NCBI GenBank assembly: GCA_000990585.1
Contig: LBQD01000001.1
Location: 207,276 to 271,275, forward strand
Length of the DNA: 64,000 bases
Source of the DNA: Candidatus Moranbacteria bacterium GW2011_GWE2_35_2-
GTDB lineage: Bacteria > Patescibacteriota > Minisyncoccia > Moranbacterales > UBA9337
Direction of reading: 5' to 3'
The notes beneath the pieces are model-generated. The model saw nothing but the letters and a program-made list of their open reading frames with translations, made no database searches and was not told the DNA's origin. Below are positions 1-64,000 of this stretch, one piece after another. Within the stretch, counting starts at the first letter, position 1. Each line of letters starts with the position of its first letter. The translations under genes were made by a program, and so were the position numbers.

Positions 1-294
1 GGACCGGAAATGATTTCTTGCCCTACCTGCGGCAGAACAGAAATTGATTTAATCGGATTGGCGAACAAAGTTGAAAAAGCGCTTTTGAAAATAAAAATAC
101 CTATTAAGGTAGCTGTAATGGGATGCGTGGTTAACGGTCCCGGAGAAGCCCGAGAAGCGGATATCGGAGTAGCCGGAGGAAAAGGAATGGGAGCTATTTT
201 TGCCAAAGGAAAAGTCATCAAAAGCGTCAAAGAAAAAGACATCCTCCCCACTCTTTTGGAAGAAATCAGGAAACTGGAAAAAGAAAAAATATAG
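1..294 (+). CDS. ispG: 4-hydroxy-3-methylbut-2-en-1-yl diphosphate synthase, C-terminal part (5' end outside window)
   Basis: SCPTCGRT and VAVMGCVVNGPGEAREAD Fe-S motifs; frame open from base 1. Confidence 0.95.
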   Translation, partial: GPEMISCPTCGRTEIDLIGLANKVEKALLKIKIPIKVAVMGCVVNGPGEAREADIGVAGGKGMGAIFAKGKVIKSVKEKDILPTLLEEIRKLEKEKI

Positions 295-303
295 AAAAAT
301 ACA

Positions 304-333
304 AAAAAACAAGGAAATATTTCCTTGTTTTTT
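304..333. terminator. Bidirectional intrinsic terminator
   Basis: Perfect palindrome aaaaaacaaggaaatatttccttgtttttt between convergent genes. Confidence 0.7.
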
Positions 334-359
334 ATATTACAAAAACACGCAAAAATCAC

Positions 360-2048
360 CTATTCCCCCTCCTTCATCCCCACTTCGGTGCTGATATTAG
401 GGTCAATCCATTTTAGGGGAAGTTGAATGTAGAAGCGCGAACCTTTTCCGATGCCGTCCGACTCAACCCAAACCCTTCCGCCATGCGCTTCAATAATATT
501 TTTCGCCACAAACAAACCTAAACCAGTTCCAGTGGCATTAAGTCTTGAGGTATTTTTACCGCGAGAGAATTTTTTGAAAAGATATGGAATTTCATCTCTC
601 GGTATTCCAATTCCAGTATCGGAAACAATAATTTTCACTGAGTTTGAATCGCTTTCAAATCCGATCTCCACCCCTCCTTTTTCAGTATATTTAATTGCAT
701 TGTCGATAAAATTGGAAATAACTTCGCGTACCTTGATTCCATCAACGTGAAAAACAGGCAATGGACTTTTTGGAGCGTTGACTTTCAAAAATAATCCTTC
801 GTCTTCAGCTTTGAGCGCCAAACTATCACACGATTGACTAACCAAATCCTCTAATCGCGCATCTGCCAAATCATATTTCATTCTTCCAGATTCAATTCGC
901 GAAGCATTGAGTAAGTCTTCCACTAAAAGAATCAATCGCTCATTGGCACTATAAGCTTTTTGCAAAGCGTTTTTAACAGAATCATCCACTTGTCCATATG
1001 AACCTTCGACAACCAAAGACAAGTACCCCTTGATTGCCGTGAGCGGAGTACGCAATTGATGTGAAGCGATGGAGATAAACTCAGACTTGGCTTTGTCCAA
1101 CTTTTTCAATTGAATATTCGCTTTCACCAATTGCTGACTTAAAACCTCCAATTCTTCTTTTTGCTGAATATCCCGTTTTACTGATTTGGTCAAAATATAC
1201 CCAAACCCCAACGCTAAAATTAAAGTAATCCCAACTAAAATAAAATTCACCAAAGAATCAATAAAAAAATATTCAGAGGCAATAATAATTATCAATGAGA
1301 GCATCAAAGCTTGCACTCCGAATACTTTTACATTAAAAGCTTTGTAACGAACGATTAAATATGCCAAAACACCCATAAAAACAGGGGCTCCGAATAGTCC
1401 GTATTGGGTTATTTCCCAATCAGTGGTAATATTTCCAACTATATTCGCCCACGAAAAAGAAATGATAAAAAATATAACCCCTAAAGAAAATATTACGATA
1501 TGTTTCCTTGACATTCCTTCACGGATAAATATTAAATTCTTCACAAGAAAATAAATAATTAAAGCGGATAATAATATTTCGAAGGAATAATTATATTTCA
1601 TCAATTCTCCCTGTATTGATTCGCACACCGAAAGGTCAAAATACTTCAAGTTATATGTCGTCGAAAGCAAAAATAAAATCGGCAGAAAAAGAATAACTAC
1701 GACAAATTTGAATCGATAATCGGTTTTTTCTTTCAGATAATGAGAAACGAAATACAAAAGAGTTAAGTATATCAAAGGTTCAACCAAATTCATCAGTCCC
1801 CATGAAAGCATTATGATTCTGCTGTCGATATTGACCCATGTAATTACATCAAAAATCGACCACAAAGAAAACAAAATCGCCACAATAAAAATCAAAAATG
1901 CGCTTATGGAAGAAGTATTCTTGAAAAAAACATAAGATCCTATAACTAAGGTTGCTATTATTCCGGTAAAGTGTGAATAATATAACAACTGAGGAGCTAT
2001 GTCGGAAAAAAGAAATAGAAATGGTGCTGAAGCATCTTGGCAAAACAT
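360..2048 (-). CDS. Multi-TM sensor histidine kinase (HisKA + HATPase_c)
   Basis: ASHQLRTPL H-box, NFIDNAIKY N-box, DTGIG and GTGLGL G-boxes; about 290-aa hydrophobic N-terminus. Confidence 0.92.
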   Translation of the reverse strand: MFCQDASAPFLFLFSDIAPQLLYYSHFTGIIATLVIGSYVFFKNTSSISAFLIFIVAILFSLWSIFDVITWVNIDSRIIMLSWGLMNLVEPLIYLTLLYFVSHYLKEKTDYRFKFVVVILFLPILFLLSTTYNLKYFDLSVCESIQGELMKYNYSFEILLSALIIYFLVKNLIFIREGMSRKHIVIFSLGVIFFIISFSWANIVGNITTDWEITQYGLFGAPVFMGVLAYLIVRYKAFNVKVFGVQALMLSLIIIIASEYFFIDSLVNFILVGITLILALGFGYILTKSVKRDIQQKEELEVLSQQLVKANIQLKKLDKAKSEFISIASHQLRTPLTAIKGYLSLVVEGSYGQVDDSVKNALQKAYSANERLILLVEDLLNASRIESGRMKYDLADARLEDLVSQSCDSLALKAEDEGLFLKVNAPKSPLPVFHVDGIKVREVISNFIDNAIKYTEKGGVEIGFESDSNSVKIIVSDTGIGIPRDEIPYLFKKFSRGKNTSRLNATGTGLGLFVAKNIIEAHGGRVWVESDGIGKGSRFYIQLPLKWIDPNISTEVGMKEGE

Positions 2049-2130
2049 TTTTTTATTTTTATATTATATTATTTTATTTTTTATTGCCCTATAATTATAC
2101 CACAAATTAAATCAATACATCTACTAAATA

Positions 2131-3423
2131 TTATATCCAACCCCACTTTCTCAATTTTTCCCCATCTTCCTGTTCAAACTTCATCCCGATATCATTTCTG
2201 TAAAACTTTTTCGGAATTATAATTTTTTTAATTATTCTATGAATATTCTCTCTAACCTCCCCGACTGTCCCGCCTGAACATGCAACATTCAAAACAAATC
2301 CGGAATCTCCTGCTATCCTAAATTTCCCGTCATCATCCCTATAAACTTCATCGAAATGAATATTTTTAATTTCATCTTCTGTTAATTTAGATGAAAAATA
2401 AATTTCTTTATTCCTAAATGAATATTTTTCATTATCAACTTTATATGGAAAAGGAGGAACCGCAATCAAAACAGTCATAGAAAATCCATCTTTATATTTT
2501 AATTCGTATTTTTCTCCGTCCGCCACCGCTTTTAAAAATTTACTCCAATCGGATATATGCAAAGATTCTTGTGCATGAATAGCAGGCCAGCCAAATCTTG
2601 TTGTCAATTCCAATGGAAAAATTTTACCTTTATTAACAATACAATTTATATCAACATCGCCACGAAAATCTATTTTCTGAAAAAATGGTTTTAATTTTTC
2701 CAGTGTAGCTTGGAATAATTTATTGTTTTCATCCTTTTCATACCACATCAAAGTTCCCATTTCATCGGTTTTCGGACCTATACATCCCGCAAATAAATCT
2801 TTATGCTCCATATTAATTTCGATAGGACCAACCCAATCATTTCCATTAAAATATCTCGCCACTCCAATTTCAATTCCATATACCCTTTTTTGCAAATCTA
2901 CCGGAATACATTTTTCCTTATTTTGAAAATAAGATTCAAGAACATCAATAACATCCCTTCCGTCCTTAAATTCTCCCACATAGTTACAAGTCTTATCTTG
3001 ATGTCCATTTTGCTTAATAACCCAAGGTCCTTCATTATTTTTCACAAATGCAACTGCTTTTTCCAATAAATCGAATCTTTCCGTTGGAGCAATATCAATT
3101 CCGCAAGCAGAAAATATTTTTTGTCCGTATTGCCGATCATGCTCGAGCTTGTCTCCCATTTCGCATCCTCCGATAACGGAATATCCGTTTTTTCTCAACT
3201 CATCTTGAATTTTTCCATATCCAGTGCTATCAAAGACAATCATCCCCTCTTTTCCGACCCATTCAAGATCCTTTTCCCAATTGTCTGTTTTTTCAACCAT
3301 TCCATCGAAACATTTTTTCAAATCATGATCATCGATGAAAAGTCGCACGTCATTGCCTTCATTTTTCAATCTATACGCCAAATCTCCGCCTGACAAATCT
3401 CTCGAAACAAAAAGTATGTTCAT
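2131..3423 (-). CDS. PurD-like ATP-grasp amide ligase (divergent)
   Basis: PWVIK, GPKTDEMG (cf. PurD GPNTGGMG), LELTTRFGWP, YRNDIG; the canonical N-terminal GSGGREHA is absent. Confidence 0.75.
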   Translation of the reverse strand: MNILFVSRDLSGGDLAYRLKNEGNDVRLFIDDHDLKKCFDGMVEKTDNWEKDLEWVGKEGMIVFDSTGYGKIQDELRKNGYSVIGGCEMGDKLEHDRQYGQKIFSACGIDIAPTERFDLLEKAVAFVKNNEGPWVIKQNGHQDKTCNYVGEFKDGRDVIDVLESYFQNKEKCIPVDLQKRVYGIEIGVARYFNGNDWVGPIEINMEHKDLFAGCIGPKTDEMGTLMWYEKDENNKLFQATLEKLKPFFQKIDFRGDVDINCIVNKGKIFPLELTTRFGWPAIHAQESLHISDWSKFLKAVADGEKYELKYKDGFSMTVLIAVPPFPYKVDNEKYSFRNKEIYFSSKLTEDEIKNIHFDEVYRDDDGKFRIAGDSGFVLNVACSGGTVGEVRENIHRIIKKIIIPKKFYRNDIGMKFEQEDGEKLRKWGWI

Positions 3424-3474
3424 AAAAAAATAATTCTGCGCAATTCCGGATAAAACCGCAAAAAATAAACTTGA

Positions 3475-4038
3475 TTATATATTATTTAAAAATCTCATAA
3501 TCCCATCATACCCCAAAGAATAGGTACCTGTCCAAAACACTGCTTGAAGCGATGTCATAAAAAAAATAACCAGTCCTTTTTTAAAGATAGTGTTGAGTTC
3601 ATTTTTAAAGTATTCGACCATTCTTTCCGGGCCATCCCAAATAGACGCTTTCAGTGCAAAAATGAAAAAAGAAGTCATACCGACCATTTTTGATTTAGAA
3701 AAAATTTTCCCAATAGATCTTCTATATTCTTGTCCTAAAGTCAAATCTTTTCCTGATTTAATGCAGATAATAAGAAGTAAGGTGGCTGAAATAAAATCAA
3801 AAGCCCACATCGCAAAAAATGCTTCCGCAAAACCCGATCCTGCCTGCTTAAATATGATTATCAAAAGAATGCTAAGTCCTGTTAATCCATAATCAAGAAT
3901 TGAATAAACAGCCCAGCGGATTACAATTGATTTTGTCCGTAAAAATTTTTCCCGTAAGGTTTCTTCACCTAATATCAGTCCGCTTCCGAGTATTATAACA
4001 GCCACCACCCCTAAAATTTTCGCAATATTCTCTTCCAT
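3475..4038 (-). CDS. Hypothetical membrane protein
   Basis: 187-aa ORF with several hydrophobic segments; no motif recognised. Confidence 0.7.
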   Translation of the reverse strand: MEENIAKILGVVAVIILGSGLILGEETLREKFLRTKSIVIRWAVYSILDYGLTGLSILLIIIFKQAGSGFAEAFFAMWAFDFISATLLLIICIKSGKDLTLGQEYRRSIGKIFSKSKMVGMTSFFIFALKASIWDGPERMVEYFKNELNTIFKKGLVIFFMTSLQAVFWTGTYSLGYDGIMRFLNNI

Positions 4039-4047
4039 TAAATTATT

Positions 4048-4109
4048 CTTAATTTCAAATCAACCAAATCCCAATTTCCACCCACTGCGTTTTATTATAC
4101 ATAAAAAAA
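4048..4109. repeat. 62-bp direct repeat, copy 1 (TATAAT on minus strand; promoter/leader of the 4038 gene)
   Basis: cttaatttcaaatcaaccaaatcccaatttccacccactgcgttttattatacataaaaaaa, identical to 9498-9559. Confidence 0.95.
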
Positions 4110-4134
4110 TTTAGAAAAACAAATCTGACAAATA

Positions 4135-4177
4135 AAAAAGAGGCCGAATGGAAATCCATAAAGCCCCTTATGCTCGT
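4135..4177 (-). terminator. Probable terminator after the LysRS-like gene
   Basis: Minus strand GGGGCTTTATGGATTTCCATTCGGCCTC hairpin followed by a T6 run. Confidence 0.5.
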
Positions 4178-4190
4178 ACAAATAACTGCA

Positions 4191-5498
4191 TTAAAAAACT
4201 GGCAAGATACAAGTCTCTCTCGCATTCTTTTCGCCTTCTTGAAAAAGCATATAGAAACGATTGAGACCGAAGCCTATTCCGGCCGTCGGTGGAAGACCGA
4301 ATCCTAATGCACTAAGATAATCCTCATTTATTACTCTTCCTGTTCTCTCGGATTGTTCTATTAAGAGAGAAGAAACTTTTTTCATGTCATTTTCATCAGT
4401 TGAAATAGTTGCCATATTCACCCCCATTGCAATAAAAAAGGCACTTTCAGACATTTTCTCGTTTTGAGAATTTCTTTTGGCAAATGGAGATATTCCCGAC
4501 GGAACATCCACTAAAAAAGTTGGCTCAATAAAATTGGGGGTGAAAATCTTATCTACTAATTTCATTGTCCAAGTAAATTCATCCATATCCTCGAAAAAGA
4601 CCCCAGAAAATTTTCTCGCCAACCAAGTAGCCGTGCATTTATCCCCTCTAATTCCCAGAAACTCAAGACAAGCTTCATCAAAAGTTTTCCTGGCAAAAGG
4701 AGGTTTAAAGCAAACTTCACTATTACCATCAAATATAGATGATTGCCCAGTGACCTTGGTTAAAACATGGAAAATCATTCGCTCCAATAACTGCATCATA
4801 TCGTGATAATTCTGGTTAACTGCATACAATTCCAGTAGAGTAAATTCCGGTAAATGCATCCTATCAATTCCTTCATTCCTGAAGGATTGAGAAAGTTCAT
4901 AGACCTTTTCAAATCCTGCTACCATCAACCTTTTGAGCTTTAATTCACTGGTTAAGCTCAAATAAAGTTTTTTTCCATTAGCCTTGCAAACCGTTTGAAA
5001 TGGTTCGGCTTGACCTCCTTCAAAATGTTCCTGAAGAATGCCTGTGACAAATTCCCTAAATCCTTCTTTTCTCAGAAATTGCCTGACAGCATCATTCAAT
5101 TGAGACATTATCAAAATATAATCAAAAAGAGATTTATTAGCAATAATATCCATAACTTTATTTCCGCTTCTGCTCAGATGATTAATTCCTCCGAGCTTAT
5201 TCTGAAGGACTTCACATCCTTCTTTCTCCAGATAAACTGATTTAATAGAAATAGATGGCTCTCCTTTTTGAGTTACGATTTTCTCTCCTTCAAAGAAAAT
5301 CAAACTACCTAAACCCACTTTTTTGAATTGTTCATAATCAGTAGTTAATCCTTTTTGAATCAATAGCTGAACATCTTCTTCTTGAAAGCGAACTTTCCAG
5401 AATGATATTTTTCCAAAATCTCTCTTTTTGAGAACTCTGGCATAACCAGAAAACTGCGTGCCGTTTTCAACCTTTTCAAGAAAATTCTTATCTCTCAT
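4191..5498 (-). CDS. Class II lysyl-tRNA synthetase paralogue (divergent)
   Basis: N-terminal OB-fold-like region; ELKLKRL; motif 2 FRNEGIDRMHLPEF; motif 3 GLPPTAGIGFGLNR; degenerate substrate-binding segment. Confidence 0.85.
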   Translation of the reverse strand: MRDKNFLEKVENGTQFSGYARVLKKRDFGKISFWKVRFQEEDVQLLIQKGLTTDYEQFKKVGLGSLIFFEGEKIVTQKGEPSISIKSVYLEKEGCEVLQNKLGGINHLSRSGNKVMDIIANKSLFDYILIMSQLNDAVRQFLRKEGFREFVTGILQEHFEGGQAEPFQTVCKANGKKLYLSLTSELKLKRLMVAGFEKVYELSQSFRNEGIDRMHLPEFTLLELYAVNQNYHDMMQLLERMIFHVLTKVTGQSSIFDGNSEVCFKPPFARKTFDEACLEFLGIRGDKCTATWLARKFSGVFFEDMDEFTWTMKLVDKIFTPNFIEPTFLVDVPSGISPFAKRNSQNEKMSESAFFIAMGVNMATISTDENDMKKVSSLLIEQSERTGRVINEDYLSALGFGLPPTAGIGFGLNRFYMLFQEGEKNARETCILPVF

Positions 5499-5545
5499 AG
5501 CTTCTCTCCATTTTTTGAAATGTAAATGAACTTTTATTAAAAATT

Positions 5546-6454
5546 CTATTTTTTAGGTATAAACACGAACTCTCCACAACCTGCTCCGACATCCTTACCT
5601 GCAGTCATAAATCTGACAATTTCATTTTCAACCCCATTATTTCTTAATTTATCTTCAAACTCTAATAAATCACCATAACCCGCCTTTTGATAATTGTCAA
5701 TATCGTTATTGGGTTCCGTTAATATTAGTTTAAAAATTTCCTTTTTGTCTTTTAGCAAATTTGCCAGTTTTTTAACATCTTCATTAAGATTATTAAATCC
5801 TAAAAACAACATGTAATTCAACCAAATAAATCTGCCTGTTTTTTTATAATAATCCTCAGCCGATTTAATAATTTCAGAAATTGAATACTTATTGGCAGCA
5901 GGCATAATTTTTTTTCTTTTTTCATCATCCGAAGCGTGCAAAGAAACCCAAAGGTCAATAGGAAGCTTTTCTTCCGCTAACTTATTCAATGAGTCAGGTA
6001 TTCCTACTGTCGCCAAGGCAATTCTTCTTATTCCGCTATACAAATCCTTTTTTTCTATAAGCTCTCTCATACAATTCACAACTTCGTCATAATTATCCAA
6101 TGGCTCACCTATTCCCATAAAAACAATACAATCAAATTTTTCAGTTTTTTCTTCCTTAGCTAAAACTCTTAACTCATCTTTCATTTCTTTCTTTGATAAA
6201 TTTCTCAAATATCCGTTTTTTCCCGAGGTGCAAAATTTGCAACCATATTTGCAACCCACTTGAGTCGAAATACAAGCATGCTCCTCCATCCTGCCATCCA
6301 TAATCATATGGAATGCCGCACTTTCAATCATATTTCCATCGTCTAATTTCAATCTCAGTTTTAAATCAGAAAGAGGCTGGAAGGTTTCTTTTTTCCATTT
6401 ATCTGTTTTTTGACGAGGATAACTATATTTTTTTCTATTTATAACTTTCATCAT
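5546..6454 (-). CDS. RlmN/Cfr-family (class A) radical SAM methyltransferase, short form
   Basis: CISTQVGCKYGCKFC, FMGIGEPLDN, SLHA, C-terminal AGCGE; 302 aa. Confidence 0.88.
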   Translation of the reverse strand: MMKVINRKKYSYPRQKTDKWKKETFQPLSDLKLRLKLDDGNMIESAAFHMIMDGRMEEHACISTQVGCKYGCKFCTSGKNGYLRNLSKKEMKDELRVLAKEEKTEKFDCIVFMGIGEPLDNYDEVVNCMRELIEKKDLYSGIRRIALATVGIPDSLNKLAEEKLPIDLWVSLHASDDEKRKKIMPAANKYSISEIIKSAEDYYKKTGRFIWLNYMLFLGFNNLNEDVKKLANLLKDKKEIFKLILTEPNNDIDNYQKAGYGDLLEFEDKLRNNGVENEIVRFMTAGKDVGAGCGEFVFIPKK

Positions 6455-6457
6455 TTT

Positions 6458-7489
6458 TTACCCAGCCACACCTGATTCTTTAATTTCAAAAATATTATTC
6501 CGAGAATCAAGCATCACTTTAGCTCCTAACGGCAAGGTCATTATTGGAGAGACATGACCAATGTTCGCATTAAATAAAATTGGATAATTATACTTCTTTG
6601 TATAATAATCAATAATTTTTCTAAGTTCTTTATTATCATCTTCATTATAAAAGTATGGTCTTCCGATTATTAACCCTTTTATATCCTTAAACACTCCTAT
6701 ATTATCTATATCAGCTAAAAATGAATCTAGATCAGCTAGAGGAAATTTTTCTCCCGGACTTGATTCGGGGATATCAATAAACATAATCTTATTTTTAAAA
6801 TCTACCCAGTATTCAGTTCCTGTGAGATGATTCATGGATGGAATACAACCTCCAAAAATTTGCCCTTGCGCTTTTCCTTTCTTCCACCATTCGTAACCTT
6901 TCGAAGGAGTTAGCTTCCTGGCTCTGGTTTGGTCTTTTTTCTCAAACCAATCCAAAAATTCCCAAGTCCAGGAATTAGACTGATTTACGTTACCAATCAC
7001 CTTATTATCCATTACTCCTTTTTCAAAATATTCCAACGTGTATGGCAAAACTTCAGGGTACTCTCCAAATTCAGAAATGATGCAGGGACCGTAATAAGTC
7101 CTTAAGTTAGCCTTTACCGCAAAAGCCATATGAAGCACTGTGATATCTGAATATCCTATAAAAATTTTAGGATTGTCCCTAATAACATCAAAATTAAGAT
7201 ATTTTAAAACTTGATTGGAATGGTCACCTCCAATTGTTGTGATTATCGCCTTAACTTCTTTATCTAAAAACATCTCGTGAATATCATCAGCCCTTTCTTT
7301 TCCCGAGGCAGATACGTAACCATTGTTTTTCAGCGAATTTTTTGCATATTTAATATTGAATCCTAATTTCAATAAATTTTTTTTTGCCTGTTCTATTCGA
7401 TGTGGAAAAATAGGACCCAAGCCTGCTGACGGAGAAACAATCCCGATTATATCGCCTTTCTTTAATTTTTTTGGAATAATTAAGTTCAT
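6458..7489 (-). CDS. S66 family peptidase, MccF-like (microcin C immunity type)
   Basis: IVSPS, IGGDHSNQVL, FIGYSDIT (catalytic Ser), IGHVSPIMTLPLG (His), Trp-containing loop WTWEFLDW. Confidence 0.88.
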   Translation of the reverse strand: MNLIIPKKLKKGDIIGIVSPSAGLGPIFPHRIEQAKKNLLKLGFNIKYAKNSLKNNGYVSASGKERADDIHEMFLDKEVKAIITTIGGDHSNQVLKYLNFDVIRDNPKIFIGYSDITVLHMAFAVKANLRTYYGPCIISEFGEYPEVLPYTLEYFEKGVMDNKVIGNVNQSNSWTWEFLDWFEKKDQTRARKLTPSKGYEWWKKGKAQGQIFGGCIPSMNHLTGTEYWVDFKNKIMFIDIPESSPGEKFPLADLDSFLADIDNIGVFKDIKGLIIGRPYFYNEDDNKELRKIIDYYTKKYNYPILFNANIGHVSPIMTLPLGAKVMLDSRNNIFEIKESGVAG

Positions 7490-7500
7490 TTTGTTTTAAT

Positions 7501-8340
7501 TTAACTCTTAATAGCCACCACAAACATATTCATACCCCTATTTATAACTGTTGAATGACTGTTGTATTTCATTTCCAATTCAAATACCTTACTGAAAAAA
7601 TCCTCTCTCTCCAATGCATCTGAAATTCTACTTCTTTTAACATTTTCCGGGTCAAAATCTTCATATCCAGGTTGAACAAATACTGGAACTCCATAAGTTT
7701 TTTCGATAGAAAAACCTGCTTTTTGCAAATCATTTTCCAATATTTCTTTAGAAAAAACATTTAATTTTGGCACATAATCACCCCACTTAACCATTTTCTC
7801 CTCATCTAAATTATTCAGTTCTACAGCTTCAGCACAAAAATTATTTATTTTTGAAAAAATAGCATTATAAAAGCCATGACCCATTATAATAGCTTTTCCG
7901 CCTTTTTTTAAAATTCTATATATTTCACTGAACGCCTTTTCTTTTTCGTATATAAAACTTATCGGACTATAAATACTGATAACATAATCAATTGAGTCAG
8001 ATTTTAATTTTTCCATATTTTTCAAATCCCCTTCAATCAGTTGTACTCTACTTTCAATATCTGAATTTTTGATATTTTTTTCCGCCTCTTCAAGCATATC
8101 GCTAGACAAATCATATACAATAAATTTTGATTTATAGATTTTGCTTAAATCACAAACCCATCTTCCTGTTCCTCCTCCAGCATCCAAGATGATTGATTCC
8201 TCTCCAATATCAACAGGAATATTGTCCCTTATAATTTGCATAATTAAGGCATCAGATAGCTTCCAAAAACCATGTTTATTAGCATTATCGACATTTTTTG
8301 AATATGGCTTGAAAAAATTATCAAATTCTTTTTTATTCAT
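7501..8340 (-). CDS. Class I SAM-dependent methyltransferase
   Basis: ILDAGGGTG motif I, YDLSSDML, RILKKGG. Confidence 0.9.
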   Translation of the reverse strand: MNKKEFDNFFKPYSKNVDNANKHGFWKLSDALIMQIIRDNIPVDIGEESIILDAGGGTGRWVCDLSKIYKSKFIVYDLSSDMLEEAEKNIKNSDIESRVQLIEGDLKNMEKLKSDSIDYVISIYSPISFIYEKEKAFSEIYRILKKGGKAIIMGHGFYNAIFSKINNFCAEAVELNNLDEEKMVKWGDYVPKLNVFSKEILENDLQKAGFSIEKTYGVPVFVQPGYEDFDPENVKRSRISDALEREDFFSKVFELEMKYNSHSTVINRGMNMFVVAIKS

Positions 8341-8357
8341 ATTATTTAAAGTTAATA

Positions 8358-9476
8358 TTATGGGCGGGTTTCAATATTTTTAATTCTGGGATATAAAATA
8401 ACATCCCGTATATTATCCTTTCCTAAACTCCAAGCAATAAATCTTTCAATACCCAAACCAAAACCTGAAGTGGTCTTATAATTAGGTTGTTTCCTTAAGT
8501 CAATATACCATTCATATGGTTTTGGCGAAATATTTTCTTGTCTTTTGAGAGATTCATATATTTCATTCACATTATCTTGGCGCTGTCCGGAACCAACCAC
8601 TTCTCCTCCAAAAGAATTTTCCACTATAGGTGGGAAAAGCAAATCAGCATTAATTGTCTTATTAGGATTTTTTGGATTCGGTTTTTGATAAAAAGGAACT
8701 CTATCCCTATCAAAATCAGTAAGCCAAATAGGGGTTGTTACTTTCAAGATTTTCATAAGCTCAATTTCGCCCTCACAACTGATGTCATTACCATGACTGG
8801 TAAAATTAACCAACTCTCTTTTATCATTTTTTACCAATATATCAATCGCCTCGTCAAATGTAATTTTTGGAAATTCTTTAGTTCTCATTATTACCTCCAT
8901 GTATCGGCGTGTTTTTTCTGAATTTTCACTTATTTTTTTAACAATATTATTCATTGTAAAAATCACTTCAGCTAATGTCCTTATATACCCCTCAACTATT
9001 GGCAACAAATCATCCAACCTACCCTTCATTTCCATTTCACAATGATAGAATTGATTAAGATGACGCTTATCAGAATCCTCTCCCCGCATAGACGGCAAAT
9101 AGCAATAAACTTTTTCTAATCCATTCAAAAGTAAGGGCTCAAATCCGAATTGAGACGAATCAACTAAAAAAGTTTTCAAATTTCCAAACTTTATAGGAAC
9201 AGGTTTCGAATCAGATCCTGGACCCATAGGAGAAGAAATACTAGGAGTGAACATGAATAAATCAATATTTTTAGCTTTTTGTTTTTCGCTAAAATAAAAA
9301 TCAGAAATAATTTTAATGTAATGCCTCAAAACTATCAAAGCACGATAATAATCGCTGTCGCACAAATGCTTATAGTGCTTATTGGGGCAATACTCAGGCA
9401 TCTTGTATTTTTTATTTCCCTTTTTGAATATAGAATCATCTCCAATGATTTCTTTTTTCAATTTTTTTAACAACAT
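8358..9476 (-). CDS. Asparaginyl-tRNA synthetase-like protein, catalytic domain only
   Basis: FLVDSSQF; motif 2 PSMRGEDSDKRHLNQF; GEVVGSGQR; motif 3 GFGLGIERF...IRDVILYPR; no OB-fold anticodon domain. Confidence 0.85.
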   Translation of the reverse strand: MLLKKLKKEIIGDDSIFKKGNKKYKMPEYCPNKHYKHLCDSDYYRALIVLRHYIKIISDFYFSEKQKAKNIDLFMFTPSISSPMGPGSDSKPVPIKFGNLKTFLVDSSQFGFEPLLLNGLEKVYCYLPSMRGEDSDKRHLNQFYHCEMEMKGRLDDLLPIVEGYIRTLAEVIFTMNNIVKKISENSEKTRRYMEVIMRTKEFPKITFDEAIDILVKNDKRELVNFTSHGNDISCEGEIELMKILKVTTPIWLTDFDRDRVPFYQKPNPKNPNKTINADLLFPPIVENSFGGEVVGSGQRQDNVNEIYESLKRQENISPKPYEWYIDLRKQPNYKTTSGFGLGIERFIAWSLGKDNIRDVILYPRIKNIETRP

Positions 9477-9497
9477 AATAATAACTTTTTTTAATTC

Positions 9498-9559
9498 CTT
9501 AATTTCAAATCAACCAAATCCCAATTTCCACCCACTGCGTTTTATTATACATAAAAAAA
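9498..9559. repeat. 62-bp direct repeat, copy 2 (promoter/leader of the AsnRS-like operon)
   Basis: Identical to 4048-4109 (offset 5450 bp); ends 1 bp from the stop codon of the 9561-10193 gene. Confidence 0.95.
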
Positions 9560-9560
9560 A

Positions 9561-10193
9561 TTATAATGGAATTATTTCTATTGGCACGGCTTGATCAGCA
9601 TTTTCCATTGGCATATTCTCCTCTGCATCATCATCTTCTTTTGTAATATCGCCTTCTTCACTATTTAAATCCTCCTCTTGATTTTCCAATATGTCAATTT
9701 CCTCTTCCTCGCCAGCTTCTTCCAAAGCTTCCGCATCTTCCGCACAGTCATCTTCCTCAAGACATTTGTCGGTTTCTTCAATTGGATTTTGAGCGGAAAA
9801 AATAGCAGGATCATTGCAACTTGTTGCGGAATAATTTTCCATATTTTCCTCGGTGCAAAATTCCTCCCCGCAATCCTTCTCGCCCTCAGAGCACAAAAAC
9901 GGCTCACATTCTTCATCCGCATCCGGATCGCAAAAAGGAATATCACTGGCATTTCTTCTGACAACTTTGAAATACCAAACATCTTCTTCCATATTTCCCG
10001 TACAGGCTTCCCCTTCTTCGAATGATTCCGGATCACATTCCCACACAAAGCAGTTTTCACTATATGGGTCGCAATCAACTTGCGATTCGATAATATAATC
10101 CTTTTTAATTACTATCCTCCAAAATGTCGCTCCGATAGAAATAAAAATTAACGCAATGAAAACCGCTATCAGTATCTTTGATTTTTTATCCAT
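9561..10193 (-). CDS. Membrane-anchored Cys-rich acidic protein
   Basis: N-terminal TM, 12 Cys, Glu/Asp-rich tail. Confidence 0.75.
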   Translation of the reverse strand: MDKKSKILIAVFIALIFISIGATFWRIVIKKDYIIESQVDCDPYSENCFVWECDPESFEEGEACTGNMEEDVWYFKVVRRNASDIPFCDPDADEECEPFLCSEGEKDCGEEFCTEENMENYSATSCNDPAIFSAQNPIEETDKCLEEDDCAEDAEALEEAGEEEEIDILENQEEDLNSEEGDITKEDDDAEENMPMENADQAVPIEIIPL

Positions 10194-10234
10194 TTTTTTA
10201 AAAAAATTATATTAATTTTTATTTTACCGCCCTT

Positions 10235-12136
10235 TTATTTCTCCATTTTATTCTTACTGATTAAATTTCGTATCTCTTTCAAATCTACGTTTGGTTTTTT
10301 TCTGAGATTTTTGAATTTTTTTGGCGCAACATTTTGCAGTTGTGAAAGTTTTACAGGAATTCCGGAAGGAACATATATCGCCGGTTCAATTTTATTCTGA
10401 AACGGTTGAGTTTCTTCCGGTTCTTTTTTTGGAACAACCTTTTCCGCTTCCTTCTGTTTAGCTTTTGCTATCGTTCGCTGATAATCTTTAAGACAATCTT
10501 TGCAAAAAGTCGGTCTTTTTCCATCCGGCTTGAATGGAACCTTCACATTCGTTTCACAAGTGGCGCATTTGGCATCATACAAAACACGCTCAACATTACC
10601 ATCCTCAACATTTTGAGACTCAACTCTTTTTTCCGAAATCAAAACTTTATCCTGCGAGCGAGACTGAGATTGAACTTGCGTCGCCTGAGGTCGCAATTGC
10701 GGTTGTGGTTGTTGCCGTCGCGAAGAAACTTGCGGTCGAACAGATGGTTTTTCCCCGGACGCATTGTCTTTCTGATAACTTTTTCGAGTATTTTGACTGT
10801 CATTTTGATAATCATCATCTCCTCCATCAAAACTCACGCCACTATCAATAACCATTCCGCTCCAACGCGCAATCTTTTCTTCCACCTCTTTTTTATTACT
10901 ACCATACCTTTCTCTTGAATTGCGAATAATCTTTTCGAAATTTTTTTCCGTTTCCTTAATTTCCACCGGTGGCAATGTCGTCGCTGAAAAAGCATCTCCC
11001 GCTACTCCATCAATCATCAGCTTTAAATAAACATGATACTTTGGAAGATTAATGATATCATTAGCCATGAAAACTGGCTCAAATTCTTTTTCTAATTGCT
11101 CGGCATCTTCGGCTCCCACTCGAAAAGCAATAATTGTTCCAACGTTTCCAAAAACCGCATCACGCACCGTTGCATTGCCATCAATAACCAGCTGACTAAT
11201 GTATTGATGTGCCAAAGTAAGACTCAACCGATATTTCCGAGCCTCAGACAAAATACTAGCGAAAGATTCAGTTGCAAAATTTTGAAATTCATCCACGTGC
11301 AAATAAAAATCTTTTCTTTCGTCTTCCGGAATATCGACGCGTCCCATTACTCCCAATTGAATTTTTGTCACAATCATTCCACCCAAAAGACGCATCGCAT
11401 CTTCTCCGATTCTTCCCTTGGAAAGATTAACAATCAAGATTTTCTTGTTATCCATAATCTCCCGCATATCAATGGTAGATTTTGGTTGACCGACAATGTG
11501 CCGAATCACTGACGAAGAAAGAAATTGACCAACTTTATTTTGAATTGCCGCTACCGCTTCCTTTCTGAATCGATCCTCCCATTTGTCAAACTCATTAATC
11601 CAAAAAGATTTTACTACCGGATCTTTAATTTTCACATAAACCCTCTTCCGATAATCTTTGTCAGACATCATACGGCTTACTCCAAGCATTGTCGATCCGG
11701 GATAATCCAAAAGCGCCAAAATAGTATTATTCAGAATATATTCCATTCGAGGACTCCATACATCTGGCCAGATTTTTTTGAATACTCCCATCATACCGGA
11801 AGCTACTAGGTTTTTTTTATCTTCATCCACCGCCTCTAAAATATTAAAAGCAATTGGATATTCCGCATCTGACGGATTGAGATAAATCACATCGTTGATT
11901 CTTTCCGCCGGAACAGCCTTTAAAATTTTTTCCGCCGTATCTCCGTGCGGATCAATATATGCAACTCCGTGTCCATTGCGAATATCTTGAATCACCAAAT
12001 GCTCCAATAAATTGGTTTTTCCCATACCGGTTTTTCCAATCACATAAATATGTCTCCGTCGATCGTCGGTCTTAATTCCAAATTCCGTTTCGCGATTACG
12101 AAAATTTGTTTTAGCAAAAAAAGTTATATCGGACAT
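10235..12136 (-). CDS. VirD4/TraG/HerA-like ATPase with C-terminal CxxC-x17-CxxC domain
   Basis: Walker A GKTGMGKT, IDPHGD, Walker B VDEFQNF, SEARKY; CATC-x17-CKDC. Confidence 0.88.
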   Translation of the reverse strand: MSDITFFAKTNFRNRETEFGIKTDDRRRHIYVIGKTGMGKTNLLEHLVIQDIRNGHGVAYIDPHGDTAEKILKAVPAERINDVIYLNPSDAEYPIAFNILEAVDEDKKNLVASGMMGVFKKIWPDVWSPRMEYILNNTILALLDYPGSTMLGVSRMMSDKDYRKRVYVKIKDPVVKSFWINEFDKWEDRFRKEAVAAIQNKVGQFLSSSVIRHIVGQPKSTIDMREIMDNKKILIVNLSKGRIGEDAMRLLGGMIVTKIQLGVMGRVDIPEDERKDFYLHVDEFQNFATESFASILSEARKYRLSLTLAHQYISQLVIDGNATVRDAVFGNVGTIIAFRVGAEDAEQLEKEFEPVFMANDIINLPKYHVYLKLMIDGVAGDAFSATTLPPVEIKETEKNFEKIIRNSRERYGSNKKEVEEKIARWSGMVIDSGVSFDGGDDDYQNDSQNTRKSYQKDNASGEKPSVRPQVSSRRQQPQPQLRPQATQVQSQSRSQDKVLISEKRVESQNVEDGNVERVLYDAKCATCETNVKVPFKPDGKRPTFCKDCLKDYQRTIAKAKQKEAEKVVPKKEPEETQPFQNKIEPAIYVPSGIPVKLSQLQNVAPKKFKNLRKKPNVDLKEIRNLISKNKMEK

Positions 12137-12163
12137 AGTTTTATTAAATCATTGAAACAATTT

Positions 12164-13444
12164 TTATATTGGCAAATTTGCCGGTGCCCCTCCTCGCTTA
12201 GATTCGACTTTTTTCACTGAAGGTGCCACAACTGTCATATCCGGAAAATGAAAAATGGTCGCCAATTCCTCGGTATTGAGAAAAAATTTTGTTCCGGTCG
12301 GATCACGATCTTTGTACCTTTGAAATATTTTACGCTGGCGAAAAAGTGCGCGCATTTTTCCTCCTAAATAAACTCCATATGTCTTCGTTGCATTATCATG
12401 TTTAAATCCGTTCAAATTGGAATCGGAAAATTGGCGAATACCTCCCATAAAAGCTCCTATAACCGAACGATCAAGATTTTCTCTTTTTCCCAAAACAAGC
12501 AATCTGATTTTAGTTAGAAAAACCGTCTTACCCATTGATTCTTCGATCGCTTTCATCACCTCTTTTTCTCCGGGAGTGAGTCTGAATTCCAAAGGAGTTT
12601 GATCCGCCTTATCTTCCTTGGACGGAGCAAATTCCACTGGAGCAAAAATACCTTGAAAAATTCCCTTTATTACATCTGCAATATCTTTTCCGATACTGTT
12701 GAATACTCCGGGCTTTTCTTTCTTGACTCTTCCTGCTAATTTATCTATCAATGCTTTTCCGGAATTATAGTAATCAAGTTCTTCCGGAATTATAATAATT
12801 TGAAACCAAACCTGCTGTCCCGGTCCAATCGTTCCCATAGCTTCAACCAACGAAGACATCGGGTCAATCATTTTTCCAGTTACACTTTCTTCAAACCAGC
12901 GATAACTGCGCAAGGGATAAGCATCCGGCTTTATGAGCATAAAATCTGTTCCCCATAAATCCCAACTCTTATTCGGCACCAATCTCGGAACGTTATTTAT
13001 ATAATCCGAAACTTCCAAAATTTCCGCATTCGGATATTGTGCGTAAACATGCGATTCAACCAATTTTCTGTTTTGTTTCGTAGTGCGAATATAAAAATGA
13101 ACCTGTCCAGCATCACTCACTAATTCAAGACTAAAACTCAATGTAAGAGCGCCATCAACATACAAATCTTTCGCGCTAAGACCCTTATACACACCAGCAA
13201 GACCATTGTATATGGATTCCATCGGTTGCGGGCTTCTTTCTAGCTCACGAGGGGGAATAATTTCTAACAACGTCCAATCCAAAGAACCAACAAAATTATT
13301 TTGGACAAAATCCATCCAAAGCAGTTTGAATAAATAATAAAAAACGGGAGGAAGCACTATAAACCAAATTTTAGACAACAAAAACCACCCGCCTGTAATA
13401 CTTTGACCCAAATTTTGAAAAGATTCTCCGATTATCTCAAACAT
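12164..13444 (-). CDS. Conserved CPR-type membrane protein upstream of the VirD4-like ATPase
   Basis: N-terminal TM; AQYPNAEI, EELATIFHFP, C-terminal PANLP; start placed at MFEIIG. Confidence 0.7.
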   Translation of the reverse strand: MFEIIGESFQNLGQSITGGWFLLSKIWFIVLPPVFYYLFKLLWMDFVQNNFVGSLDWTLLEIIPPRELERSPQPMESIYNGLAGVYKGLSAKDLYVDGALTLSFSLELVSDAGQVHFYIRTTKQNRKLVESHVYAQYPNAEILEVSDYINNVPRLVPNKSWDLWGTDFMLIKPDAYPLRSYRWFEESVTGKMIDPMSSLVEAMGTIGPGQQVWFQIIIIPEELDYYNSGKALIDKLAGRVKKEKPGVFNSIGKDIADVIKGIFQGIFAPVEFAPSKEDKADQTPLEFRLTPGEKEVMKAIEESMGKTVFLTKIRLLVLGKRENLDRSVIGAFMGGIRQFSDSNLNGFKHDNATKTYGVYLGGKMRALFRQRKIFQRYKDRDPTGTKFFLNTEELATIFHFPDMTVVAPSVKKVESKRGGAPANLPI

Positions 13445-13497
13445 TTTATTTTTTATTTTTTCAGAAATTATACCTGCCCACAAAAACCTTCCGGTTA

Positions 13498-14541
13498 TTA
13501 TTTTTTCACAGTATATCGATTTCTATCCACTCGAACAAAAAAATTGTTCAAATTTATCATAATTGTAGATTTTTTAACTTTTCGACTTGCTAAAACTTTA
13601 TTCAAAATTTCATCCTTGCTAAGAGGCTTTCCGCTTTGCTTGAAAATATCATCCAAAACATCCTTAACTGTTCCACGCTTATATCCCCACTCTGAAAGAG
13701 CATATACGCCTCGTCCAACCAAAACAAATCTTTTATCCTTAATTAATTCATTATGCACTGTCTGTGGATGAGATTTTTTCTTACTAAGTCCGTGTTTGTC
13801 GATAAATTCGGCGACTTTGGTAAAATGAAGGGGCTTTCCATATTCTTTCATAATCAAATACGCTTTTTCCCTTGCTCCCTTTGGATTGATATCACTCCAA
13901 TCAATCATTCCCCATTTTCCAAAATTATTGATTTTTATTTCCTTGCAAACATCCAAATAATCCAAAATCACATCCTTTTTAATAGTGGAATCAATGCTGG
14001 AAATTTCTTTTATAACTTCTTCCGAAGAAATTGCAGACTTTCTTTCCATCAAAACATTTTTTGCGATATCTTTGCATTTATTCCATTGCTCGAAATTAAA
14101 ATCCTTCAAATAAAAGGACTTTTCTATTTCCAAACCTCCCACTCGAAACTCAACGCCATTGATCACTTTCAAAAAAAACTTTATTGCGCCTTGCGTTTTG
14201 ACATTTTGACTCAAATTATTCAAAAGCTTTTCTTCCTTGATTATACCATTACTTTTTTCGATTGCAAACTTGATCTCCTTTTCAATTAACAGAATGTTTT
14301 TATCTCCCTTCTTTTTTATTTTCGCAATCGCCTCTCGTATAATTTGACGAACTCTTTCTCTGGTTATATTATATTTTTTTCCAATACCCTCCAATGTGGT
14401 TGAATATCCGTCAAGTACTCCAAATCTCATCTTAATTATTTTATCCGCTCTCTCTGGCAGAAAATCCAAAACAGCGTTCATATATTTAACCGCCGCAAAA
14501 TCCCTCTTTTCGGAAACTTTAACTTTTTTACTCTTATTCAT
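13498..14541 (-). CDS. Sigma-70 region 4 HTH plus HARE-HTH (RNAP delta-like) DNA-binding protein
   Basis: TLEGIGKKYNITRERVRQI; GKPLHF...QTVHNELIKDKRFVLVGRGVYALSEW. Confidence 0.8.
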   Translation of the reverse strand: MNKSKKVKVSEKRDFAAVKYMNAVLDFLPERADKIIKMRFGVLDGYSTTLEGIGKKYNITRERVRQIIREAIAKIKKKGDKNILLIEKEIKFAIEKSNGIIKEEKLLNNLSQNVKTQGAIKFFLKVINGVEFRVGGLEIEKSFYLKDFNFEQWNKCKDIAKNVLMERKSAISSEEVIKEISSIDSTIKKDVILDYLDVCKEIKINNFGKWGMIDWSDINPKGAREKAYLIMKEYGKPLHFTKVAEFIDKHGLSKKKSHPQTVHNELIKDKRFVLVGRGVYALSEWGYKRGTVKDVLDDIFKQSGKPLSKDEILNKVLASRKVKKSTIMINLNNFFVRVDRNRYTVKK

Positions 14542-14580
14542 ATTTATTGAGAAAAATAAAATTATTTAAATTGTCAAATT

Positions 14581-14610
14581 AGAATAACACATATTTGGGA
14601 TAATTGTCAA
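14581..14610 (-). promoter_or_regulatory. Sigma70-type promoter for the sigma4/HARE-HTH gene
   Basis: Minus strand TTGACA-18-TATTCT with TG extension. Confidence 0.5.
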
Positions 14611-14614
14611 GAGA

Positions 14615-14643
14615 TTGATTTTAAACTTTTCAATTGGTATAAT
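14615..14643 (+). promoter_or_regulatory. Sigma70-type promoter for dnaB
   Basis: TTGATT-17-TATAAT with extended TG, about 22 bp before the ATG. Confidence 0.6.
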
Positions 14644-14665
14644 AAATAAATCACTACTATATTAT

Positions 14666-16036
14666 ATGGCAAACAAACAATCTCAGAACAATCTGCGCGT
14701 ACCGCCGAACAATCTCGAAGCCGAACAATCGGTCCTTGGCTCATTAATGCTAGACAAAGATGCTATAATCAAGGTTGCGGATTTTTTGAATATTGGAGAT
14801 TTCTACAAAGACACACACAATATCATCTACCAATCGATGCTTAGCTTATATGAAAGCAAAGAACCGATTGATGTCTTAAGTCTTTCCAATAAGCTGGAAG
14901 AAAATAAAGAGCTGGAAATTACCGGGGGATCAAGCTATTTGGCATCGTTGGTAAATTCCGTGCCATCCTCCGCTAATGTTGTTCACTATGCAAAAGTTGT
15001 CCAGAAAAAAGCAATTCTACGCCGCCTGATTAATGTTTCCAACGAAATAACCGAGATCGGATACCAAGAATCGGAAGATGTGGAAAAAACTCTCGATCAA
15101 GCCGAACAAAAACTTTTCAGTGTTTCACAAAAGTACACAAAAAAAGATTTTGTTCCCATTAAATCAATCTTGGAAAGTGCTTTCAATCGCATCGACGAGT
15201 TGCATAAAGGCGAACATGATTTTCGCGGAATACCTACCGGTTTTTCCGATTTGGACAATATTCTTTCCGGACTGCAAAAATCCGATCTTATTATTCTCGC
15301 CGCCCGTCCATCAATCGGAAAAACGACGCTCGCATTAGATATTGCCCGCCAAATCGGAACAAAAAGCAAAATTCCGGTCGGAATATTTTCTCTGGAAATG
15401 TCCTCGGATCAACTTATCGACAGAATGATTGCCGCTGAAGCGGATGTTGATTTGTGGCGACTACGAACAGGAAGACTGCGTAGCGATGCAGGCAATGATG
15501 ACTTTCAAAGAATTGGTAGCGCTATGGGCTCGCTCAGTGAAGCGCCGATTTATATCGATGATGCCGGTAGCGCCAACATTATGGAAATTCGCACTATGGC
15601 GCGTCGATTACAATCTGAACATAAGGTCGGATTGATTATTATCGACTATTTACAATTGATGGAAGGAAGAAAAACACAAGGCGATAGCCGTGTGCAGGAA
15701 ATTTCCGAAATCTCCCGCGCCCTCAAACAGCTAGCGAGAGAAATCAATGTTCCTGTTTTGGCGCTTTCTCAATTGTCACGCGCCGTTGAATCACGCAGTC
15801 CACAAATTCCGAAACTTTCCGACCTTCGCGAATCTGGATCAATCGAACAAGACGCCGATGTTGTTCTGTTTTTGTATCGTGAAGACCGAGAAAAACCCGA
15901 TACGCCCAATAAAAATATCGTCGAAGTAATTGTTTCCAAACATAGAAACGGTCCGCTTGGAAAAGCTCAATTATATTTCAAAGAAGAATCCACTACTTTC
16001 AAAAATTTGGAAAAAATCCATAATAATCCTCAGTAA
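14666..16036 (+). CDS. dnaB: Replicative DNA helicase
   Basis: AARPSIGKT, IIIDYLQLM, ALSQLSR, SDLRESGSIEQDAD, KHRNGP. Confidence 0.97.
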   Translation: MANKQSQNNLRVPPNNLEAEQSVLGSLMLDKDAIIKVADFLNIGDFYKDTHNIIYQSMLSLYESKEPIDVLSLSNKLEENKELEITGGSSYLASLVNSVPSSANVVHYAKVVQKKAILRRLINVSNEITEIGYQESEDVEKTLDQAEQKLFSVSQKYTKKDFVPIKSILESAFNRIDELHKGEHDFRGIPTGFSDLDNILSGLQKSDLIILAARPSIGKTTLALDIARQIGTKSKIPVGIFSLEMSSDQLIDRMIAAEADVDLWRLRTGRLRSDAGNDDFQRIGSAMGSLSEAPIYIDDAGSANIMEIRTMARRLQSEHKVGLIIIDYLQLMEGRKTQGDSRVQEISEISRALKQLAREINVPVLALSQLSRAVESRSPQIPKLSDLRESGSIEQDADVVLFLYREDREKPDTPNKNIVEVIVSKHRNGPLGKAQLYFKEESTTFKNLEKIHNNPQ

Positions 16037-16113
16037 AAAATAACTACTATCATTATTTATTTTTCAATTTTAAGATTTAATCATCAAAAATTGAAAATTT
16101 GAAAATTAATAAA

Positions 16114-16704
16114 GTGTACCCAAAAGTATTTAAAAATTTAATTACACATTTTTCTTCACTTCCTTCTGTTGGTCCAAAAATGGCGGAACGACTAGTTTTG
16201 TTTTTGTTTAAACAAAATCAAGACAATTTGGATGATTTTGCTAAAAATTTACTCTCATTAAAAGATTTGAAATTTTGTCAAAAATGTTTCAATATTTCCG
16301 AAGATTTGCTTTGTCATATTTGTCAGGACAAACAGAGAAGCCCTAAGGTTATTTGCGTTGTCGAAGATCCATTGGATGTGATTTCAATTGAACGCACGGG
16401 GATTTATCGCGGACTATACCATATTCTTGGTGGCACAATGCAATCATCAGGAAAATTGGAGAATAACGACTTGAAAATTCCTCAACTTCTTAATCGAGCA
16501 AAAGATGAAGAAATTGAAGAAATTATTTTAGCAACCAATCCGACAACTGAAGGGGATCTTACCGCACTCTATCTCAAACGCAAATTGGAGTCTCTTGGCA
16601 TAAAAATAACCCGCCTCGGCAGAGGAATGTCAACAGGCGGAGACATCGAATACGCCGATGAAATCACCCTCGGCAGCGCCCTAACAAACAGAAAAGAATT
16701 ATAA
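16114..16704 (+). CDS. recR: Recombination mediator RecR
   Basis: LPSVGPKMAERL, C4 zinc finger, Toprim ILATNPTTEGD, EYADEITL; probable GTG start. Confidence 0.95.
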   Translation: MYPKVFKNLITHFSSLPSVGPKMAERLVLFLFKQNQDNLDDFAKNLLSLKDLKFCQKCFNISEDLLCHICQDKQRSPKVICVVEDPLDVISIERTGIYRGLYHILGGTMQSSGKLENNDLKIPQLLNRAKDEEIEEIILATNPTTEGDLTALYLKRKLESLGIKITRLGRGMSTGGDIEYADEITLGSALTNRKEL

Positions 16705-16707
16705 TAT

Positions 16708-16740
16708 AAAAAAACCTCGAATCAAATCGAGGTTTTTTTT
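16708..16740. terminator. Bidirectional terminator recR/rplU
   Basis: aaaaaaacctcga-atcaaa-tcgaggtttttttt. Confidence 0.8.
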
Positions 16741-16757
16741 GAAGTATTTTTAAAGTT

Positions 16758-17054
16758 CTATCGGGCTATTTTTGTAATTTCCACTTCGGTGCGGAGCTGT
16801 TTGTGTCCAAATTTCATTTTATATCGTTTTTTAGCTTTATGCTTCATTCCCCAAACTTTGTCGTCTTTTGTTTGAGACACAATTTTTCCCTCAACCTCCG
16901 TCTTAGGATTCAAGTCGGCACTTTTTTCATCGCCCAAAAACAAAGTTTCAAAAACCACTTTATCACCTTCAACTCCTTCGATTTTTTCAACTTTTACCTT
17001 GTCGCCCTGAACAACTTTATACTGTTTTCCTCCACTTTTAATAATTGCCAACAT
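16758..17054 (-). CDS. rplU: 50S ribosomal protein L21
   Basis: AIIKSGGKQYKV...GHKQ. Confidence 0.95.
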   Translation of the reverse strand: MLAIIKSGGKQYKVVQGDKVKVEKIEGVEGDKVVFETLFLGDEKSADLNPKTEVEGKIVSQTKDDKVWGMKHKAKKRYKMKFGHKQLRTEVEITKIAR

Positions 17055-17120
17055 ATTTTTTGAAAAATTAACTGCGAGTTATACAAAAGATATCCTACAC
17101 TTTATTACTAAAAAAGTCAA

Positions 17121-18947
17121 TCATTTTTTCAAAACCGACAGAAATGCCTCCGATGGAATAACCACTCTTCCGACATTTTTCATCTTTTTCTTTCCTTTTT
17201 TCTGTTTTTCCAAAAGTTTTCTTTTTCTCGTTACATCCCCTCCGTATAATTTCGAAATAACATCCTTGCGAAAAGGTCGAATAGTTTCCCGAGCGATTAT
17301 CTTTCCACCGATAGCCGCCTGAATGGCAATTACAAAATTTTGTCGCGGAATAGAATCTCTAAGTTTAGCAACCGCCGCCTTTCCCTGTAAGAGTACTCTT
17401 TCGCGCGGAACAATTCTTGAAAGCGCTTCCACTTTTTCCTCCGCCACCAAAATATCCATTTTTACCAAATCCGATTGACGATATCCGATTACTTCATAAT
17501 TCATCGATGCAAAACCGGAAGAAACGCTTTTAAGCTCATCATGAAAATTTACAATAATATCCGTAAGAGGGGATTCGTAACTAAGTAAAACCCTTTCTTG
17601 GTCGATATATTCCGTATTTTTATATTCCGCTCTAATCGAAGACATTAAATCCATTATTGATCCTAAATAATTTGACGGGGTAATAATATCCAATTTCGCG
17701 TACGGTTCAGAAATTCCTTCAATCATTGAAACATCCGGCATATCGGATGCCGAATAAATTATTTTTTCTTCTTCTTGATTTTTGAGTTTTATTCGATAAA
17801 CTACGCTGGGAGTTGTAATGGTTGGAGAAATTTCAAATTCCCGTTCCAAACGCGCTTGAATAATTTCCAAATGCAACATTCCCAAAAATCCACAACGAAA
17901 TCCTTTTCCCAACGCCAAATTGCTTTCCGGTTCAAAAACAAAAGCGGCGTCGTTAAGACGCAATTTTTCCAAAGCATCTCGCATCAAGGTATATTCATCC
18001 CCTTCAACCGGATAAAAACTGGCATACACCATCGGTCGCACTTCTTTATATCCGGAAAGAGGTTCTATTTTTTCTAATTTTTGAGATTTGAGATTTGAGA
18101 TTTGAGATTTTGTTATCGTATCCCCTACTCGGCAATATTCCACACTTTTAAAACCGGTAGCGATATATCCGATATCTCCCGCTTTTAAATTATCTTCGTT
18201 TTTGAAAGCCGGACGAAAACTTCCCACTTCCACCACAGAGGTTTCTTTTTCTGTTGCCATCATTAAAACCTTATCCTCTCTTTTCACTTGCCCATCTACA
18301 ATTCTCGCATATGCCAAAACACCTTTGTAAATATCGTATTTTGAATCAAAAATCAAAGCGCGCAAAGGCTTTTGAATATCTCCCATAGGAGAGGGGACTT
18401 TTTCAATCACCCTCTGAATTATTTCCGACACACCTATTCCGGTTTTTCCTGAAGCCAAAAGAATATCATTATCCGAACATCCCAGAATATGCACAACCTC
18501 CTTTTTGGTTTTTTCCACTTCGGCATTGGGCAGATCTATTTTGTTTATTACGGGAATAATTTCCAAACCTTGCTCAATCGCCAAATACAAATTGGAAAGC
18601 GTCTGTGCTTGCACTCCTTTGGTTGCATCCACCAATAAAATCGCCCCCTCCACTGCCGCCAGCGAACGCGAAACTTCATAACCGAAATCAACATGCCCTG
18701 GAGTATCAATCAAATTTAAAATATATTTTTGATCGTTTGAAAAATATTCCATTCTCACTGGTTGCAATTTGATGGTTATTCCCCGCTCTCGCTCCAAATC
18801 CATTTGATCCAAAAGTTGCTCTTTCATTTTTCGCTTTTCCACTGCTCCTGTAAACTCCAAAAAACGATCGGACAAGGTTGACTTGCCATGATCGATATGT
18901 GCAATTATGCAAAAATTTCGAATATTTTTTTGATAATCATTTTCCAT
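17121..18947 (-). CDS. lepA: Elongation factor 4
   Basis: IAHIDHGKSTL, DTPGHVDF, GFLGMLHLE, YGGDVTRKRKLLEKQK. Confidence 0.97.
   Translation of the reverse strand: MENDYQKNIRNFCIIAHIDHGKSTLSDRFLEFTGAVEKRKMKEQLLDQMDLERERGITIKLQPVRMEYFSNDQKYILNLIDTPGHVDFGYEVSRSLAAVEGAILLVDATKGVQAQTLSNLYLAIEQGLEIIPVINKIDLPNAEVEKTKKEVVHILGCSDNDILLASGKTGIGVSEIIQRVIEKVPSPMGDIQKPLRALIFDSKYDIYKGVLAYARIVDGQVKREDKVLMMATEKETSVVEVGSFRPAFKNEDNLKAGDIGYIATGFKSVEYCRVGDTITKSQISNLKSQKLEKIEPLSGYKEVRPMVYASFYPVEGDEYTLMRDALEKLRLNDAAFVFEPESNLALGKGFRCGFLGMLHLEIIQARLEREFEISPTITTPSVVYRIKLKNQEEEKIIYSASDMPDVSMIEGISEPYAKLDIITPSNYLGSIMDLMSSIRAEYKNTEYIDQERVLLSYESPLTDIIVNFHDELKSVSSGFASMNYEVIGYRQSDLVKMDILVAEEKVEALSRIVPRERVLLQGKAAVAKLRDSIPRQNFVIAIQAAIGGKIIARETIRPFRKDVISKLYGGDVTRKRKLLEKQKKGKKKMKNVGRVVIPSEAFLSVLKK
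18081..18108. repeat. Heptamer tandem repeat (ttgagat)x4 inside lepA
   Basis: Encodes SQISNLKSQ in frame. Confidence 0.9.
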
Positions 18948-19079
18948 ATATTTCAACCCCAATCATACACGTACCGCGCCAAATAATCAATATTTGCAAA
19001 ATCAAACAAGCCGCGACTGAATTTCGCGACTTATTTTAAAACAAAAAGCACGGCACTGTTTCTCAATATAATATCTGAT

Positions 19080-20084
19080 TTATTTTGTAATATACTGTGC
19101 CATTTCCACTAAACGATTGGAATATCCCCATTCATTATCATACCAGCTGACAATTTTTACCATATTATCTTGCGCCATCGTTAAACCAAGATCCACAATC
19201 GAACTGTGCGGATTCATTTTAAAATCCATTGAAACCAATTTTTCATCTGTCGCATCCAAAATTCCTTTCAATTTATTTTTCGCTGCCGTTTGAAAAGCCT
19301 CTTTAATTTCTTCCGCAGATTTTGGATTCTTTACTGTGCAAACGAAATCCGTAATAGAAACCACCGGTGTCGGAACACGCAAAGCGATTCCGTCAATTTT
19401 TCCACTCAAATGTTTAATAACTTTTCCTACTGTTTTTGCCGCTCCGGTGGAAGTTGGAATAATATTGATTGCCGCTGCCCGTGCTCGGCGTAAATCCTTG
19501 TGTGGAAGATCTAAAATCCGCTGATCATTCGTATAAGAATGAGTTGTTGTCATAAAACCTTTTTCGATTTTACAAAGTTCATCCAAAACTTTTATCATAG
19601 GCGCCAAGCAATTAGTCGTACATGAGCCATTGGAAATAATTGCTTCGTCTTGATATTCCATTTCATTTACGCCCAATAAATACACAGGGGTATCATCCTT
19701 GGGAGGAGCGGACATCAACACTTTTTTAGCTCCACTATCAATATGCGATTGTACCGCTTCTTTTGTAAGAAACACTCCTGTACATTCCAAAACCACATCC
19801 ACACCTAAATCTTTCCATGGAAGATTCTTTGGGTTCATTTCAGAAAAATATTTTATTTTCTTTCCATCAATAATAAGTTCGCTATTCTCTTTATCTACGC
19901 TCACTTTTTTTGCATACACTCCGTAAGAAGAATCATATTTGAGCAGATGCGCACCGGTTTCAATATCCGTCAAATCATTAATTGCCACTACCTCAATTCC
20001 TTTTTCCAAAGCAATCTTGAGCGAAGGTCGCCCAATTCTTCCAAACCCGTTAATAGCCATTCTAATTTTCTTTTTTCCAAACAT
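19080..20084 (-). CDS. gap: Type I glyceraldehyde-3-phosphate dehydrogenase
   Basis: INGFGRIGR, SCTTNCL, WYDNEWGY. Confidence 0.97.
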   Translation of the reverse strand: MFGKKKIRMAINGFGRIGRPSLKIALEKGIEVVAINDLTDIETGAHLLKYDSSYGVYAKKVSVDKENSELIIDGKKIKYFSEMNPKNLPWKDLGVDVVLECTGVFLTKEAVQSHIDSGAKKVLMSAPPKDDTPVYLLGVNEMEYQDEAIISNGSCTTNCLAPMIKVLDELCKIEKGFMTTTHSYTNDQRILDLPHKDLRRARAAAINIIPTSTGAAKTVGKVIKHLSGKIDGIALRVPTPVVSITDFVCTVKNPKSAEEIKEAFQTAAKNKLKGILDATDEKLVSMDFKMNPHSSIVDLGLTMAQDNMVKIVSWYDNEWGYSNRLVEMAQYITK

Positions 20085-20110
20085 ATTTTTTAATATATAT
20101 TATTATTTTT

Positions 20111-20386
20111 TTATTCTCCGTCCAATGAAACAATTTTCCAATAATCTCCCTGAATTTTTTCGATATTAAATTTTGTATTTTTCAAAATAGTATTGTGTGA
20201 AATTCCTTCTAGTCCAAATTGCAAATTTTCAATTGAAATATCTTCAATATGTTCATCATGACCGTCATGCGCCATTGCCACTTGTCCGATTTTAACATCA
20301 ACCCGGGAAATTTTTTTCAAATTTCGTTCTTTAGCAATCTTCAAAACTTCATCAATTATTTCTTTAGCTAACAAAAAATCATGCAT
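20111..20386 (-). CDS. hypA: HypA-like nickel insertion protein lacking the Zn finger
   Basis: N-terminal MHD (cf. MHE), VKIG, LQF; follows the hydrogenase large subunit; contains no Cys. Confidence 0.7.
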   Translation of the reverse strand: MHDFLLAKEIIDEVLKIAKERNLKKISRVDVKIGQVAMAHDGHDEHIEDISIENLQFGLEGISHNTILKNTKFNIEKIQGDYWKIVSLDGE

Positions 20387-20452
20387 AATTTTTTTATATA
20401 AACATATAACATTATTTTTATATGTTAATGTTATGTGCCGAATTTTATGTAT

Positions 20453-21715
20453 TTAGTGTACCGCGCAACTGATACACGGGTCGTATGCCCGAATAAAAGC
20501 GCGCATTTTTTTCTCTTTATCTTTATCCGAAAGATTCAAAATTTCCGGCAAATACTTTCGAATATCATCTTCCAAATGACTTAAAAATTGGGCGGTTGGG
20601 GATATAATATTCACATTTTTAACATATCCCTTGCTATCAATATCAACATGATAATAAAGTGTTCCGCGTGGAGCCTCCACTGCTGCCGCTCCGGATCCTT
20701 CACGAACTTCATATTTTTTCGTCAGAGCGTTTTCCAAATTACTATTAATCAGAAGTCGCAACATTCTGAGTGATTCCTCTATCGAATGAACAACTTCTAC
20801 CATTTGATACAAAACATTATGAAAAGGATTATAATCTGGCAAAGAAAAACCAAGCGAATCCAAATATTGTTTAGCCTTGGGGTTTAGTTTTTTATGATGA
20901 TTATTCACTCTCGCAATCGCTCCCACCATATAGCTGGTTTTTCCGTCCGATTCCACTCTCTTTATTACCTCTTTGGGGCGTTGAAATTCATGAAAATTTT
21001 TCTCAAATTTTAAAACCGGAATATGTAATCCCTTATTGGATATTAAATCTCCGTCATAAATTGCATATTCTCCGCGTGCGTCCATGCAAACATATTCTGT
21101 CTCTCTTTCAAATCTTGGCAATTTTATCCCCTTGAAAAATTCCGCTACCTCAAAGGCTGTAGAAAGCGCTTCTTCGCCCTGTTTGATTAATTTTTGAACT
21201 TCCTCTATTTTTGGAACTTTCTTGAAACCGCCTACTTCATTGGTTAGCGGGTGCACTACGCGACCACCGATTATTTTCACAATTTCCATTCCATATTCTC
21301 GAAGTTTAATTGCTTTTTGTGTTTCCTCCGGATATTTCTCCACCAATTTCAAATCATTATCAATATCTAAAAAATCCGCTAAAGACAAGAAAAAAAGATG
21401 TAGGCAGTGAGAATGAATAATCTGTCCCAATTCCAATAATTTTCGAAGATTAACGGCTTCATTAGAAACACGCACGCCCATTGCGTTTTCAATAGATTTA
21501 ATTGAAGTAAGATTGTGCACCACAGGACATATTCCACAAATTCTTTGTGCTACTATTGGCATATCAGTATAATGCCTTCCGACCAAAATTCCTTCGATCA
21601 AACGAATGCCTTCTTTAACTTCAATTTTCGCCGACTTCACATCTCCGGAAAGAACACTCGCCATAAACCCAGCGTGACCCTCAATTTTGTTAATATGATT
21701 CAGTTTTATTTGCAT
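20453..21715 (-). CDS. NiFe hydrogenase large (alpha) subunit, group 3b-like
   Basis: KIEGH, L1 RICGICP, EAPRG, L2 DPCISCAVH at the C-terminus. Confidence 0.92.
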   Translation of the reverse strand: MQIKLNHINKIEGHAGFMASVLSGDVKSAKIEVKEGIRLIEGILVGRHYTDMPIVAQRICGICPVVHNLTSIKSIENAMGVRVSNEAVNLRKLLELGQIIHSHCLHLFFLSLADFLDIDNDLKLVEKYPEETQKAIKLREYGMEIVKIIGGRVVHPLTNEVGGFKKVPKIEEVQKLIKQGEEALSTAFEVAEFFKGIKLPRFERETEYVCMDARGEYAIYDGDLISNKGLHIPVLKFEKNFHEFQRPKEVIKRVESDGKTSYMVGAIARVNNHHKKLNPKAKQYLDSLGFSLPDYNPFHNVLYQMVEVVHSIEESLRMLRLLINSNLENALTKKYEVREGSGAAAVEAPRGTLYYHVDIDSKGYVKNVNIISPTAQFLSHLEDDIRKYLPEILNLSDKDKEKKMRAFIRAYDPCISCAVH

Positions 21716-21769
21716 AAATAATATCTTTTAATTTATCTTATTTATCCTATATGTATGTTTTATGCTTCT

Positions 21770-22522
21770 TTATTTGTTGTTTTTTTCTTCAATATCATCT
21801 CGCAGTCCAAATATTTCCGTCGTATTTTCGAATTCTTCATCAGTCATAAAATTTTTAAGTGTCGCGCGCATTGCTTTCACATTGGCGGTCGGACGCAATC
21901 CGCGACAACCTTGGCACATCATCTTTGAAGTCGGACAAACCGCATCACACCCTCCCTGAATCATCGGACCAAAACAAGGTTTTTTGTCCAAAAGTAAGCA
22001 TCTATTTCCTCTTTTTTTGCATTCCACACATACCGGCTGATCGGGAATCGTCGGAATTTTTCCTTCAAGAAGTTCCGGAAAATATTTCAAAAATTCTTCC
22101 CCGGTAATCGGACAGCCGGGAAAAGTAAAGTCAACTTTAACAAAATTATCCACCTCTTTAACTTCCGGATTATCAATTCCTTGAACATATTTATATACGT
22201 GCTTAATAGTATTTTTCTGCTCTTGGTAATTTTTTATTTCCGGCACGCCTCCCATTGCCGCACAATTTCCCAAAACCACTAAAAATTTACTTCTCTCTCT
22301 CAATTTTTTTAATGTTTCAATATTTTCTTCGGTTGTCGGATTACCTTCCACAATACCAATATCCAATTTCTCTCCCGCATCTTCTTCATCTTCAAGTAAG
22401 CGAAAATCCACCATCTCAACCTCATTCATCAAATCCAAAAACTTCTGCCCCAAATCCAAAAGCGCGAATTGACACCCCTCGCAAGAAGTCAAACTTACAA
22501 TAGCAATTTTTTGTTTTTGCAT
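21770..22522 (-). CDS. NiFe hydrogenase small (delta) subunit
   Basis: SCEGC, GNCA, PGCP, VCVEC, CFGP, GCDAVCP, CQGCRG Fe-S ligands. Confidence 0.9.
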   Translation of the reverse strand: MQKQKIAIVSLTSCEGCQFALLDLGQKFLDLMNEVEMVDFRLLEDEEDAGEKLDIGIVEGNPTTEENIETLKKLRERSKFLVVLGNCAAMGGVPEIKNYQEQKNTIKHVYKYVQGIDNPEVKEVDNFVKVDFTFPGCPITGEEFLKYFPELLEGKIPTIPDQPVCVECKKRGNRCLLLDKKPCFGPMIQGGCDAVCPTSKMMCQGCRGLRPTANVKAMRATLKNFMTDEEFENTTEIFGLRDDIEEKNNK

Positions 22523-22536
22523 AATTATAAAATTAT

Positions 22537-23124
22537 TTAATCTTCCGTAATAATCCCTGAAAATGCAGCTCGACAATTAGCTCTAATTGAAACAGCATTA
22601 TATAAAGTTCCGACAGCGATATTCACTATACGACATCCGGCATGAGTACAGCAAAAAAGATTGCTATCGTCAGAAAATCCATCATTGTTTTTATCCTCAA
22701 TAATAGATACAACAAATCTACCAAGGGAATATTGCGATCCGACATATCCAGTATATCTATAGCCATGAGTTGATATATCAGGCCAATCGTATGCTAAATC
22801 TTCCGTATTATTATTAGTAGCATTTCCACAAAGAGAAGTTCCTGCAACCGGAATAGCTAAGTTCCCTCCTCCGCAATCATTACTACTAAGATGAACATCA
22901 AGATTTCCCTGGCAACGAACACCAAGATTCTGTGTCACGCATTCTACAAGAGCCGCTTGTGCGGATCGCAATGTAGCATATGCCACTTTTTGCCTTGCTT
23001 TGTCCCTAGCGCTATTCAAACTAACTAAAATAACGCTCGCTAAAATTCCAATAATTGCAATAACAATCAAAAGTTCGATTAATGTGAATGCTTTTTTGTT
23101 TTTTGTTTTTATTTTATTTTCCAT
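22537..23124 (-). CDS. Type IV pilin-like protein
   Basis: KKAFTLIELLIVIAIIGILAS prepilin signal; Cys-containing C-terminal domain. Confidence 0.9.
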   Translation of the reverse strand: MENKIKTKNKKAFTLIELLIVIAIIGILASVILVSLNSARDKARQKVAYATLRSAQAALVECVTQNLGVRCQGNLDVHLSSNDCGGGNLAIPVAGTSLCGNATNNNTEDLAYDWPDISTHGYRYTGYVGSQYSLGRFVVSIIEDKNNDGFSDDSNLFCCTHAGCRIVNIAVGTLYNAVSIRANCRAAFSGIITED

Positions 23125-23283
23125 ATTAAAAAAGATGGGAATAATTTAAATAGTTTTTATATTTTCTATACTATCATATTTTTATAAAATCGAAAATGCA
23201 TCAATTTTTGCAAACAAAAAAGGAGCGGGGTTTCTTGTTTGCAAAAATCTGCAAAACATTAAAAACCACACTCCTTCCAAAAT

Positions 23284-23820
23284 CTATTTTTTTCGGCGGC
23301 GGCGACATGCCGCAATTCCGCCTAACCCTGCACTAAGCAACCAAAATGCGCTTGGCACAGGCGTTGGTAATGGCTTTGGAATTAGCGTCTTTGACGCTAA
23401 TTCCACGTTGTCAATGTCTCCTGTCGCCCAAAACGACAGGAAAAACATCGACTCCTCCATATCCCACCCAGGAGGTGGGACTGCCGGTTGGAACGAATTC
23501 GTTCCAACCGAAAAAACTCCTCTTTTTGTATCCGCCCAAACCTCAATCTCCCCATCCGGGGACATTGAGGTAAAAGATTTGAGGGTAAAAGCGCCTCCAT
23601 CGAGGCGCTCTATTCCTACCCAACACCCTACATGGAGGTACCCCTCCTCCATAATCACATCCTCTGGTGCATCCAGAGGTGAGAAAACCCAGTAACCATC
23701 CGTTGTCAATGGCAGCTCTTCGCTGCCATCAAAACCAATGGTAGTCGCCGCCATACTCTGGCCGAAAAAAGAAAATACAGCAACGACAGAAAAAACAACA
23801 ATAATAATCGACTTTTTCAT
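23284..23820 (-). CDS. Secreted protein with a PEP-CTERM/VPLPA-CTERM-like sorting signal
   Basis: Signal peptide; C-terminal TPVPSAFWLLSAGLGGIAACRRRRKK; GGAGGAG RBS. Confidence 0.78.
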   Translation of the reverse strand: MKKSIIIVVFSVVAVFSFFGQSMAATTIGFDGSEELPLTTDGYWVFSPLDAPEDVIMEEGYLHVGCWVGIERLDGGAFTLKSFTSMSPDGEIEVWADTKRGVFSVGTNSFQPAVPPPGWDMEESMFFLSFWATGDIDNVELASKTLIPKPLPTPVPSAFWLLSAGLGGIAACRRRRKK

Positions 23821-23962
23821 TTTTCTCTCCTCCGGGAGGGCGTAAACCCTCCTCTTTCTTTTCTTTTTTTAAAACAACATTTGCGCGCCCGCCGGGCACG
23901 CCCTTTCCATTTAGCGTAAGCATTGCATAAAATTTTATTTCTGTCAAGCCTACTTTTTGGAT

Positions 23963-24706
23963 TTATTTTAGATAATACTCTAATGTATAGATCCAATTTT
24001 CATCATTTTCCTCTCCTCGTTGCTTGGCTTTCTCCTTTTGTTCCCAGAGCCAGCGTAAATAACGCGCATCTTTCCGATAGACATCTTCCACCTTCTCTCC
24101 TTTATACTTGCCAAAATTGAATTTTTTCAACAAAACCGGCAAAGCGGAAATTTCAATCATCTTTTCCAAAATATCTTCTTCACTTATCAGATTTTCTTCC
24201 ATTTTTTCAAACAAATAATCAAACAATTTTTCCAAAACTCGAATATCCCCCAACGCATTGTGCGCCGGAGCGTCTTTCAGTTCCAAATCAAGATCGAAAT
24301 AATAGCGCAAGTATTGCAAATTATACCTTGGAATTTCTCCTTTTTCATCCAAATACTGAGCAATTTTAACCGTATCAATTTTTCTACCGATAATCAATCC
24401 TTCGTTTTGAAGAATGCGTGCGTCAAAATCAGCATTATGCGCCACAAAAATATTTCTCTCATCGGAAAAAATTTTCTCCAAATCTTTTTTCATCGCAGAA
24501 TTGGAAAATGACTCCTTATCCGCTACCATCTTATTGGTGATATGAGAAACTGCCATCGCCTCAATAGAAATAGGAATTGGCGGCTTGAAAAATCCCTCTG
24601 CTTCTTTCCCCTCAAATTTATATGCAACCTGACAAAGACGAGCCTCGGAATCATTACCTGTTGTCTCCGTATCTAAAAATATTAATTTGTCTTTATTCAT
24701 TATCAT
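23963..24706 (-). CDS. DEDDh 3'-5' exonuclease (ExoX-like)
   Basis: FLDTETTG, AHNADFD, AHNALGD; C-terminal FGKYKG...YLRWL module. Confidence 0.88.
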   Translation of the reverse strand: MIMNKDKLIFLDTETTGNDSEARLCQVAYKFEGKEAEGFFKPPIPISIEAMAVSHITNKMVADKESFSNSAMKKDLEKIFSDERNIFVAHNADFDARILQNEGLIIGRKIDTVKIAQYLDEKGEIPRYNLQYLRYYFDLDLELKDAPAHNALGDIRVLEKLFDYLFEKMEENLISEEDILEKMIEISALPVLLKKFNFGKYKGEKVEDVYRKDARYLRWLWEQKEKAKQRGEENDENWIYTLEYYLK

Positions 24707-24958
24707 TTATTTTTGAAGAATTACTTTTCTATTGTATCCCAAAACAACATTCAAGTAAATCACCACCTCTCCTCATATTAATTGTCTATATAATAATCTG
24801 AGGGCTTTTTAAATTAGAATAAATATTGGTATACTTTAAGAAACTAATCTTTGTTATTTCCGCACATTCTCTTATTGCTTCCATTTCTTCTCTTTTGTCA
24901 TTCCTGCACTTGTCCGCCTTTGGAAGAAAGTTAAGAATCCGGAAGTACAAAACAATAT

Positions 24959-26203
24959 ATGCGAACATTCAATTTTCCAAATATAAAACACAAAAAAACA
25001 ATCCTCGCTCTCGGAGCCGAATCCGCCGGCAATTTTTCAGTTTTCCAAAACGAAATTATCTATTTTTCCCAAAATTTCAACGATCTTCTCGATGAAGAAA
25101 ATTTCAAAAATTACAAAAAAGAATTGCGTGATTTTCTGCAAAATAACAATATAAAGCCAAATATAATTCTCACTGACCTACATCCGGATTTCAAAACCAC
25201 GCAATTAGGAATCGAACTTTCTAAAAAATACAAAGCTAAACACATCCAAATTCAACACCATCTCGCCCATATATACTCACAAATTTCCAATTTCCAATTT
25301 CCAATTTCCAAACAATTTTCAAATTCCAATGTTCAAATTCCAAATTTATTTTATGGAATCGCGCTGGATGGCACCGGATATGGCACTGATGGAAAAATTT
25401 GGGGCGGAGAGGTGTTTTACCTGCAACCTTACAACCTACAACCCATTAGAATCGGACATATTGAGAATCAAATTATGATTGGCAGGGAGTTGGCAATTCG
25501 CGAACCAGCGAGAATGCTAATATCCGTTCTGGATAAATTTTCAAACAAAAAAGAAATTTATAATTTTATCAAAAAACATTATTCCCGCAATGAATTTGAA
25601 CTTTTGCACAATCAACTCCGGCAAAATTTCAACTGCATAGAAACTTCCAGTTGCGGAAGAGTTTTTGATGCAGTTTCTGTTCTTTTGGGATTTTGCGGAA
25701 ATGAAAGAAGTTTCAAACACAAAGCTTCACACTTATTGAAAAAAAATTCCACTACTCCTTACAAAGATCTGAAGCCGAAAATAATTGTCAAAAAACAAGC
25801 CGTAAGAAGCAAAAAACAAAAAATATTCAATAATCAATATATAATAGTCAATGAATATACGAAATATATTCTAAATACAACCCATCTTTTTAAATATTTA
25901 ATTAAAAACTTACATAAAAACAAAAAACGGCTCGCTGCTACCGCGCAATTATACATCGCCCAAGGACTAAAAAAGATAATCGAAAAACACATAGAACACA
26001 ACATAAAACATAAAACAAAGGATGTTGTTTTATCGGGAGGTTTGAGCAAAAATAAAATAATTTTAAACTATTTTAAAAACAAAAAATCCGAGAAATTTTC
26101 GGACAATAAACTGCAAAATGCAATTCCTCGTGACGATGCAGGAATTAGTTTTGGACAAATAATTTATTACTTGAAAAATTCAAATCCTAAAACTTCCAAG
26201 TAA
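24959..26203 (+). CDS. hypF: Truncated HypF carbamoyltransferase (Kae1-like C-terminal domain only)
   Basis: DLHPDF, QHHLAH, LDGTGYGTDGKIWGGE, TSSCGRVFD, DAGISFGQ; 414 aa. Confidence 0.85.
   Translation: MRTFNFPNIKHKKTILALGAESAGNFSVFQNEIIYFSQNFNDLLDEENFKNYKKELRDFLQNNNIKPNIILTDLHPDFKTTQLGIELSKKYKAKHIQIQHHLAHIYSQISNFQFPISKQFSNSNVQIPNLFYGIALDGTGYGTDGKIWGGEVFYLQPYNLQPIRIGHIENQIMIGRELAIREPARMLISVLDKFSNKKEIYNFIKKHYSRNEFELLHNQLRQNFNCIETSSCGRVFDAVSVLLGFCGNERSFKHKASHLLKKNSTTPYKDLKPKIIVKKQAVRSKKQKIFNNQYIIVNEYTKYILNTTHLFKYLIKNLHKNKKRLAATAQLYIAQGLKKIIEKHIEHNIKHKTKDVVLSGGLSKNKIILNYFKNKKSEKFSDNKLQNAIPRDDAGISFGQIIYYLKNSNPKTSK
25282..25309. repeat. Heptamer tandem repeat (aatttcc)x4 inside hypF
   Basis: Encodes ISNFQFPIS in frame. 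Confidence 0.9.
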
Positions 26204-26267
26204 ATTCTTATTTATCGCCAATTTTTTACTCTGTAAAATTTTTTAAACACTTCTCAAATTCAACACA

Positions 26268-27890
26268 CTAATCAATTCTCTGTTCACTTGGAATTCCAAA
26301 AATTTTCATCCAAATTGATTTCTTAAAATCATAAAACTCTTCAATTCCAAAATAATAACAACTAAGAAGGAAAACAGCAACTCCGACAGATCCGGAAATA
26401 ATAATTTGAAACAAAACTTCTGCCAACGTATCCAAGGAAATAAAATTTCCCAAATAATACCTTGTCAATTGGATAACTACTCCGGCCACCAGCGAAGAAA
26501 ATCCGATTTTAAAAAATGAAGAAATAATTTTTCTATCATCCAAATATCCAACTTTTTTTCGCAGGACAAAAATCAATAAGAGCATATTCAAAATTCCGGA
26601 AATAGAAAAAGCGATCGCCAAACTCATTATCTGAAAATCTCTTATTAATAAAATCACTAATAAAATATTCACCGCCTCACTTACTAATGCAACATAAAAA
26701 GGAATTTTTGTATCGCAAATCGCATAAAAAGATCTTGCTAAAAGCGGAATCAAGCTTTGCGCGAAAAGACTGATTGATAAAATTCCCAATACATTTAAAG
26801 TTTTTACCGTATCTTCCCAATCAAATTGACCACCACCCAAAATTGCCCGCACAATTTCCGCTCGCAAAACAAAAATAAAAACACTCATTGGAATTACGAA
26901 AAATATTATCCGACGAAAAGTTCGAGAAAAAATTCTCACAAATTCCTGCTGATTTTCTTTTCCAGTCGCACTACTCAAATGCGGAAAAGCGGCAACAGCA
27001 AAAGATATTCCGAAAAGTCCCAAGGGAACACTCTGGATATTATTGGCAAAATTAAAAACCGCCAAACTTCCTGCCGCCAAAGTTGATGCAAAAATTGTAA
27101 TTATCAGCAAATTAATTTGATTAACAGCCATTCCCAAGCTTCTTGGAATCATCAATGCAAGCACCTTTCTTACATTTTTATCACATATTGATTTTGCCAA
27201 TGAAAAGCTGTATTTGAATCCAACCTTCTTGGCTGCCGGATATTGAATCAGCATATGGAAAAAAGCGCCTAAAACCACTCCCCACGCCAAACCGATTGGT
27301 CCCCAAAAATGCACAAAAACCAAAGCTCCGAAAATGATTCCGGCATTATACATTATCGGAGCCAATGAATACACTAAAAATCTCTTATATGAAACCAAAA
27401 TACCTCCAAAAACAGCGCTGATTCCCAAAAAAAGCGGACTCAAAAACATAATCCGTGTAAAATCGACCACTTCTCTCATTTTTTCCGGAGAAAATCCCGG
27501 TGTGATAAGTTTTATCACAAAAGGGGCAAAAATAACCAAAACCAAAGATATCGCCGCAATCGAAGCTGCTAACAATGTTATTACTCCGGAAGATAATATT
27601 ATCGCTTCCTCTTTTTTCTTACCTGCAACTAAATGTGTAAATACTGGAATAAAAGCCGCACTGAGCGCCCCAACAACCAAAAGATTATATATCAGGTCCG
27701 GAATACGAAAAGCTGCATAATACACATCTAAAACATCTCCGGCACCAAATTGAGATGCTAAAATTCTATCCCGTACTAAACCTAAAACTCTACTCACTAT
27801 TCCTGCAATAGAAATAACCAAAGCGGCACCCGCCACTGTTTCGACGGGACAGCCGTTCAAAATTTTATTATTGATTATTTTTTTAATCAT
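26268..27890 (-). CDS. murJ: Lipid II flippase MurJ
   Basis: SRVLGLVRDRILA, AAFRIPD, GALSAAFIPVF; multi-TM. Confidence 0.95.
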   Translation of the reverse strand: MIKKIINNKILNGCPVETVAGAALVISIAGIVSRVLGLVRDRILASQFGAGDVLDVYYAAFRIPDLIYNLLVVGALSAAFIPVFTHLVAGKKKEEAIILSSGVITLLAASIAAISLVLVIFAPFVIKLITPGFSPEKMREVVDFTRIMFLSPLFLGISAVFGGILVSYKRFLVYSLAPIMYNAGIIFGALVFVHFWGPIGLAWGVVLGAFFHMLIQYPAAKKVGFKYSFSLAKSICDKNVRKVLALMIPRSLGMAVNQINLLIITIFASTLAAGSLAVFNFANNIQSVPLGLFGISFAVAAFPHLSSATGKENQQEFVRIFSRTFRRIIFFVIPMSVFIFVLRAEIVRAILGGGQFDWEDTVKTLNVLGILSISLFAQSLIPLLARSFYAICDTKIPFYVALVSEAVNILLVILLIRDFQIMSLAIAFSISGILNMLLLIFVLRKKVGYLDDRKIISSFFKIGFSSLVAGVVIQLTRYYLGNFISLDTLAEVLFQIIISGSVGVAVFLLSCYYFGIEEFYDFKKSIWMKIFGIPSEQRID

Positions 27891-28001
27891 ATCCCCCTAA
27901 ATTTATCAAAAATAATCCGCACTGAATCCAAAAACCATCCAATTCAATATACTATACTTACCTATATAAATCAATCGAACAAGCCAGTTTTAATATTCCT
28001 T

Positions 28002-30533
28002 TTATTTTACTTTCATTTTATCGTTAATTATCACCAATCCAGAAAAATTATCAACATTCAACTTTCCACCTTGTTTCAAAATTCCATTTTCATTTACGAT
28101 ATTTTCCGGATATTTCCATTCAATATCATATCCGTCCGGATATTTAATCTGTGAGGAAAAATCGCTTCCGCGACTTCCGGATTGTTTTTGCGCAAGCAAA
28201 GAATATGAATTTACAAAACCATCCTGAAAATCCAATCGAAAAGGCAACACGTATTTTAATCTAACGACTATATTTTCTTGCGGACTTACATATGTCCAAA
28301 AAGCAAAAACTGTTTTTTCCGCATCCTGATATGTCCTAACTCCGTCTTCCTGATTAATAATCATATTATCCTCTTCTTTCTTTACATCAACATCTTCCTT
28401 GAATTTCAATACACTATAATCCAATGACGCTTGACTAAATTCCACTGTTTGTCCGTCAATTTCCAATAATCGAGAGCCAACCGGAACGTAAACGCGCATA
28501 TAATTACTATTCACCTTATTCCACCAATCATATTGACTATTTCCTCCATTATGCTTTCTGGTTATTTCCACCGTATCAATAATCGAACCGTCGACTTGAA
28601 TTTCCGCTTTATGTTCGATTTTTTCATCAACCACCCCATCAGTTTTATACCCATTAATGTTGGTATTAATCACGCTCAAATAATCTCCTTGAGTTTGTAA
28701 AATTTCTCCTGACCATCCTCTTTGAGAAATCATATTCTGCAAATCTTCATTTCGAGAATAAAAAAGAATATGCTTTTCCTCCAAAGATTGTATTAAAACT
28801 TCCAGAGCGCCCAGGATAACCCTCGGATCAGTTGAATCTGTCAAACGTTTTAAAATTATCGGCGCCAAATCGGAAAGAATCTTTTTTGGCTTATTTTCCT
28901 TTTTATCATAATCAATCTCCACTTCAAATTGCGTTTTCTCAACAAAATTATCACTTGTCAAAACAGTTTCATATTCCGGCATTTCAATCGGACCCACAAG
29001 TGCCAACAATTTTTCCATAGTATACGGAGTAAGAGTAATAACTCCATCAACCGTCGGCCCTCCGGTTTTCTCATAGAACAAAATGGCTTTTTCCGCACTC
29101 ACCGGAAAATCCGGAAACCAATTGCTGTCATGCAGACTCCACGCCGCGCTGATTTTTTGAACAGGCTTAGGTGGAACAATTTTATCCCTAAGTTGACCAT
29201 CGGGATTAAAAATTCCATCAATAAAAAAGTTATCAACATTTCCATTACTAATTTCCAATAATCCATAACTTCCGATAAATCCGCCGGTCGCTCTCATTTC
29301 ATTATTATTTTGAAAAAGAAAAAGATATTTTCGCAAACCATTACCTCCTAATAAATCAATAAAAATATGACTATTTTCCGATAAAAGCGCGATCGCATTT
29401 GTAAAAATAACCGCCTTGGATTTAGTTTCAACAAATTTCTCCCTCTTGTCTTCCGGTAAGTCATCGACTTTAACCAAATCGATTTTTTTTTGAGCTTTTT
29501 TCAAGTCTGACATAGCCAAATCCAAATTTTCCCGAACAGATAGAAAAATATCCAATAAGGAGGTATTTTTCAAATCTTCCGGTTTACTTTTGAAATGATA
29601 TATTTTTTCCGTCGCCAAATTCAAATTTTTTCCGGCAGATGAAAAATACTCTCCCGCTTCAACTATATTCTTTCCACTGGATAATTTAGATGCGAACGGC
29701 AAATACTTGGAAGCGGATATTATCGCACCCCCCAACTCTTCCATTTCCTCGGAAGCTTGCGCAAAATTATTCCTAGCATCTTCAAAATTATTTATAGAAG
29801 CCTCAAAATCGTTGTTTTTTATATTCTCAACCGCTTGCATAATATTTTCATATGCCTGATCGCCCGCTTCCATAGCGTTACTCTTCACTTTTATTCCCTT
29901 ATCCAAAAATGAAGTCCCTCCAACAATCGTAATCGCCATAAACCCGCTACCGACAAAAGCCAGTAGTGATCTTTTGAAATTAAACCCAAAAGAAAGACGC
30001 GCCGGCAAAAATAAATCTCGCAAAGAAAATTTACACTCGGCAGCATCCGCACGATGAAAAAAACTCCTGCTTTTCGTTTTTATTTCTATATTTTTGTGTT
30101 TGTTTTTTTTTGCATTCAATTCTTCCCTTGTCCTTATGCTCTCATTTATTTTTTCATTCTTGCAAATTTCCACTTTTGTTCTGATGACATCTTCTTTCAC
30201 AGTTTGGATGCAATTTTCTTTGCTTAAACAAACCGCGACCGGAACCTTTTTAATGGCTAATTTTTTTTCTCCCAGCACGCTACGCAAACTTTTTTTTATT
30301 TTTGTTCCCGCATCTTTTCTGCCTGTTTCAAATTGCCACGTTTTCTCATCAACACCTGAGATATGGATTTTCTTTCCGAAATAAAAACTTTCATTATTTT
30401 TTGAAGTATATCTCCAATTTTTTCGCACTTTATAAATTTTTTTCCAATTCAAACCGCCGCCACGTAAGGACGGACGAATATCAAACATTTGAGGAATTAT
30501 GTTATTTTTTTTATTTTTCATTAACTCCTGCAA
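28002..30533 (-). CDS. DUF4012-type membrane-anchored protein
   Basis: YLFLFQNNNEMRATGGFIGS, DSNWFPDFP, YMRVYVP, QKQSG. Confidence 0.8.
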   Translation of the reverse strand: MQELMKNKKNNIIPQMFDIRPSLRGGGLNWKKIYKVRKNWRYTSKNNESFYFGKKIHISGVDEKTWQFETGRKDAGTKIKKSLRSVLGEKKLAIKKVPVAVCLSKENCIQTVKEDVIRTKVEICKNEKINESIRTREELNAKKNKHKNIEIKTKSRSFFHRADAAECKFSLRDLFLPARLSFGFNFKRSLLAFVGSGFMAITIVGGTSFLDKGIKVKSNAMEAGDQAYENIMQAVENIKNNDFEASINNFEDARNNFAQASEEMEELGGAIISASKYLPFASKLSSGKNIVEAGEYFSSAGKNLNLATEKIYHFKSKPEDLKNTSLLDIFLSVRENLDLAMSDLKKAQKKIDLVKVDDLPEDKREKFVETKSKAVIFTNAIALLSENSHIFIDLLGGNGLRKYLFLFQNNNEMRATGGFIGSYGLLEISNGNVDNFFIDGIFNPDGQLRDKIVPPKPVQKISAAWSLHDSNWFPDFPVSAEKAILFYEKTGGPTVDGVITLTPYTMEKLLALVGPIEMPEYETVLTSDNFVEKTQFEVEIDYDKKENKPKKILSDLAPIILKRLTDSTDPRVILGALEVLIQSLEEKHILFYSRNEDLQNMISQRGWSGEILQTQGDYLSVINTNINGYKTDGVVDEKIEHKAEIQVDGSIIDTVEITRKHNGGNSQYDWWNKVNSNYMRVYVPVGSRLLEIDGQTVEFSQASLDYSVLKFKEDVDVKKEEDNMIINQEDGVRTYQDAEKTVFAFWTYVSPQENIVVRLKYVLPFRLDFQDGFVNSYSLLAQKQSGSRGSDFSSQIKYPDGYDIEWKYPENIVNENGILKQGGKLNVDNFSGLVIINDKMKVK

Positions 30534-30575
30534 AAATACAAAATCTCTATAAGCCTAAAAACTGCAACAAACTAT

Positions 30576-31697
30576 TTATACTTTTTCATATATTTTCAAA
30601 GTTTTTTCTGCCATTTTTTTCCAGCTGTATTTTTTTATCTGCTCGTATCCTTTTTTAACCAAATCAATTCTCAACTTTGAATCCATATAGATAGTCCGCA
30701 TTTTCTCTTCCATATCAAATCGATTTCTACCGTCAAAAAACAACGCACTATCTCCAAGAATTTCTTTCATACATTTATGATCCGATGATACTACCGGGAC
30801 ACCCTTTGCCATCGCTTCAAGCGGAGGAAGCCCAAATCCCTCATACAAAGAAGGGAAAACATACGCGTTAGATGAATAATACACTGCATCCAACTCACAA
30901 TCCGGAATAAATCCCGGAAATACTACGCCAGAAATTTTTTTCTGCTTCACCTGTTCCTTTATCTTTCGATAAAAATAATCATCTTTTCCCACTAAAACCA
31001 AATTAATTTCTGGATTTTCTTGTCTCAAATAAGCAAATGCCGAAACTAATCCATCCAAATTTTTATGCGGATAAGCATTACCAACATACATCAAATATGG
31101 TTTTATTATACCATATTTTTCCAAAATTCTTTCCTTGTTCTCACTTGCCAAAAAACAGAAGTCTTCACAAGCTTCATAAGTAACACGGATTTTCCCTCGC
31201 GCTTGCGGATAATGATTTTCAATGTCATTTTTCGTGAACTCGGAAACAGTGATTATTCTTTTCGCCCGCTCAATCGCCGATTTGATTACAATTTTGTAAG
31301 CCAAGAATTTCAACCAGTAAAAAAAAGGACTGAGTGTTGTTCCAAGAATCGTCGGGAAATGCACTAAAATCAAATCATGAATGGTTATTACAAACTTTTT
31401 TCGATACAAAAGCGGAACATTGAAATGCGGAAAATGGACCAAATCCAAATTATATTTTTTCAGTAAACGAGACATATTAATCTGCTCAGAAAAAGTGTAC
31501 CAGCGATAGTCCGCCAAAATCTTGTGAAATTTTTCATTTCTCGGTTGGTATTCGTTGAAATTTTCTTTGCGTAAAAAAATATAATACTCATTTTGAGCAT
31601 CCGTTTTTTCCAAGTTCTCAATCAATTTTTGCGTGTATCTTCCAAGTCCCTTGCCGATAGACCCAAAAAAACGCGCGTCAATTCCAATCTTTTTCAT
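30576..31697 (-). CDS. Glycosyltransferase family 4
   Basis: IGIDAR, TIHDL, PHKNL, FPSLYEGFGLPPLEAM. Confidence 0.92.
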   Translation of the reverse strand: MKKIGIDARFFGSIGKGLGRYTQKLIENLEKTDAQNEYYIFLRKENFNEYQPRNEKFHKILADYRWYTFSEQINMSRLLKKYNLDLVHFPHFNVPLLYRKKFVITIHDLILVHFPTILGTTLSPFFYWLKFLAYKIVIKSAIERAKRIITVSEFTKNDIENHYPQARGKIRVTYEACEDFCFLASENKERILEKYGIIKPYLMYVGNAYPHKNLDGLVSAFAYLRQENPEINLVLVGKDDYFYRKIKEQVKQKKISGVVFPGFIPDCELDAVYYSSNAYVFPSLYEGFGLPPLEAMAKGVPVVSSDHKCMKEILGDSALFFDGRNRFDMEEKMRTIYMDSKLRIDLVKKGYEQIKKYSWKKMAEKTLKIYEKV

Positions 31698-31800
31698 ATC
31701 CCCATTCTACATCATTTTTTCAATATTTTGAAATAAAAAAAAGACAGAATTTCAAGTCCTGTCTTTTATGAAAGAAAAAATATATTAAATCCTATTATGA

Positions 31801-32715
31801 TTATTTTTTCAAATATTTTGAAATGCTTGACGCAGCGATGGCTCCTTCGGCGGCGGCGGTGACAATTTGCTTGAATTTATCCGATCCGGTTGTAATATCC
31901 CCAGCTGCCCAAATTCCTTTTTCAGTTGTCCTGCCATCCGATTCTATTTTAATATGCCCATCTTCATCCAAATCGATATTCAAATTTTCCACCAAATTTA
32001 CATTCGGTTCCAACCCGATTTCCACAAAAACTCCGTCTATTTTCAAAACATCACTGTCTTTAAAAAAATTGTCTAAAATAATTTCTTTCACTTTTTCATT
32101 TCCTTTTATTTCTTTAATATTCGTATTATATAAAACTTCTATTTTTTCATTTTTCAACACGGATTGAACCCAAAAATCTTCCGCGCGCAATTTGTCTTTT
32201 CGATAAATCAAGAAAACTTTTTCCGCGATTGACGCCAGATGTAAAGCCGCACTTGCGGCACTATCAGATCCTCCAACAACCGCTACTTTCTTTCCACGAT
32301 AAAAAAAACCGTCGCACGTGGCGCAATAAGAAACTCCTTTACCGGAAAATTCTTTTTCTCCCGCAACTCTCAAATGTCGATGCTTTGTCCCCATTGCTAA
32401 AAGAACGGCTCTGGCTTCCAATTTTTCTCCACTTTTCAAAAACAAAACAAAATTATCCCCATTTTTCTCTATCTCATCCACTTCGGCGGTTTTTATTTCC
32501 GCCTGTAAAGATTTTACGTGCTCAATAGCTTTTTGTGCAAACTCAAAACCGCTGATTTTTTGTGTCCCCAGCCAATTACCAATTTCATGAGTTTCCGTAA
32601 CCAGACCACCGGAAATACCTCCAATAATAATGTTCTTTATTCCATAACGAGACGCATACACCGACGCGGAAAGACCTGCCGGACCGGCCCCGATAATCGC
32701 CAAATCATATCGCAT
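31801..32715 (-). CDS. trxB: Thioredoxin reductase
   Basis: IIGAGPAG, GVSYCATCDG, VVGGSDSA, AAGD. Confidence 0.92.
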   Translation of the reverse strand: MRYDLAIIGAGPAGLSASVYASRYGIKNIIIGGISGGLVTETHEIGNWLGTQKISGFEFAQKAIEHVKSLQAEIKTAEVDEIEKNGDNFVLFLKSGEKLEARAVLLAMGTKHRHLRVAGEKEFSGKGVSYCATCDGFFYRGKKVAVVGGSDSAASAALHLASIAEKVFLIYRKDKLRAEDFWVQSVLKNEKIEVLYNTNIKEIKGNEKVKEIILDNFFKDSDVLKIDGVFVEIGLEPNVNLVENLNIDLDEDGHIKIESDGRTTEKGIWAAGDITTGSDKFKQIVTAAAEGAIAASSISKYLKK

Positions 32716-32721
32716 AATAAT

Positions 32722-34131
32722 TTATCTGTCTTTTAAATCATTAACCGCCTTTCGAAATCTGTCTCCCCGCTCAAATTCATTTGCGAACAAACCAAAACTT
32801 GCCGCCCCCGGAGAAAGTAAAACGATATCATCTTTCTGGGCGCTACGAGAAGCAAATTCAACTGCCTTATCCATAGAATCAACTATAATAAATTTATTAT
32901 TTCTATCTTCTTCGGGAAGATTTTTTCTTATTTCTAAAATCAATTTATCTGTCGCATCTCCTGCTAAGAATATTATTCCTTTTGAGTACTCTACTATTTC
33001 TTTCGCAAGTTCGGAAAAATCCAAATTTTTATCCGCCCCACCCGCAATCAATATCACTTCTCTTCCTTCAAAAGAATTGATAGCGGAAATTGCCGCTTGA
33101 GGGATGGTTGCCGCCGTATCATTATAGTACCTGACACCACGAAGCTCTCTAACAAACTCCAAACGATGAGGAATTCCTTTTAATTTCAAAATTGCCTCCT
33201 TTATTTGAGGCACCTTAATTCCAAAAGCATAAACAGCTCCGATAGCCGCCATCACATTAACAATACTATGTCTTCCGATAATTTTTATATCATCCAATAC
33301 TGCCAACTTTTTAATATCGATTCCATCGTTCAAATACATATTATCACCATCCAAAAAAACGGAATAATTTTTTCTAATCGGTTTTTCCGAAAAAGAAAAA
33401 ATTCTCGCTTTCGCATCTTGAATTATTTCTTGCACTTTTTCATCATCATCATTAACAATCAGCCAATCTTTCGATTTCTGATTGGCAAAAATATTCTTTT
33501 TATCATCAACGTATTCCTGCATCGACTTATAATAATTTAAGTGATCAGGAAGGATGTTTTTTAATACTGCAATTTGTGGACTTTTTCCAATTCTTCCCAA
33601 AGCACTGAGCCGCCAACTGGAAAGTTCAAAAACTACCACGCTATTCTTTTTTAATTCTTCCAATTTATCCAAAACTGAAGCATTTCCGATTCCAACCTTA
33701 ATTGGATTTTTTCCCACCAATTTTAACAAATCAAAAACCATCGTAGAGATGGTGGTTTTTCCTTTCGTTCCAGTAATCCCAATAATCGGATTCTTGCACA
33801 ATTGAAAAAATAAACTAGAATCCATTTCTACCGGAATCTTTTTTTCCATTGCCAATTTTATATATTTATTCGTCCAACTCACAGCCGGATTTATAATCAC
33901 CATATCAACCTTCAAAAAATCCTCTTGCCGATGATGACCAAGTATATATTTGATATTTTTTATTCCTTCCAATTTAGCCAGAGAAGGAGCTAGCTGCTCT
34001 TTTGATTTCATGTCCGTAACGATAACGTGAGCACCGTGTTTTGCAAGAAATTTAACCACACCCAAACCTCCGCCCAAAAGCCCTAATCCCAGGACGGTTA
34101 TTTTTTTTCCTTTAAAATATGAAACATCCAT
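32722..34131 (-). CDS. murD: UDP-N-acetylmuramoyl-L-alanine--D-glutamate ligase
   Basis: GITGTKGKTT, ELSSW, DHLNYY, HRLE, LLSPGAASF. Confidence 0.93.
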   Translation of the reverse strand: MDVSYFKGKKITVLGLGLLGGGLGVVKFLAKHGAHVIVTDMKSKEQLAPSLAKLEGIKNIKYILGHHRQEDFLKVDMVIINPAVSWTNKYIKLAMEKKIPVEMDSSLFFQLCKNPIIGITGTKGKTTISTMVFDLLKLVGKNPIKVGIGNASVLDKLEELKKNSVVVFELSSWRLSALGRIGKSPQIAVLKNILPDHLNYYKSMQEYVDDKKNIFANQKSKDWLIVNDDDEKVQEIIQDAKARIFSFSEKPIRKNYSVFLDGDNMYLNDGIDIKKLAVLDDIKIIGRHSIVNVMAAIGAVYAFGIKVPQIKEAILKLKGIPHRLEFVRELRGVRYYNDTAATIPQAAISAINSFEGREVILIAGGADKNLDFSELAKEIVEYSKGIIFLAGDATDKLILEIRKNLPEEDRNNKFIIVDSMDKAVEFASRSAQKDDIVLLSPGAASFGLFANEFERGDRFRKAVNDLKDR

Positions 34132-34182
34132 AATAATCGTTTATTCCTACTAATTTTCCCTCAGTTCATTGTGCCAAAGACG

Positions 34183-35784
34183 TTAGAAAAAGTCAAAGTA
34201 TTTTTTGATATTTTTTGATCGGATTACTTCTCCTGCTCGCACACCTGTAAGACGCCCCTGATCCATAACAATTTTTCCATTAACAATTACATTTGTAATT
34301 CCAACACAATAACGATACGGGTTCTCAGTAGTCGCTAAATCCTCGATTTTTTCCGGATCAAAAACAACTACATCAGCAAAGTTTTCCACTTCCAGCGTTC
34401 CTCTTTTTTTCAATCCGAATTTTGCTGCCGGCTTACCGCTCATTTTATGTACTGCTTCTTCCCAACTTAATATTCTTTCCCCGCGCACATACTTGAAAAA
34501 CACGCGAGGAAATGATCCGAAGTTTCTCGGATGAACCAATTCGCCAGTTTTTTTATAATCAACGGAATATCCACTACCATTAGAAGAAATGATAGAAAAA
34601 GGATGTTGGATAGCTTTGACAATATTTTTTTCACTAAGTGCCTCTGTTATAGTTACTACCTGACCCTCGCTGGCAATCAAAATATCAACGATGGTTTCTT
34701 CAACGGATTTTCCCTGTGAAATAGCAATATCGGTGATTTTTTTTCTCGTAAGTGTCTTATTAAGAGGAGAAATGGAGATTGTTATTTTGGAAAAATCAAA
34801 TTTATTACTTCGCATTTCCGCAATCACCTGTCTTCTTGTCGTGGGATCTTTCAAACGATAAAGCATCATCTTTCTTCCTCCCTCAGAAACCCAATCAGGA
34901 AGAAAAATATATAATACCGAACCGGTAGCGGTATATGGATATACATCAAAATTAACATCAATTCCATTTCCTCTGGCAGTTTCCACTAAATTGATCGCTT
35001 CCGCCATTAAATGCCAATTTTCCTCCCCCATTACCTTTAAGTGGGATATTTGCATTTTCACTCCGGTTTTCTGAGAAACTTCAATAGCTTCTTCGATTGA
35101 TTCAATAAGATCTTTTCCTTCCCCTCGGATATGCGTGGCATATACTCCGTCATATTTTTTTACAATTTTTGCCAATTCCACTATTTCTTCCATCTTTGCT
35201 TGCTTAGCATGCGTATATACCAAACCAGTAGAAAATCCCAAAGCACCTTCTTTCATCGCTGATTTGAGCATTTTTTTCATTTTATCAAATTCTTCCTCTG
35301 TCATCTCCCGAACCTGATCCTGAATAACTCCACGACGCAAAGTTCCATGCCCCACTAAAGTAGAAAAGTTTACCGATAATTTCAGCGTCTCAACTTCTTT
35401 AAAAAAATCTTCCATACCGAGCCAATTGAAATTTATCTTATCGACATTTACCCATTTTTGAATAGAACGAATAATCTCTCGATCAACCAAAGGCGCCAAC
35501 GAAGATCCGCAATTTCCGCCAATAATAGTCGTAATTCCTTGATAAATCAAGCTTTCTAATTGAGGATTGATAAAAATTCTCCAATAAGTATCAGAATGAT
35601 TATTGACATCGACAAAACCGGGAACAACGTACTGTCCCCTCGCATCAATAGTTTTGTCAGCTTTTTCATTCTGAAGGTTTCCTATCTTTTGTATAAAACC
35701 TTCTTTTATTCCGATATCCGCCTTTTTCATCGGATCTCCCGTTCCATCGATGATAACTCCGTTTTTAATAATAATATCGTACAT
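34183..35784 (-). CDS. N-acyl-D-amino-acid deacylase family amidohydrolase (degenerate active site)
   Basis: PGFVDVNNHSD, GNCGSS, THIR, SHLK, DVYPY, HPRNFGSFPR. Confidence 0.85.
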   Translation of the reverse strand: MYDIIIKNGVIIDGTGDPMKKADIGIKEGFIQKIGNLQNEKADKTIDARGQYVVPGFVDVNNHSDTYWRIFINPQLESLIYQGITTIIGGNCGSSLAPLVDREIIRSIQKWVNVDKINFNWLGMEDFFKEVETLKLSVNFSTLVGHGTLRRGVIQDQVREMTEEEFDKMKKMLKSAMKEGALGFSTGLVYTHAKQAKMEEIVELAKIVKKYDGVYATHIRGEGKDLIESIEEAIEVSQKTGVKMQISHLKVMGEENWHLMAEAINLVETARGNGIDVNFDVYPYTATGSVLYIFLPDWVSEGGRKMMLYRLKDPTTRRQVIAEMRSNKFDFSKITISISPLNKTLTRKKITDIAISQGKSVEETIVDILIASEGQVVTITEALSEKNIVKAIQHPFSIISSNGSGYSVDYKKTGELVHPRNFGSFPRVFFKYVRGERILSWEEAVHKMSGKPAAKFGLKKRGTLEVENFADVVVFDPEKIEDLATTENPYRYCVGITNVIVNGKIVMDQGRLTGVRAGEVIRSKNIKKYFDFF

Positions 35785-35895
35785 TTTTATTTTTTGTTTT
35801 TTCTATTGTAATTTTAACCCTTAATAAGCGTTTTGGCAAATAAAAAATACAACTGAACAATTTTTCAAAAACAGAAAGTCATACAAAAAGATAAA

Positions 35896-36915
35896 TCAAC
35901 AAATTCGCGGGATTAATTTTCCTTTTGGCATTTCAATCGGACGCAAACTTCCTAAATTAGTTTTTAAATATACACCCCTTTCATTCCCCTTTTTAGTTCC
36001 CGTTTTTCCCTTTTCCACCCTCCCGATAACCTTTGCCTCCAAATTAAATCTTTGCAAAATCTTCAAAACTTTTTTAATATTTTTTGGAGAAACGCTGGCA
36101 ATAAATCTTCCTTCACTCGCCAAAGAAAAAACGTCCAATCCTAAGAGATTTGTTATCGCCATAACCTCCTTCTTATACGGCAAGCTTTTTTCTTCCAAAA
36201 CAACTTTCACTCCTGATTTTTCCGCCATCTCAACCAAATTCGCCGCCAACCCTCCGCGCGTTGGATCTTTACAAGCATTCAAATATTTTCCGACTTTTTC
36301 AATCTCCTTATTAAAAGGCTTGCTATCACTTTTTATTTTAGTTTTATAGTTGAATCTTTTTGCTAAAAGTGCTACTGTATGCTCTCCCAAATCACCGGAA
36401 GAAATAATATAGTCTCCATTTTTAATTCCATTGTTGGAAATTATATTATCCGCCAATCCAACTCCGGCAGTGGTAATCTCAATTTTGTCAATTTTTCCTT
36501 TTTCGCTCACTTTTGTGTCGCCCGTTACTACCGGTACGCCCGATTTTTTGGAAACCTCTGCGATTGATTGGACTATTTTTTGCAAATCACTTTTTGGAAA
36601 ACCTTCTTCAACCACGATACTGAGTGAAATTCCAATTGGATTGGCACCCATTACCGATAAATCATTGATCGTTCCGCTCATTGCAATTTTACCAATATCT
36701 CCACCCGGAAAAAATATCGGATCAACAATATACGCATCTGTTGTAAAAACTAATTTTTTATTACCTTTCAATTTAAAAACCGCTGCGTCATCTTCACAAT
36801 TATTCCATTTTTTATTCTTACTGGAAAAATCAAGGATCTTCCGAATTTCGGAAATCAACTCCCCTGATTTATATCCGCCATCACCCTCATCTAAAGTTAT
36901 ATTTTCATTTCGCAT
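35896..36915 (-). CDS. hypE: Hydrogenase maturation protein HypE
   Basis: FFPGGDIG, GTINDL, GDTKV, DPTRGG, C-terminal PRIC. Confidence 0.93.
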   Translation of the reverse strand: MRNENITLDEGDGGYKSGELISEIRKILDFSSKNKKWNNCEDDAAVFKLKGNKKLVFTTDAYIVDPIFFPGGDIGKIAMSGTINDLSVMGANPIGISLSIVVEEGFPKSDLQKIVQSIAEVSKKSGVPVVTGDTKVSEKGKIDKIEITTAGVGLADNIISNNGIKNGDYIISSGDLGEHTVALLAKRFNYKTKIKSDSKPFNKEIEKVGKYLNACKDPTRGGLAANLVEMAEKSGVKVVLEEKSLPYKKEVMAITNLLGLDVFSLASEGRFIASVSPKNIKKVLKILQRFNLEAKVIGRVEKGKTGTKKGNERGVYLKTNLGSLRPIEMPKGKLIPRIC

Positions 36916-37095
36916 AATAATGAATAAAAAAATACATTTTATTGGTTTGAATTCCAAATTATGATATGATTTTAACATAATCATAGTCGGGCTATAAATA
37001 TATCCTAACATTAAAACAATAAGATACCAACTAGACAAAAAGGTCTGCAGAAAAAAATTACATTACTATTGAATTATGAATTTTCAAAAATAACT

Positions 37096-38001
37096 ATGGA
37101 AATAAAAACAATCTCTGATTCACAAAAAAAATATTTTCAAAAAATTGATTCTTTGGATCTTGAGCTTTTGATTGCGCATACTCTGGAAAAACCGCGGGAA
37201 TTTGTTTTAGCGCACCCAAAGTATGCACTAACACGAGATCAAGAATTGAGAATTGAAAACTATGCAAAACAAAGATTGAATAATGAGCCATTGGCATATA
37301 TTATTGGACACAAAGAATTTTTCGGACTAGATTTTAAAATAAACAAAAACACGCTCATTCCCCGTCCGGAAACAGAACAACTTGTTGAACTCGCGATTCA
37401 AGAAATAAAAAATAAAAGTCAAAAATCAATAATTATCGATGTGGGCACTGGAAGCGGATGCATCATAATCTCAATTGCAAAAAACAATAAGCAAAGAGCA
37501 ATGAACGATGTAAAATTCTATGCAACCGATATTTCCAGTGAAGCATTAAAAATTGCAAAACAAAACGCAACAGCACACGGAGTCGAAAAAAAAATAAAAT
37601 TCCTCCGCGGCAATCTCCTTGCTCCGCTTATTGGAAATTGGAAATTGGAAATTGGAAATTCCAGAATGATAATTCTGGCGAACCTCCCCTACCTCTCAAA
37701 AGAAATATATAATTCCACTTCTCCTGACGTGAAAAACTTTGAACCGAAATCGGCGCTTGTTAGCGCACACGCTGGACTTGCGCATTATGAAAAATTATTC
37801 AAGCAATTAAAAAAATTTCCGGCTGCAAATTGTAAGCTATCGATTATCCTAGAATTCAGTCCGGAACAAAAACCCTTACTGAAAAAAATAATTCCGAAAT
37901 ATTTCCCGAAAGCGGAAATAAAATTCCACAAGGACCTCTGCGGATTGTGGCGAATATGTAAAATCAATATTCTATCTTCACGCAAAAACCCGCTATTTTA
38001 G
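37096..38001 (+). CDS. prmC: Release factor glutamine methyltransferase
   Basis: EPLAYIIG, LIPRPETE, DVGTGSG, ANLPY. Confidence 0.92.
   Translation: MEIKTISDSQKKYFQKIDSLDLELLIAHTLEKPREFVLAHPKYALTRDQELRIENYAKQRLNNEPLAYIIGHKEFFGLDFKINKNTLIPRPETEQLVELAIQEIKNKSQKSIIIDVGTGSGCIIISIAKNNKQRAMNDVKFYATDISSEALKIAKQNATAHGVEKKIKFLRGNLLAPLIGNWKLEIGNSRMIILANLPYLSKEIYNSTSPDVKNFEPKSALVSAHAGLAHYEKLFKQLKKFPAANCKLSIILEFSPEQKPLLKKIIPKYFPKAEIKFHKDLCGLWRICKINILSSRKNPLF
37631..37658. repeat. Heptamer tandem repeat (ttggaaa)x4 inside prmC
   Basis: Encodes IGNWKLEIGN; reverse complement of the hypF repeat. Confidence 0.9.
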
Positions 38002-38012
38002 CGGGTTTTTGC
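37982..38012. terminator. Bidirectional terminator
   Basis: gcaaaaacccgcta-ttt-tagcgggtttttgc, between prmC and the convergent Lys-rich gene. Confidence 0.85.
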
Positions 38013-38040
38013 TTGAAGAACTAAATGACTTTTTTAAAAG

Positions 38041-38178
<138 letters not shown>

Positions 38179-38531
38179 GTTGTTCCACCTCCTTTTCTTT
38201 AAAAAATTTCTTCCGGCATTTTTGCCATTGAAACTTTTAATTTTAATTTTTATTTTTATCTTAATCTCTCAAATTTTAATTTTTATTTTTGCGCCGTATT
38301 AAAAATATTTTTTTATAAAATAATTTATATTTTTATCTATCATAATTATAGAACATATATATTTTTATGCAAGTGTTTTTTGTAAATTTTTTGTAAAATA
38401 TTTTTCAATAACATTTTTTATCTTACTTTAATAAAAAATAATTTTTTATTAAAAATTATGATGACCAATTTTAAAAAAAATAAAATCCACGCATATTTTA
38501 AAATGGCACAAAAATATGTATTTGTCCAGTG

Positions 38532-38560
38532 TTGACTATCTGGCTATGTAAAGTTAAAAT
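38532..38560 (+). promoter_or_regulatory. Sigma70-type promoter
   Basis: TTGACT-17-TAAAAT. Confidence 0.55.
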
Positions 38561-38683
38561 TAAAAGACAAAGTTGGTCGAAAAGTTACACCCGCAAAATT
38601 CGGGCCAGCTTCAACGAAAGCTGAACCTTAACAATTAAACATCTCTACTTAAAAGAGATACTCTAGAGAGGAAGGTGAACAAT

Positions 38684-39340
38684 ATGGAAGAAAATCAAAA
38701 CCAAGAAGATGAATTTTCAGAAAAACAATCCGAATTAAAATCATGGCTACAAGAAAATTTGCGCATCATCATTAGTATTGCGATTGTAATAATAATCGCC
38801 GGAGGAATTTATTCTTATGCAAAAAGATCGCAAATCGACAACGAATCGATCGCCCCGGAAGAAGATCAATTATCTTTTGACGAAGAATTGGAGAATATCG
38901 ACAACGAAAACGACAATGACGTCATTGAAGAAGATACTGTCGTAATTGATGAAACAAAAACTGAACCAGTAAAAGATAGTGGCGAAGAAAACGAAGCAGC
39001 GAAACAAGAAAAAACATCCCCGAGCGAAACAAGCAAGGAAACTGATGGATCATTCATCCAAACCGCGCAAAAAGGAGAAGGACTCACTCATTTAGCAAGA
39101 AGAGCTTTGGCTAATTATCTGGAAAAAAATCCTGATTCTCAGCTCACAACGGAACACAAAATTTATATCGAGGATTATTTAAGAAAAAATGTCGATTATA
39201 AAGGAAGGGTATTCGTTGGATCATCGGCCGAATTCTCCAAAGATCTCATCAAGCAAGCAATCGAGCAATCCAAAAAACTCAACGATAATCAATTGAAAAA
39301 TCTGCAAAAATACTCAGCTTTGGTACCTTCATTATCTTGA
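38684..39340 (+). CDS. Single-TM protein with acidic linker and LysM-like C-terminal region
   Basis: TM at about residues 25-45; AQKGEGLTHLARRAL; RBS-like GAGGAAGG. Confidence 0.65.
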   Translation: MEENQNQEDEFSEKQSELKSWLQENLRIIISIAIVIIIAGGIYSYAKRSQIDNESIAPEEDQLSFDEELENIDNENDNDVIEEDTVVIDETKTEPVKDSGEENEAAKQEKTSPSETSKETDGSFIQTAQKGEGLTHLARRALANYLEKNPDSQLTTEHKIYIEDYLRKNVDYKGRVFVGSSAEFSKDLIKQAIEQSKKLNDNQLKNLQKYSALVPSLS

Positions 39341-39374
39341 TCCAAACTGACTTCATTATCTTGATCCAAACTGA
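39327..39374. repeat. 24-bp perfect tandem duplication spanning a stop codon
   Basis: cttcattatcttgatccaaactga x2. Confidence 0.9.
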
Positions 39375-39402
39375 AATGAAATAAATTCAAAATGTTCCTT
39401 TA

Positions 39403-39448
39403 ATAAAAACACAAAAACCCCGCAACAGCGGGGTTTTTGTGTTTTTAT
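39403..39448. terminator. Bidirectional terminator
   Basis: 21-bp perfect stem ataaaaacacaaaaaccccgc-aaca-gcggggtttttgtgtttttat. Confidence 0.9.
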
Positions 39449-39906
39449 TCATAGATCATTGAGATCTCATCACCCACTTTTATTTTGTATTTATCCAATA
39501 ATCCTGCCGGAATTTCTAAAACACTATCAATGTTATTTGGAGGAAAAATAACTTCAGAAAAATTTTTAGCGATATTTTTATTCACATATACAATCCTATT
39601 ATCCAAAATCCAAACAAAATCAAGTGGAAAATTCATATCCTTCATCCAAAATCCGTATTTTCCGGGTTTGGAAAATTCAAAAAGCATTCCGCAATTTAAA
39701 CATAATTCCTCTCTTCCGGAAAGCCCTTTTTCTTTTTCATTTTTCGAACGCACTACTTCCACCATAAACACCTCGCCACCCATAATTACTTCTCGTCGAC
39801 GCGAATTTTCAGAAAATTTATTTTCCAAAAGAACACACCCCGCAACAAAAATAATTCCGAAAAAAATAAATTTGATAAATTTTATTTTATTTTTTGATAA
39901 TTTCAT
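39445..39906 (-). CDS. DUF192 domain protein
   Basis: GLSGR, GMLF, FWMKDMNFPLD, VLEIPAG. Confidence 0.88.
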   Translation of the reverse strand: MKLSKNKIKFIKFIFFGIIFVAGCVLLENKFSENSRRREVIMGGEVFMVEVVRSKNEKEKGLSGREELCLNCGMLFEFSKPGKYGFWMKDMNFPLDFVWILDNRIVYVNKNIAKNFSEVIFPPNNIDSVLEIPAGLLDKYKIKVGDEISMIYE

Positions 39907-40930
39907 TTCTATTCTTCAATATTCCTGCATCAAAAAAAAGCATCATAATCAAAGTAAGCAAAAAAACCGAAAAAATAACTACGATTTTGCCAAATGAGCG
40001 AATATTAAAAGAAATAATCACAACAATCCCAGTAACTACATAAAAGAAAAGCGCTATTTTCTTTTGCGACCAACCTAATTCAAGAAAGCGATGATGCAAA
40101 TGGCGTCTGTCGGAAGAAAATATTGATTTTCCCAACCTGATTCTTTTCCAAATCACCCATCCGAAATCCGCCAAAGGAAGCGACATTACCAACAGAGTGG
40201 TGGCAATTTTTGCTCCGGAAAAAATAGCCATTACTGCAAGAATAAATCCCATAAAAATAGACCCGCTTGTCCCTGCTATTATTTTTGACGGACTGAAATT
40301 AAAAATCAAAAATCCCATGATTGATCCCGCCAAGACAGATGCCATTATCGCCATCGGCGGCTGATTAACTTCCGGTTTAAGACTCACAAAAATTATCGCA
40401 ATCGACCCTAAAAGTGTTATTCCTCCACTTACACCATCAACTCCATCAAACCAGTTCATTGAATTCATAATTACAACCATCCAAATTATTCCGAGCAATA
40501 AACTCGCAATCGAAAAATCTCCACTACCGATTTCAATGATACCGCCAAAAGGGTTGGTGATATATTCAATATGCACATCAAAAATAAAAATCAATATTGA
40601 AGCGCATATCTGAAAAAAAAGTTGCTTCTTCCAACTAAGACCCAAGAAATCATCCAAAACTCCAAAAATCAAAATAACAATAGATGATATTATCACTCCC
40701 TTCATTGGAAGAGTAATAACCAAATTTGAATCAAAAATAATTCCGAGAACAAAAGAAATAATAATAGCCACCCCTCCTAATCGCGAAATCCTCCCCGTAT
40801 GAGTATGATGCGCTTGCTTCTTTCCAAGGAATAGAGAAAATTTCTCTGTTAAAAAAACAAAAAGCAATATCAATCCGGATGAAATCAAGAATGTACGCAA
40901 AAACGAAAATAAAAATAATTCATATTCCAT
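39887..40930 (-). CDS. MraY/WecA-family polyprenyl-phosphate HexNAc-1-P transferase
   Basis: RLGGVAI, GVLDD, NWFDGVDG, DRRHLHHR. Confidence 0.88.
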   Translation of the reverse strand: MEYELFLFSFLRTFLISSGLILLFVFLTEKFSLFLGKKQAHHTHTGRISRLGGVAIIISFVLGIIFDSNLVITLPMKGVIISSIVILIFGVLDDFLGLSWKKQLFFQICASILIFIFDVHIEYITNPFGGIIEIGSGDFSIASLLLGIIWMVVIMNSMNWFDGVDGVSGGITLLGSIAIIFVSLKPEVNQPPMAIMASVLAGSIMGFLIFNFSPSKIIAGTSGSIFMGFILAVMAIFSGAKIATTLLVMSLPLADFGWVIWKRIRLGKSIFSSDRRHLHHRFLELGWSQKKIALFFYVVTGIVVIISFNIRSFGKIVVIFSVFLLTLIMMLFFDAGILKNRNEIIKK

Positions 40931-40942
40931 AAGACATCAAAT

Positions 40943-42640
40943 CTATTTTTTTATTTTTTCCGTCACCCAAAATTCACCGAAATATTTTTTAATCAGTAGC
41001 CTTGTTTGCGATTCAATTGCAGGCATTGCTCCCAAAGTAGGAGCTATGATTGGAACTAATATCCATTGAAGTATCATATTGATGTATCTTCTCTTTGAGT
41101 ATTTTTTCGGGCGAGGCGGCATCAAAACAAAACTCAATGACATTGATATTATAAGACCCATCATTGCCAAATTCATCAAATAGCGCGTAATAAAAGGCAA
41201 ATTATGTGCCAAAACTTTTTCATTAAAACTTGTTCCTCCAAAAATGAGAGGCATCCATCCTAATATAGCCAGAATAAAAGGCGCAGTCGCCCATGAATGA
41301 TGCCCTTCTAATATTTCAAATGCAGTTTTAATTTTCTTACCCAATCGAATTTTTTTATTCGGCCAAATAGAACGCATAATTACTGGGAAATTTTCAATTC
41401 CATATGCCCAACGTCTTTTTTGTTTATATTGATTTTTTATCGTTTTCCAATATGTTTCCGCCAAAACAGCATCTAGCGAAATCGGAAGATAAATCGGGGA
41501 TACCTGGTAATCCCCATTAAAATATGCAAAACATTTCCAATAAATTATCGAGTCTTCGCTAATCATATTTACCGGCCAAAAACCCACTTTTACCAAAGTA
41601 TCAAAAGGTTCACTATGAGAAGAAAAAGTCACCATTTCATTACGCGTACTCTGATACATATGCCAAAAAGAAGAACTAGTAACAATCACTCGCACAAAAG
41701 CGTTCGTATCCCACAAATTATTATGATACATTGGCAAGGGCTGATATGATCGTTGTAATCTTTTCGGATCGGTAATGTACGCATAAGTAAGCGCGGCAAA
41801 ATATTGCTTATGACAAACACTATCACAATCAAAATTGGAAAAAATAACTTGTTTATGATCTATATTTTTTTCATCCAGATATTTTACTAATTTTTTTGCG
41901 GCATAAGTTGCATTAGAAGCTTTGCATTTCATCTCGTCATCCCTGACTTCATGCGTCGTTACTAAAAAATCACGAAAAACTCCTGCAAATTTATTTTTTA
42001 AATACTCTACTTTTTCCAATCGATGTTTTTCATCCTCTCTTTCCTCAGTAGCAAGAAGAATGATTATCTGCTGATTAGGAAAATTAGTATCGGCAATCGC
42101 CTTGATAGCCGGTTCAATAATTTCTCTTGGCTCTCCTGCTGTTGGAAGCAAAACCACATGTATTATTTTTCTCCAATCCCATATTTCAATCCTGTTTTCT
42201 CGCAAGACGCTAACTTCTTTCAGGTGTCCGACGTATCGACTTATCTCTTTCTTAACTTTCAATCTTTGTCCGAATTTTTCCTTTCCTATCCATCCGATTT
42301 CCTTCAAGCTGTATTTTAGAACGGTTATTTTATCGTTTATTATTTTTATATATGCATCCGGATTTGATATATTTTGACATCGCTCCCACCAATCTATTGC
42401 CTGCCCTTCTTTTAGTTTTCGGTAAGCGACAACGGAATATGTCGATATGTATATTGTACGATAAATCCAATAAATATCAAAAATAATTACAAAAACCGCC
42501 ACCCAGACCGGTAGCAAAAAAGAAAACAAAAACATACCCAATAATGTCGCCCACGTCAAAATTCCGGGAATTACTTCCAATATTCTTTGCACCCTTCTTT
42601 CGTTTGGAATTTCAGTTTTTGGATTTGGAAAAACAAACAT
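40943..42640 (-). CDS. Membrane glycosyltransferase family 2
   Basis: KASN, DCD, ISEDS, QKRRW (QxxRW) motif; flanking TMs. Confidence 0.85.
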   Translation of the reverse strand: MFVFPNPKTEIPNERRVQRILEVIPGILTWATLLGMFLFSFLLPVWVAVFVIIFDIYWIYRTIYISTYSVVAYRKLKEGQAIDWWERCQNISNPDAYIKIINDKITVLKYSLKEIGWIGKEKFGQRLKVKKEISRYVGHLKEVSVLRENRIEIWDWRKIIHVVLLPTAGEPREIIEPAIKAIADTNFPNQQIIILLATEEREDEKHRLEKVEYLKNKFAGVFRDFLVTTHEVRDDEMKCKASNATYAAKKLVKYLDEKNIDHKQVIFSNFDCDSVCHKQYFAALTYAYITDPKRLQRSYQPLPMYHNNLWDTNAFVRVIVTSSSFWHMYQSTRNEMVTFSSHSEPFDTLVKVGFWPVNMISEDSIIYWKCFAYFNGDYQVSPIYLPISLDAVLAETYWKTIKNQYKQKRRWAYGIENFPVIMRSIWPNKKIRLGKKIKTAFEILEGHHSWATAPFILAILGWMPLIFGGTSFNEKVLAHNLPFITRYLMNLAMMGLIISMSLSFVLMPPRPKKYSKRRYINMILQWILVPIIAPTLGAMPAIESQTRLLIKKYFGEFWVTEKIKK

Positions 42641-42656
42641 ATTTATATATATTATT

Positions 42657-43070
42657 TTAATAGTTAATCAATATCATTGAAATACTGGCAATAATAATTC
42701 CTACTTCAACAAAAAGAGATGCTAGCATCAGACAATAAGCGCCAATTCTTTCTTCTTGTTGATAAAAATACTTCGCCAAAAAAATATTAATTAACGCGAA
42801 AAACACTCCCATCACTGGCATTATATATATTTGCCACCAATCCCCAATCAAATCAACGCCAAAATACACATTATAATGCAAAATTACGAGAGAAGATGTT
42901 TTTTTTATAAAAATTGAAAGGATAATGAAACTTACCGCATTCAAAAATAAAATTATAGCCAAAAGAAAAAAAACGATCGGATTCTTGAAAAAATCCCCAT
43001 AAAAAAATGTCTTTAATTTGGAAAAAAAATATTCCCTCAAATTGTTTTCATTTTTTAATCCTTTCAACAA
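42657..43070 (-). CDS. Small membrane protein
   Basis: Three TM segments; ILHYNVYFGVDLIG. Confidence 0.65.
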   Translation of the reverse strand: MLKGLKNENNLREYFFSKLKTFFYGDFFKNPIVFFLLAIILFLNAVSFIILSIFIKKTSSLVILHYNVYFGVDLIGDWWQIYIMPVMGVFFALINIFLAKYFYQQEERIGAYCLMLASLFVEVGIIIASISMILINY

Positions 43071-43650
43071 AACGCTTCAACTTTGGCAACTTATTTATTA
43101 CCTCATCATGCGGACCTTCAAGAAAATCGAGTAAGAATCGATCCAGCATATCCAATCGATATTTTAATTCCTCACTGCTAACCAAAACGTAACGAATCTC
43201 CTTTCCGATTTCCGCCTCTAAGCTTCCCATTAGCTTTTTCAACTTACTCTTGCTTACATCATCCGCCGCCAAAATCATATCCGCCTTACTTTTTGGATAA
43301 TTCAAAAAAACTCCGCTAATAAGAACCATCTTTACATTTCCAACACTGCCTATTTTTTTCAAGCTTTTACATTGAGGAAACACATTAGCCTTAGAAATCA
43401 AGCTTTTCAATTCGGGATAAAATGGAAAACTTATATTTGCAAAATAATTTTTTTTACCTTTTTTATTCCTTTCGGTTAAAAATTTTATTTTCACGAGATT
43501 ATTAATTTCACGCCTAACCTCACTACTTTTCAAAAGATTCCTTTTTGTAATATCATCCACCGAAAAAACTTCCCCGGGATTAAGTAAAAAAAATCTAATT
43601 ATTCTCGTTTTAGCCTTAGAACCAAACAAATTCTCCAATATTTCTGACAT
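43048..43650 (-). CDS. Winged-helix protein with a degenerate nucleotidyltransferase-like C-domain
   Basis: LENLFGSKAKTRIIRFF, SGVF...ADM, LEAEIGKEIRY. Confidence 0.65.
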   Translation of the reverse strand: MSEILENLFGSKAKTRIIRFFLLNPGEVFSVDDITKRNLLKSSEVRREINNLVKIKFLTERNKKGKKNYFANISFPFYPELKSLISKANVFPQCKSLKKIGSVGNVKMVLISGVFLNYPKSKADMILAADDVSKSKLKKLMGSLEAEIGKEIRYVLVSSEELKYRLDMLDRFLLDFLEGPHDEVINKLPKLKRFVERIKK

Positions 43651-43820
43651 ATTTTTTTATAAATTATACTCATCACATAGCCTACTTGCGCTAAATTAGC
43701 TCAATATAAAATAAATTAAACTAAACTTGATATTAAGCTAAAACAAGTATAATATCAATGATACAAAAAGTAAACCCCTTTCTTACAATGCGTTTTTTTG
43801 TTATAATATAAAAAACCATT

Positions 43821-46046
43821 ATGGAAAAAATAAAATCTAAAAAAAAGAAAATTCGAAAAATGGAAAAAATTGTCTCCAATATCTTAGTCGTGAGCGATCA
43901 CGAACTAAAACCCTATATTGAAATGCTCGACTACGCCCCGGAAAACATTACCCATAAATCACTAGGGAGACTTTTGGGGTTTTTTGAAATTAAGGATGAG
44001 AATGAAGATTCTGCTTACATTGTTAACTTTCTCGCTTCAGTAGCAAAGAAAGAATATTTCATCAACACCAAGAGAGGTCCGATAGAAAGTTTTGAAGCAG
44101 CGCTAAACAAGATAAATTTAGCATTAGCTGAAATCGCCAAACATGGAAACGTTAACTGGTTAGGAAAACTTGATAGTGCCCTATGCGCAATAGAAGAAAA
44201 CAATTTACATTTTAGCGTTTCAGGAAACGGAAAAGTACTTCTAATGAGAAACGGGAATTTAACCGAGATAAGTCAAGGACTTGCAGAAAAAGATAGTACC
44301 GGACCAGATTATCTCAATCCAATGAAAACTTTTGTAAACGTTTCTAGCGGACGACTTGAAGATAAAGATAAAATCATTATAACAACAGACGACATTTTCC
44401 AAATTTTTTCCTTAAATGAACTCAAAAGAGGAGCTTTGCAATTTTCACAAGAAAAATTCATTCAGTTCATTAAAACTGCGCTTATTAACGAACTTGACAT
44501 CGCCGGCACTATAATAATAGACATCCGCAGAAAAATCATAGAAGCAAAAGAATCCGTTTCTTTTGCTCAAAAAATGGTCGCCGAGGAAAATGAAAAAGAA
44601 CTAAATGTTTTTAGCAGTAAGATATTTGAAGAAAAAAACAATAAAAAAAACGCCTCCGGAAAAATAAACGATACAAGTAAGTCTGTCGAAAAAGAAAACA
44701 ACCATGAGAATAAAATTGAATATACCGATGAGAAAACCAAACATATATACCTAAAAGAAGATCCGATAGAAATTCCCGTAAAAAAAGAAATAATTGAACC
44801 ACTCAAAGAATTTTTACGAGAAAAATTTCTTGATTTTTCCTATTGGTTAAAAAACGATTTCAGAAGATTGGCGTTGCAAACAACAAAAAAAATGGTTTTC
44901 AACTACGAAAAATATTCACAAATTTTAAAAAAAATAATCTTGCGAACAATCTCACAATGGAAAGAAAAAAAGGAATCCAATCCCATCTCCCATCAAAATT
45001 ATTTTCCGGAAAAAAACACATCCGCAGTAAAAATAAAAACTTTTTTCTCTCTTTTCCGAAAAATAAAATCAAACGTCAGAATTACTATTCCAAATTTTGG
45101 AAAAATAAAATTAATTATCCGAAAAATGACCTATTCGCAAAGGATTTATTCGCTACTCATACTCCTTATAATAATAATTCTACCGCTCTTTTTCCGAAAT
45201 AACCCGCAGACTCTTCCTGATACTCCGCGAGAAATTGAAACAAACGTATTATCTTTCGCATTAAGTGAAGAAAAAAACATCCAACCAATTGATTTGACAA
45301 AAAAAATATTTTTTTCAGAAAAATCCCACCTATTAACGGTCGAATCGGACGGCCGATTATTTTTCGTTTTTGATGATAAAATAATTGAATTTACACCAGA
45401 AAACAATCAAGAATCCGCTTCTTTTAATCTTCCGGAATTTGGCTCAAAAGCAGAAATAGCAACTTTTATGCCGGACTTGCATCTAATTTTAATTTTAACC
45501 GAACAAAAAAAAGTAATCAGCTTTAATACGATTTCAAGAAAATTCCAGCAAACAAATTTTACCGCTCCGGAAGGTGCGCAAATCGCAGATATGGAAACAT
45601 ATCTTACTTATCTGTATTTACTCGACAGCGCCAATGACCAAGTATATATTTATCCACGAGCCGAAGGAGGGTTTAGCGAAAAAGAATCCCGCCTCAAAGA
45701 GACATTCGATATTCAATTATCTGATAATATGACTATTGATGGAAATATATACATATCTTCCGAAGAAAAAATCCTAAGCTTCTTTCAAGGGAAAAAGACA
45801 GGGTTTAATCTGGAACAATCAAAAACCCCGATAAAAAACAATCTGATATTTACCTCTCAAATGAATAATTTTATTTATTCTGTTGATAAAGAAAACGGGC
45901 GCTTGATAAAATTTACAAAAAAAGGAGAGATCGCCAAACAATATTACTCGGAAAAAATAAAATTAACGGAGAATTTTACTGTCAACAATGCTGATACAAA
46001 AGCATACATCTCGATACCGGATGGAATTTATCAACTTGATATCTAA
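43821..46046 (+). CDS. CPR-type protein: PP2C-like N-domain, TM, beta-propeller-like C-domain
   Basis: SSGRLEDKDKIIITTD; central TM; YLYLLD and IDGNIYI repeats. Confidence 0.6.
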   Translation: MEKIKSKKKKIRKMEKIVSNILVVSDHELKPYIEMLDYAPENITHKSLGRLLGFFEIKDENEDSAYIVNFLASVAKKEYFINTKRGPIESFEAALNKINLALAEIAKHGNVNWLGKLDSALCAIEENNLHFSVSGNGKVLLMRNGNLTEISQGLAEKDSTGPDYLNPMKTFVNVSSGRLEDKDKIIITTDDIFQIFSLNELKRGALQFSQEKFIQFIKTALINELDIAGTIIIDIRRKIIEAKESVSFAQKMVAEENEKELNVFSSKIFEEKNNKKNASGKINDTSKSVEKENNHENKIEYTDEKTKHIYLKEDPIEIPVKKEIIEPLKEFLREKFLDFSYWLKNDFRRLALQTTKKMVFNYEKYSQILKKIILRTISQWKEKKESNPISHQNYFPEKNTSAVKIKTFFSLFRKIKSNVRITIPNFGKIKLIIRKMTYSQRIYSLLILLIIIILPLFFRNNPQTLPDTPREIETNVLSFALSEEKNIQPIDLTKKIFFSEKSHLLTVESDGRLFFVFDDKIIEFTPENNQESASFNLPEFGSKAEIATFMPDLHLILILTEQKKVISFNTISRKFQQTNFTAPEGAQIADMETYLTYLYLLDSANDQVYIYPRAEGGFSEKESRLKETFDIQLSDNMTIDGNIYISSEEKILSFFQGKKTGFNLEQSKTPIKNNLIFTSQMNNFIYSVDKENGRLIKFTKKGEIAKQYYSEKIKLTENFTVNNADTKAYISIPDGIYQLDI

Positions 46047-47632
46047 TTCTCAATCAACGAATTCAAATTCATTTCCTTGGGCTTTTTTACTTGCATAATA
46101 TCCAGAATTGTCGGCGCGATATTTCCAAGCACTCCGCCTTTTTTCAATTTTTTATTTTTAAATTTTTCACCAACAATCACAAAAGGAACGACGTTTTTTG
46201 TATGAAAAGTATGTTTTCTTTTTTCTTTGTCAATTTTGTCAACCATAACTTCGGCGTTTCCATGATCTGCTGTTATCACAATATTCCCGTCCACTTTCAA
46301 AATTTCAACTACGATATTTTCCAATTGCCTGTCAACAAACTCTGCCGCTTTGATTGTCGCTTTGATGTCTCCCGTATGCGCCACCATATCCGCATTGGCA
46401 AAATTAATTGCGATAAAATCATACGCCTTATTTTTTATAGCCACCACTACCTTATCGGCAATTTTTTTTGCTGACATTTGCGGACAATCAACATATGAAT
46501 CAATAATCGGCGATGGAACCATAAACCAATCCTCGCCATCCACGGGATCCGGATAGCCGCCATTGAAAAAATATGTAATGTGGGCATATTTTTCACTCTC
46601 AGCAATATACATTTGTTTTTTTCCATTTAGTACCATCGGAAGAGTCGCCTCAAGCGTTCTTCCTGGAAAAGCCGTATGAATATCCAAATCCGGTCCAAAA
46701 TCTGTCATTGCGACAAAATACAAATTTTCCAAATGATCAATAATCGGCATATCATCAGCCAACGCCCGATCTCTGTTCACTGCGACAAAGAGCTTGGAAA
46801 ATTGACGTGCCCGATCAGAACGTAAATTATAGAAAATAATACTGTCATTTTTCTTTAATTTAATTATTGGTTTTTCATTTTCAAAAATAACTGTCGGTAA
46901 AATATATTCATCCGTCAAATTATTTTTATACGCATTTCTAATCGCTTCTTCCGGACTGTTCGCTTTTTGACCAAGTGAAAAAACAATTGCGTCATAGGCA
47001 AGCGCCAGACGCTTCCAATTCTTTGCCCGATCCATTGCATAAAATCTTCCAGAGATTGTCGCTATTTTTCCAATTCCTTCCTGACGGATGATCTCTTGAA
47101 AATTTTTCAATTGATCCAATGCGCTTTTGGGATATGAATCCCTACCATCAGTAAACAAATGGCAATATACTTCTTCTATTCCATTTCTTTTTGCCAATTG
47201 CAACAACGCACGAAAATGCTCTGGATTGCTGTGCGGACTGTCAACATCACTCATTAGTCCCATAATGTGAAAATTTCCTTTGTTTATTTTTGTATGTCGC
47301 ACCGCGCCTATTAGAATAGGATTTTCAAAAAAAGATTTATTTTTAATACTTTCACTAATAAAATGAGAATCTTGCGCCACAACTCTGCCGGCGCCGATGT
47401 TCATATGTCCGGCCTCAGATCCACTCATTTGATTATCATCCAGTCCGACATTTTTTCCTGTCGCTTCCAATGTCGTAAAAGGATATTTTTTAAAAATTTC
47501 ATCCAAAAAAGGAGTTTTCGCCAAATAAATAGCATTACCCTCGGAAGGCGGAGCAATCCCCCACCCATCCAAAATAATCAAAACTGTCGGAGCCTTTTTC
47601 CCGCCAATTATTTTTTTCAAAAAATTCATCAT
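46043..47632 (-). CDS. gpmI: 2,3-bisphosphoglycerate-independent phosphoglycerate mutase
   Basis: IILDGWG, SEAGHMNIGAGR, DGRD, GRFYAMDR, TADHGNAE. Confidence 0.96.
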   Translation of the reverse strand: MMNFLKKIIGGKKAPTVLIILDGWGIAPPSEGNAIYLAKTPFLDEIFKKYPFTTLEATGKNVGLDDNQMSGSEAGHMNIGAGRVVAQDSHFISESIKNKSFFENPILIGAVRHTKINKGNFHIMGLMSDVDSPHSNPEHFRALLQLAKRNGIEEVYCHLFTDGRDSYPKSALDQLKNFQEIIRQEGIGKIATISGRFYAMDRAKNWKRLALAYDAIVFSLGQKANSPEEAIRNAYKNNLTDEYILPTVIFENEKPIIKLKKNDSIIFYNLRSDRARQFSKLFVAVNRDRALADDMPIIDHLENLYFVAMTDFGPDLDIHTAFPGRTLEATLPMVLNGKKQMYIAESEKYAHITYFFNGGYPDPVDGEDWFMVPSPIIDSYVDCPQMSAKKIADKVVVAIKNKAYDFIAINFANADMVAHTGDIKATIKAAEFVDRQLENIVVEILKVDGNIVITADHGNAEVMVDKIDKEKRKHTFHTKNVVPFVIVGEKFKNKKLKKGGVLGNIAPTILDIMQVKKPKEMNLNSLIEN

Positions 47633-47675
47633 AAAGTAATTATACCACAAAATATCTATATGCTCATTGTTAAAC

Positions 47676-47711
47676 AAAAAACATCCCAGTTATCAAATAA
47701 TTGGGATGTTT
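47676..47711 (-). terminator. Probable terminator
   Basis: aaacatcccagttat-caa-ataattgggatgttt with a T-run on the minus strand. Confidence 0.6.
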
Positions 47712-47806
47712 AAGGGTGGCTATAATTAGTTTTTTGCCTGCCCGCCCTTAGAAGAAATGCCGAAATTTAAAACTCTTTACCATAAATCAAAGCGACCCTA
47801 TAAATA

Positions 47807-48502
47807 TCACTGCTTAATAATGCCGATTGCTTCATCAATTAAATTTTGAAAGTTTCTATTTTTTGACCAAATATTTCTCAGCTTTTTTCGCAATTCTTGA
47901 TGTTCGGGATAACCATCATCTTGAGACAAAATAATATCCTCGAATTCCGGCTCGTTCAATAAAAAAGTTAGTGCCTCTTTTAGATTCTCAATTTGATTAT
48001 TCTTCAGCCCATTCTTTTTTAAGTAATTCTTGTAATACGTTAGAAATTGTAAATGCATTAATTCATGACAAATCGTCGTAATTGAAAAAGGGGTGCTATG
48101 CCACATTGAAACCATGAACCAATTTTCTTTTTCATTATACGGACACACCAGTCCAGTAGTAAAATAGCAACTAAATTTTTCGGTAAAAACAGGTTGCTCC
48201 GTGATAACCGAAAGTATTTTAAAATATTTTTTTTCGACTACCCGCCATGATTTTTCCAAGGCTTGCATCTCAGCCTTCATAACTTTATTTTTATATTCTT
48301 TTTTTGAATCTTTTTCAATGTAATCCTCGACTATTTTTTGAGCACGAAAAAAACTAACTTTTTCAATTTTTTCCAAAAGCTCATCGGGGATTTGGGCAAT
48401 CTGATCACGCCAGCTCAAGCCCCACATATTCTTGTCTTTCGCAATAAGCACCCAGCTCCATGCATCTTTTTTAATATTGTAATCGAAATTTAATTTAATC
48501 AT
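47807..48502 (-). CDS. Hypothetical protein with HExxH gluzincin-like motif
   Basis: ICHELMH followed by LKEALT and GYPEH. Confidence 0.6.
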   Translation of the reverse strand: MIKLNFDYNIKKDAWSWVLIAKDKNMWGLSWRDQIAQIPDELLEKIEKVSFFRAQKIVEDYIEKDSKKEYKNKVMKAEMQALEKSWRVVEKKYFKILSVITEQPVFTEKFSCYFTTGLVCPYNEKENWFMVSMWHSTPFSITTICHELMHLQFLTYYKNYLKKNGLKNNQIENLKEALTFLLNEPEFEDIILSQDDGYPEHQELRKKLRNIWSKNRNFQNLIDEAIGIIKQ

Positions 48503-48515
48503 GATGTAAGTATAC

Positions 48516-48558
48516 AAAAAAAATGAGGAGTAATCAAATGAATTTGATCACCCCCCCC
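48516..48558 (-). terminator. Terminator after the radical SAM gene
   Basis: Minus strand GGGGGGTGATCAAAT-TC-ATTTGATTACTCCTC then A and T8. Confidence 0.7.
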
Positions 48559-48565
48559 TTGAAAC

Positions 48566-49942
48566 TCACTTTGCCTGGTCGTACAGATCCCAGATCAACC
48601 AGGTTAATGTATCCTTTGCGTGAACGCAGAATCCCTCATCGATCTCCCAGATACTACCATTATTCAGATCAGCATTGTGAGGACAACCGCCTCCGCAAAT
48701 CGTCAACGCTTTGCAGTCGTAACACTTAGGCATGTTGAGAGGAGATCGTCTACTCCACTCTTTCCAGAACGGATGCTCGAATGGATCAAAATCGGAGTCC
48801 GGATTGACGAAGAACTCCCCTGTGCCACTATATGCATGACACACACCAATCCTCCCATTCGGGAGAATCACGACCTGCTTTCCGCATCCGCAACAGTCAC
48901 GGTCGTAGATTGTTCCATCAACGAACGCCCTCACTTTGCGCATCATTCGCGCTTCATAGATTCCTCTTTCTCGCGCGATCTTAAAGCACTCAATCATCGC
49001 CTGTGCTACCTTACTGGAATAACTTGGATCGTTGATTTTGTACTGGTGACTATTGAGCAAGGGATTAAACCCAACATTACACACTCCCGCACCATCCAGA
49101 AACCAATTGAAAATGGCCGGAAGTTCTTCGACATTTTTTTCACTAACCGTGCAAGAAATGCACGTTTTTGCCCCGACCTCCTTGAGAATTGCTACTCCTC
49201 GCATAACATCATCAAAAGTTCCTCTATTATTCCCGCCTCGCCACACGCGACAAGCGTCATGCACAGACCGATATCCATCCAGAGAAACATCCACCTCGAT
49301 ATTATGCTTTGCGCAGAAAGTGGCAATTTCTCGAGTTATCAAGGATCCATTGGTATTGATATTCATCGCCAGGTTTTTTGGCAACACGCCTGACTCCTTG
49401 AGAGTTTCCACTTCCTCAACAGTGGCAAAAAATATGTCGACGTTAATAAGAGGCTCTCCTCCGTAAAAAACGACGCTCGATTCATACGGATAAAAGTCGC
49501 TATACCCACAGGCCTTTTTGAAAAAACCTGCGAACTGCCTCACTGCGGAGATAGCCATCTTTTTCGTCATGTTCATTATCTTTTCTTTCGGACCACTGTA
49601 AGATCCTTCGAAAAAACAATAGGTACAAGCGAAATTACAGCTATTCGTCAAAAGTAAATACAGTGTGTCGATACACGGATGCTGAAGGATTGATTTCTGA
49701 AGTACTTCCAGATCTTCTTTTTCATCAGCATCGCTGGACACCACAAGCTTCTTCTGAATCAAGTAGTCCATCGTTTCATCGTTGATATCCGAAAAAGATA
49801 CGTGAGATAAACGATTACGGATGTTTGTAAGATCAGCGTTATTCACGAAGATAACTTCCCGCGATAAGGCATGAAAAATTGCCGTAATGCCACCTCTTTC
49901 GAAAAAGTGCACGAAATTAGAAAACCTCAGCGCATCCTTCAT
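48566..49942 (-). CDS. Radical SAM/SPASM peptide maturase with RRE-like N-terminus
   Basis: CNFACTYC, YGGEPL, SLDG; SPASM CCGCG...VCH...CYDC...CGGGCP...FC; GGGAGG RBS before MKDALR. Confidence 0.92.
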   Translation of the reverse strand: MKDALRFSNFVHFFERGGITAIFHALSREVIFVNNADLTNIRNRLSHVSFSDINDETMDYLIQKKLVVSSDADEKEDLEVLQKSILQHPCIDTLYLLLTNSCNFACTYCFFEGSYSGPKEKIMNMTKKMAISAVRQFAGFFKKACGYSDFYPYESSVVFYGGEPLINVDIFFATVEEVETLKESGVLPKNLAMNINTNGSLITREIATFCAKHNIEVDVSLDGYRSVHDACRVWRGGNNRGTFDDVMRGVAILKEVGAKTCISCTVSEKNVEELPAIFNWFLDGAGVCNVGFNPLLNSHQYKINDPSYSSKVAQAMIECFKIARERGIYEARMMRKVRAFVDGTIYDRDCCGCGKQVVILPNGRIGVCHAYSGTGEFFVNPDSDFDPFEHPFWKEWSRRSPLNMPKCYDCKALTICGGGCPHNADLNNGSIWEIDEGFCVHAKDTLTWLIWDLYDQAK

Positions 49943-49966
49943 TTCAATCCTCCCTTTATATAAGTT

Positions 49967-49997
49967 GAGGGGAATACGAATCGATCGCATCCCCCTC
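49967..49997 (-). other. RNA stem-loop between precursor and maturase
   Basis: GAGGGGGAUGCGA-UCGAU-UCGUAUUCCCCUC; 13-bp stem with 2 G-U pairs. Confidence 0.7.
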
Positions 49998-50003
49998 GGT
50001 TTC

Positions 50004-50168
50004 TTACGGTTTCTTGATTACTCTACCAACGCCAGTGCATTTGCATGCCTGACCTCCGCCTCCGCCAGTGCAGGATGCACAAGCACCGCACTTGAGGTTC
50101 ATAGCAACCTTTGACTCAAGGTTGCCAAGCACTTTGCGATAGTGCTCGTCTTTCGGGATAAGCAACAT
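50004..50168 (-). CDS. 54-aa Cys/Gly-rich RiPP precursor peptide (absent from ORF track)
   Basis: MLLIPKDEHYRKVLGNLESKVAMNLKCGACASCTGGGGGQACKCTGVGRVIKKP; AAAGGAGGTGA RBS; directly upstream of the rSAM/SPASM gene. Confidence 0.88.
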   Translation of the reverse strand: MLLIPKDEHYRKVLGNLESKVAMNLKCGACASCTGGGGGQACKCTGVGRVIKKP

Positions 50169-50233
50169 TTTTTATCACCTCCTTTCGATTTTGAATGAAC
50201 GATCATGAGCTATCACTATGCTAACCTTGCCAC

Positions 50234-50262
50234 ACATTATCAATCCCTCCCCATTTTGTCAA
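50234..50262 (-). promoter_or_regulatory. Promoter of the RiPP operon
   Basis: Minus strand TTGACA-17-TAATGT with TG extension. Confidence 0.5.
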
Positions 50263-50281
50263 ACGATTTAGCTTATTTTCA

Positions 50282-51535
50282 TTACTTTCTCAAAAATCTA
50301 TAAACAATAAACAGGAGTGCTAATGAAGATAAAATCAGAATTGATGACAGTAAATATGGAATCCTTTCCGAAATTGGTTTTTTTGGAACTTCCTTTGGAA
50401 TAAAACTTTGATTTTCTTTTTGCGCCGACAATCCAATTAATTTCGCATTTTCAACATCCAGATATTGAAAATATTTTTCAATATCATATTGCGGATATTC
50501 AGCTTCCTTGTTTCCATAATATATCCGATATTTCTCACTTCCACTGGCTTGAAAAATTACCTCCCGATAAACCGAATAAGCGGTAATACTTATAAAATTC
50601 AAAGATTCATTATCTTTATTCAAAACCTCCAACTTTATATATCGATCAGTAATTTCCGGGAAATTCAATTCTGAATTTTCTCCGGAAAATTTTGCAGTCT
50701 CATAATTAAATATATAGTCTTGCGCAACCTTTTTTAAATTATCCAAATTATTTCCGGAATAAATTATAACTCCGCGGTTAAAATTAGAACCTTCCGCTCT
50801 CAAGTCCAAACGGTTAACCGGAATACCGGACACTCCCAAATCGGCAATAATTTCTGTTGATTTTCGCTGACTATTGTCTTGAACGCTAAAGCTTACTTTC
50901 CTTTTTAATTCTTGCATTTTTTGTTTGACGGAATGCTTTGCCCGAGCGGAAGTCGCCCTAACCGGACTCTCTCCTTGACCGGCAATTTCCACCTTCAAAT
51001 AACGAAAACTTACTTCTTCCGAAAATTGAATTGTGTTATTGGAAGCCTTAAAGTTGCCTTTCACATCCGTATAATCATAAATATAGGCATTGTCTTTGAT
51101 AACATTCCAATTTTTCATATCACTGCTTCCATAGACAATCACGCTTCTTTGATAATTTTGAGAATCTGTAGTTAAAATCAGACCGTTAGTTAGTTTTCCA
51201 TCAACACCCAGATCCAAAATAACTGAAGAATATTGATCGGCAACATATGAATTATCAATCATTTTAACAGAATAAGTTTCATCAGTTATTCCGGAATTTC
51301 CCGAAAAAAGCTTGAATGGAACTTCCCTGTTTGCATTTTCCATAATCCGAATATCGCTAAAATTTTCATTAGACTGAGAAAATATTTCGTCATCAAATCC
51401 CACTTTAATCAAGCCATTTTCTGTATCGCTAAATTCCACGTCCTTGTAATATGTCCATTCGGAAATATTAAACGCTCCGTGTGCTACTAATGGAAAAATA
51501 GAGAGAAACATTCCTGTGATTAATATTTTTTTCAT
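50282..51535 (-). CDS. DUF3999-like exported protein with C-terminal TM
   Basis: Signal peptide; DIRI...EVPF; YYGN...PQYD; adjacent to the DUF2339-like gene. Confidence 0.65.
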   Translation of the reverse strand: MKKILITGMFLSIFPLVAHGAFNISEWTYYKDVEFSDTENGLIKVGFDDEIFSQSNENFSDIRIMENANREVPFKLFSGNSGITDETYSVKMIDNSYVADQYSSVILDLGVDGKLTNGLILTTDSQNYQRSVIVYGSSDMKNWNVIKDNAYIYDYTDVKGNFKASNNTIQFSEEVSFRYLKVEIAGQGESPVRATSARAKHSVKQKMQELKRKVSFSVQDNSQRKSTEIIADLGVSGIPVNRLDLRAEGSNFNRGVIIYSGNNLDNLKKVAQDYIFNYETAKFSGENSELNFPEITDRYIKLEVLNKDNESLNFISITAYSVYREVIFQASGSEKYRIYYGNKEAEYPQYDIEKYFQYLDVENAKLIGLSAQKENQSFIPKEVPKKPISERIPYLLSSILILSSLALLFIVYRFLRK

Positions 51536-51603
51536 AATTATTATTTGTTGTTGCAAAACCCGTGCGCCTTTCAAACCACCAGACGAGTGAATCCTGCGCT
51601 ACG

Positions 51604-53565
51604 TTAAATTATTTCTTTTATCTTATCCTTGTATCGGTTGTAAGCAAATGAAATTCCCAAGAGAATTACACCGAGCGTCATTGAAGAGATTATTCGATAC
51701 AAAGTCCCCAAACTCCACAAATCTACAAAGAAAAGTTTTAAAATAGCCAGGAATAACAAAATTAATCCGCCTACTCTTACTCCCTTGCGTCCTCGCGTCA
51801 TACCGACTGCTACTAAAATTATTCCATACAAAAGCCAGAAAATCGACAAAATTACACTATTCCTGCTTTGCAGACCCTTGATCTTAGTGTGATCATATTT
51901 TGCGATAGCGACAGTGCTGGCAGAATTTAACGCATTGCCCTGAACACGATCATTTTCAATGGCAACCCGAGATTCTTCCCGCACTTGATCTATTTTATTC
52001 TGATAATAATTATTTATCTCGCGACTGCCGGTGAAAATAGTCAAAAAATTAGCCACAATAAACATCAGGATTGCAATCTGCTTCGCTGCCAAGAAACTTT
52101 CAGGTTTTTCCTTTTCCTCATCACTTGAGATTACAGAAAACAAAAATGCTGCCGCGTAAGAAATCACGATTGCAAAAAGAGCGGTAAAGAAAAATTTATT
52201 TGCCAAAACAGAATGTGAAGAATAAAACACATCTATCATAAAAATTCTGAAAATTGCCAGTCCGAAAATCAACAAGCCGAAAGATTTAATAATCACCTGC
52301 TCCTTATTTTTGACTGCAATCAGGAATAATAAAATAGCCTCAATCAACCATCCGCTGGTTATTGCCACTCCCTGAAACTGGATAGGAATTACCAATGTAG
52401 CAAAACCTATCGTGAGAAAAGCCAGAAATCCATATAGTTTATCATCTTCCGGAGTTAAATATTTCACCAAATAAGCCCACGAGAAGTAATATATTCCCAA
52501 AATCAAAGCAAAAAATCCCATAAATGAATGATGCTGTCCATTCATCAGACTATAACTGGCGATAAAATAAGTTGTTCCCGATAGAAGTAATAAAATCTGT
52601 TCAACTGCCTCCGATTTTTCCTGCCGTACGATATTGTAAATCAATGAGGATATTGTGTAGATGAAAAAAAACAAAGTCAGGAAAAACATCGTACTTCCCA
52701 ATTGAGCTTGCGTGTAAAAACTCGCACCCCAAACAAAGAAAAGAATTCCGGTTCCGGCAAAACCGATAAAATTAAGCGCTCTCCATTTTCGAAAAAATGA
52801 AATCACCAAAATCGCCACATCCAAAATAAAAATATAAAAAAACAATGAGAATTGATTATTCTGACCCGTTGAAATCAAGAGCGGAGTAGAAAAACCGCCC
52901 AAAATAGCAACAGTCATCAGGGAAATAGCATTGTATCTGAGACTAAGAACAATGCCCACGGCAGTAACCAAAATCATTCCGAAAAAGGATGCAATCGGAC
53001 CAAGCAAGCTATAAAAATCAAAGGCTGCAAAAACAGAAAGGTATAAAATCGCAATTCCGCCCCCGGTTATTATTTGACCGTAAGAAAAATATTTTCGAAT
53101 ATATTTTTCTCCCGCGACCAGCAAAGACATTCCGATCATAATTCCCATTAAAACTCTCCCTGTTTCTCCAATCCAATTATTATCAAAAGCATATTTAAGG
53201 AGAAAAGAAACCCCCAAAACCAAAGCAGTGATGCCGATTCTAGCAAACCATTTTCCTCCAATATTTCCCTCTAAATCACTTTCCTCTTTGGAAGCGGACT
53301 CTTCCTGGAGAGTTATTCGCTCATCACTTGATTCCGCTGATACTTGCTTAATAGGTTGCGACACTTCTTCAGTCGGAGAAGGCGGGGTCGGCGCAAAAGA
53401 AGCACTCTCTTTTTCCTGGGCAACATCGACAAAATTACTTCCGGCATTAAGTCGCGATTCCAGAAGAGAGATCCTTTGATCTTGTTTCTCAACCACACTG
53501 CCAATTTCATCCAATTTAGTTAATATTTTTTCATAAATCTCCTTTTCCCCGTTTGAATTCTCCAT
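51604..53565 (-). CDS. DUF2339-type multi-TM membrane protein
   Basis: LEGNIGGKWFARIG, FLLKYAFDNNWIG, KLFFVDLWSL...RIIS. Confidence 0.85.
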   Translation of the reverse strand: MENSNGEKEIYEKILTKLDEIGSVVEKQDQRISLLESRLNAGSNFVDVAQEKESASFAPTPPSPTEEVSQPIKQVSAESSDERITLQEESASKEESDLEGNIGGKWFARIGITALVLGVSFLLKYAFDNNWIGETGRVLMGIMIGMSLLVAGEKYIRKYFSYGQIITGGGIAILYLSVFAAFDFYSLLGPIASFFGMILVTAVGIVLSLRYNAISLMTVAILGGFSTPLLISTGQNNQFSLFFYIFILDVAILVISFFRKWRALNFIGFAGTGILFFVWGASFYTQAQLGSTMFFLTLFFFIYTISSLIYNIVRQEKSEAVEQILLLLSGTTYFIASYSLMNGQHHSFMGFFALILGIYYFSWAYLVKYLTPEDDKLYGFLAFLTIGFATLVIPIQFQGVAITSGWLIEAILLFLIAVKNKEQVIIKSFGLLIFGLAIFRIFMIDVFYSSHSVLANKFFFTALFAIVISYAAAFLFSVISSDEEKEKPESFLAAKQIAILMFIVANFLTIFTGSREINNYYQNKIDQVREESRVAIENDRVQGNALNSASTVAIAKYDHTKIKGLQSRNSVILSIFWLLYGIILVAVGMTRGRKGVRVGGLILLFLAILKLFFVDLWSLGTLYRIISSMTLGVILLGISFAYNRYKDKIKEII

Positions 53566-53595
53566 TTTTTTGTTTTAAAAGATAAAAATTATTAT

Positions 53596-54033
53596 TTATT
53601 GAAAATAGCGTCCGAAAATAATTAATACAACAATTATCACGACAAAAACCAGACCAAGTGCAAAACTAGACATAATTCCATAGGAAATATACCTGCGTCT
53701 ATTAAAAAGATAAATTATTGCAAATATCTCCAAAGGAAAAGCGATGAAATTCACCAAGGGAATGAATCCTAAAACAAAAGGAGAAATGAGTCCGAAAAAA
53801 AAGTCTTTGTTTTTTTCTCCGGAAGCGGTATATTCTCTTTTATTTTTGAAATTCCAAAAGTCATTTCTCGCTCCCCGTGTTTTATCCCCGGTAATATCGC
53901 CTCCGTAAACCGCTACCAAACTTTGCGCGATATCATCTTCTGTATATCCCGCCTTTTGCAACTCTTTTTTCAAAACTTCTTTTGAAAACTTATCCTTATT
54001 AGCCTGAATGTAATTAATAGCGTTTTGACTCAT
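53596..54033 (-). CDS. Hypothetical membrane protein
   Basis: Helical N-terminus, hydrophobic C-terminal half. Confidence 0.6.
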   Translation of the reverse strand: MSQNAINYIQANKDKFSKEVLKKELQKAGYTEDDIAQSLVAVYGGDITGDKTRGARNDFWNFKNKREYTASGEKNKDFFFGLISPFVLGFIPLVNFIAFPLEIFAIIYLFNRRRYISYGIMSSFALGLVFVVIIVVLIIFGRYFQ

Positions 54034-54042
54034 TTTTTTGTT

Positions 54043-55302
54043 TTAAATTTTTAGGTCTTCGCTAATTTTCAGCAACCGGTTATATTTGCAAATTCTTTCA
54101 CCTCTTGAAAGTGAACCGGTTTTTATGTAGTCTGCATCCGCTCCCACTGCCAAATCGGCAATAAAATCATCTGTCGTTTCTCCGCTCCGATGAGAAATAA
54201 CCGTTTTCATTCCATTAGCTTTAGCAAGCTTGATGCACTCAATAGTTTCCGTGAGCGTTCCGATTTGGTTTACTTTAATAAGAACACTATTGCAAGCTTT
54301 TTCGGTAATCGCCGTCTGCAATCTTTTCACATTAGTCACCAGTAAATCATCTCCGATCAGCATTATTTTCTTTCCCAACTTCTCATTCATCATCGCCCAA
54401 CCTTTCCAATCTTCCTCACCCAGTCCATCCTCGATGGAAATAATATTATATTTTTCAATCCAATCTTTATACAAATCCAAAAGTTCCTCTTTACCGAGAG
54501 TTTTTCCTTCCGGCTGTAATAAATATTTTCCGCTTTTTTCATCAAAAAAAGAATTAGCCGCCACATCCAAACCGATGTTCGCTTGCTTTCCCGGTTCGTA
54601 TCCTGCCGTTTTAATCGCTGTGTTTATTATTTCCAACGCCTGTGAATTGCTTTTCAAACGAGGAGCAAACCCTCCTTCATCCCCCACTCCGGTGCTGTAT
54701 TTTTTTTCCGTCAAACTTTTTTTAAGAGCGTAAAAAATCTCACTCCCTGCTCGAAGCTGTTCGCAGTATTTTTCAATTCCATCAGGAACCAGTTTGAATT
54801 CCTGAACACAAAGACCGGAATCACTATGCTGACCTCCATTGAGGATATTAAACATTGGAAAAGGCATCTTTTTTTCTTTGGAAAAGTTAAAGGTATCGGA
54901 AATATATTCATACAACTCTTTTTTTTTGTCCATCGCCGCTGCCCGACAAACTGCCAAAGAAACTCCCAAGATTGCATTAGCTCCAAGACGAGATTTATTT
55001 TCCGTCCCATCCAATTCAATTATTTTACGATCGATTTTTTCCTGCTCGCCAACTTCCATTCCAACCGCCGCTTTGGCAATTTCATTGTTCACATTTTCCA
55101 CCGCTTTGAGAACTCCTTTTCCTCCATATCTTTTCTTGTCGCCATCGCGAAGTTCCAATGCCTCGTGTGATCCGGTCGACGCTCCACTTGGCACTGCCGC
55201 CACCGACTTTATTCCATTTTCCAATTCCAATTCAACTTCCACTGTCGGATTTCCCCTCGAATCCAAAATTTCCCGCGCAACTACTTTTTTTATTTTTATC
55301 AT
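54043..55302 (-). CDS. eno: Enolase
   Basis: REILDSRGNPTVE, PSGASTG, GDEGGF, SHRSGET. Confidence 0.97.
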   Translation of the reverse strand: MIKIKKVVAREILDSRGNPTVEVELELENGIKSVAAVPSGASTGSHEALELRDGDKKRYGGKGVLKAVENVNNEIAKAAVGMEVGEQEKIDRKIIELDGTENKSRLGANAILGVSLAVCRAAAMDKKKELYEYISDTFNFSKEKKMPFPMFNILNGGQHSDSGLCVQEFKLVPDGIEKYCEQLRAGSEIFYALKKSLTEKKYSTGVGDEGGFAPRLKSNSQALEIINTAIKTAGYEPGKQANIGLDVAANSFFDEKSGKYLLQPEGKTLGKEELLDLYKDWIEKYNIISIEDGLGEEDWKGWAMMNEKLGKKIMLIGDDLLVTNVKRLQTAITEKACNSVLIKVNQIGTLTETIECIKLAKANGMKTVISHRSGETTDDFIADLAVGADADYIKTGSLSRGERICKYNRLLKISEDLKI

Positions 55303-55337
55303 ATTTTTTATACTATGTTTTTTTTATTTATAAATTT

Positions 55338-56381
55338 TTAATCATTTAATACATCTAACCCTGGCATTGACTGGCTGCTCAAAAAATCCAACATCGCTCC
55401 GCCTCCAGTGGAAACAAAAGAGATTTTGTCCATCGCTCCGTTTTCTTCCAAAATCTGCACCGATTCTCCTCCGCCCATCACTGAAAAAGCTTCACTTTCA
55501 ATTATAGCTTGCAAAATTTTCTTGGTTCCGGTGTTATATGGTTTTTCTTCAAATTTTCCCATCGGCCCGTTCCACACAATCGTCCTGGCCCCGGATATTA
55601 TTTTTTCAAAATTTTCAATCGTTTCGCTTCCGATATCAAAGCGGTCTTGAGCAAAATCAACCGGCAAAATCACTTTTTCGCCAAATTCAATTTTTTGGTC
55701 AATTGCCTCGTTGGCAATTTTCCCGCCCACCAAAATATGATCATAATTTTCTTCAAATTTCCGAATGAGCGGCAACTTGGTTTCGATTTTTGCTCCTCCA
55801 ATAATTGCTACGGCAGGATACTCCGGATTATTTCTCAATTTTTCCAAATTTTTCACTTCCTTTTGTAACCACAACCCGGCAAAACTTGGTAAAACTTTCG
55901 CTACTCCCGAAACAGAAGATTGATCGCGATGACATACGGAAAAAGCTTCACTAACAAAAACATCAAACGGGGTTGCCATCTTTTTGGAAAATTCCGAATT
56001 ATTGGATTCTTCTTCCGCATAAAACCGCACATTCTCCAAAAGTAAAATTTCATCATCTTGCAAATCTTCCAATTCTCTAGCGATATTTTCATCCAGACAA
56101 TCACTGACAAATTTTATTTTCACTCCGAGTATCCTTTCAGCATCATTGACGAGTTGTTCTAGAGAGAATTCTTCTTTCGCCTGCCCGCCAGGTCTGCCGA
56201 AATGAGAAACCAAAGCAACTTTTCCTCCTTGGGACAAAATATATTCCACGGTTTCTTTGGCAGCCGCAATTTTGAATTCTTCTTTCACATTCCCACTTTC
56301 ATCCAAAGACACATTAAAATCCACCCGCACCAAAACTTTTTTTTCATTTAAATCAGCGTCCTGTACTTTTCTCAAATTCAT
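55338..56381 (-). CDS. pgk: Phosphoglycerate kinase (short form)
   Basis: VRVDFNV, SHFGRP, LLENVRF, WNGPMG, STGGGA. Confidence 0.93.
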   Translation of the reverse strand: MNLRKVQDADLNEKKVLVRVDFNVSLDESGNVKEEFKIAAAKETVEYILSQGGKVALVSHFGRPGGQAKEEFSLEQLVNDAERILGVKIKFVSDCLDENIARELEDLQDDEILLLENVRFYAEEESNNSEFSKKMATPFDVFVSEAFSVCHRDQSSVSGVAKVLPSFAGLWLQKEVKNLEKLRNNPEYPAVAIIGGAKIETKLPLIRKFEENYDHILVGGKIANEAIDQKIEFGEKVILPVDFAQDRFDIGSETIENFEKIISGARTIVWNGPMGKFEEKPYNTGTKKILQAIIESEAFSVMGGGESVQILEENGAMDKISFVSTGGGAMLDFLSSQSMPGLDVLND

Positions 56382-56466
56382 ATTGTTTATATTTTCTTTT
56401 TATTATTTTCACCAAACTAAACAAATTATATCATATTTTACCGCCAAAAAACATCCAGCGAAAAAA

Positions 56467-57045
56467 TTATCCTTTTCTTGAAACGAAATTATTATCTTTA
56501 ATATAAAACCGCCAAGATTTGTCTTTGTACTTTCCGGCATAATCAATCCCGATTCGCTTGGCGCAAATTATCTCACTCTTTTTTATTTTTTCTCCGTTTT
56601 CAATCCAAAGCCCATATTTTTTCACATAAACAGGTGCTTTATTAAAACTCCTGTCAATTTGCAAAAATTTGGTCAACTTCGCCGGACCATTGGTTTTTCT
56701 TTGCCTCGCCGAAGTTTTGTTTTCAATTGCAAAAAACGGCTCGACCGCGCGAATCAGCACCGCCGCCGGATAATCTTTTTTTCCGGTCACAATATTAAGC
56801 ATATGATGCATTCCGTAAGTAAAATATACATAACAAATTCCCGGTTCGCCAAACATCACTTCGTTTCTTGGCGTCCGACCGCGACTGGCATGGCTTGCCA
56901 AATCATCCGGTCCCTCATATGCTTCTGTTTCCACAATTTTGCTTTTTAAAATTTTATCATCAATATTCCGCACCAAAAAACAACCAAGCAACTCACGCGC
57001 CACCATTAAAGCCGACTTATTATAAAAATCTTTTTTCAAAATCAT
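56467..57045 (-). CDS. mpg: DNA-3-methyladenine glycosylase (AAG/MPG family)
   Basis: IVETEAY, YVYFTYGMH, AVLIRA, NGPAKL, RIGI. Confidence 0.92.
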   Translation of the reverse strand: MILKKDFYNKSALMVARELLGCFLVRNIDDKILKSKIVETEAYEGPDDLASHASRGRTPRNEVMFGEPGICYVYFTYGMHHMLNIVTGKKDYPAAVLIRAVEPFFAIENKTSARQRKTNGPAKLTKFLQIDRSFNKAPVYVKKYGLWIENGEKIKKSEIICAKRIGIDYAGKYKDKSWRFYIKDNNFVSRKG

Positions 57046-57068
57046 ATCAAATAATAATCAATGTGCCG

Positions 57069-58292
57069 TCACAAATATTTTCTTTTTTTCAATTTGTCCG
57101 GAAAATATTGCTGCTCGGCATCCTCGGGATTTTCAAAATCCGGAGTATATTTGTAATCCTTTCCGTATCCCAAATTTTTCATAAATTTTGTTGGAGCATT
57201 GCGCAAATGAATCGGAACTGGTTCGGCAGGAAAATTTTCGGCGTCTTTTTTGGCGTTTTCATAAGCAATATACAATTGATTGCTTTTTTTTGATTTTGCC
57301 ATATACACCACCGCTTGCGCCAAATTCACTCCGCATTCCGGCATCCCGATATAATGGCAAGCTTGGTACGCACTCACTGCCTGTTCCAAGGCAAATGAGT
57401 TAGCAATGCCGATATCCTCGGAAGCAAAACGAATCAGTCTGCGAGCAATATACAATGGATCTTCTCCTCCGGAAAGCATCCGCGCCAGCCAATACAGCGC
57501 CGCATTCGCATCTCCTCCACGCATGCTTTTGTGTAGCGCCGAAATAATATTATAGTGTTGCTCTCCCGCCCGGTCATAGAGCAGATTGCTTTTTTGCAAC
57601 GCCTCTTTGATATCTTTTTCGCCGATAACAATTTCTTTTTTATTGTTTTTTACCGCGCTAACCGCAAATTCCAAAACTCCCAGTGCCACCCGCGCGTCGC
57701 CATTGGAAAGCCCGGCGAGAAGTTTGATGTCTTTTTTTGCTATTTTAATTTCAAATTTTCCCAGTCCTTTTTCGCTGTCTTTCAAAGCTCTTTCAATCAA
57801 CACTTTAATATCCTTCTCGTCCAATGATTCTAAAACAAAAACTCGGCTTCTGGAAAGAAGAGCGTAATTGACTTCAAAACTTGGATTTTCTGTTGTTGCT
57901 CCGATTAAAATCAATGTTCCATCTTCAACATACGGCAAAAGCCTGTCTTGTTGCGCTTTGTTGAAACGGTGGATTTCATCTAAAAATAAAATAGTCTTTT
58001 TTGCCGGATTATTTTTCGCTTCTTCGATAATTTTTCTGATTTCTTTGACTCCGCTGGAAACCGCACTGAGATGGAAAAACTTAGCGTTGGTCATCTTGGC
58101 GATGATGCGCGCCAATGTAGTTTTTCCGCTTCCGGGCGGACCCCAAAAGATCATCGAAGGAATTTGATCGCTTTCGATTATTTTACGTAATATTTTTCCC
58201 TCACCGATAATACCTTCTTGCCCGACAAAATCGGAAAGCTTCTCAGGACGCATCCGATCCGCCAAAGGTTTCTTGTTTTCGTTATCAAGCAT
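57069..58292 (-). CDS. rarA: Replication-associated recombination protein A
   Basis: PLADRMRP, WGPPGSGKTT, DEIHRFNKAQQD, ATTENPSF, PIHLRNAPT. Confidence 0.95.
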   Translation of the reverse strand: MLDNENKKPLADRMRPEKLSDFVGQEGIIGEGKILRKIIESDQIPSMIFWGPPGSGKTTLARIIAKMTNAKFFHLSAVSSGVKEIRKIIEEAKNNPAKKTILFLDEIHRFNKAQQDRLLPYVEDGTLILIGATTENPSFEVNYALLSRSRVFVLESLDEKDIKVLIERALKDSEKGLGKFEIKIAKKDIKLLAGLSNGDARVALGVLEFAVSAVKNNKKEIVIGEKDIKEALQKSNLLYDRAGEQHYNIISALHKSMRGGDANAALYWLARMLSGGEDPLYIARRLIRFASEDIGIANSFALEQAVSAYQACHYIGMPECGVNLAQAVVYMAKSKKSNQLYIAYENAKKDAENFPAEPVPIHLRNAPTKFMKNLGYGKDYKYTPDFENPEDAEQQYFPDKLKKRKYL

Positions 58293-58455
58293 AAATATTT
58301 CAACTGATAATCTATTTTTCACCTATTCATTTACAATCTCATCTATTTTAATGATACAACATCTTTATTATATCACTTCCAAATTCCCCCGCAAGGCAAT
58401 CACCCATTAGTTAAAGACCCTCATTCACAAGCACCCTATACAAAAGTAAATTTCG

Positions 58456-58521
58456 ACATAATTCCACGACCGTGGAATTATGTCGATTTTCACACATTCA
58501 TTTATGACCACAAAATTATGC
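58456..58521. repeat. Two copies of the 28-bp palindrome ACAT-N6-ACGnnCGT-N6-ATGT downstream of the PaaX/Cas2-like gene
   Basis: 58456-58483 acataattccacgaccgtggaattatgt (perfect arms); 58494-58521 acattcatttatgaccacaaaattatgc (degenerate). Confidence 0.8.
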
Positions 58522-58561
58522 GTAATCTCAATTTTTTATGAAATGTATTTGATTTTATTTC

Positions 58562-59131
58562 TTAATTTTTTCCAAAAAAATGTTTCTTAATTTTTTCCTG
58601 ATTATCAATATCCACCGCAATAATCACCCTAACATATTGCTCTGCGAAATACAGTCGCACCAACTCCAAAATCGCCTTTTCAAAAGGATAAGGCGAAACA
58701 AAAACGCTGTGCTGCAATTTGAAAAATTTTAATTCTTTTAAGTGTTCTCTCAAAATATCTCGAAATATCCGATCTTTTTCCGGAATATCAAAAATCACAA
58801 TCCGCCATTTTTTATCCCATTTTTTAGGTTTTTTAAAATTTATCGAACCGCCCAACAAATCCAATTTTCTTGCCTGCTCTTTCCCTTTCGCAGTCAAAAT
58901 CAATTTAAAAGATCCATTTGGAAGTCTTTTTTCTTCTACTAATTTTTCCCCCGAGAGTCGTTTAATGGAACGCTCAAAACTAGATTGATCAACTTTTTTC
59001 CAATCTTTCCGTAAAAGGCGAAACGTCCTGAAATATTGCCTTGACGATGAAGACAAGCCCAGTGCAACACCCCCCAAGAGCGTTATCATTATTTTCTTCT
59101 GTACCGGTCCGAATTTATACATATTCTTCAT
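58562..59131 (-). CDS. PaaX-like wHTH plus Cas2-like ferredoxin-fold protein (CPR type)
   Basis: LTAKG wing; WDKKWRIVIFDIPE...LKELKFFKLQHSVFVSPY. Confidence 0.8.
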   Translation of the reverse strand: MKNMYKFGPVQKKIMITLLGGVALGLSSSSRQYFRTFRLLRKDWKKVDQSSFERSIKRLSGEKLVEEKRLPNGSFKLILTAKGKEQARKLDLLGGSINFKKPKKWDKKWRIVIFDIPEKDRIFRDILREHLKELKFFKLQHSVFVSPYPFEKAILELVRLYFAEQYVRVIIAVDIDNQEKIKKHFFGKN

Positions 59132-59137
59132 AAAACC

Positions 59138-59218
59138 ACATCAACTTACGACCGTCATAAAATGTGGGATTATTAAAATCAAAAAAACTTACATTAACTT
59201 ACGGTCGTCGGATTATGT
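59138..59218. repeat. Two more copies of the 28-bp palindrome upstream of the PaaX/Cas2-like gene
   Basis: 59138-59165 acatcaacttacgaccgtcataaaatgt; 59191-59218 acattaacttacggtcgtcggattatgt. Confidence 0.8.
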
Positions 59219-59277
59219 TAGATTTTAATAAGCTATATTAAATATATCACTAGATCCTTTCTATCATTTTATTATTG

Positions 59278-59697
59278 TTAATTTCTCCCATTTTTATCTT
59301 TCTTCCAATCCCAGGTAATTTTAATCAGGCTCAGGATAACAAAGAGTGAACCCATCCAAATTGAAACTGATTCTTTGGTGGGTCCGAAGCTCATCCAGCC
59401 TCCCGTATAAACCGGCGCCAGTAAAACGAAAAGCGCGGTAATTCCCATCCAAGATGCCGCAAATTTCAACCATTTTATAAAAATTTTATCAGAGATGAAG
59501 AAAAGAAAAAATGAGATAGCTAATGTAAATAGTGATAAAAACATCAATGGATCGACATATGCATTGTATGAAAATATACAATACTCATTATAATTGCATA
59601 AATCAAATTTATCTTCATTTACAGAAAAATATCCCCATAAAAACACTACCGCACCGATAAACACAACCACGAACCTCCACCAATAAGTTTTTTTCAT
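59278..59697 (-). CDS. Small 4-TM hypothetical protein
   Basis: Four hydrophobic segments; Cys pair in the first loop. Confidence 0.65.
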   Translation of the reverse strand: MKKTYWWRFVVVFIGAVVFLWGYFSVNEDKFDLCNYNEYCIFSYNAYVDPLMFLSLFTLAISFFLFFISDKIFIKWLKFAASWMGITALFVLLAPVYTGGWMSFGPTKESVSIWMGSLFVILSLIKITWDWKKDKNGRN

Positions 59698-59728
59698 TTT
59701 TTTGTTTTAATTATTAACAAATTATTTT

Positions 59729-62700
59729 TTAATAAAATATCTTGATTGATCCTTTTTCCGTCTGCAGATATGGAACAGTCAGTCCTGGAATTTTTTGCGT
59801 TTTCTTTCCGTTTTCCCATATCCGTGTTTCATTTCTGTTGGAAAAATAGAACGACCGGACAAAATCACTTCCGTTTGTCAAATGCGCATTGAGAATTTGA
59901 AATTTGTTTTTCTTCCAATCAAAATTCCAATGGCATTGGAACAAAGAATTTGAGACATCGGTTTTGACTCCGTCATACGAAATCGAATCAATCTCACTGT
60001 AAACGATATTGCTATTTCCGCGATTTTTTTCTTTGATGTCAATAATCGTACTGTGTCCGGCTTTATCAATCAAGACCGCGATCAAAGTGCTGTTTTTTTC
60101 TTTTTCGCGATTTGCTTGCAAAAAGCGGTTCAAGATATCTTTTGCCCTGTCCCTCAATGGAGGCTTCTGAATCCGCTCTTTCATCCTGACTGAAACATCT
60201 CCGGACAGATTGTCTATTCCGAAAACTTCCAGTTTCTTGGAATCAGGATTAAAAAATATTTTTCCCTCCGGAGCAGTTTTGTCCATTTTCACTTCTATTT
60301 CTTTTACGTCCTCTTCATTTCCCGCCGTGTCAGTTGAAAAATATCGGACATTGAAAATCCCTTCGCCGGAAATTTCAATCGGATTTTCATACACTTCCCA
60401 ACTTGCTCCGCCATCCAGAGAATATTGGGTTTTTTCAATTTCGTTTTCTCCGTCTTCAGCCGAAAACGAAACAGCAACATTTCCAACAAACCAACCGGCA
60501 AGACCCTGCTCTCCTTGCGCGCTGGCAAAAGTTTGCGGAGGATTGCTATCCGGCATCACTCCCACTTCAACAATCGGCTCCGCCTGATAATCCTGCTGTC
60601 CATCGCCATCAATATCCACCTGCAAAACCGGCATTTCCATCAATCCTTGCTCGGAAATTTCCAAAACCGCCGTTGTTTCTTCCGTAGTCGGCAAATTGGC
60701 AAAAACAATCGCGGAAACCGTTTCCTCCCCGCCGGAAATCGGTTGTGCTTCTTCCACTTTCAAAGTATATGTCCCCGCTCCATATCCTTCCAGCTCAACT
60801 CGAACATTTTCTCCGGATCCAAATCCAACATATTTGCGTTCCCCGAATTGGTAATAATAGCTATTGGAAATTCCTTCCTCGAAAACTTCGTATTCTTGTC
60901 CGCCAACTTGAATTTTTTTCGGTCCGGTGTGATTTCCCTTTTCATCATACAAATGAATGTCCAACGGGGAATGCAATGACATTCGCAATCGCGAAGAGGC
61001 ATTTTCGTAATCATCCGGGCGAGAATCTTTGATATATTTCGGCAAATCACCGGATTTATTTGCAATAATATTTGAGATAAATTCCTGTAAATTATCAACT
61101 TCTAAAATATTCTTATGTCCTCTATCAATCGTAATTCCCTTATTATATTCAAACAAATCCACCCAATACCTTTTTACATTATCATTTTCAGGAATCATCA
61201 AGGCGCTAGGTGCGACAACTGTCTTGTCTCCGTCAACCGTAAATTGCGGCTGGTACGTCGGTGCGTATTCCCCGCTTTTCACACAAGAAGGAACTTTTCC
61301 TCCTGTCGGAAAACAATCATATTTTTCCCGCTCTGAATATTTAACCCCGCTTATGGTGTCCAATCCCCAGCCGGCGATTTGAATCGCTTCGACATTTTCC
61401 GGAGGAATCCACGAATCCAAACGCTTGTGCATTTCCGTCGCTTCATCCAAAAGATTTTCCCGCAAAGTATTTTCCCAATCCACTTCACTGTTTTCCGGCT
61501 CTTGGCGACCGTCGCCATCGCCGGTCAAAAAATCTTTCCATTCGTCAAAATCATCAATGTCATCGCCATAGGCATCTTTGAAGCTTTTGTAGCGGGTATT
61601 TTCCGAAGAAAAAGAAACAAAGGGATTTTCAATTCGATCAAAATATTCTTCCGATGGCAAAAGCCCATAGGCTCCCGGCATATTTTCCGCCAACGTTCGA
61701 GCATCTTCCTGGGAAATCAAAGTACCCGCAAGCGCCGGCTCGTCATAACCATACAACATCGCCAAAAGCGCCACCGGGGTTCCTATTTGCGGAGTTGCGA
61801 CAAAAATTATTTTGTCAATTTTGTCCGTCGCGCCACTTTTTTCCAATTCCATCATCAAAGATTTCGCCAAAAGTCCGCCATTGGAATGGGCGACGATTGT
61901 CACTTTTTCGTTTTTTGACGATTCCGCCAATTCCTCAATTTGCTCAAGCGCCGATTTCATTTCCTCTTCCGGATACAACGTTCCGCTTTGGGCAATATCT
62001 TCGACACTCTGCCTCCAATCATAGGCAAAAGACCGAAAATCATTGATGATATTTTCAGATTTCAAGCCGTCTAATTTTTCCAAAAATGTTTTGTAAATGT
62101 TTCCGCCAATCACCGGAATCGCCACTTCATCCAAAATATCCCTTGTGTACACATCTTCAATGCTTTTTCCATCTTCATCCATTCGCAATTCCTCCATATC
62201 ATCGCCAAAATAATTGGGAATCCAAAGCTTATCTTCGCTTCCCAGCATCCCTTCTTTGTACAGCCGGCTGGATTTTATTCCGGGAAGGAAAAGTACATTG
62301 GAAGTGCAAGTCTTACAAATAAATTTTTCCGCGCTCCAATCAATCAAAGTAAAATCCCCGATCAATTTTTCCCCGCCGGAAGAAAAATCCGGCGCCAAAG
62401 CTGGACCGTCTGGACTGCCGTACCAGTTGTTTTCCAAGCGAACCAGATTTTTGTCCCTGCCCAAAATCTCGGAATATTCCGAATAATTCAATGCGGTGGA
62501 AATAAGCGCAGTATTTTGACCATTTCCAAAAAAATTACTGTCGGAAACTTGCAGGAAACTTTTTTCTTCATTGGGATATGATTCAATATACGTTTCGATG
62601 TCCGCATAAAGATTGTTTTTAAATGTGGAGTTTTTAATATCCAGCCTCCCGGAAACAAATTTGAGCGCAGAATTTTTCACTTCTCCGTCATCAGAAACCG

Positions 62701-63280
62701 GAAAACTTTGCGCCTTGGCAATATTGGAAGAAAAAATATTTCCCCAATTTTCGGTCATTATTATTGGCGAAGAGGAAAAACACTCATCAGGAAAATCATT
62801 CCAGTTGTAATATGTTCCCAATTCCACAAAATCGACATAATGAAGTATCGAAGAATCCGCGCCTGCCAAAAAAGATCTGTCGTTAAATTCTATCATTCCT
62901 CGGCTCGGCGCAAAACATTCATCATCAAAAAAAGAAGGATCAACCGGCGGAGAAGTGAAAGTGATTCTTTCCTGTTCTGTTCCCTCCGCGACAATTCTTC
63001 CATAATAAACAGCAAGGCTTTCTCCAAGAATTATTCTCGTTCCTTTCTCAATTGTGAGTGTGGCACCTCCGACTACAACTACCGGAAGCTCGATGGAAAG
63101 ATCCACCTCTCCGCTCCAAACAACATCTTCGTCGATTACATAATAGTTTTCATAATCCAGCCACTCGCCTTCCTCCGAACTTGCGGTAATACTCGCCGAA
63201 TAATGATAATGCGATAAATTAAACCCTACCGGAGAAAATACCATCAAGAAAACAAGAATACTAACGCTGATTTTTTTCAT
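59729..63280 (-). CDS. Large secreted alpha/beta-hydrolase (LCAT/lipase-like) with beta-helix-like N-region and Ig-like C-region
   Basis: Signal peptide; FLPGIKSS, FAYDWR, nucleophile AHSNGG, ATPQIGTP, GDKTV; YSLDGG...STDTAGNEE. Confidence 0.82.
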   Translation of the reverse strand: MKKISVSILVFLMVFSPVGFNLSHYHYSASITASSEEGEWLDYENYYVIDEDVVWSGEVDLSIELPVVVVGGATLTIEKGTRIILGESLAVYYGRIVAEGTEQERITFTSPPVDPSFFDDECFAPSRGMIEFNDRSFLAGADSSILHYVDFVELGTYYNWNDFPDECFSSSPIIMTENWGNIFSSNIAKAQSFPVSDDGEVKNSALKFVSGRLDIKNSTFKNNLYADIETYIESYPNEEKSFLQVSDSNFFGNGQNTALISTALNYSEYSEILGRDKNLVRLENNWYGSPDGPALAPDFSSGGEKLIGDFTLIDWSAEKFICKTCTSNVLFLPGIKSSRLYKEGMLGSEDKLWIPNYFGDDMEELRMDEDGKSIEDVYTRDILDEVAIPVIGGNIYKTFLEKLDGLKSENIINDFRSFAYDWRQSVEDIAQSGTLYPEEEMKSALEQIEELAESSKNEKVTIVAHSNGGLLAKSLMMELEKSGATDKIDKIIFVATPQIGTPVALLAMLYGYDEPALAGTLISQEDARTLAENMPGAYGLLPSEEYFDRIENPFVSFSSENTRYKSFKDAYGDDIDDFDEWKDFLTGDGDGRQEPENSEVDWENTLRENLLDEATEMHKRLDSWIPPENVEAIQIAGWGLDTISGVKYSEREKYDCFPTGGKVPSCVKSGEYAPTYQPQFTVDGDKTVVAPSALMIPENDNVKRYWVDLFEYNKGITIDRGHKNILEVDNLQEFISNIIANKSGDLPKYIKDSRPDDYENASSRLRMSLHSPLDIHLYDEKGNHTGPKKIQVGGQEYEVFEEGISNSYYYQFGERKYVGFGSGENVRVELEGYGAGTYTLKVEEAQPISGGEETVSAIVFANLPTTEETTAVLEISEQGLMEMPVLQVDIDGDGQQDYQAEPIVEVGVMPDSNPPQTFASAQGEQGLAGWFVGNVAVSFSAEDGENEIEKTQYSLDGGASWEVYENPIEISGEGIFNVRYFSTDTAGNEEDVKEIEVKMDKTAPEGKIFFNPDSKKLEVFGIDNLSGDVSVRMKERIQKPPLRDRAKDILNRFLQANREKEKNSTLIAVLIDKAGHSTIIDIKEKNRGNSNIVYSEIDSISYDGVKTDVSNSLFQCHWNFDWKKNKFQILNAHLTNGSDFVRSFYFSNRNETRIWENGKKTQKIPGLTVPYLQTEKGSIKIFY

Positions 63281-63459
63281 TTTTATTTCCGAATTCCGTT
63301 TGAAAAATATACCCCCCTGCCCCTGCCATATTTTCCAAACAAAATATTTTTACCTTCCGCTTATTTACTTTATGCAAATATTATACACCATTATCACATT
63401 TCATTGCATCCGCAAAAATCTACAAAAGTAGAAATCTTATATTGATATCCGACGATGGA

Positions 63460-63990
63460 TTATTTCAAACTCTTCTGATCAATAAATCTTTTCAATTCTT
63501 CTTTCACAATTTTTTCCATCTTGTCATGCGAAATTTTTCCCTTGCCAGAAAGCACTTCCAATTTGTTGACTTTGAGCATTTCATGCAAATACGCCACCCA
63601 ATCTTTCATCGTCCATCACAAAACCCTTCACCATATATTCCCTAAGTTTTTGCGTCGCCCAGATGCGGAATTGCGTGCCACGTAAGGATTTTACCCGATA
63701 ACCAACTGAGATAATAACATCGAGATTGTAAAAGTCTATATCCCTAGAAACAGCTCTGTTGCCTTCTTTTTGAACTATCCGGAATTTCCGGATAGTTGGA
63801 TTGGATTCCAGCTCTCCCTCTGTGTATACATTCTGAATATGTTCATTCAGGTTCTAACATCCTTATCAAAAAGCTCGGCCATTTGTTTCTGATTAAGCCA
63901 AACAGTTTCACCTTCAAGATTCACCTCTATTTCCGTTTTTCCGTCTTCCGTTTTGTATAAAATTATTTTATTATTTGATTTTTCCTCCAT
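63460..63990 (-). pseudogene. rhuM: RhuM-family DNA-binding protein pseudogene (frameshift plus internal deletion)
   Basis: ETVWLNQKQMAELF then premature TGA; second frame gives YNLDVIISVGYRVKS...FRIWAT; another frame change gives C-terminal MKDW...GKISH. Confidence 0.85.
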
Positions 63991-64000
63991 TTTTTTATTT

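Follow-up and report, generated by a model that had tools for sequence, protein, structure and literature searches.

Described Systems Related to the Cassette

The agrocin 84 cluster (agn, pAgK84) comprises 17 genes. Its pathway is stated to be unknown, the function of AgnA itself is only proposed and AgnC1 is described as ProRS-like (PMC8323819). The five-gene cassette found in the window (the whole 64,000-nucleotide stretch of DNA analyzed) resembles this cluster in that an AgnA-clade gene is accompanied by genes for a class I methyltransferase (MTase), an MccF-like peptidase (AgnC5 in agn), a second protein resembling an aminoacyl-tRNA synthetase (aaRS) and a radical SAM protein. AgnC1 is found in agn where the window carries a LysRS paralogue, hereafter LysX. 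Unlike agn, the cassette has no intact resistant aaRS (AgnB2), no exporter (AgnG) and no acyl-chain or sugar-phosphate genes; an extra LysRS in sister cassettes partly matches the resistant aaRS of agn. The MTase and the radical SAM protein belong to other subfamilies than those of agn. The original statement that no described cluster is known to have this combination fails for the combination as such, which pAgK84 possesses; within the literature covered, it stands for the LysRS-like and RlmN-like parts and for the minimal form. In the literature covered (mainly open-access main texts; the ESI of PMC8323819 may list more agn-like clusters), we found neither a description of the cassette nor a LysRS-derived transferase or an RlmN without N-terminal domain in such a pathway.

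As in the cassettes, the AcmF/AcmD system of ascamycin (and SbzA, AbmF/AbmK) features a degenerate aaRS devoid of the residues for ATP and amino-acid activation, often encoded beside an intact extra copy of the same aaRS. The AcmF/AcmD precedent matches the pairing of LysX with an extra LysRS (PMC12945691). Compared with AcmF, LysX is derived from LysRS and has an anticodon domain, sulfamate-forming genes are absent and the putative acceptor would be a phosphoramidate.

With microcin C (mccABCDEF), the window has an MccF-type peptidase in common, and sister cassettes have MccD-like, MccE-N-like, GNAT and HIT genes. Neither a ThiF/MccB adenylase nor an MccC exporter lies between the repeats bracketing the block, where an AsnRS-fold enzyme takes their place. 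Also unlike microcin C, no gene for an Asn-terminated precursor peptide occurs among the five ORFs of the block, to which the search was confined. Finally, the LysRS paralogue adjoining a radical SAM gene recalls EpmA/EpmB (PoxA/YjeK). EpmA has no OB domain and its partner is an aminomutase, whereas LysX has an OB domain and reaches 113 vs. 287 bits with genX, and the radical SAM protein is RlmN-like.

Organization and Insertion of the Cassette

The cassette consists of five co-oriented ORFs on the minus strand, separated by 17, 11, 3, and 47 bp and flanked by a duplicated sequence, all as originally described (Table 1). In gene order, Pfam identifies tRNA-synt_2 without OB-fold, a class I MTase, Peptidase_S66 with S66C, Radical_SAM, and tRNA-synt_2 with a weak OB-fold. 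Every aaRS or RlmN match of these proteins in NCBIfam falls below its cut-off (bits/cut-off: LysRS 286/468, RlmN 197/290, AsnRS 169/343). No exporter or uptake-moiety gene was found among the five ORFs between the repeats using Pfam, and an Rfam scan of window positions 1-16000 gave no match.

Table 1. Features of the cassette and its borders (window positions).
Feature	Position	Strand	Remarks
Upstream copy of 69-bp direct repeat	9498..9566	-	Leader/promoter-like, contains TATAAT; starts at the stop codon of a 210-aa ORF
AgnA-clade AsnRS-like adenylating enzyme (predicted)	8358..9476	-	372 aa, without anticodon domain
Class I SAM methyltransferase	7501..8340	-	279 aa, cassette family c2
MccF-type S66 peptidase	6458..7489	-	343 aa
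RlmN-like radical SAM methyltransferase	5546..6454	-	302 aa, without N-terminal domain
LysX, degenerate LysRS paralogue	4191..5498	-	435 aa, OB domain present
Hairpin and U-run 3' of last stop codon	4127..4172	-	Terminator-like (weak)
Downstream repeat copy, native leader of a 187-aa ORF	4048..4116	-	Single copy in same-genus genomes

The two copies of the direct repeat are identical at 67 of 69 positions, and the whole genome contains no third copy. The duplicated element had been called a promoter. Its duplication is real, and a promoter role can be inferred from its position and its conservation before the 187-aa ORF in relatives; promoter-like sites show no excess in the region (36 observed vs. 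27.8 +/- 5.9 expected by chance). As to the terminator of the same claim, one behind the last gene is plausible, although the consensus scan did not call the hairpin and U-run; the folding z of this region (161 nt) is -1.33.

The cassette is an insertion, being absent at the corresponding site in three same-genus genomes. In four sequencing runs from one study, the block is found as one contig of 5448-5480 nt; as the window itself may derive from these runs, this is no independent confirmation. Its depth (14.2/19.9/17.2/8.7) is about equal to that of the left flank (12.7/18.3/17.6/8.9), and a 62-nt repeat contig listed for three of the runs is at 2.1-2.7x. No joined (excised) form occurs among the contigs listed for these runs, though contigs cannot exclude such a form. 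The GC content of the block (32.7% vs. 36.4%) is a weak signal, as 58 of 893 windows are equally low. The repeat was also considered as a common att/recombination site. This was rejected, BLAST matching only same-genus leaders and not the repeat of another cassette locus (L041), with which the sole common part is a short GTGGGTGG stretch.

Elsewhere, the genome carries a lysS above cut-off (C3) and a full-length rlmN (C4), in agreement with the expectation of housekeeping copies. This expectation was not borne out for asnS, as no gene reaches the cut-off in this 96.6% complete genome, which encodes an archaeal-type AspRS and GatB.

The AgnA-Like Enzyme, the Peptidase and the Methyltransferase

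The AsnRS-like protein is closer to AgnA (31% identity, E 8e-42) than to AsnRS (E 1e-20). In a quick tree, it groups with AgnA and 22 others apart from AsnRS/AspRS (SH-aLRT 99). Together with the missing anticodon domain, these data bear out its assignment as an AgnA homologue. E147 and R299 are kept and align to the Glu and Arg of P. horikoshii AsnRS, which we take to be Asn-recognizing residues, and the QxxxE column holds Glu, not Lys. In a phage collection, matches were only of AsnRS level (24-29%). AgnA homologues also exist without adjacent S66 or MTase genes, as in a Pantoea GNAT fusion and two Streptomyces plasmids.

The S66 protein is of MccF type, as predicted. S114, W181, D239, and H312 align to S118, W186, E243, and H311 of MccF, so that the Ser, Trp and His of MccF are present, while the acid is Asp rather than Glu, likewise in 26 of 78 relatives. 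The W186 equivalent, kept in 76 of these 78, points to a nucleotide substrate. The protein is 32% identical to AgnC5 over 321 aa (E 1e-59), and its match to LdcA is far weaker than that to MccF. Two of 23 well-flanked loci (see below) have no S66 and carry in its stead an S51 peptidase (PepE/cyanophycinase family), which points to an aspartyl-amide bond; as the two loci are similar, the swap was probably a single event.

The MTase belongs to family c2 (38 loci). Its nearest solved structures are 2avn and CmoM, and CmoM is also its best NCBIfam match, far under the cut-off (61 vs. 366). It is not of the MccD/AgnB1 type (E 0.093 with AgnB1), a type represented by family c6 in sister cassettes. 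A search for it in plasmids gave no match.

The RlmN-Like Protein and LysX

With RlmN/Cfr, the radical SAM protein shares the fold, the cluster motif (CxxxCxxC) and both mechanistic Cys (C61, C68, C72, C75, and C293 overall), but it misses all cut-offs (Cfr model: 153 bits vs. 530). Its predicted model aligns to RlmN residues 79-364, the N-terminal domain (PF21016; first 78 residues) being missing, as it is across about 90 clusters of relatives. Structure comparison with VIA-align gave Z 34.2 for RlmN and 23.6 for Cfr. The protein is a paralogue of the genome's own rlmN product (31%), and in a class-level sample its gene was found in one of 401 genomes (G000). Median net charge (+1 vs. +4 for RlmN) is uninformative.

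The LysX model has the LysRS fold (Z 37.0, rmsd 3.2, 426 aligned). The anticodon-binding R26, F33, and Q44 are kept, as are the adenine residues, and across the family the triad residues are found in 54, 56, and 57 of 57 members. The active site is degenerate. F354, N361, T364, and D368 occupy the columns of LysU E414, E421, N424, and E428, presumably the metal/ATP glutamates and the Asn/Glu of the lysine pocket. At the metal/ATP columns, Glu is found in 0/57 and 1/57 of the LysX family vs. 53/54 and 54/54 of ordinary LysRSs. The loss of these glutamates means that LysX is not the AgnB2-type immunity synthetase that it had been proposed to be; from its sequence, it resembles the tRNA-dependent transferase AcmF. 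In other cassettes, the AgnB2-like role is filled by a separate intact LysRS beside LysX, which is extra to the housekeeping copy in all five genomes checked; in L014/L017-type cassettes, this extra LysRS has Lys in the N424 column. No such extra LysRS exists in the window genome. A LysX profile gave 45 pattern matches in viral contigs, none confirmed; in plasmids, the best 12 of 108 matches are at 30-32%, and those annotated are lysS/lysU.

A Modular Family of Cassettes

The genes co-occur widely elsewhere. Given this and the separate lysS and rlmN, neither of the two conditions named as refuting the original idea came true. The recurring core, also present in agn, consists of AgnA, an MTase and an MccF-type S66 peptidase. 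Among 23 well-flanked, non-redundant metagenomic loci, S66 and MTase genes are each found in 21, and a single degenerate synthetase of Lys, Ala or His type, never two, is likewise encoded in 21. The RlmN-like gene (3 of 70 loci) and LysX (6 of 70) are optional members. Sister loci also encode HIT, APH-like kinase, NUDIX, HD and GNAT proteins, and tailoring genes (aminomutase, racemase, decarboxylase, ATP-grasp); MccD and MccE-N homologues occur there together. Within the order, nine of 319 genomes have the type A core (the AsnRS-like gene being split in two of the nine, G560 and G037), as do 6 of 401 of a phylum sample. Direct repeats bracket 8 of the 23 loci, compared with 3 of 57 windows used as controls. 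The cassette probably moves horizontally.

The core also occurs, with exporters, in the cultured bacteria Xenorhabdus, Peribacillus (NZ_CP068052.1), Streptomyces (NBC_01707, NZ_CP109191.1), and Bradyrhizobium. Peribacillus has an AlaRS and AlaRS-like pair, and Xenorhabdus a ProRS-like paralogue paired with LeuRS; the latter case, like LeuRS and AgnC1 in agn, indicates that the target does not necessarily follow from the family of the paralogue. Kinship of AgnC1 to a Streptomyces ProRS-like protein found no support (E 0.018).

Proposed Pathway and Alternatives

Judging from the encoded proteins, the cassette probably makes a nucleotide antimetabolite. We lean, with less assurance, toward a lysyl version, lysyl-NH-AMP, with LysRS as target. 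By analogy, the genes may well encode a minimal route leading to an N-acyl phosphoramidate nucleotide, the warhead class of agrocin and microcin C, in this lysyl version. First, the AgnA-like enzyme would adenylate Asn and form the P-N bond of isoasparaginyl-AMP, a reaction analogous to that of MccB on a peptide. Second, S66 would cut the aspartyl amide and release AMP-NH2, guarding at the same time against an AspRS-toxic intermediate. Third, LysX, incapable of activating lysine with ATP, would move lysine from Lys-tRNA onto the nitrogen, as AcmF does in ascamycin; the resulting Lys-NH-AMP would be a non-hydrolysable LysRS inhibitor. The exact order of these three steps is tentative and could easily be otherwise. 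Fourth, the MTase would modify a phosphate oxygen or carboxyl, and the truncated RlmN would methylate adenine C2, as tailoring or as self-protection replacing a resistant extra LysRS. Several observations speak against the lysyl-NH-AMP model: the block has no exporter or uptake-moiety gene, the genome has no extra LysRS, the MTase is not of the AgnB1/MccD type, the S66 acid is Asp, some AgnA homologues lack S66 or MTase genes nearby, the family of the paralogue is no sure guide to the target and, with no AsnRS over cut-off, the supply of free Asn is in doubt. Of the original idea that the cassette makes and resists a methylated aminoacyl-adenylate mimic, the biosynthetic reading is favored and the immunity synthetase abandoned. 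The detoxification and tRNA-modification islands offered beside it are each weaker than this reading.

The same chemistry could serve as an intracellular switch, i.e., a toxin-antidote or abortive-infection/dormancy module: the nucleotide would halt translation in the very cell that makes it, with S66 and the RlmN-like protein as restraints. The absence of an exporter from the block, the patchy spread, the bracketing repeats and the split AsnRS-like genes would fit. However, PADLOC matches none of the AsnRS-like, LysRS-like, and S66 proteins (only a generic MTase match and a weak radical SAM match were obtained), cultured-host versions have MFS exporters, and extra intact LysRS, AlaRS or LeuRS suits a self-protecting producer. 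We regard such a switch as unlikely.

Less probable still is a role in tRNA or protein modification, where LysX would bind U35 tRNAs, the RlmN-like protein methylate A37, the CmoM-like MTase esterify a wobble carboxyl and S66 reverse acylation. The anticodon triad kept in the OB-fold of LysX, the match of the RlmN-like model to RlmN-tRNA complexes (Z 34) and the CmoM match, though low, are in line with it. Against it, LysX and the RlmN-like protein are optional, RlmN's N-terminal domain is consistently missing, the core is common to a known small-molecule cluster, and S66 points to a nucleotide.

A resistance or detoxification island, in which S66, the MTase and altered synthetases would only neutralize aminoacyl-adenylate antibiotics of others, ranks slightly lower again. 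Stand-alone MccF homologues are reported to confer McC resistance (PMC8323819), and the HIT, kinase, NUDIX, HD and GNAT genes of sister loci would suit this role. Nevertheless, the constant member is an adenylating AgnA-like enzyme, LysX could not stand in for LysRS provided that the missing glutamates are important, and sister cassettes carry tailoring genes. It is very improbable that the AsnRS-like gene simply encodes an archaeal-type asparagine synthetase A and has incidental neighbors: RefSeq gives several homologues that name and PRK06462 models match, but always under the cut-off (160 vs. 389; AgnA itself is also below), the score with P. abyssi AS-AR (3p8t) is 38 bits, compared with 120 for AsnRS, the gene is closely linked to S66 and MTase genes, and the genome uses the GatB route.

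Implications for the Family and for Patescibacteria

Returning to the biosynthetic reading, a broader and rather doubtful extension may be proposed. AgnA together with S66 would be a general means of making AMP-NH2 that needs no peptide, and the MccF-type "immunity" peptidase would thereby catalyze a step of biosynthesis. By exchange of the degenerate synthetase (Lys, Ala, His, Pro), the route would give rise to a range of aaRS inhibitors, agrocin 84 and perhaps phosmidosine among them. The host-dependent Patescibacteria would use them against hosts or rivals, and in the present version, an RlmN derivative that acts on a small molecule would replace a resistant LysRS.

The five-gene form isolates the conserved agrocin core, and P-N bond formation becomes directly testable. 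From the family, several aaRS inhibitors not yet described can be predicted, and the paralogue together with the additional synthetase may often reveal their target; a candidate phosmidosine-type cluster is also among its members. If true, this would mean that Patescibacteria, generally regarded as poor in biosynthetic capacity, have a secondary metabolism of the antibiotic type.

Organization and Insertion of the Five-Gene Block

As the original prediction described, the block consists of five minus-strand ORFs separated by 17, 11, 3, and 47 bp. Pfam assigns tRNA-synt_2 without the OB-fold to the AsnRS-like protein, class I methyltransferase (MTase), S66 and radical SAM domains to the second to fourth products, and tRNA-synt_2 with a weak OB-fold to LysX, a degenerate LysRS paralogue; all aaRS, RlmN, and Cfr models of NCBIfam score below cut-off. 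The source genome G000 (923 kb, 96.6% complete) has a single LysRS over cut-off, on contig C3, and a full-length RlmN on C4. Thus, the LysRS-like and RlmN-like genes are not its only copies, and the housekeeping lysS expected elsewhere was found. The expected asnS was not, no AsnRS over cut-off being detected in this 96.6% complete genome, which encodes an archaeal-type AspRS and GatB.

A 69-bp repeat (67/69 identical) brackets the block and has no third copy in G000. In the relatives G001 and G002, a single copy (94% and 91% identity, respectively) precedes the 187-aa flanking ORF, from which we infer that the repeat is a native leader duplicated when the block inserted. The downstream genes are retained in all three same-genus genomes, none of which has the RlmN-like or a type A AsnRS-like gene. 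Other genes occupy the interval between the 210-aa and 187-aa ORFs in G002 and G003, and the G001 contig stops 0.5 kb upstream. At 8 of 23 cassette loci, the cassette is flanked on both sides by repeats of 35-400 nt; so are 3 of 57 G000 windows, a control representing one genome only. Features of the surroundings and of related loci are collected in the table.

Features of the window, the source genome, and related loci
Location	Feature	Reading
Window 9561-14541	Conserved HerA/VirD4-like operon upstream of block	Not part of cassette, since present in G002 and partly G003 without it
Window 2131-3423	PurD-like ATP-grasp gene (88 vs 288 bits); also adjoins cassettes in L020, L041, L077	Recurring insertion neighbourhood
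Window 360-2048	Membrane histidine kinase gene; similar kinases adjoin other cassettes	Recurring insertion neighbourhood
G000:C1 ~287-302 kb (outside window)	Tandem family of 200-390 nt repeats ~2 kb apart, in a control window	
G000:C1:153094-153171	ARAGORN-predicted tRNA-Ala(AGC) adjoining 91-nt tRNA-Lys(TTT)	A34 tRNA-Ala is unusual in bacteria
L035:6501-12773	Bradyrhizobium plasmids: Patescibacteria-type AsnRS-like gene (54%) with S66, HAD, MTase, adjoining nodU	AsnRS-like gene type suggests exchange with Patescibacteria-type cassettes
L039:7896-16951	Xenorhabdus bovienii megaplasmid: AgnA-like, AgnB1-type MTase, S66, nucleoside phosphorylase, extra LeuRS, ProRS-like, MFS	Agrocin-like cluster
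L037:7392-10215	Pantoea agglomerans plasmids: GNAT-AgnA-like domain fusion, then MFS transporter	
L127:7914-16942	Streptomyces sp. NBC_01707 plasmid NZ_CP109191.1: AgnA-like, MTase, xanthine dehydrogenase-like pair, ProRS-like, S66, P450	Fits a candidate phosmidosine-type cluster
L129:1143-10400	Peribacillus plasmid NZ_CP068052.1: ATP-grasp, MFS, AlaRS, AlaRS-like, MTase, AgnA-like, S66	Putative alanyl-type version in a cultured host
L147:10117-11402 (G560); L157:7157-8261 (G037)	AsnRS-like gene in two ORFs	Either decay or assembly error
L049:4965-8830; L053:8079-12139; L054; L072/L073	KamA-family aminomutase with Ala-like paralogue; S51 replaces S66 in two	Possible beta-amino acid variants
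L061, L062, L065, L151, L153, L156	MccD-like MTase and MccE-like decarboxylase with His-like paralogue (not seen in the short L065)	Predicted aminopropylated variants

Distribution of the Cassette

The original prediction proposed that the five genes form one system, and they do co-occur elsewhere. The window block recurs with all five genes and their order preserved at locus L041 (75.6% over 5292 nt), where a 150-nt repeat particular to that locus brackets it. The RlmN-like gene occurs in 6 of 319 genomes of the order, G000 included, and adjoins LysX in all five others; four of these show all five genes in a different order, one with a split AsnRS-like gene, and the fifth locus stops at a contig edge. 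A 7272-bp contig labelled Desulfonauticus submarinus contains the three cassette proteins checked for, and the spacing of their accessions is consistent with the same gene order. This label may reflect mis-binning, since a locus titled Bdellovibrionales, L020, is identical to G560, a genome of the window's order.

When metagenomes were scanned with the AsnRS-like profile as anchor, 237 loci were confirmed, and the best 80 of these gave 70 after removal of 10 near-duplicates. S66 is found at 58, an MTase at 49, and a degenerate aaRS at 48 of these 70 (Lys-like 6, Ala-like 24, His-like 18; the Ala-like and His-like labels are based on weak matches, two Ala-like ones being assigned by hand). No locus of the 70 has two degenerate aaRSs (permutation P 2.5e-5, overstated because the loci are related). 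Where 3 kb is available on each side (n = 23), S66, MTase, and one degenerate aaRS are each present at 21. A genome search anchored on LysX gave 15 loci, with the AsnRS-like gene at 8, S66 at 11, and MTase at 9; at all seven loci lacking the AsnRS-like gene, a contig end lies within 1.9 kb of LysX.

The AgnA Clade

At least 120 related proteins are 61% or more identical to the AsnRS-like protein. In a plasmid search, matches from Bradyrhizobium (54%), Bacillales, Pantoea, Streptomyces, and Xenorhabdus all outrank AsnRS, as does AgnA of the agrocin 84 cluster (31%, E 8e-42). In a quick tree of 28 proteins, with long-branch warnings, 24 AgnA-clade proteins split from AsnRS/AspRS (SH-aLRT 99). 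They share an S-P-x-G-x-G-S-D-type loop, which contains an insertion in type B. Plasmid pAgK84 carries agnA, an MTase gene, agnB2, the MccF-like agnC5, and the radical SAM agnC7. Among nine annotated plasmid regions around AgnA-clade genes, five have both MTase and S66 (Bradyrhizobium, pAgK84, Xenorhabdus, Streptomyces NBC_01707, and Peribacillus), one has an MTase without S66, and three have neither. Phosmidosine is a prolyl, O-methyl phosphoramidate of 8-oxoadenosine; literature searches returned no description of a phosmidosine-type cluster, for which L127 is a candidate.

Cassette Enzymes

The window S66 protein matches MccF-family structures at E 2e-62 to 1e-40, versus only 9e-9 for E. 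coli LdcA. Among 78 cassette S66 proteins, Ser and His are conserved in all and the Trp186 equivalent in 76. An S51 peptidase substitutes for S66 at two loci, and the substrates of both S51 subfamilies are aspartyl amides. MccF removes aspartate from processed McC, its W186 stacking on adenine, and MccB makes the P-N bond via a succinimide from Asn, according to the available text of PMC8323819.

The nearest matches of the window MTase profile are 2avn and CmoM. MccD matches the AgnB1-type family c6 (E 1e-23 to 1e-27) and the MccE decarboxylase matches family c31; c31 and c6 sit together in cassettes. The RlmN-like family (~90 clusters, 295-339 aa) lacks PF21016 throughout, and its model aligns with RlmN 79-364.

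About 60 LysX clusters (390-446 aa) group apart from ordinary LysRS; the LysX model (pLDDT 91.5) matches LysRS at Z 37. In a comparison of 57 LysX with 54 ordinary LysRS, LysX proteins retain R26/F33/Q44, motif 2 R207/E209/H215/F219, E185, E223, Y225, and R414. Columns 354, 361, 364, and 368 are presumably, by LysU structures, metal/ATP- and lysine-binding residues; in LysX, Glu is found at column 354 in 0/57 and at column 361 in 1/57, Asn at column 364 in 0/57, and column 368 is Glu in 0/57 and Asp in 56/57. The same pattern of loss is seen in AcmF, which lacks the residues for ATP/alanine activation and alanylates a nucleoside sulfamate with Ala-tRNA as donor, AcmD being an extra, resistant AlaRS (PMC12945691). 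By this likeness, LysX is predicted to be a transferase; the AlaRS and AlaRS-like pair of Peribacillus is the alanine analogue.

Downstream of LysX, many cassettes encode an intact LysRS. It is additional to the housekeeping copy in the five genomes checked and has Lys at column 364 in 7/7. Among 23 LysX rows, some of them duplicates, six have the RlmN-like gene, ten an adjacent intact LysRS (that of L018, on the other strand, is perhaps housekeeping), and none both. In each of the six genomes of the order that carry the RlmN-like gene, a single LysRS scores above cut-off. Exchange of the RlmN-like gene for an extra LysRS is a lead only, because few lineages are represented.

A Predicted Pathway

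The most economical reading of the gene content is a biosynthetic pathway. The AgnA-like enzyme would make isoAsn-AMP, from which S66 would release AMP-NH2. LysX would then transfer lysine from Lys-tRNA onto AMP-NH2, and both SAM enzymes, the MTase and the RlmN-like protein, would tailor or mask the product. Against this count that the block encodes no exporter, that G000 has no resistant LysRS, and that paralogue and target are mismatched in other clusters. As rivals, the cassette could serve toxin-antidote use inside the cell or detoxification only; it could also act in tRNA modification or in plain asparagine synthesis.

In the available parts of the sources, the agrocin pathway is called unknown and agn-like clusters are reported only in Ensifer and Actinobacteria (PMC8323819), AgnA is described (PMC4392301), and few phosphoramidate nucleotide antibiotics are listed (PMC6429109). 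Our literature searches found no account of the five-gene cassette. Strictly speaking, it lies outside the agn cluster family; it is a real, mobile, minimal variant of the agrocin/ascamycin/microcin C kind.
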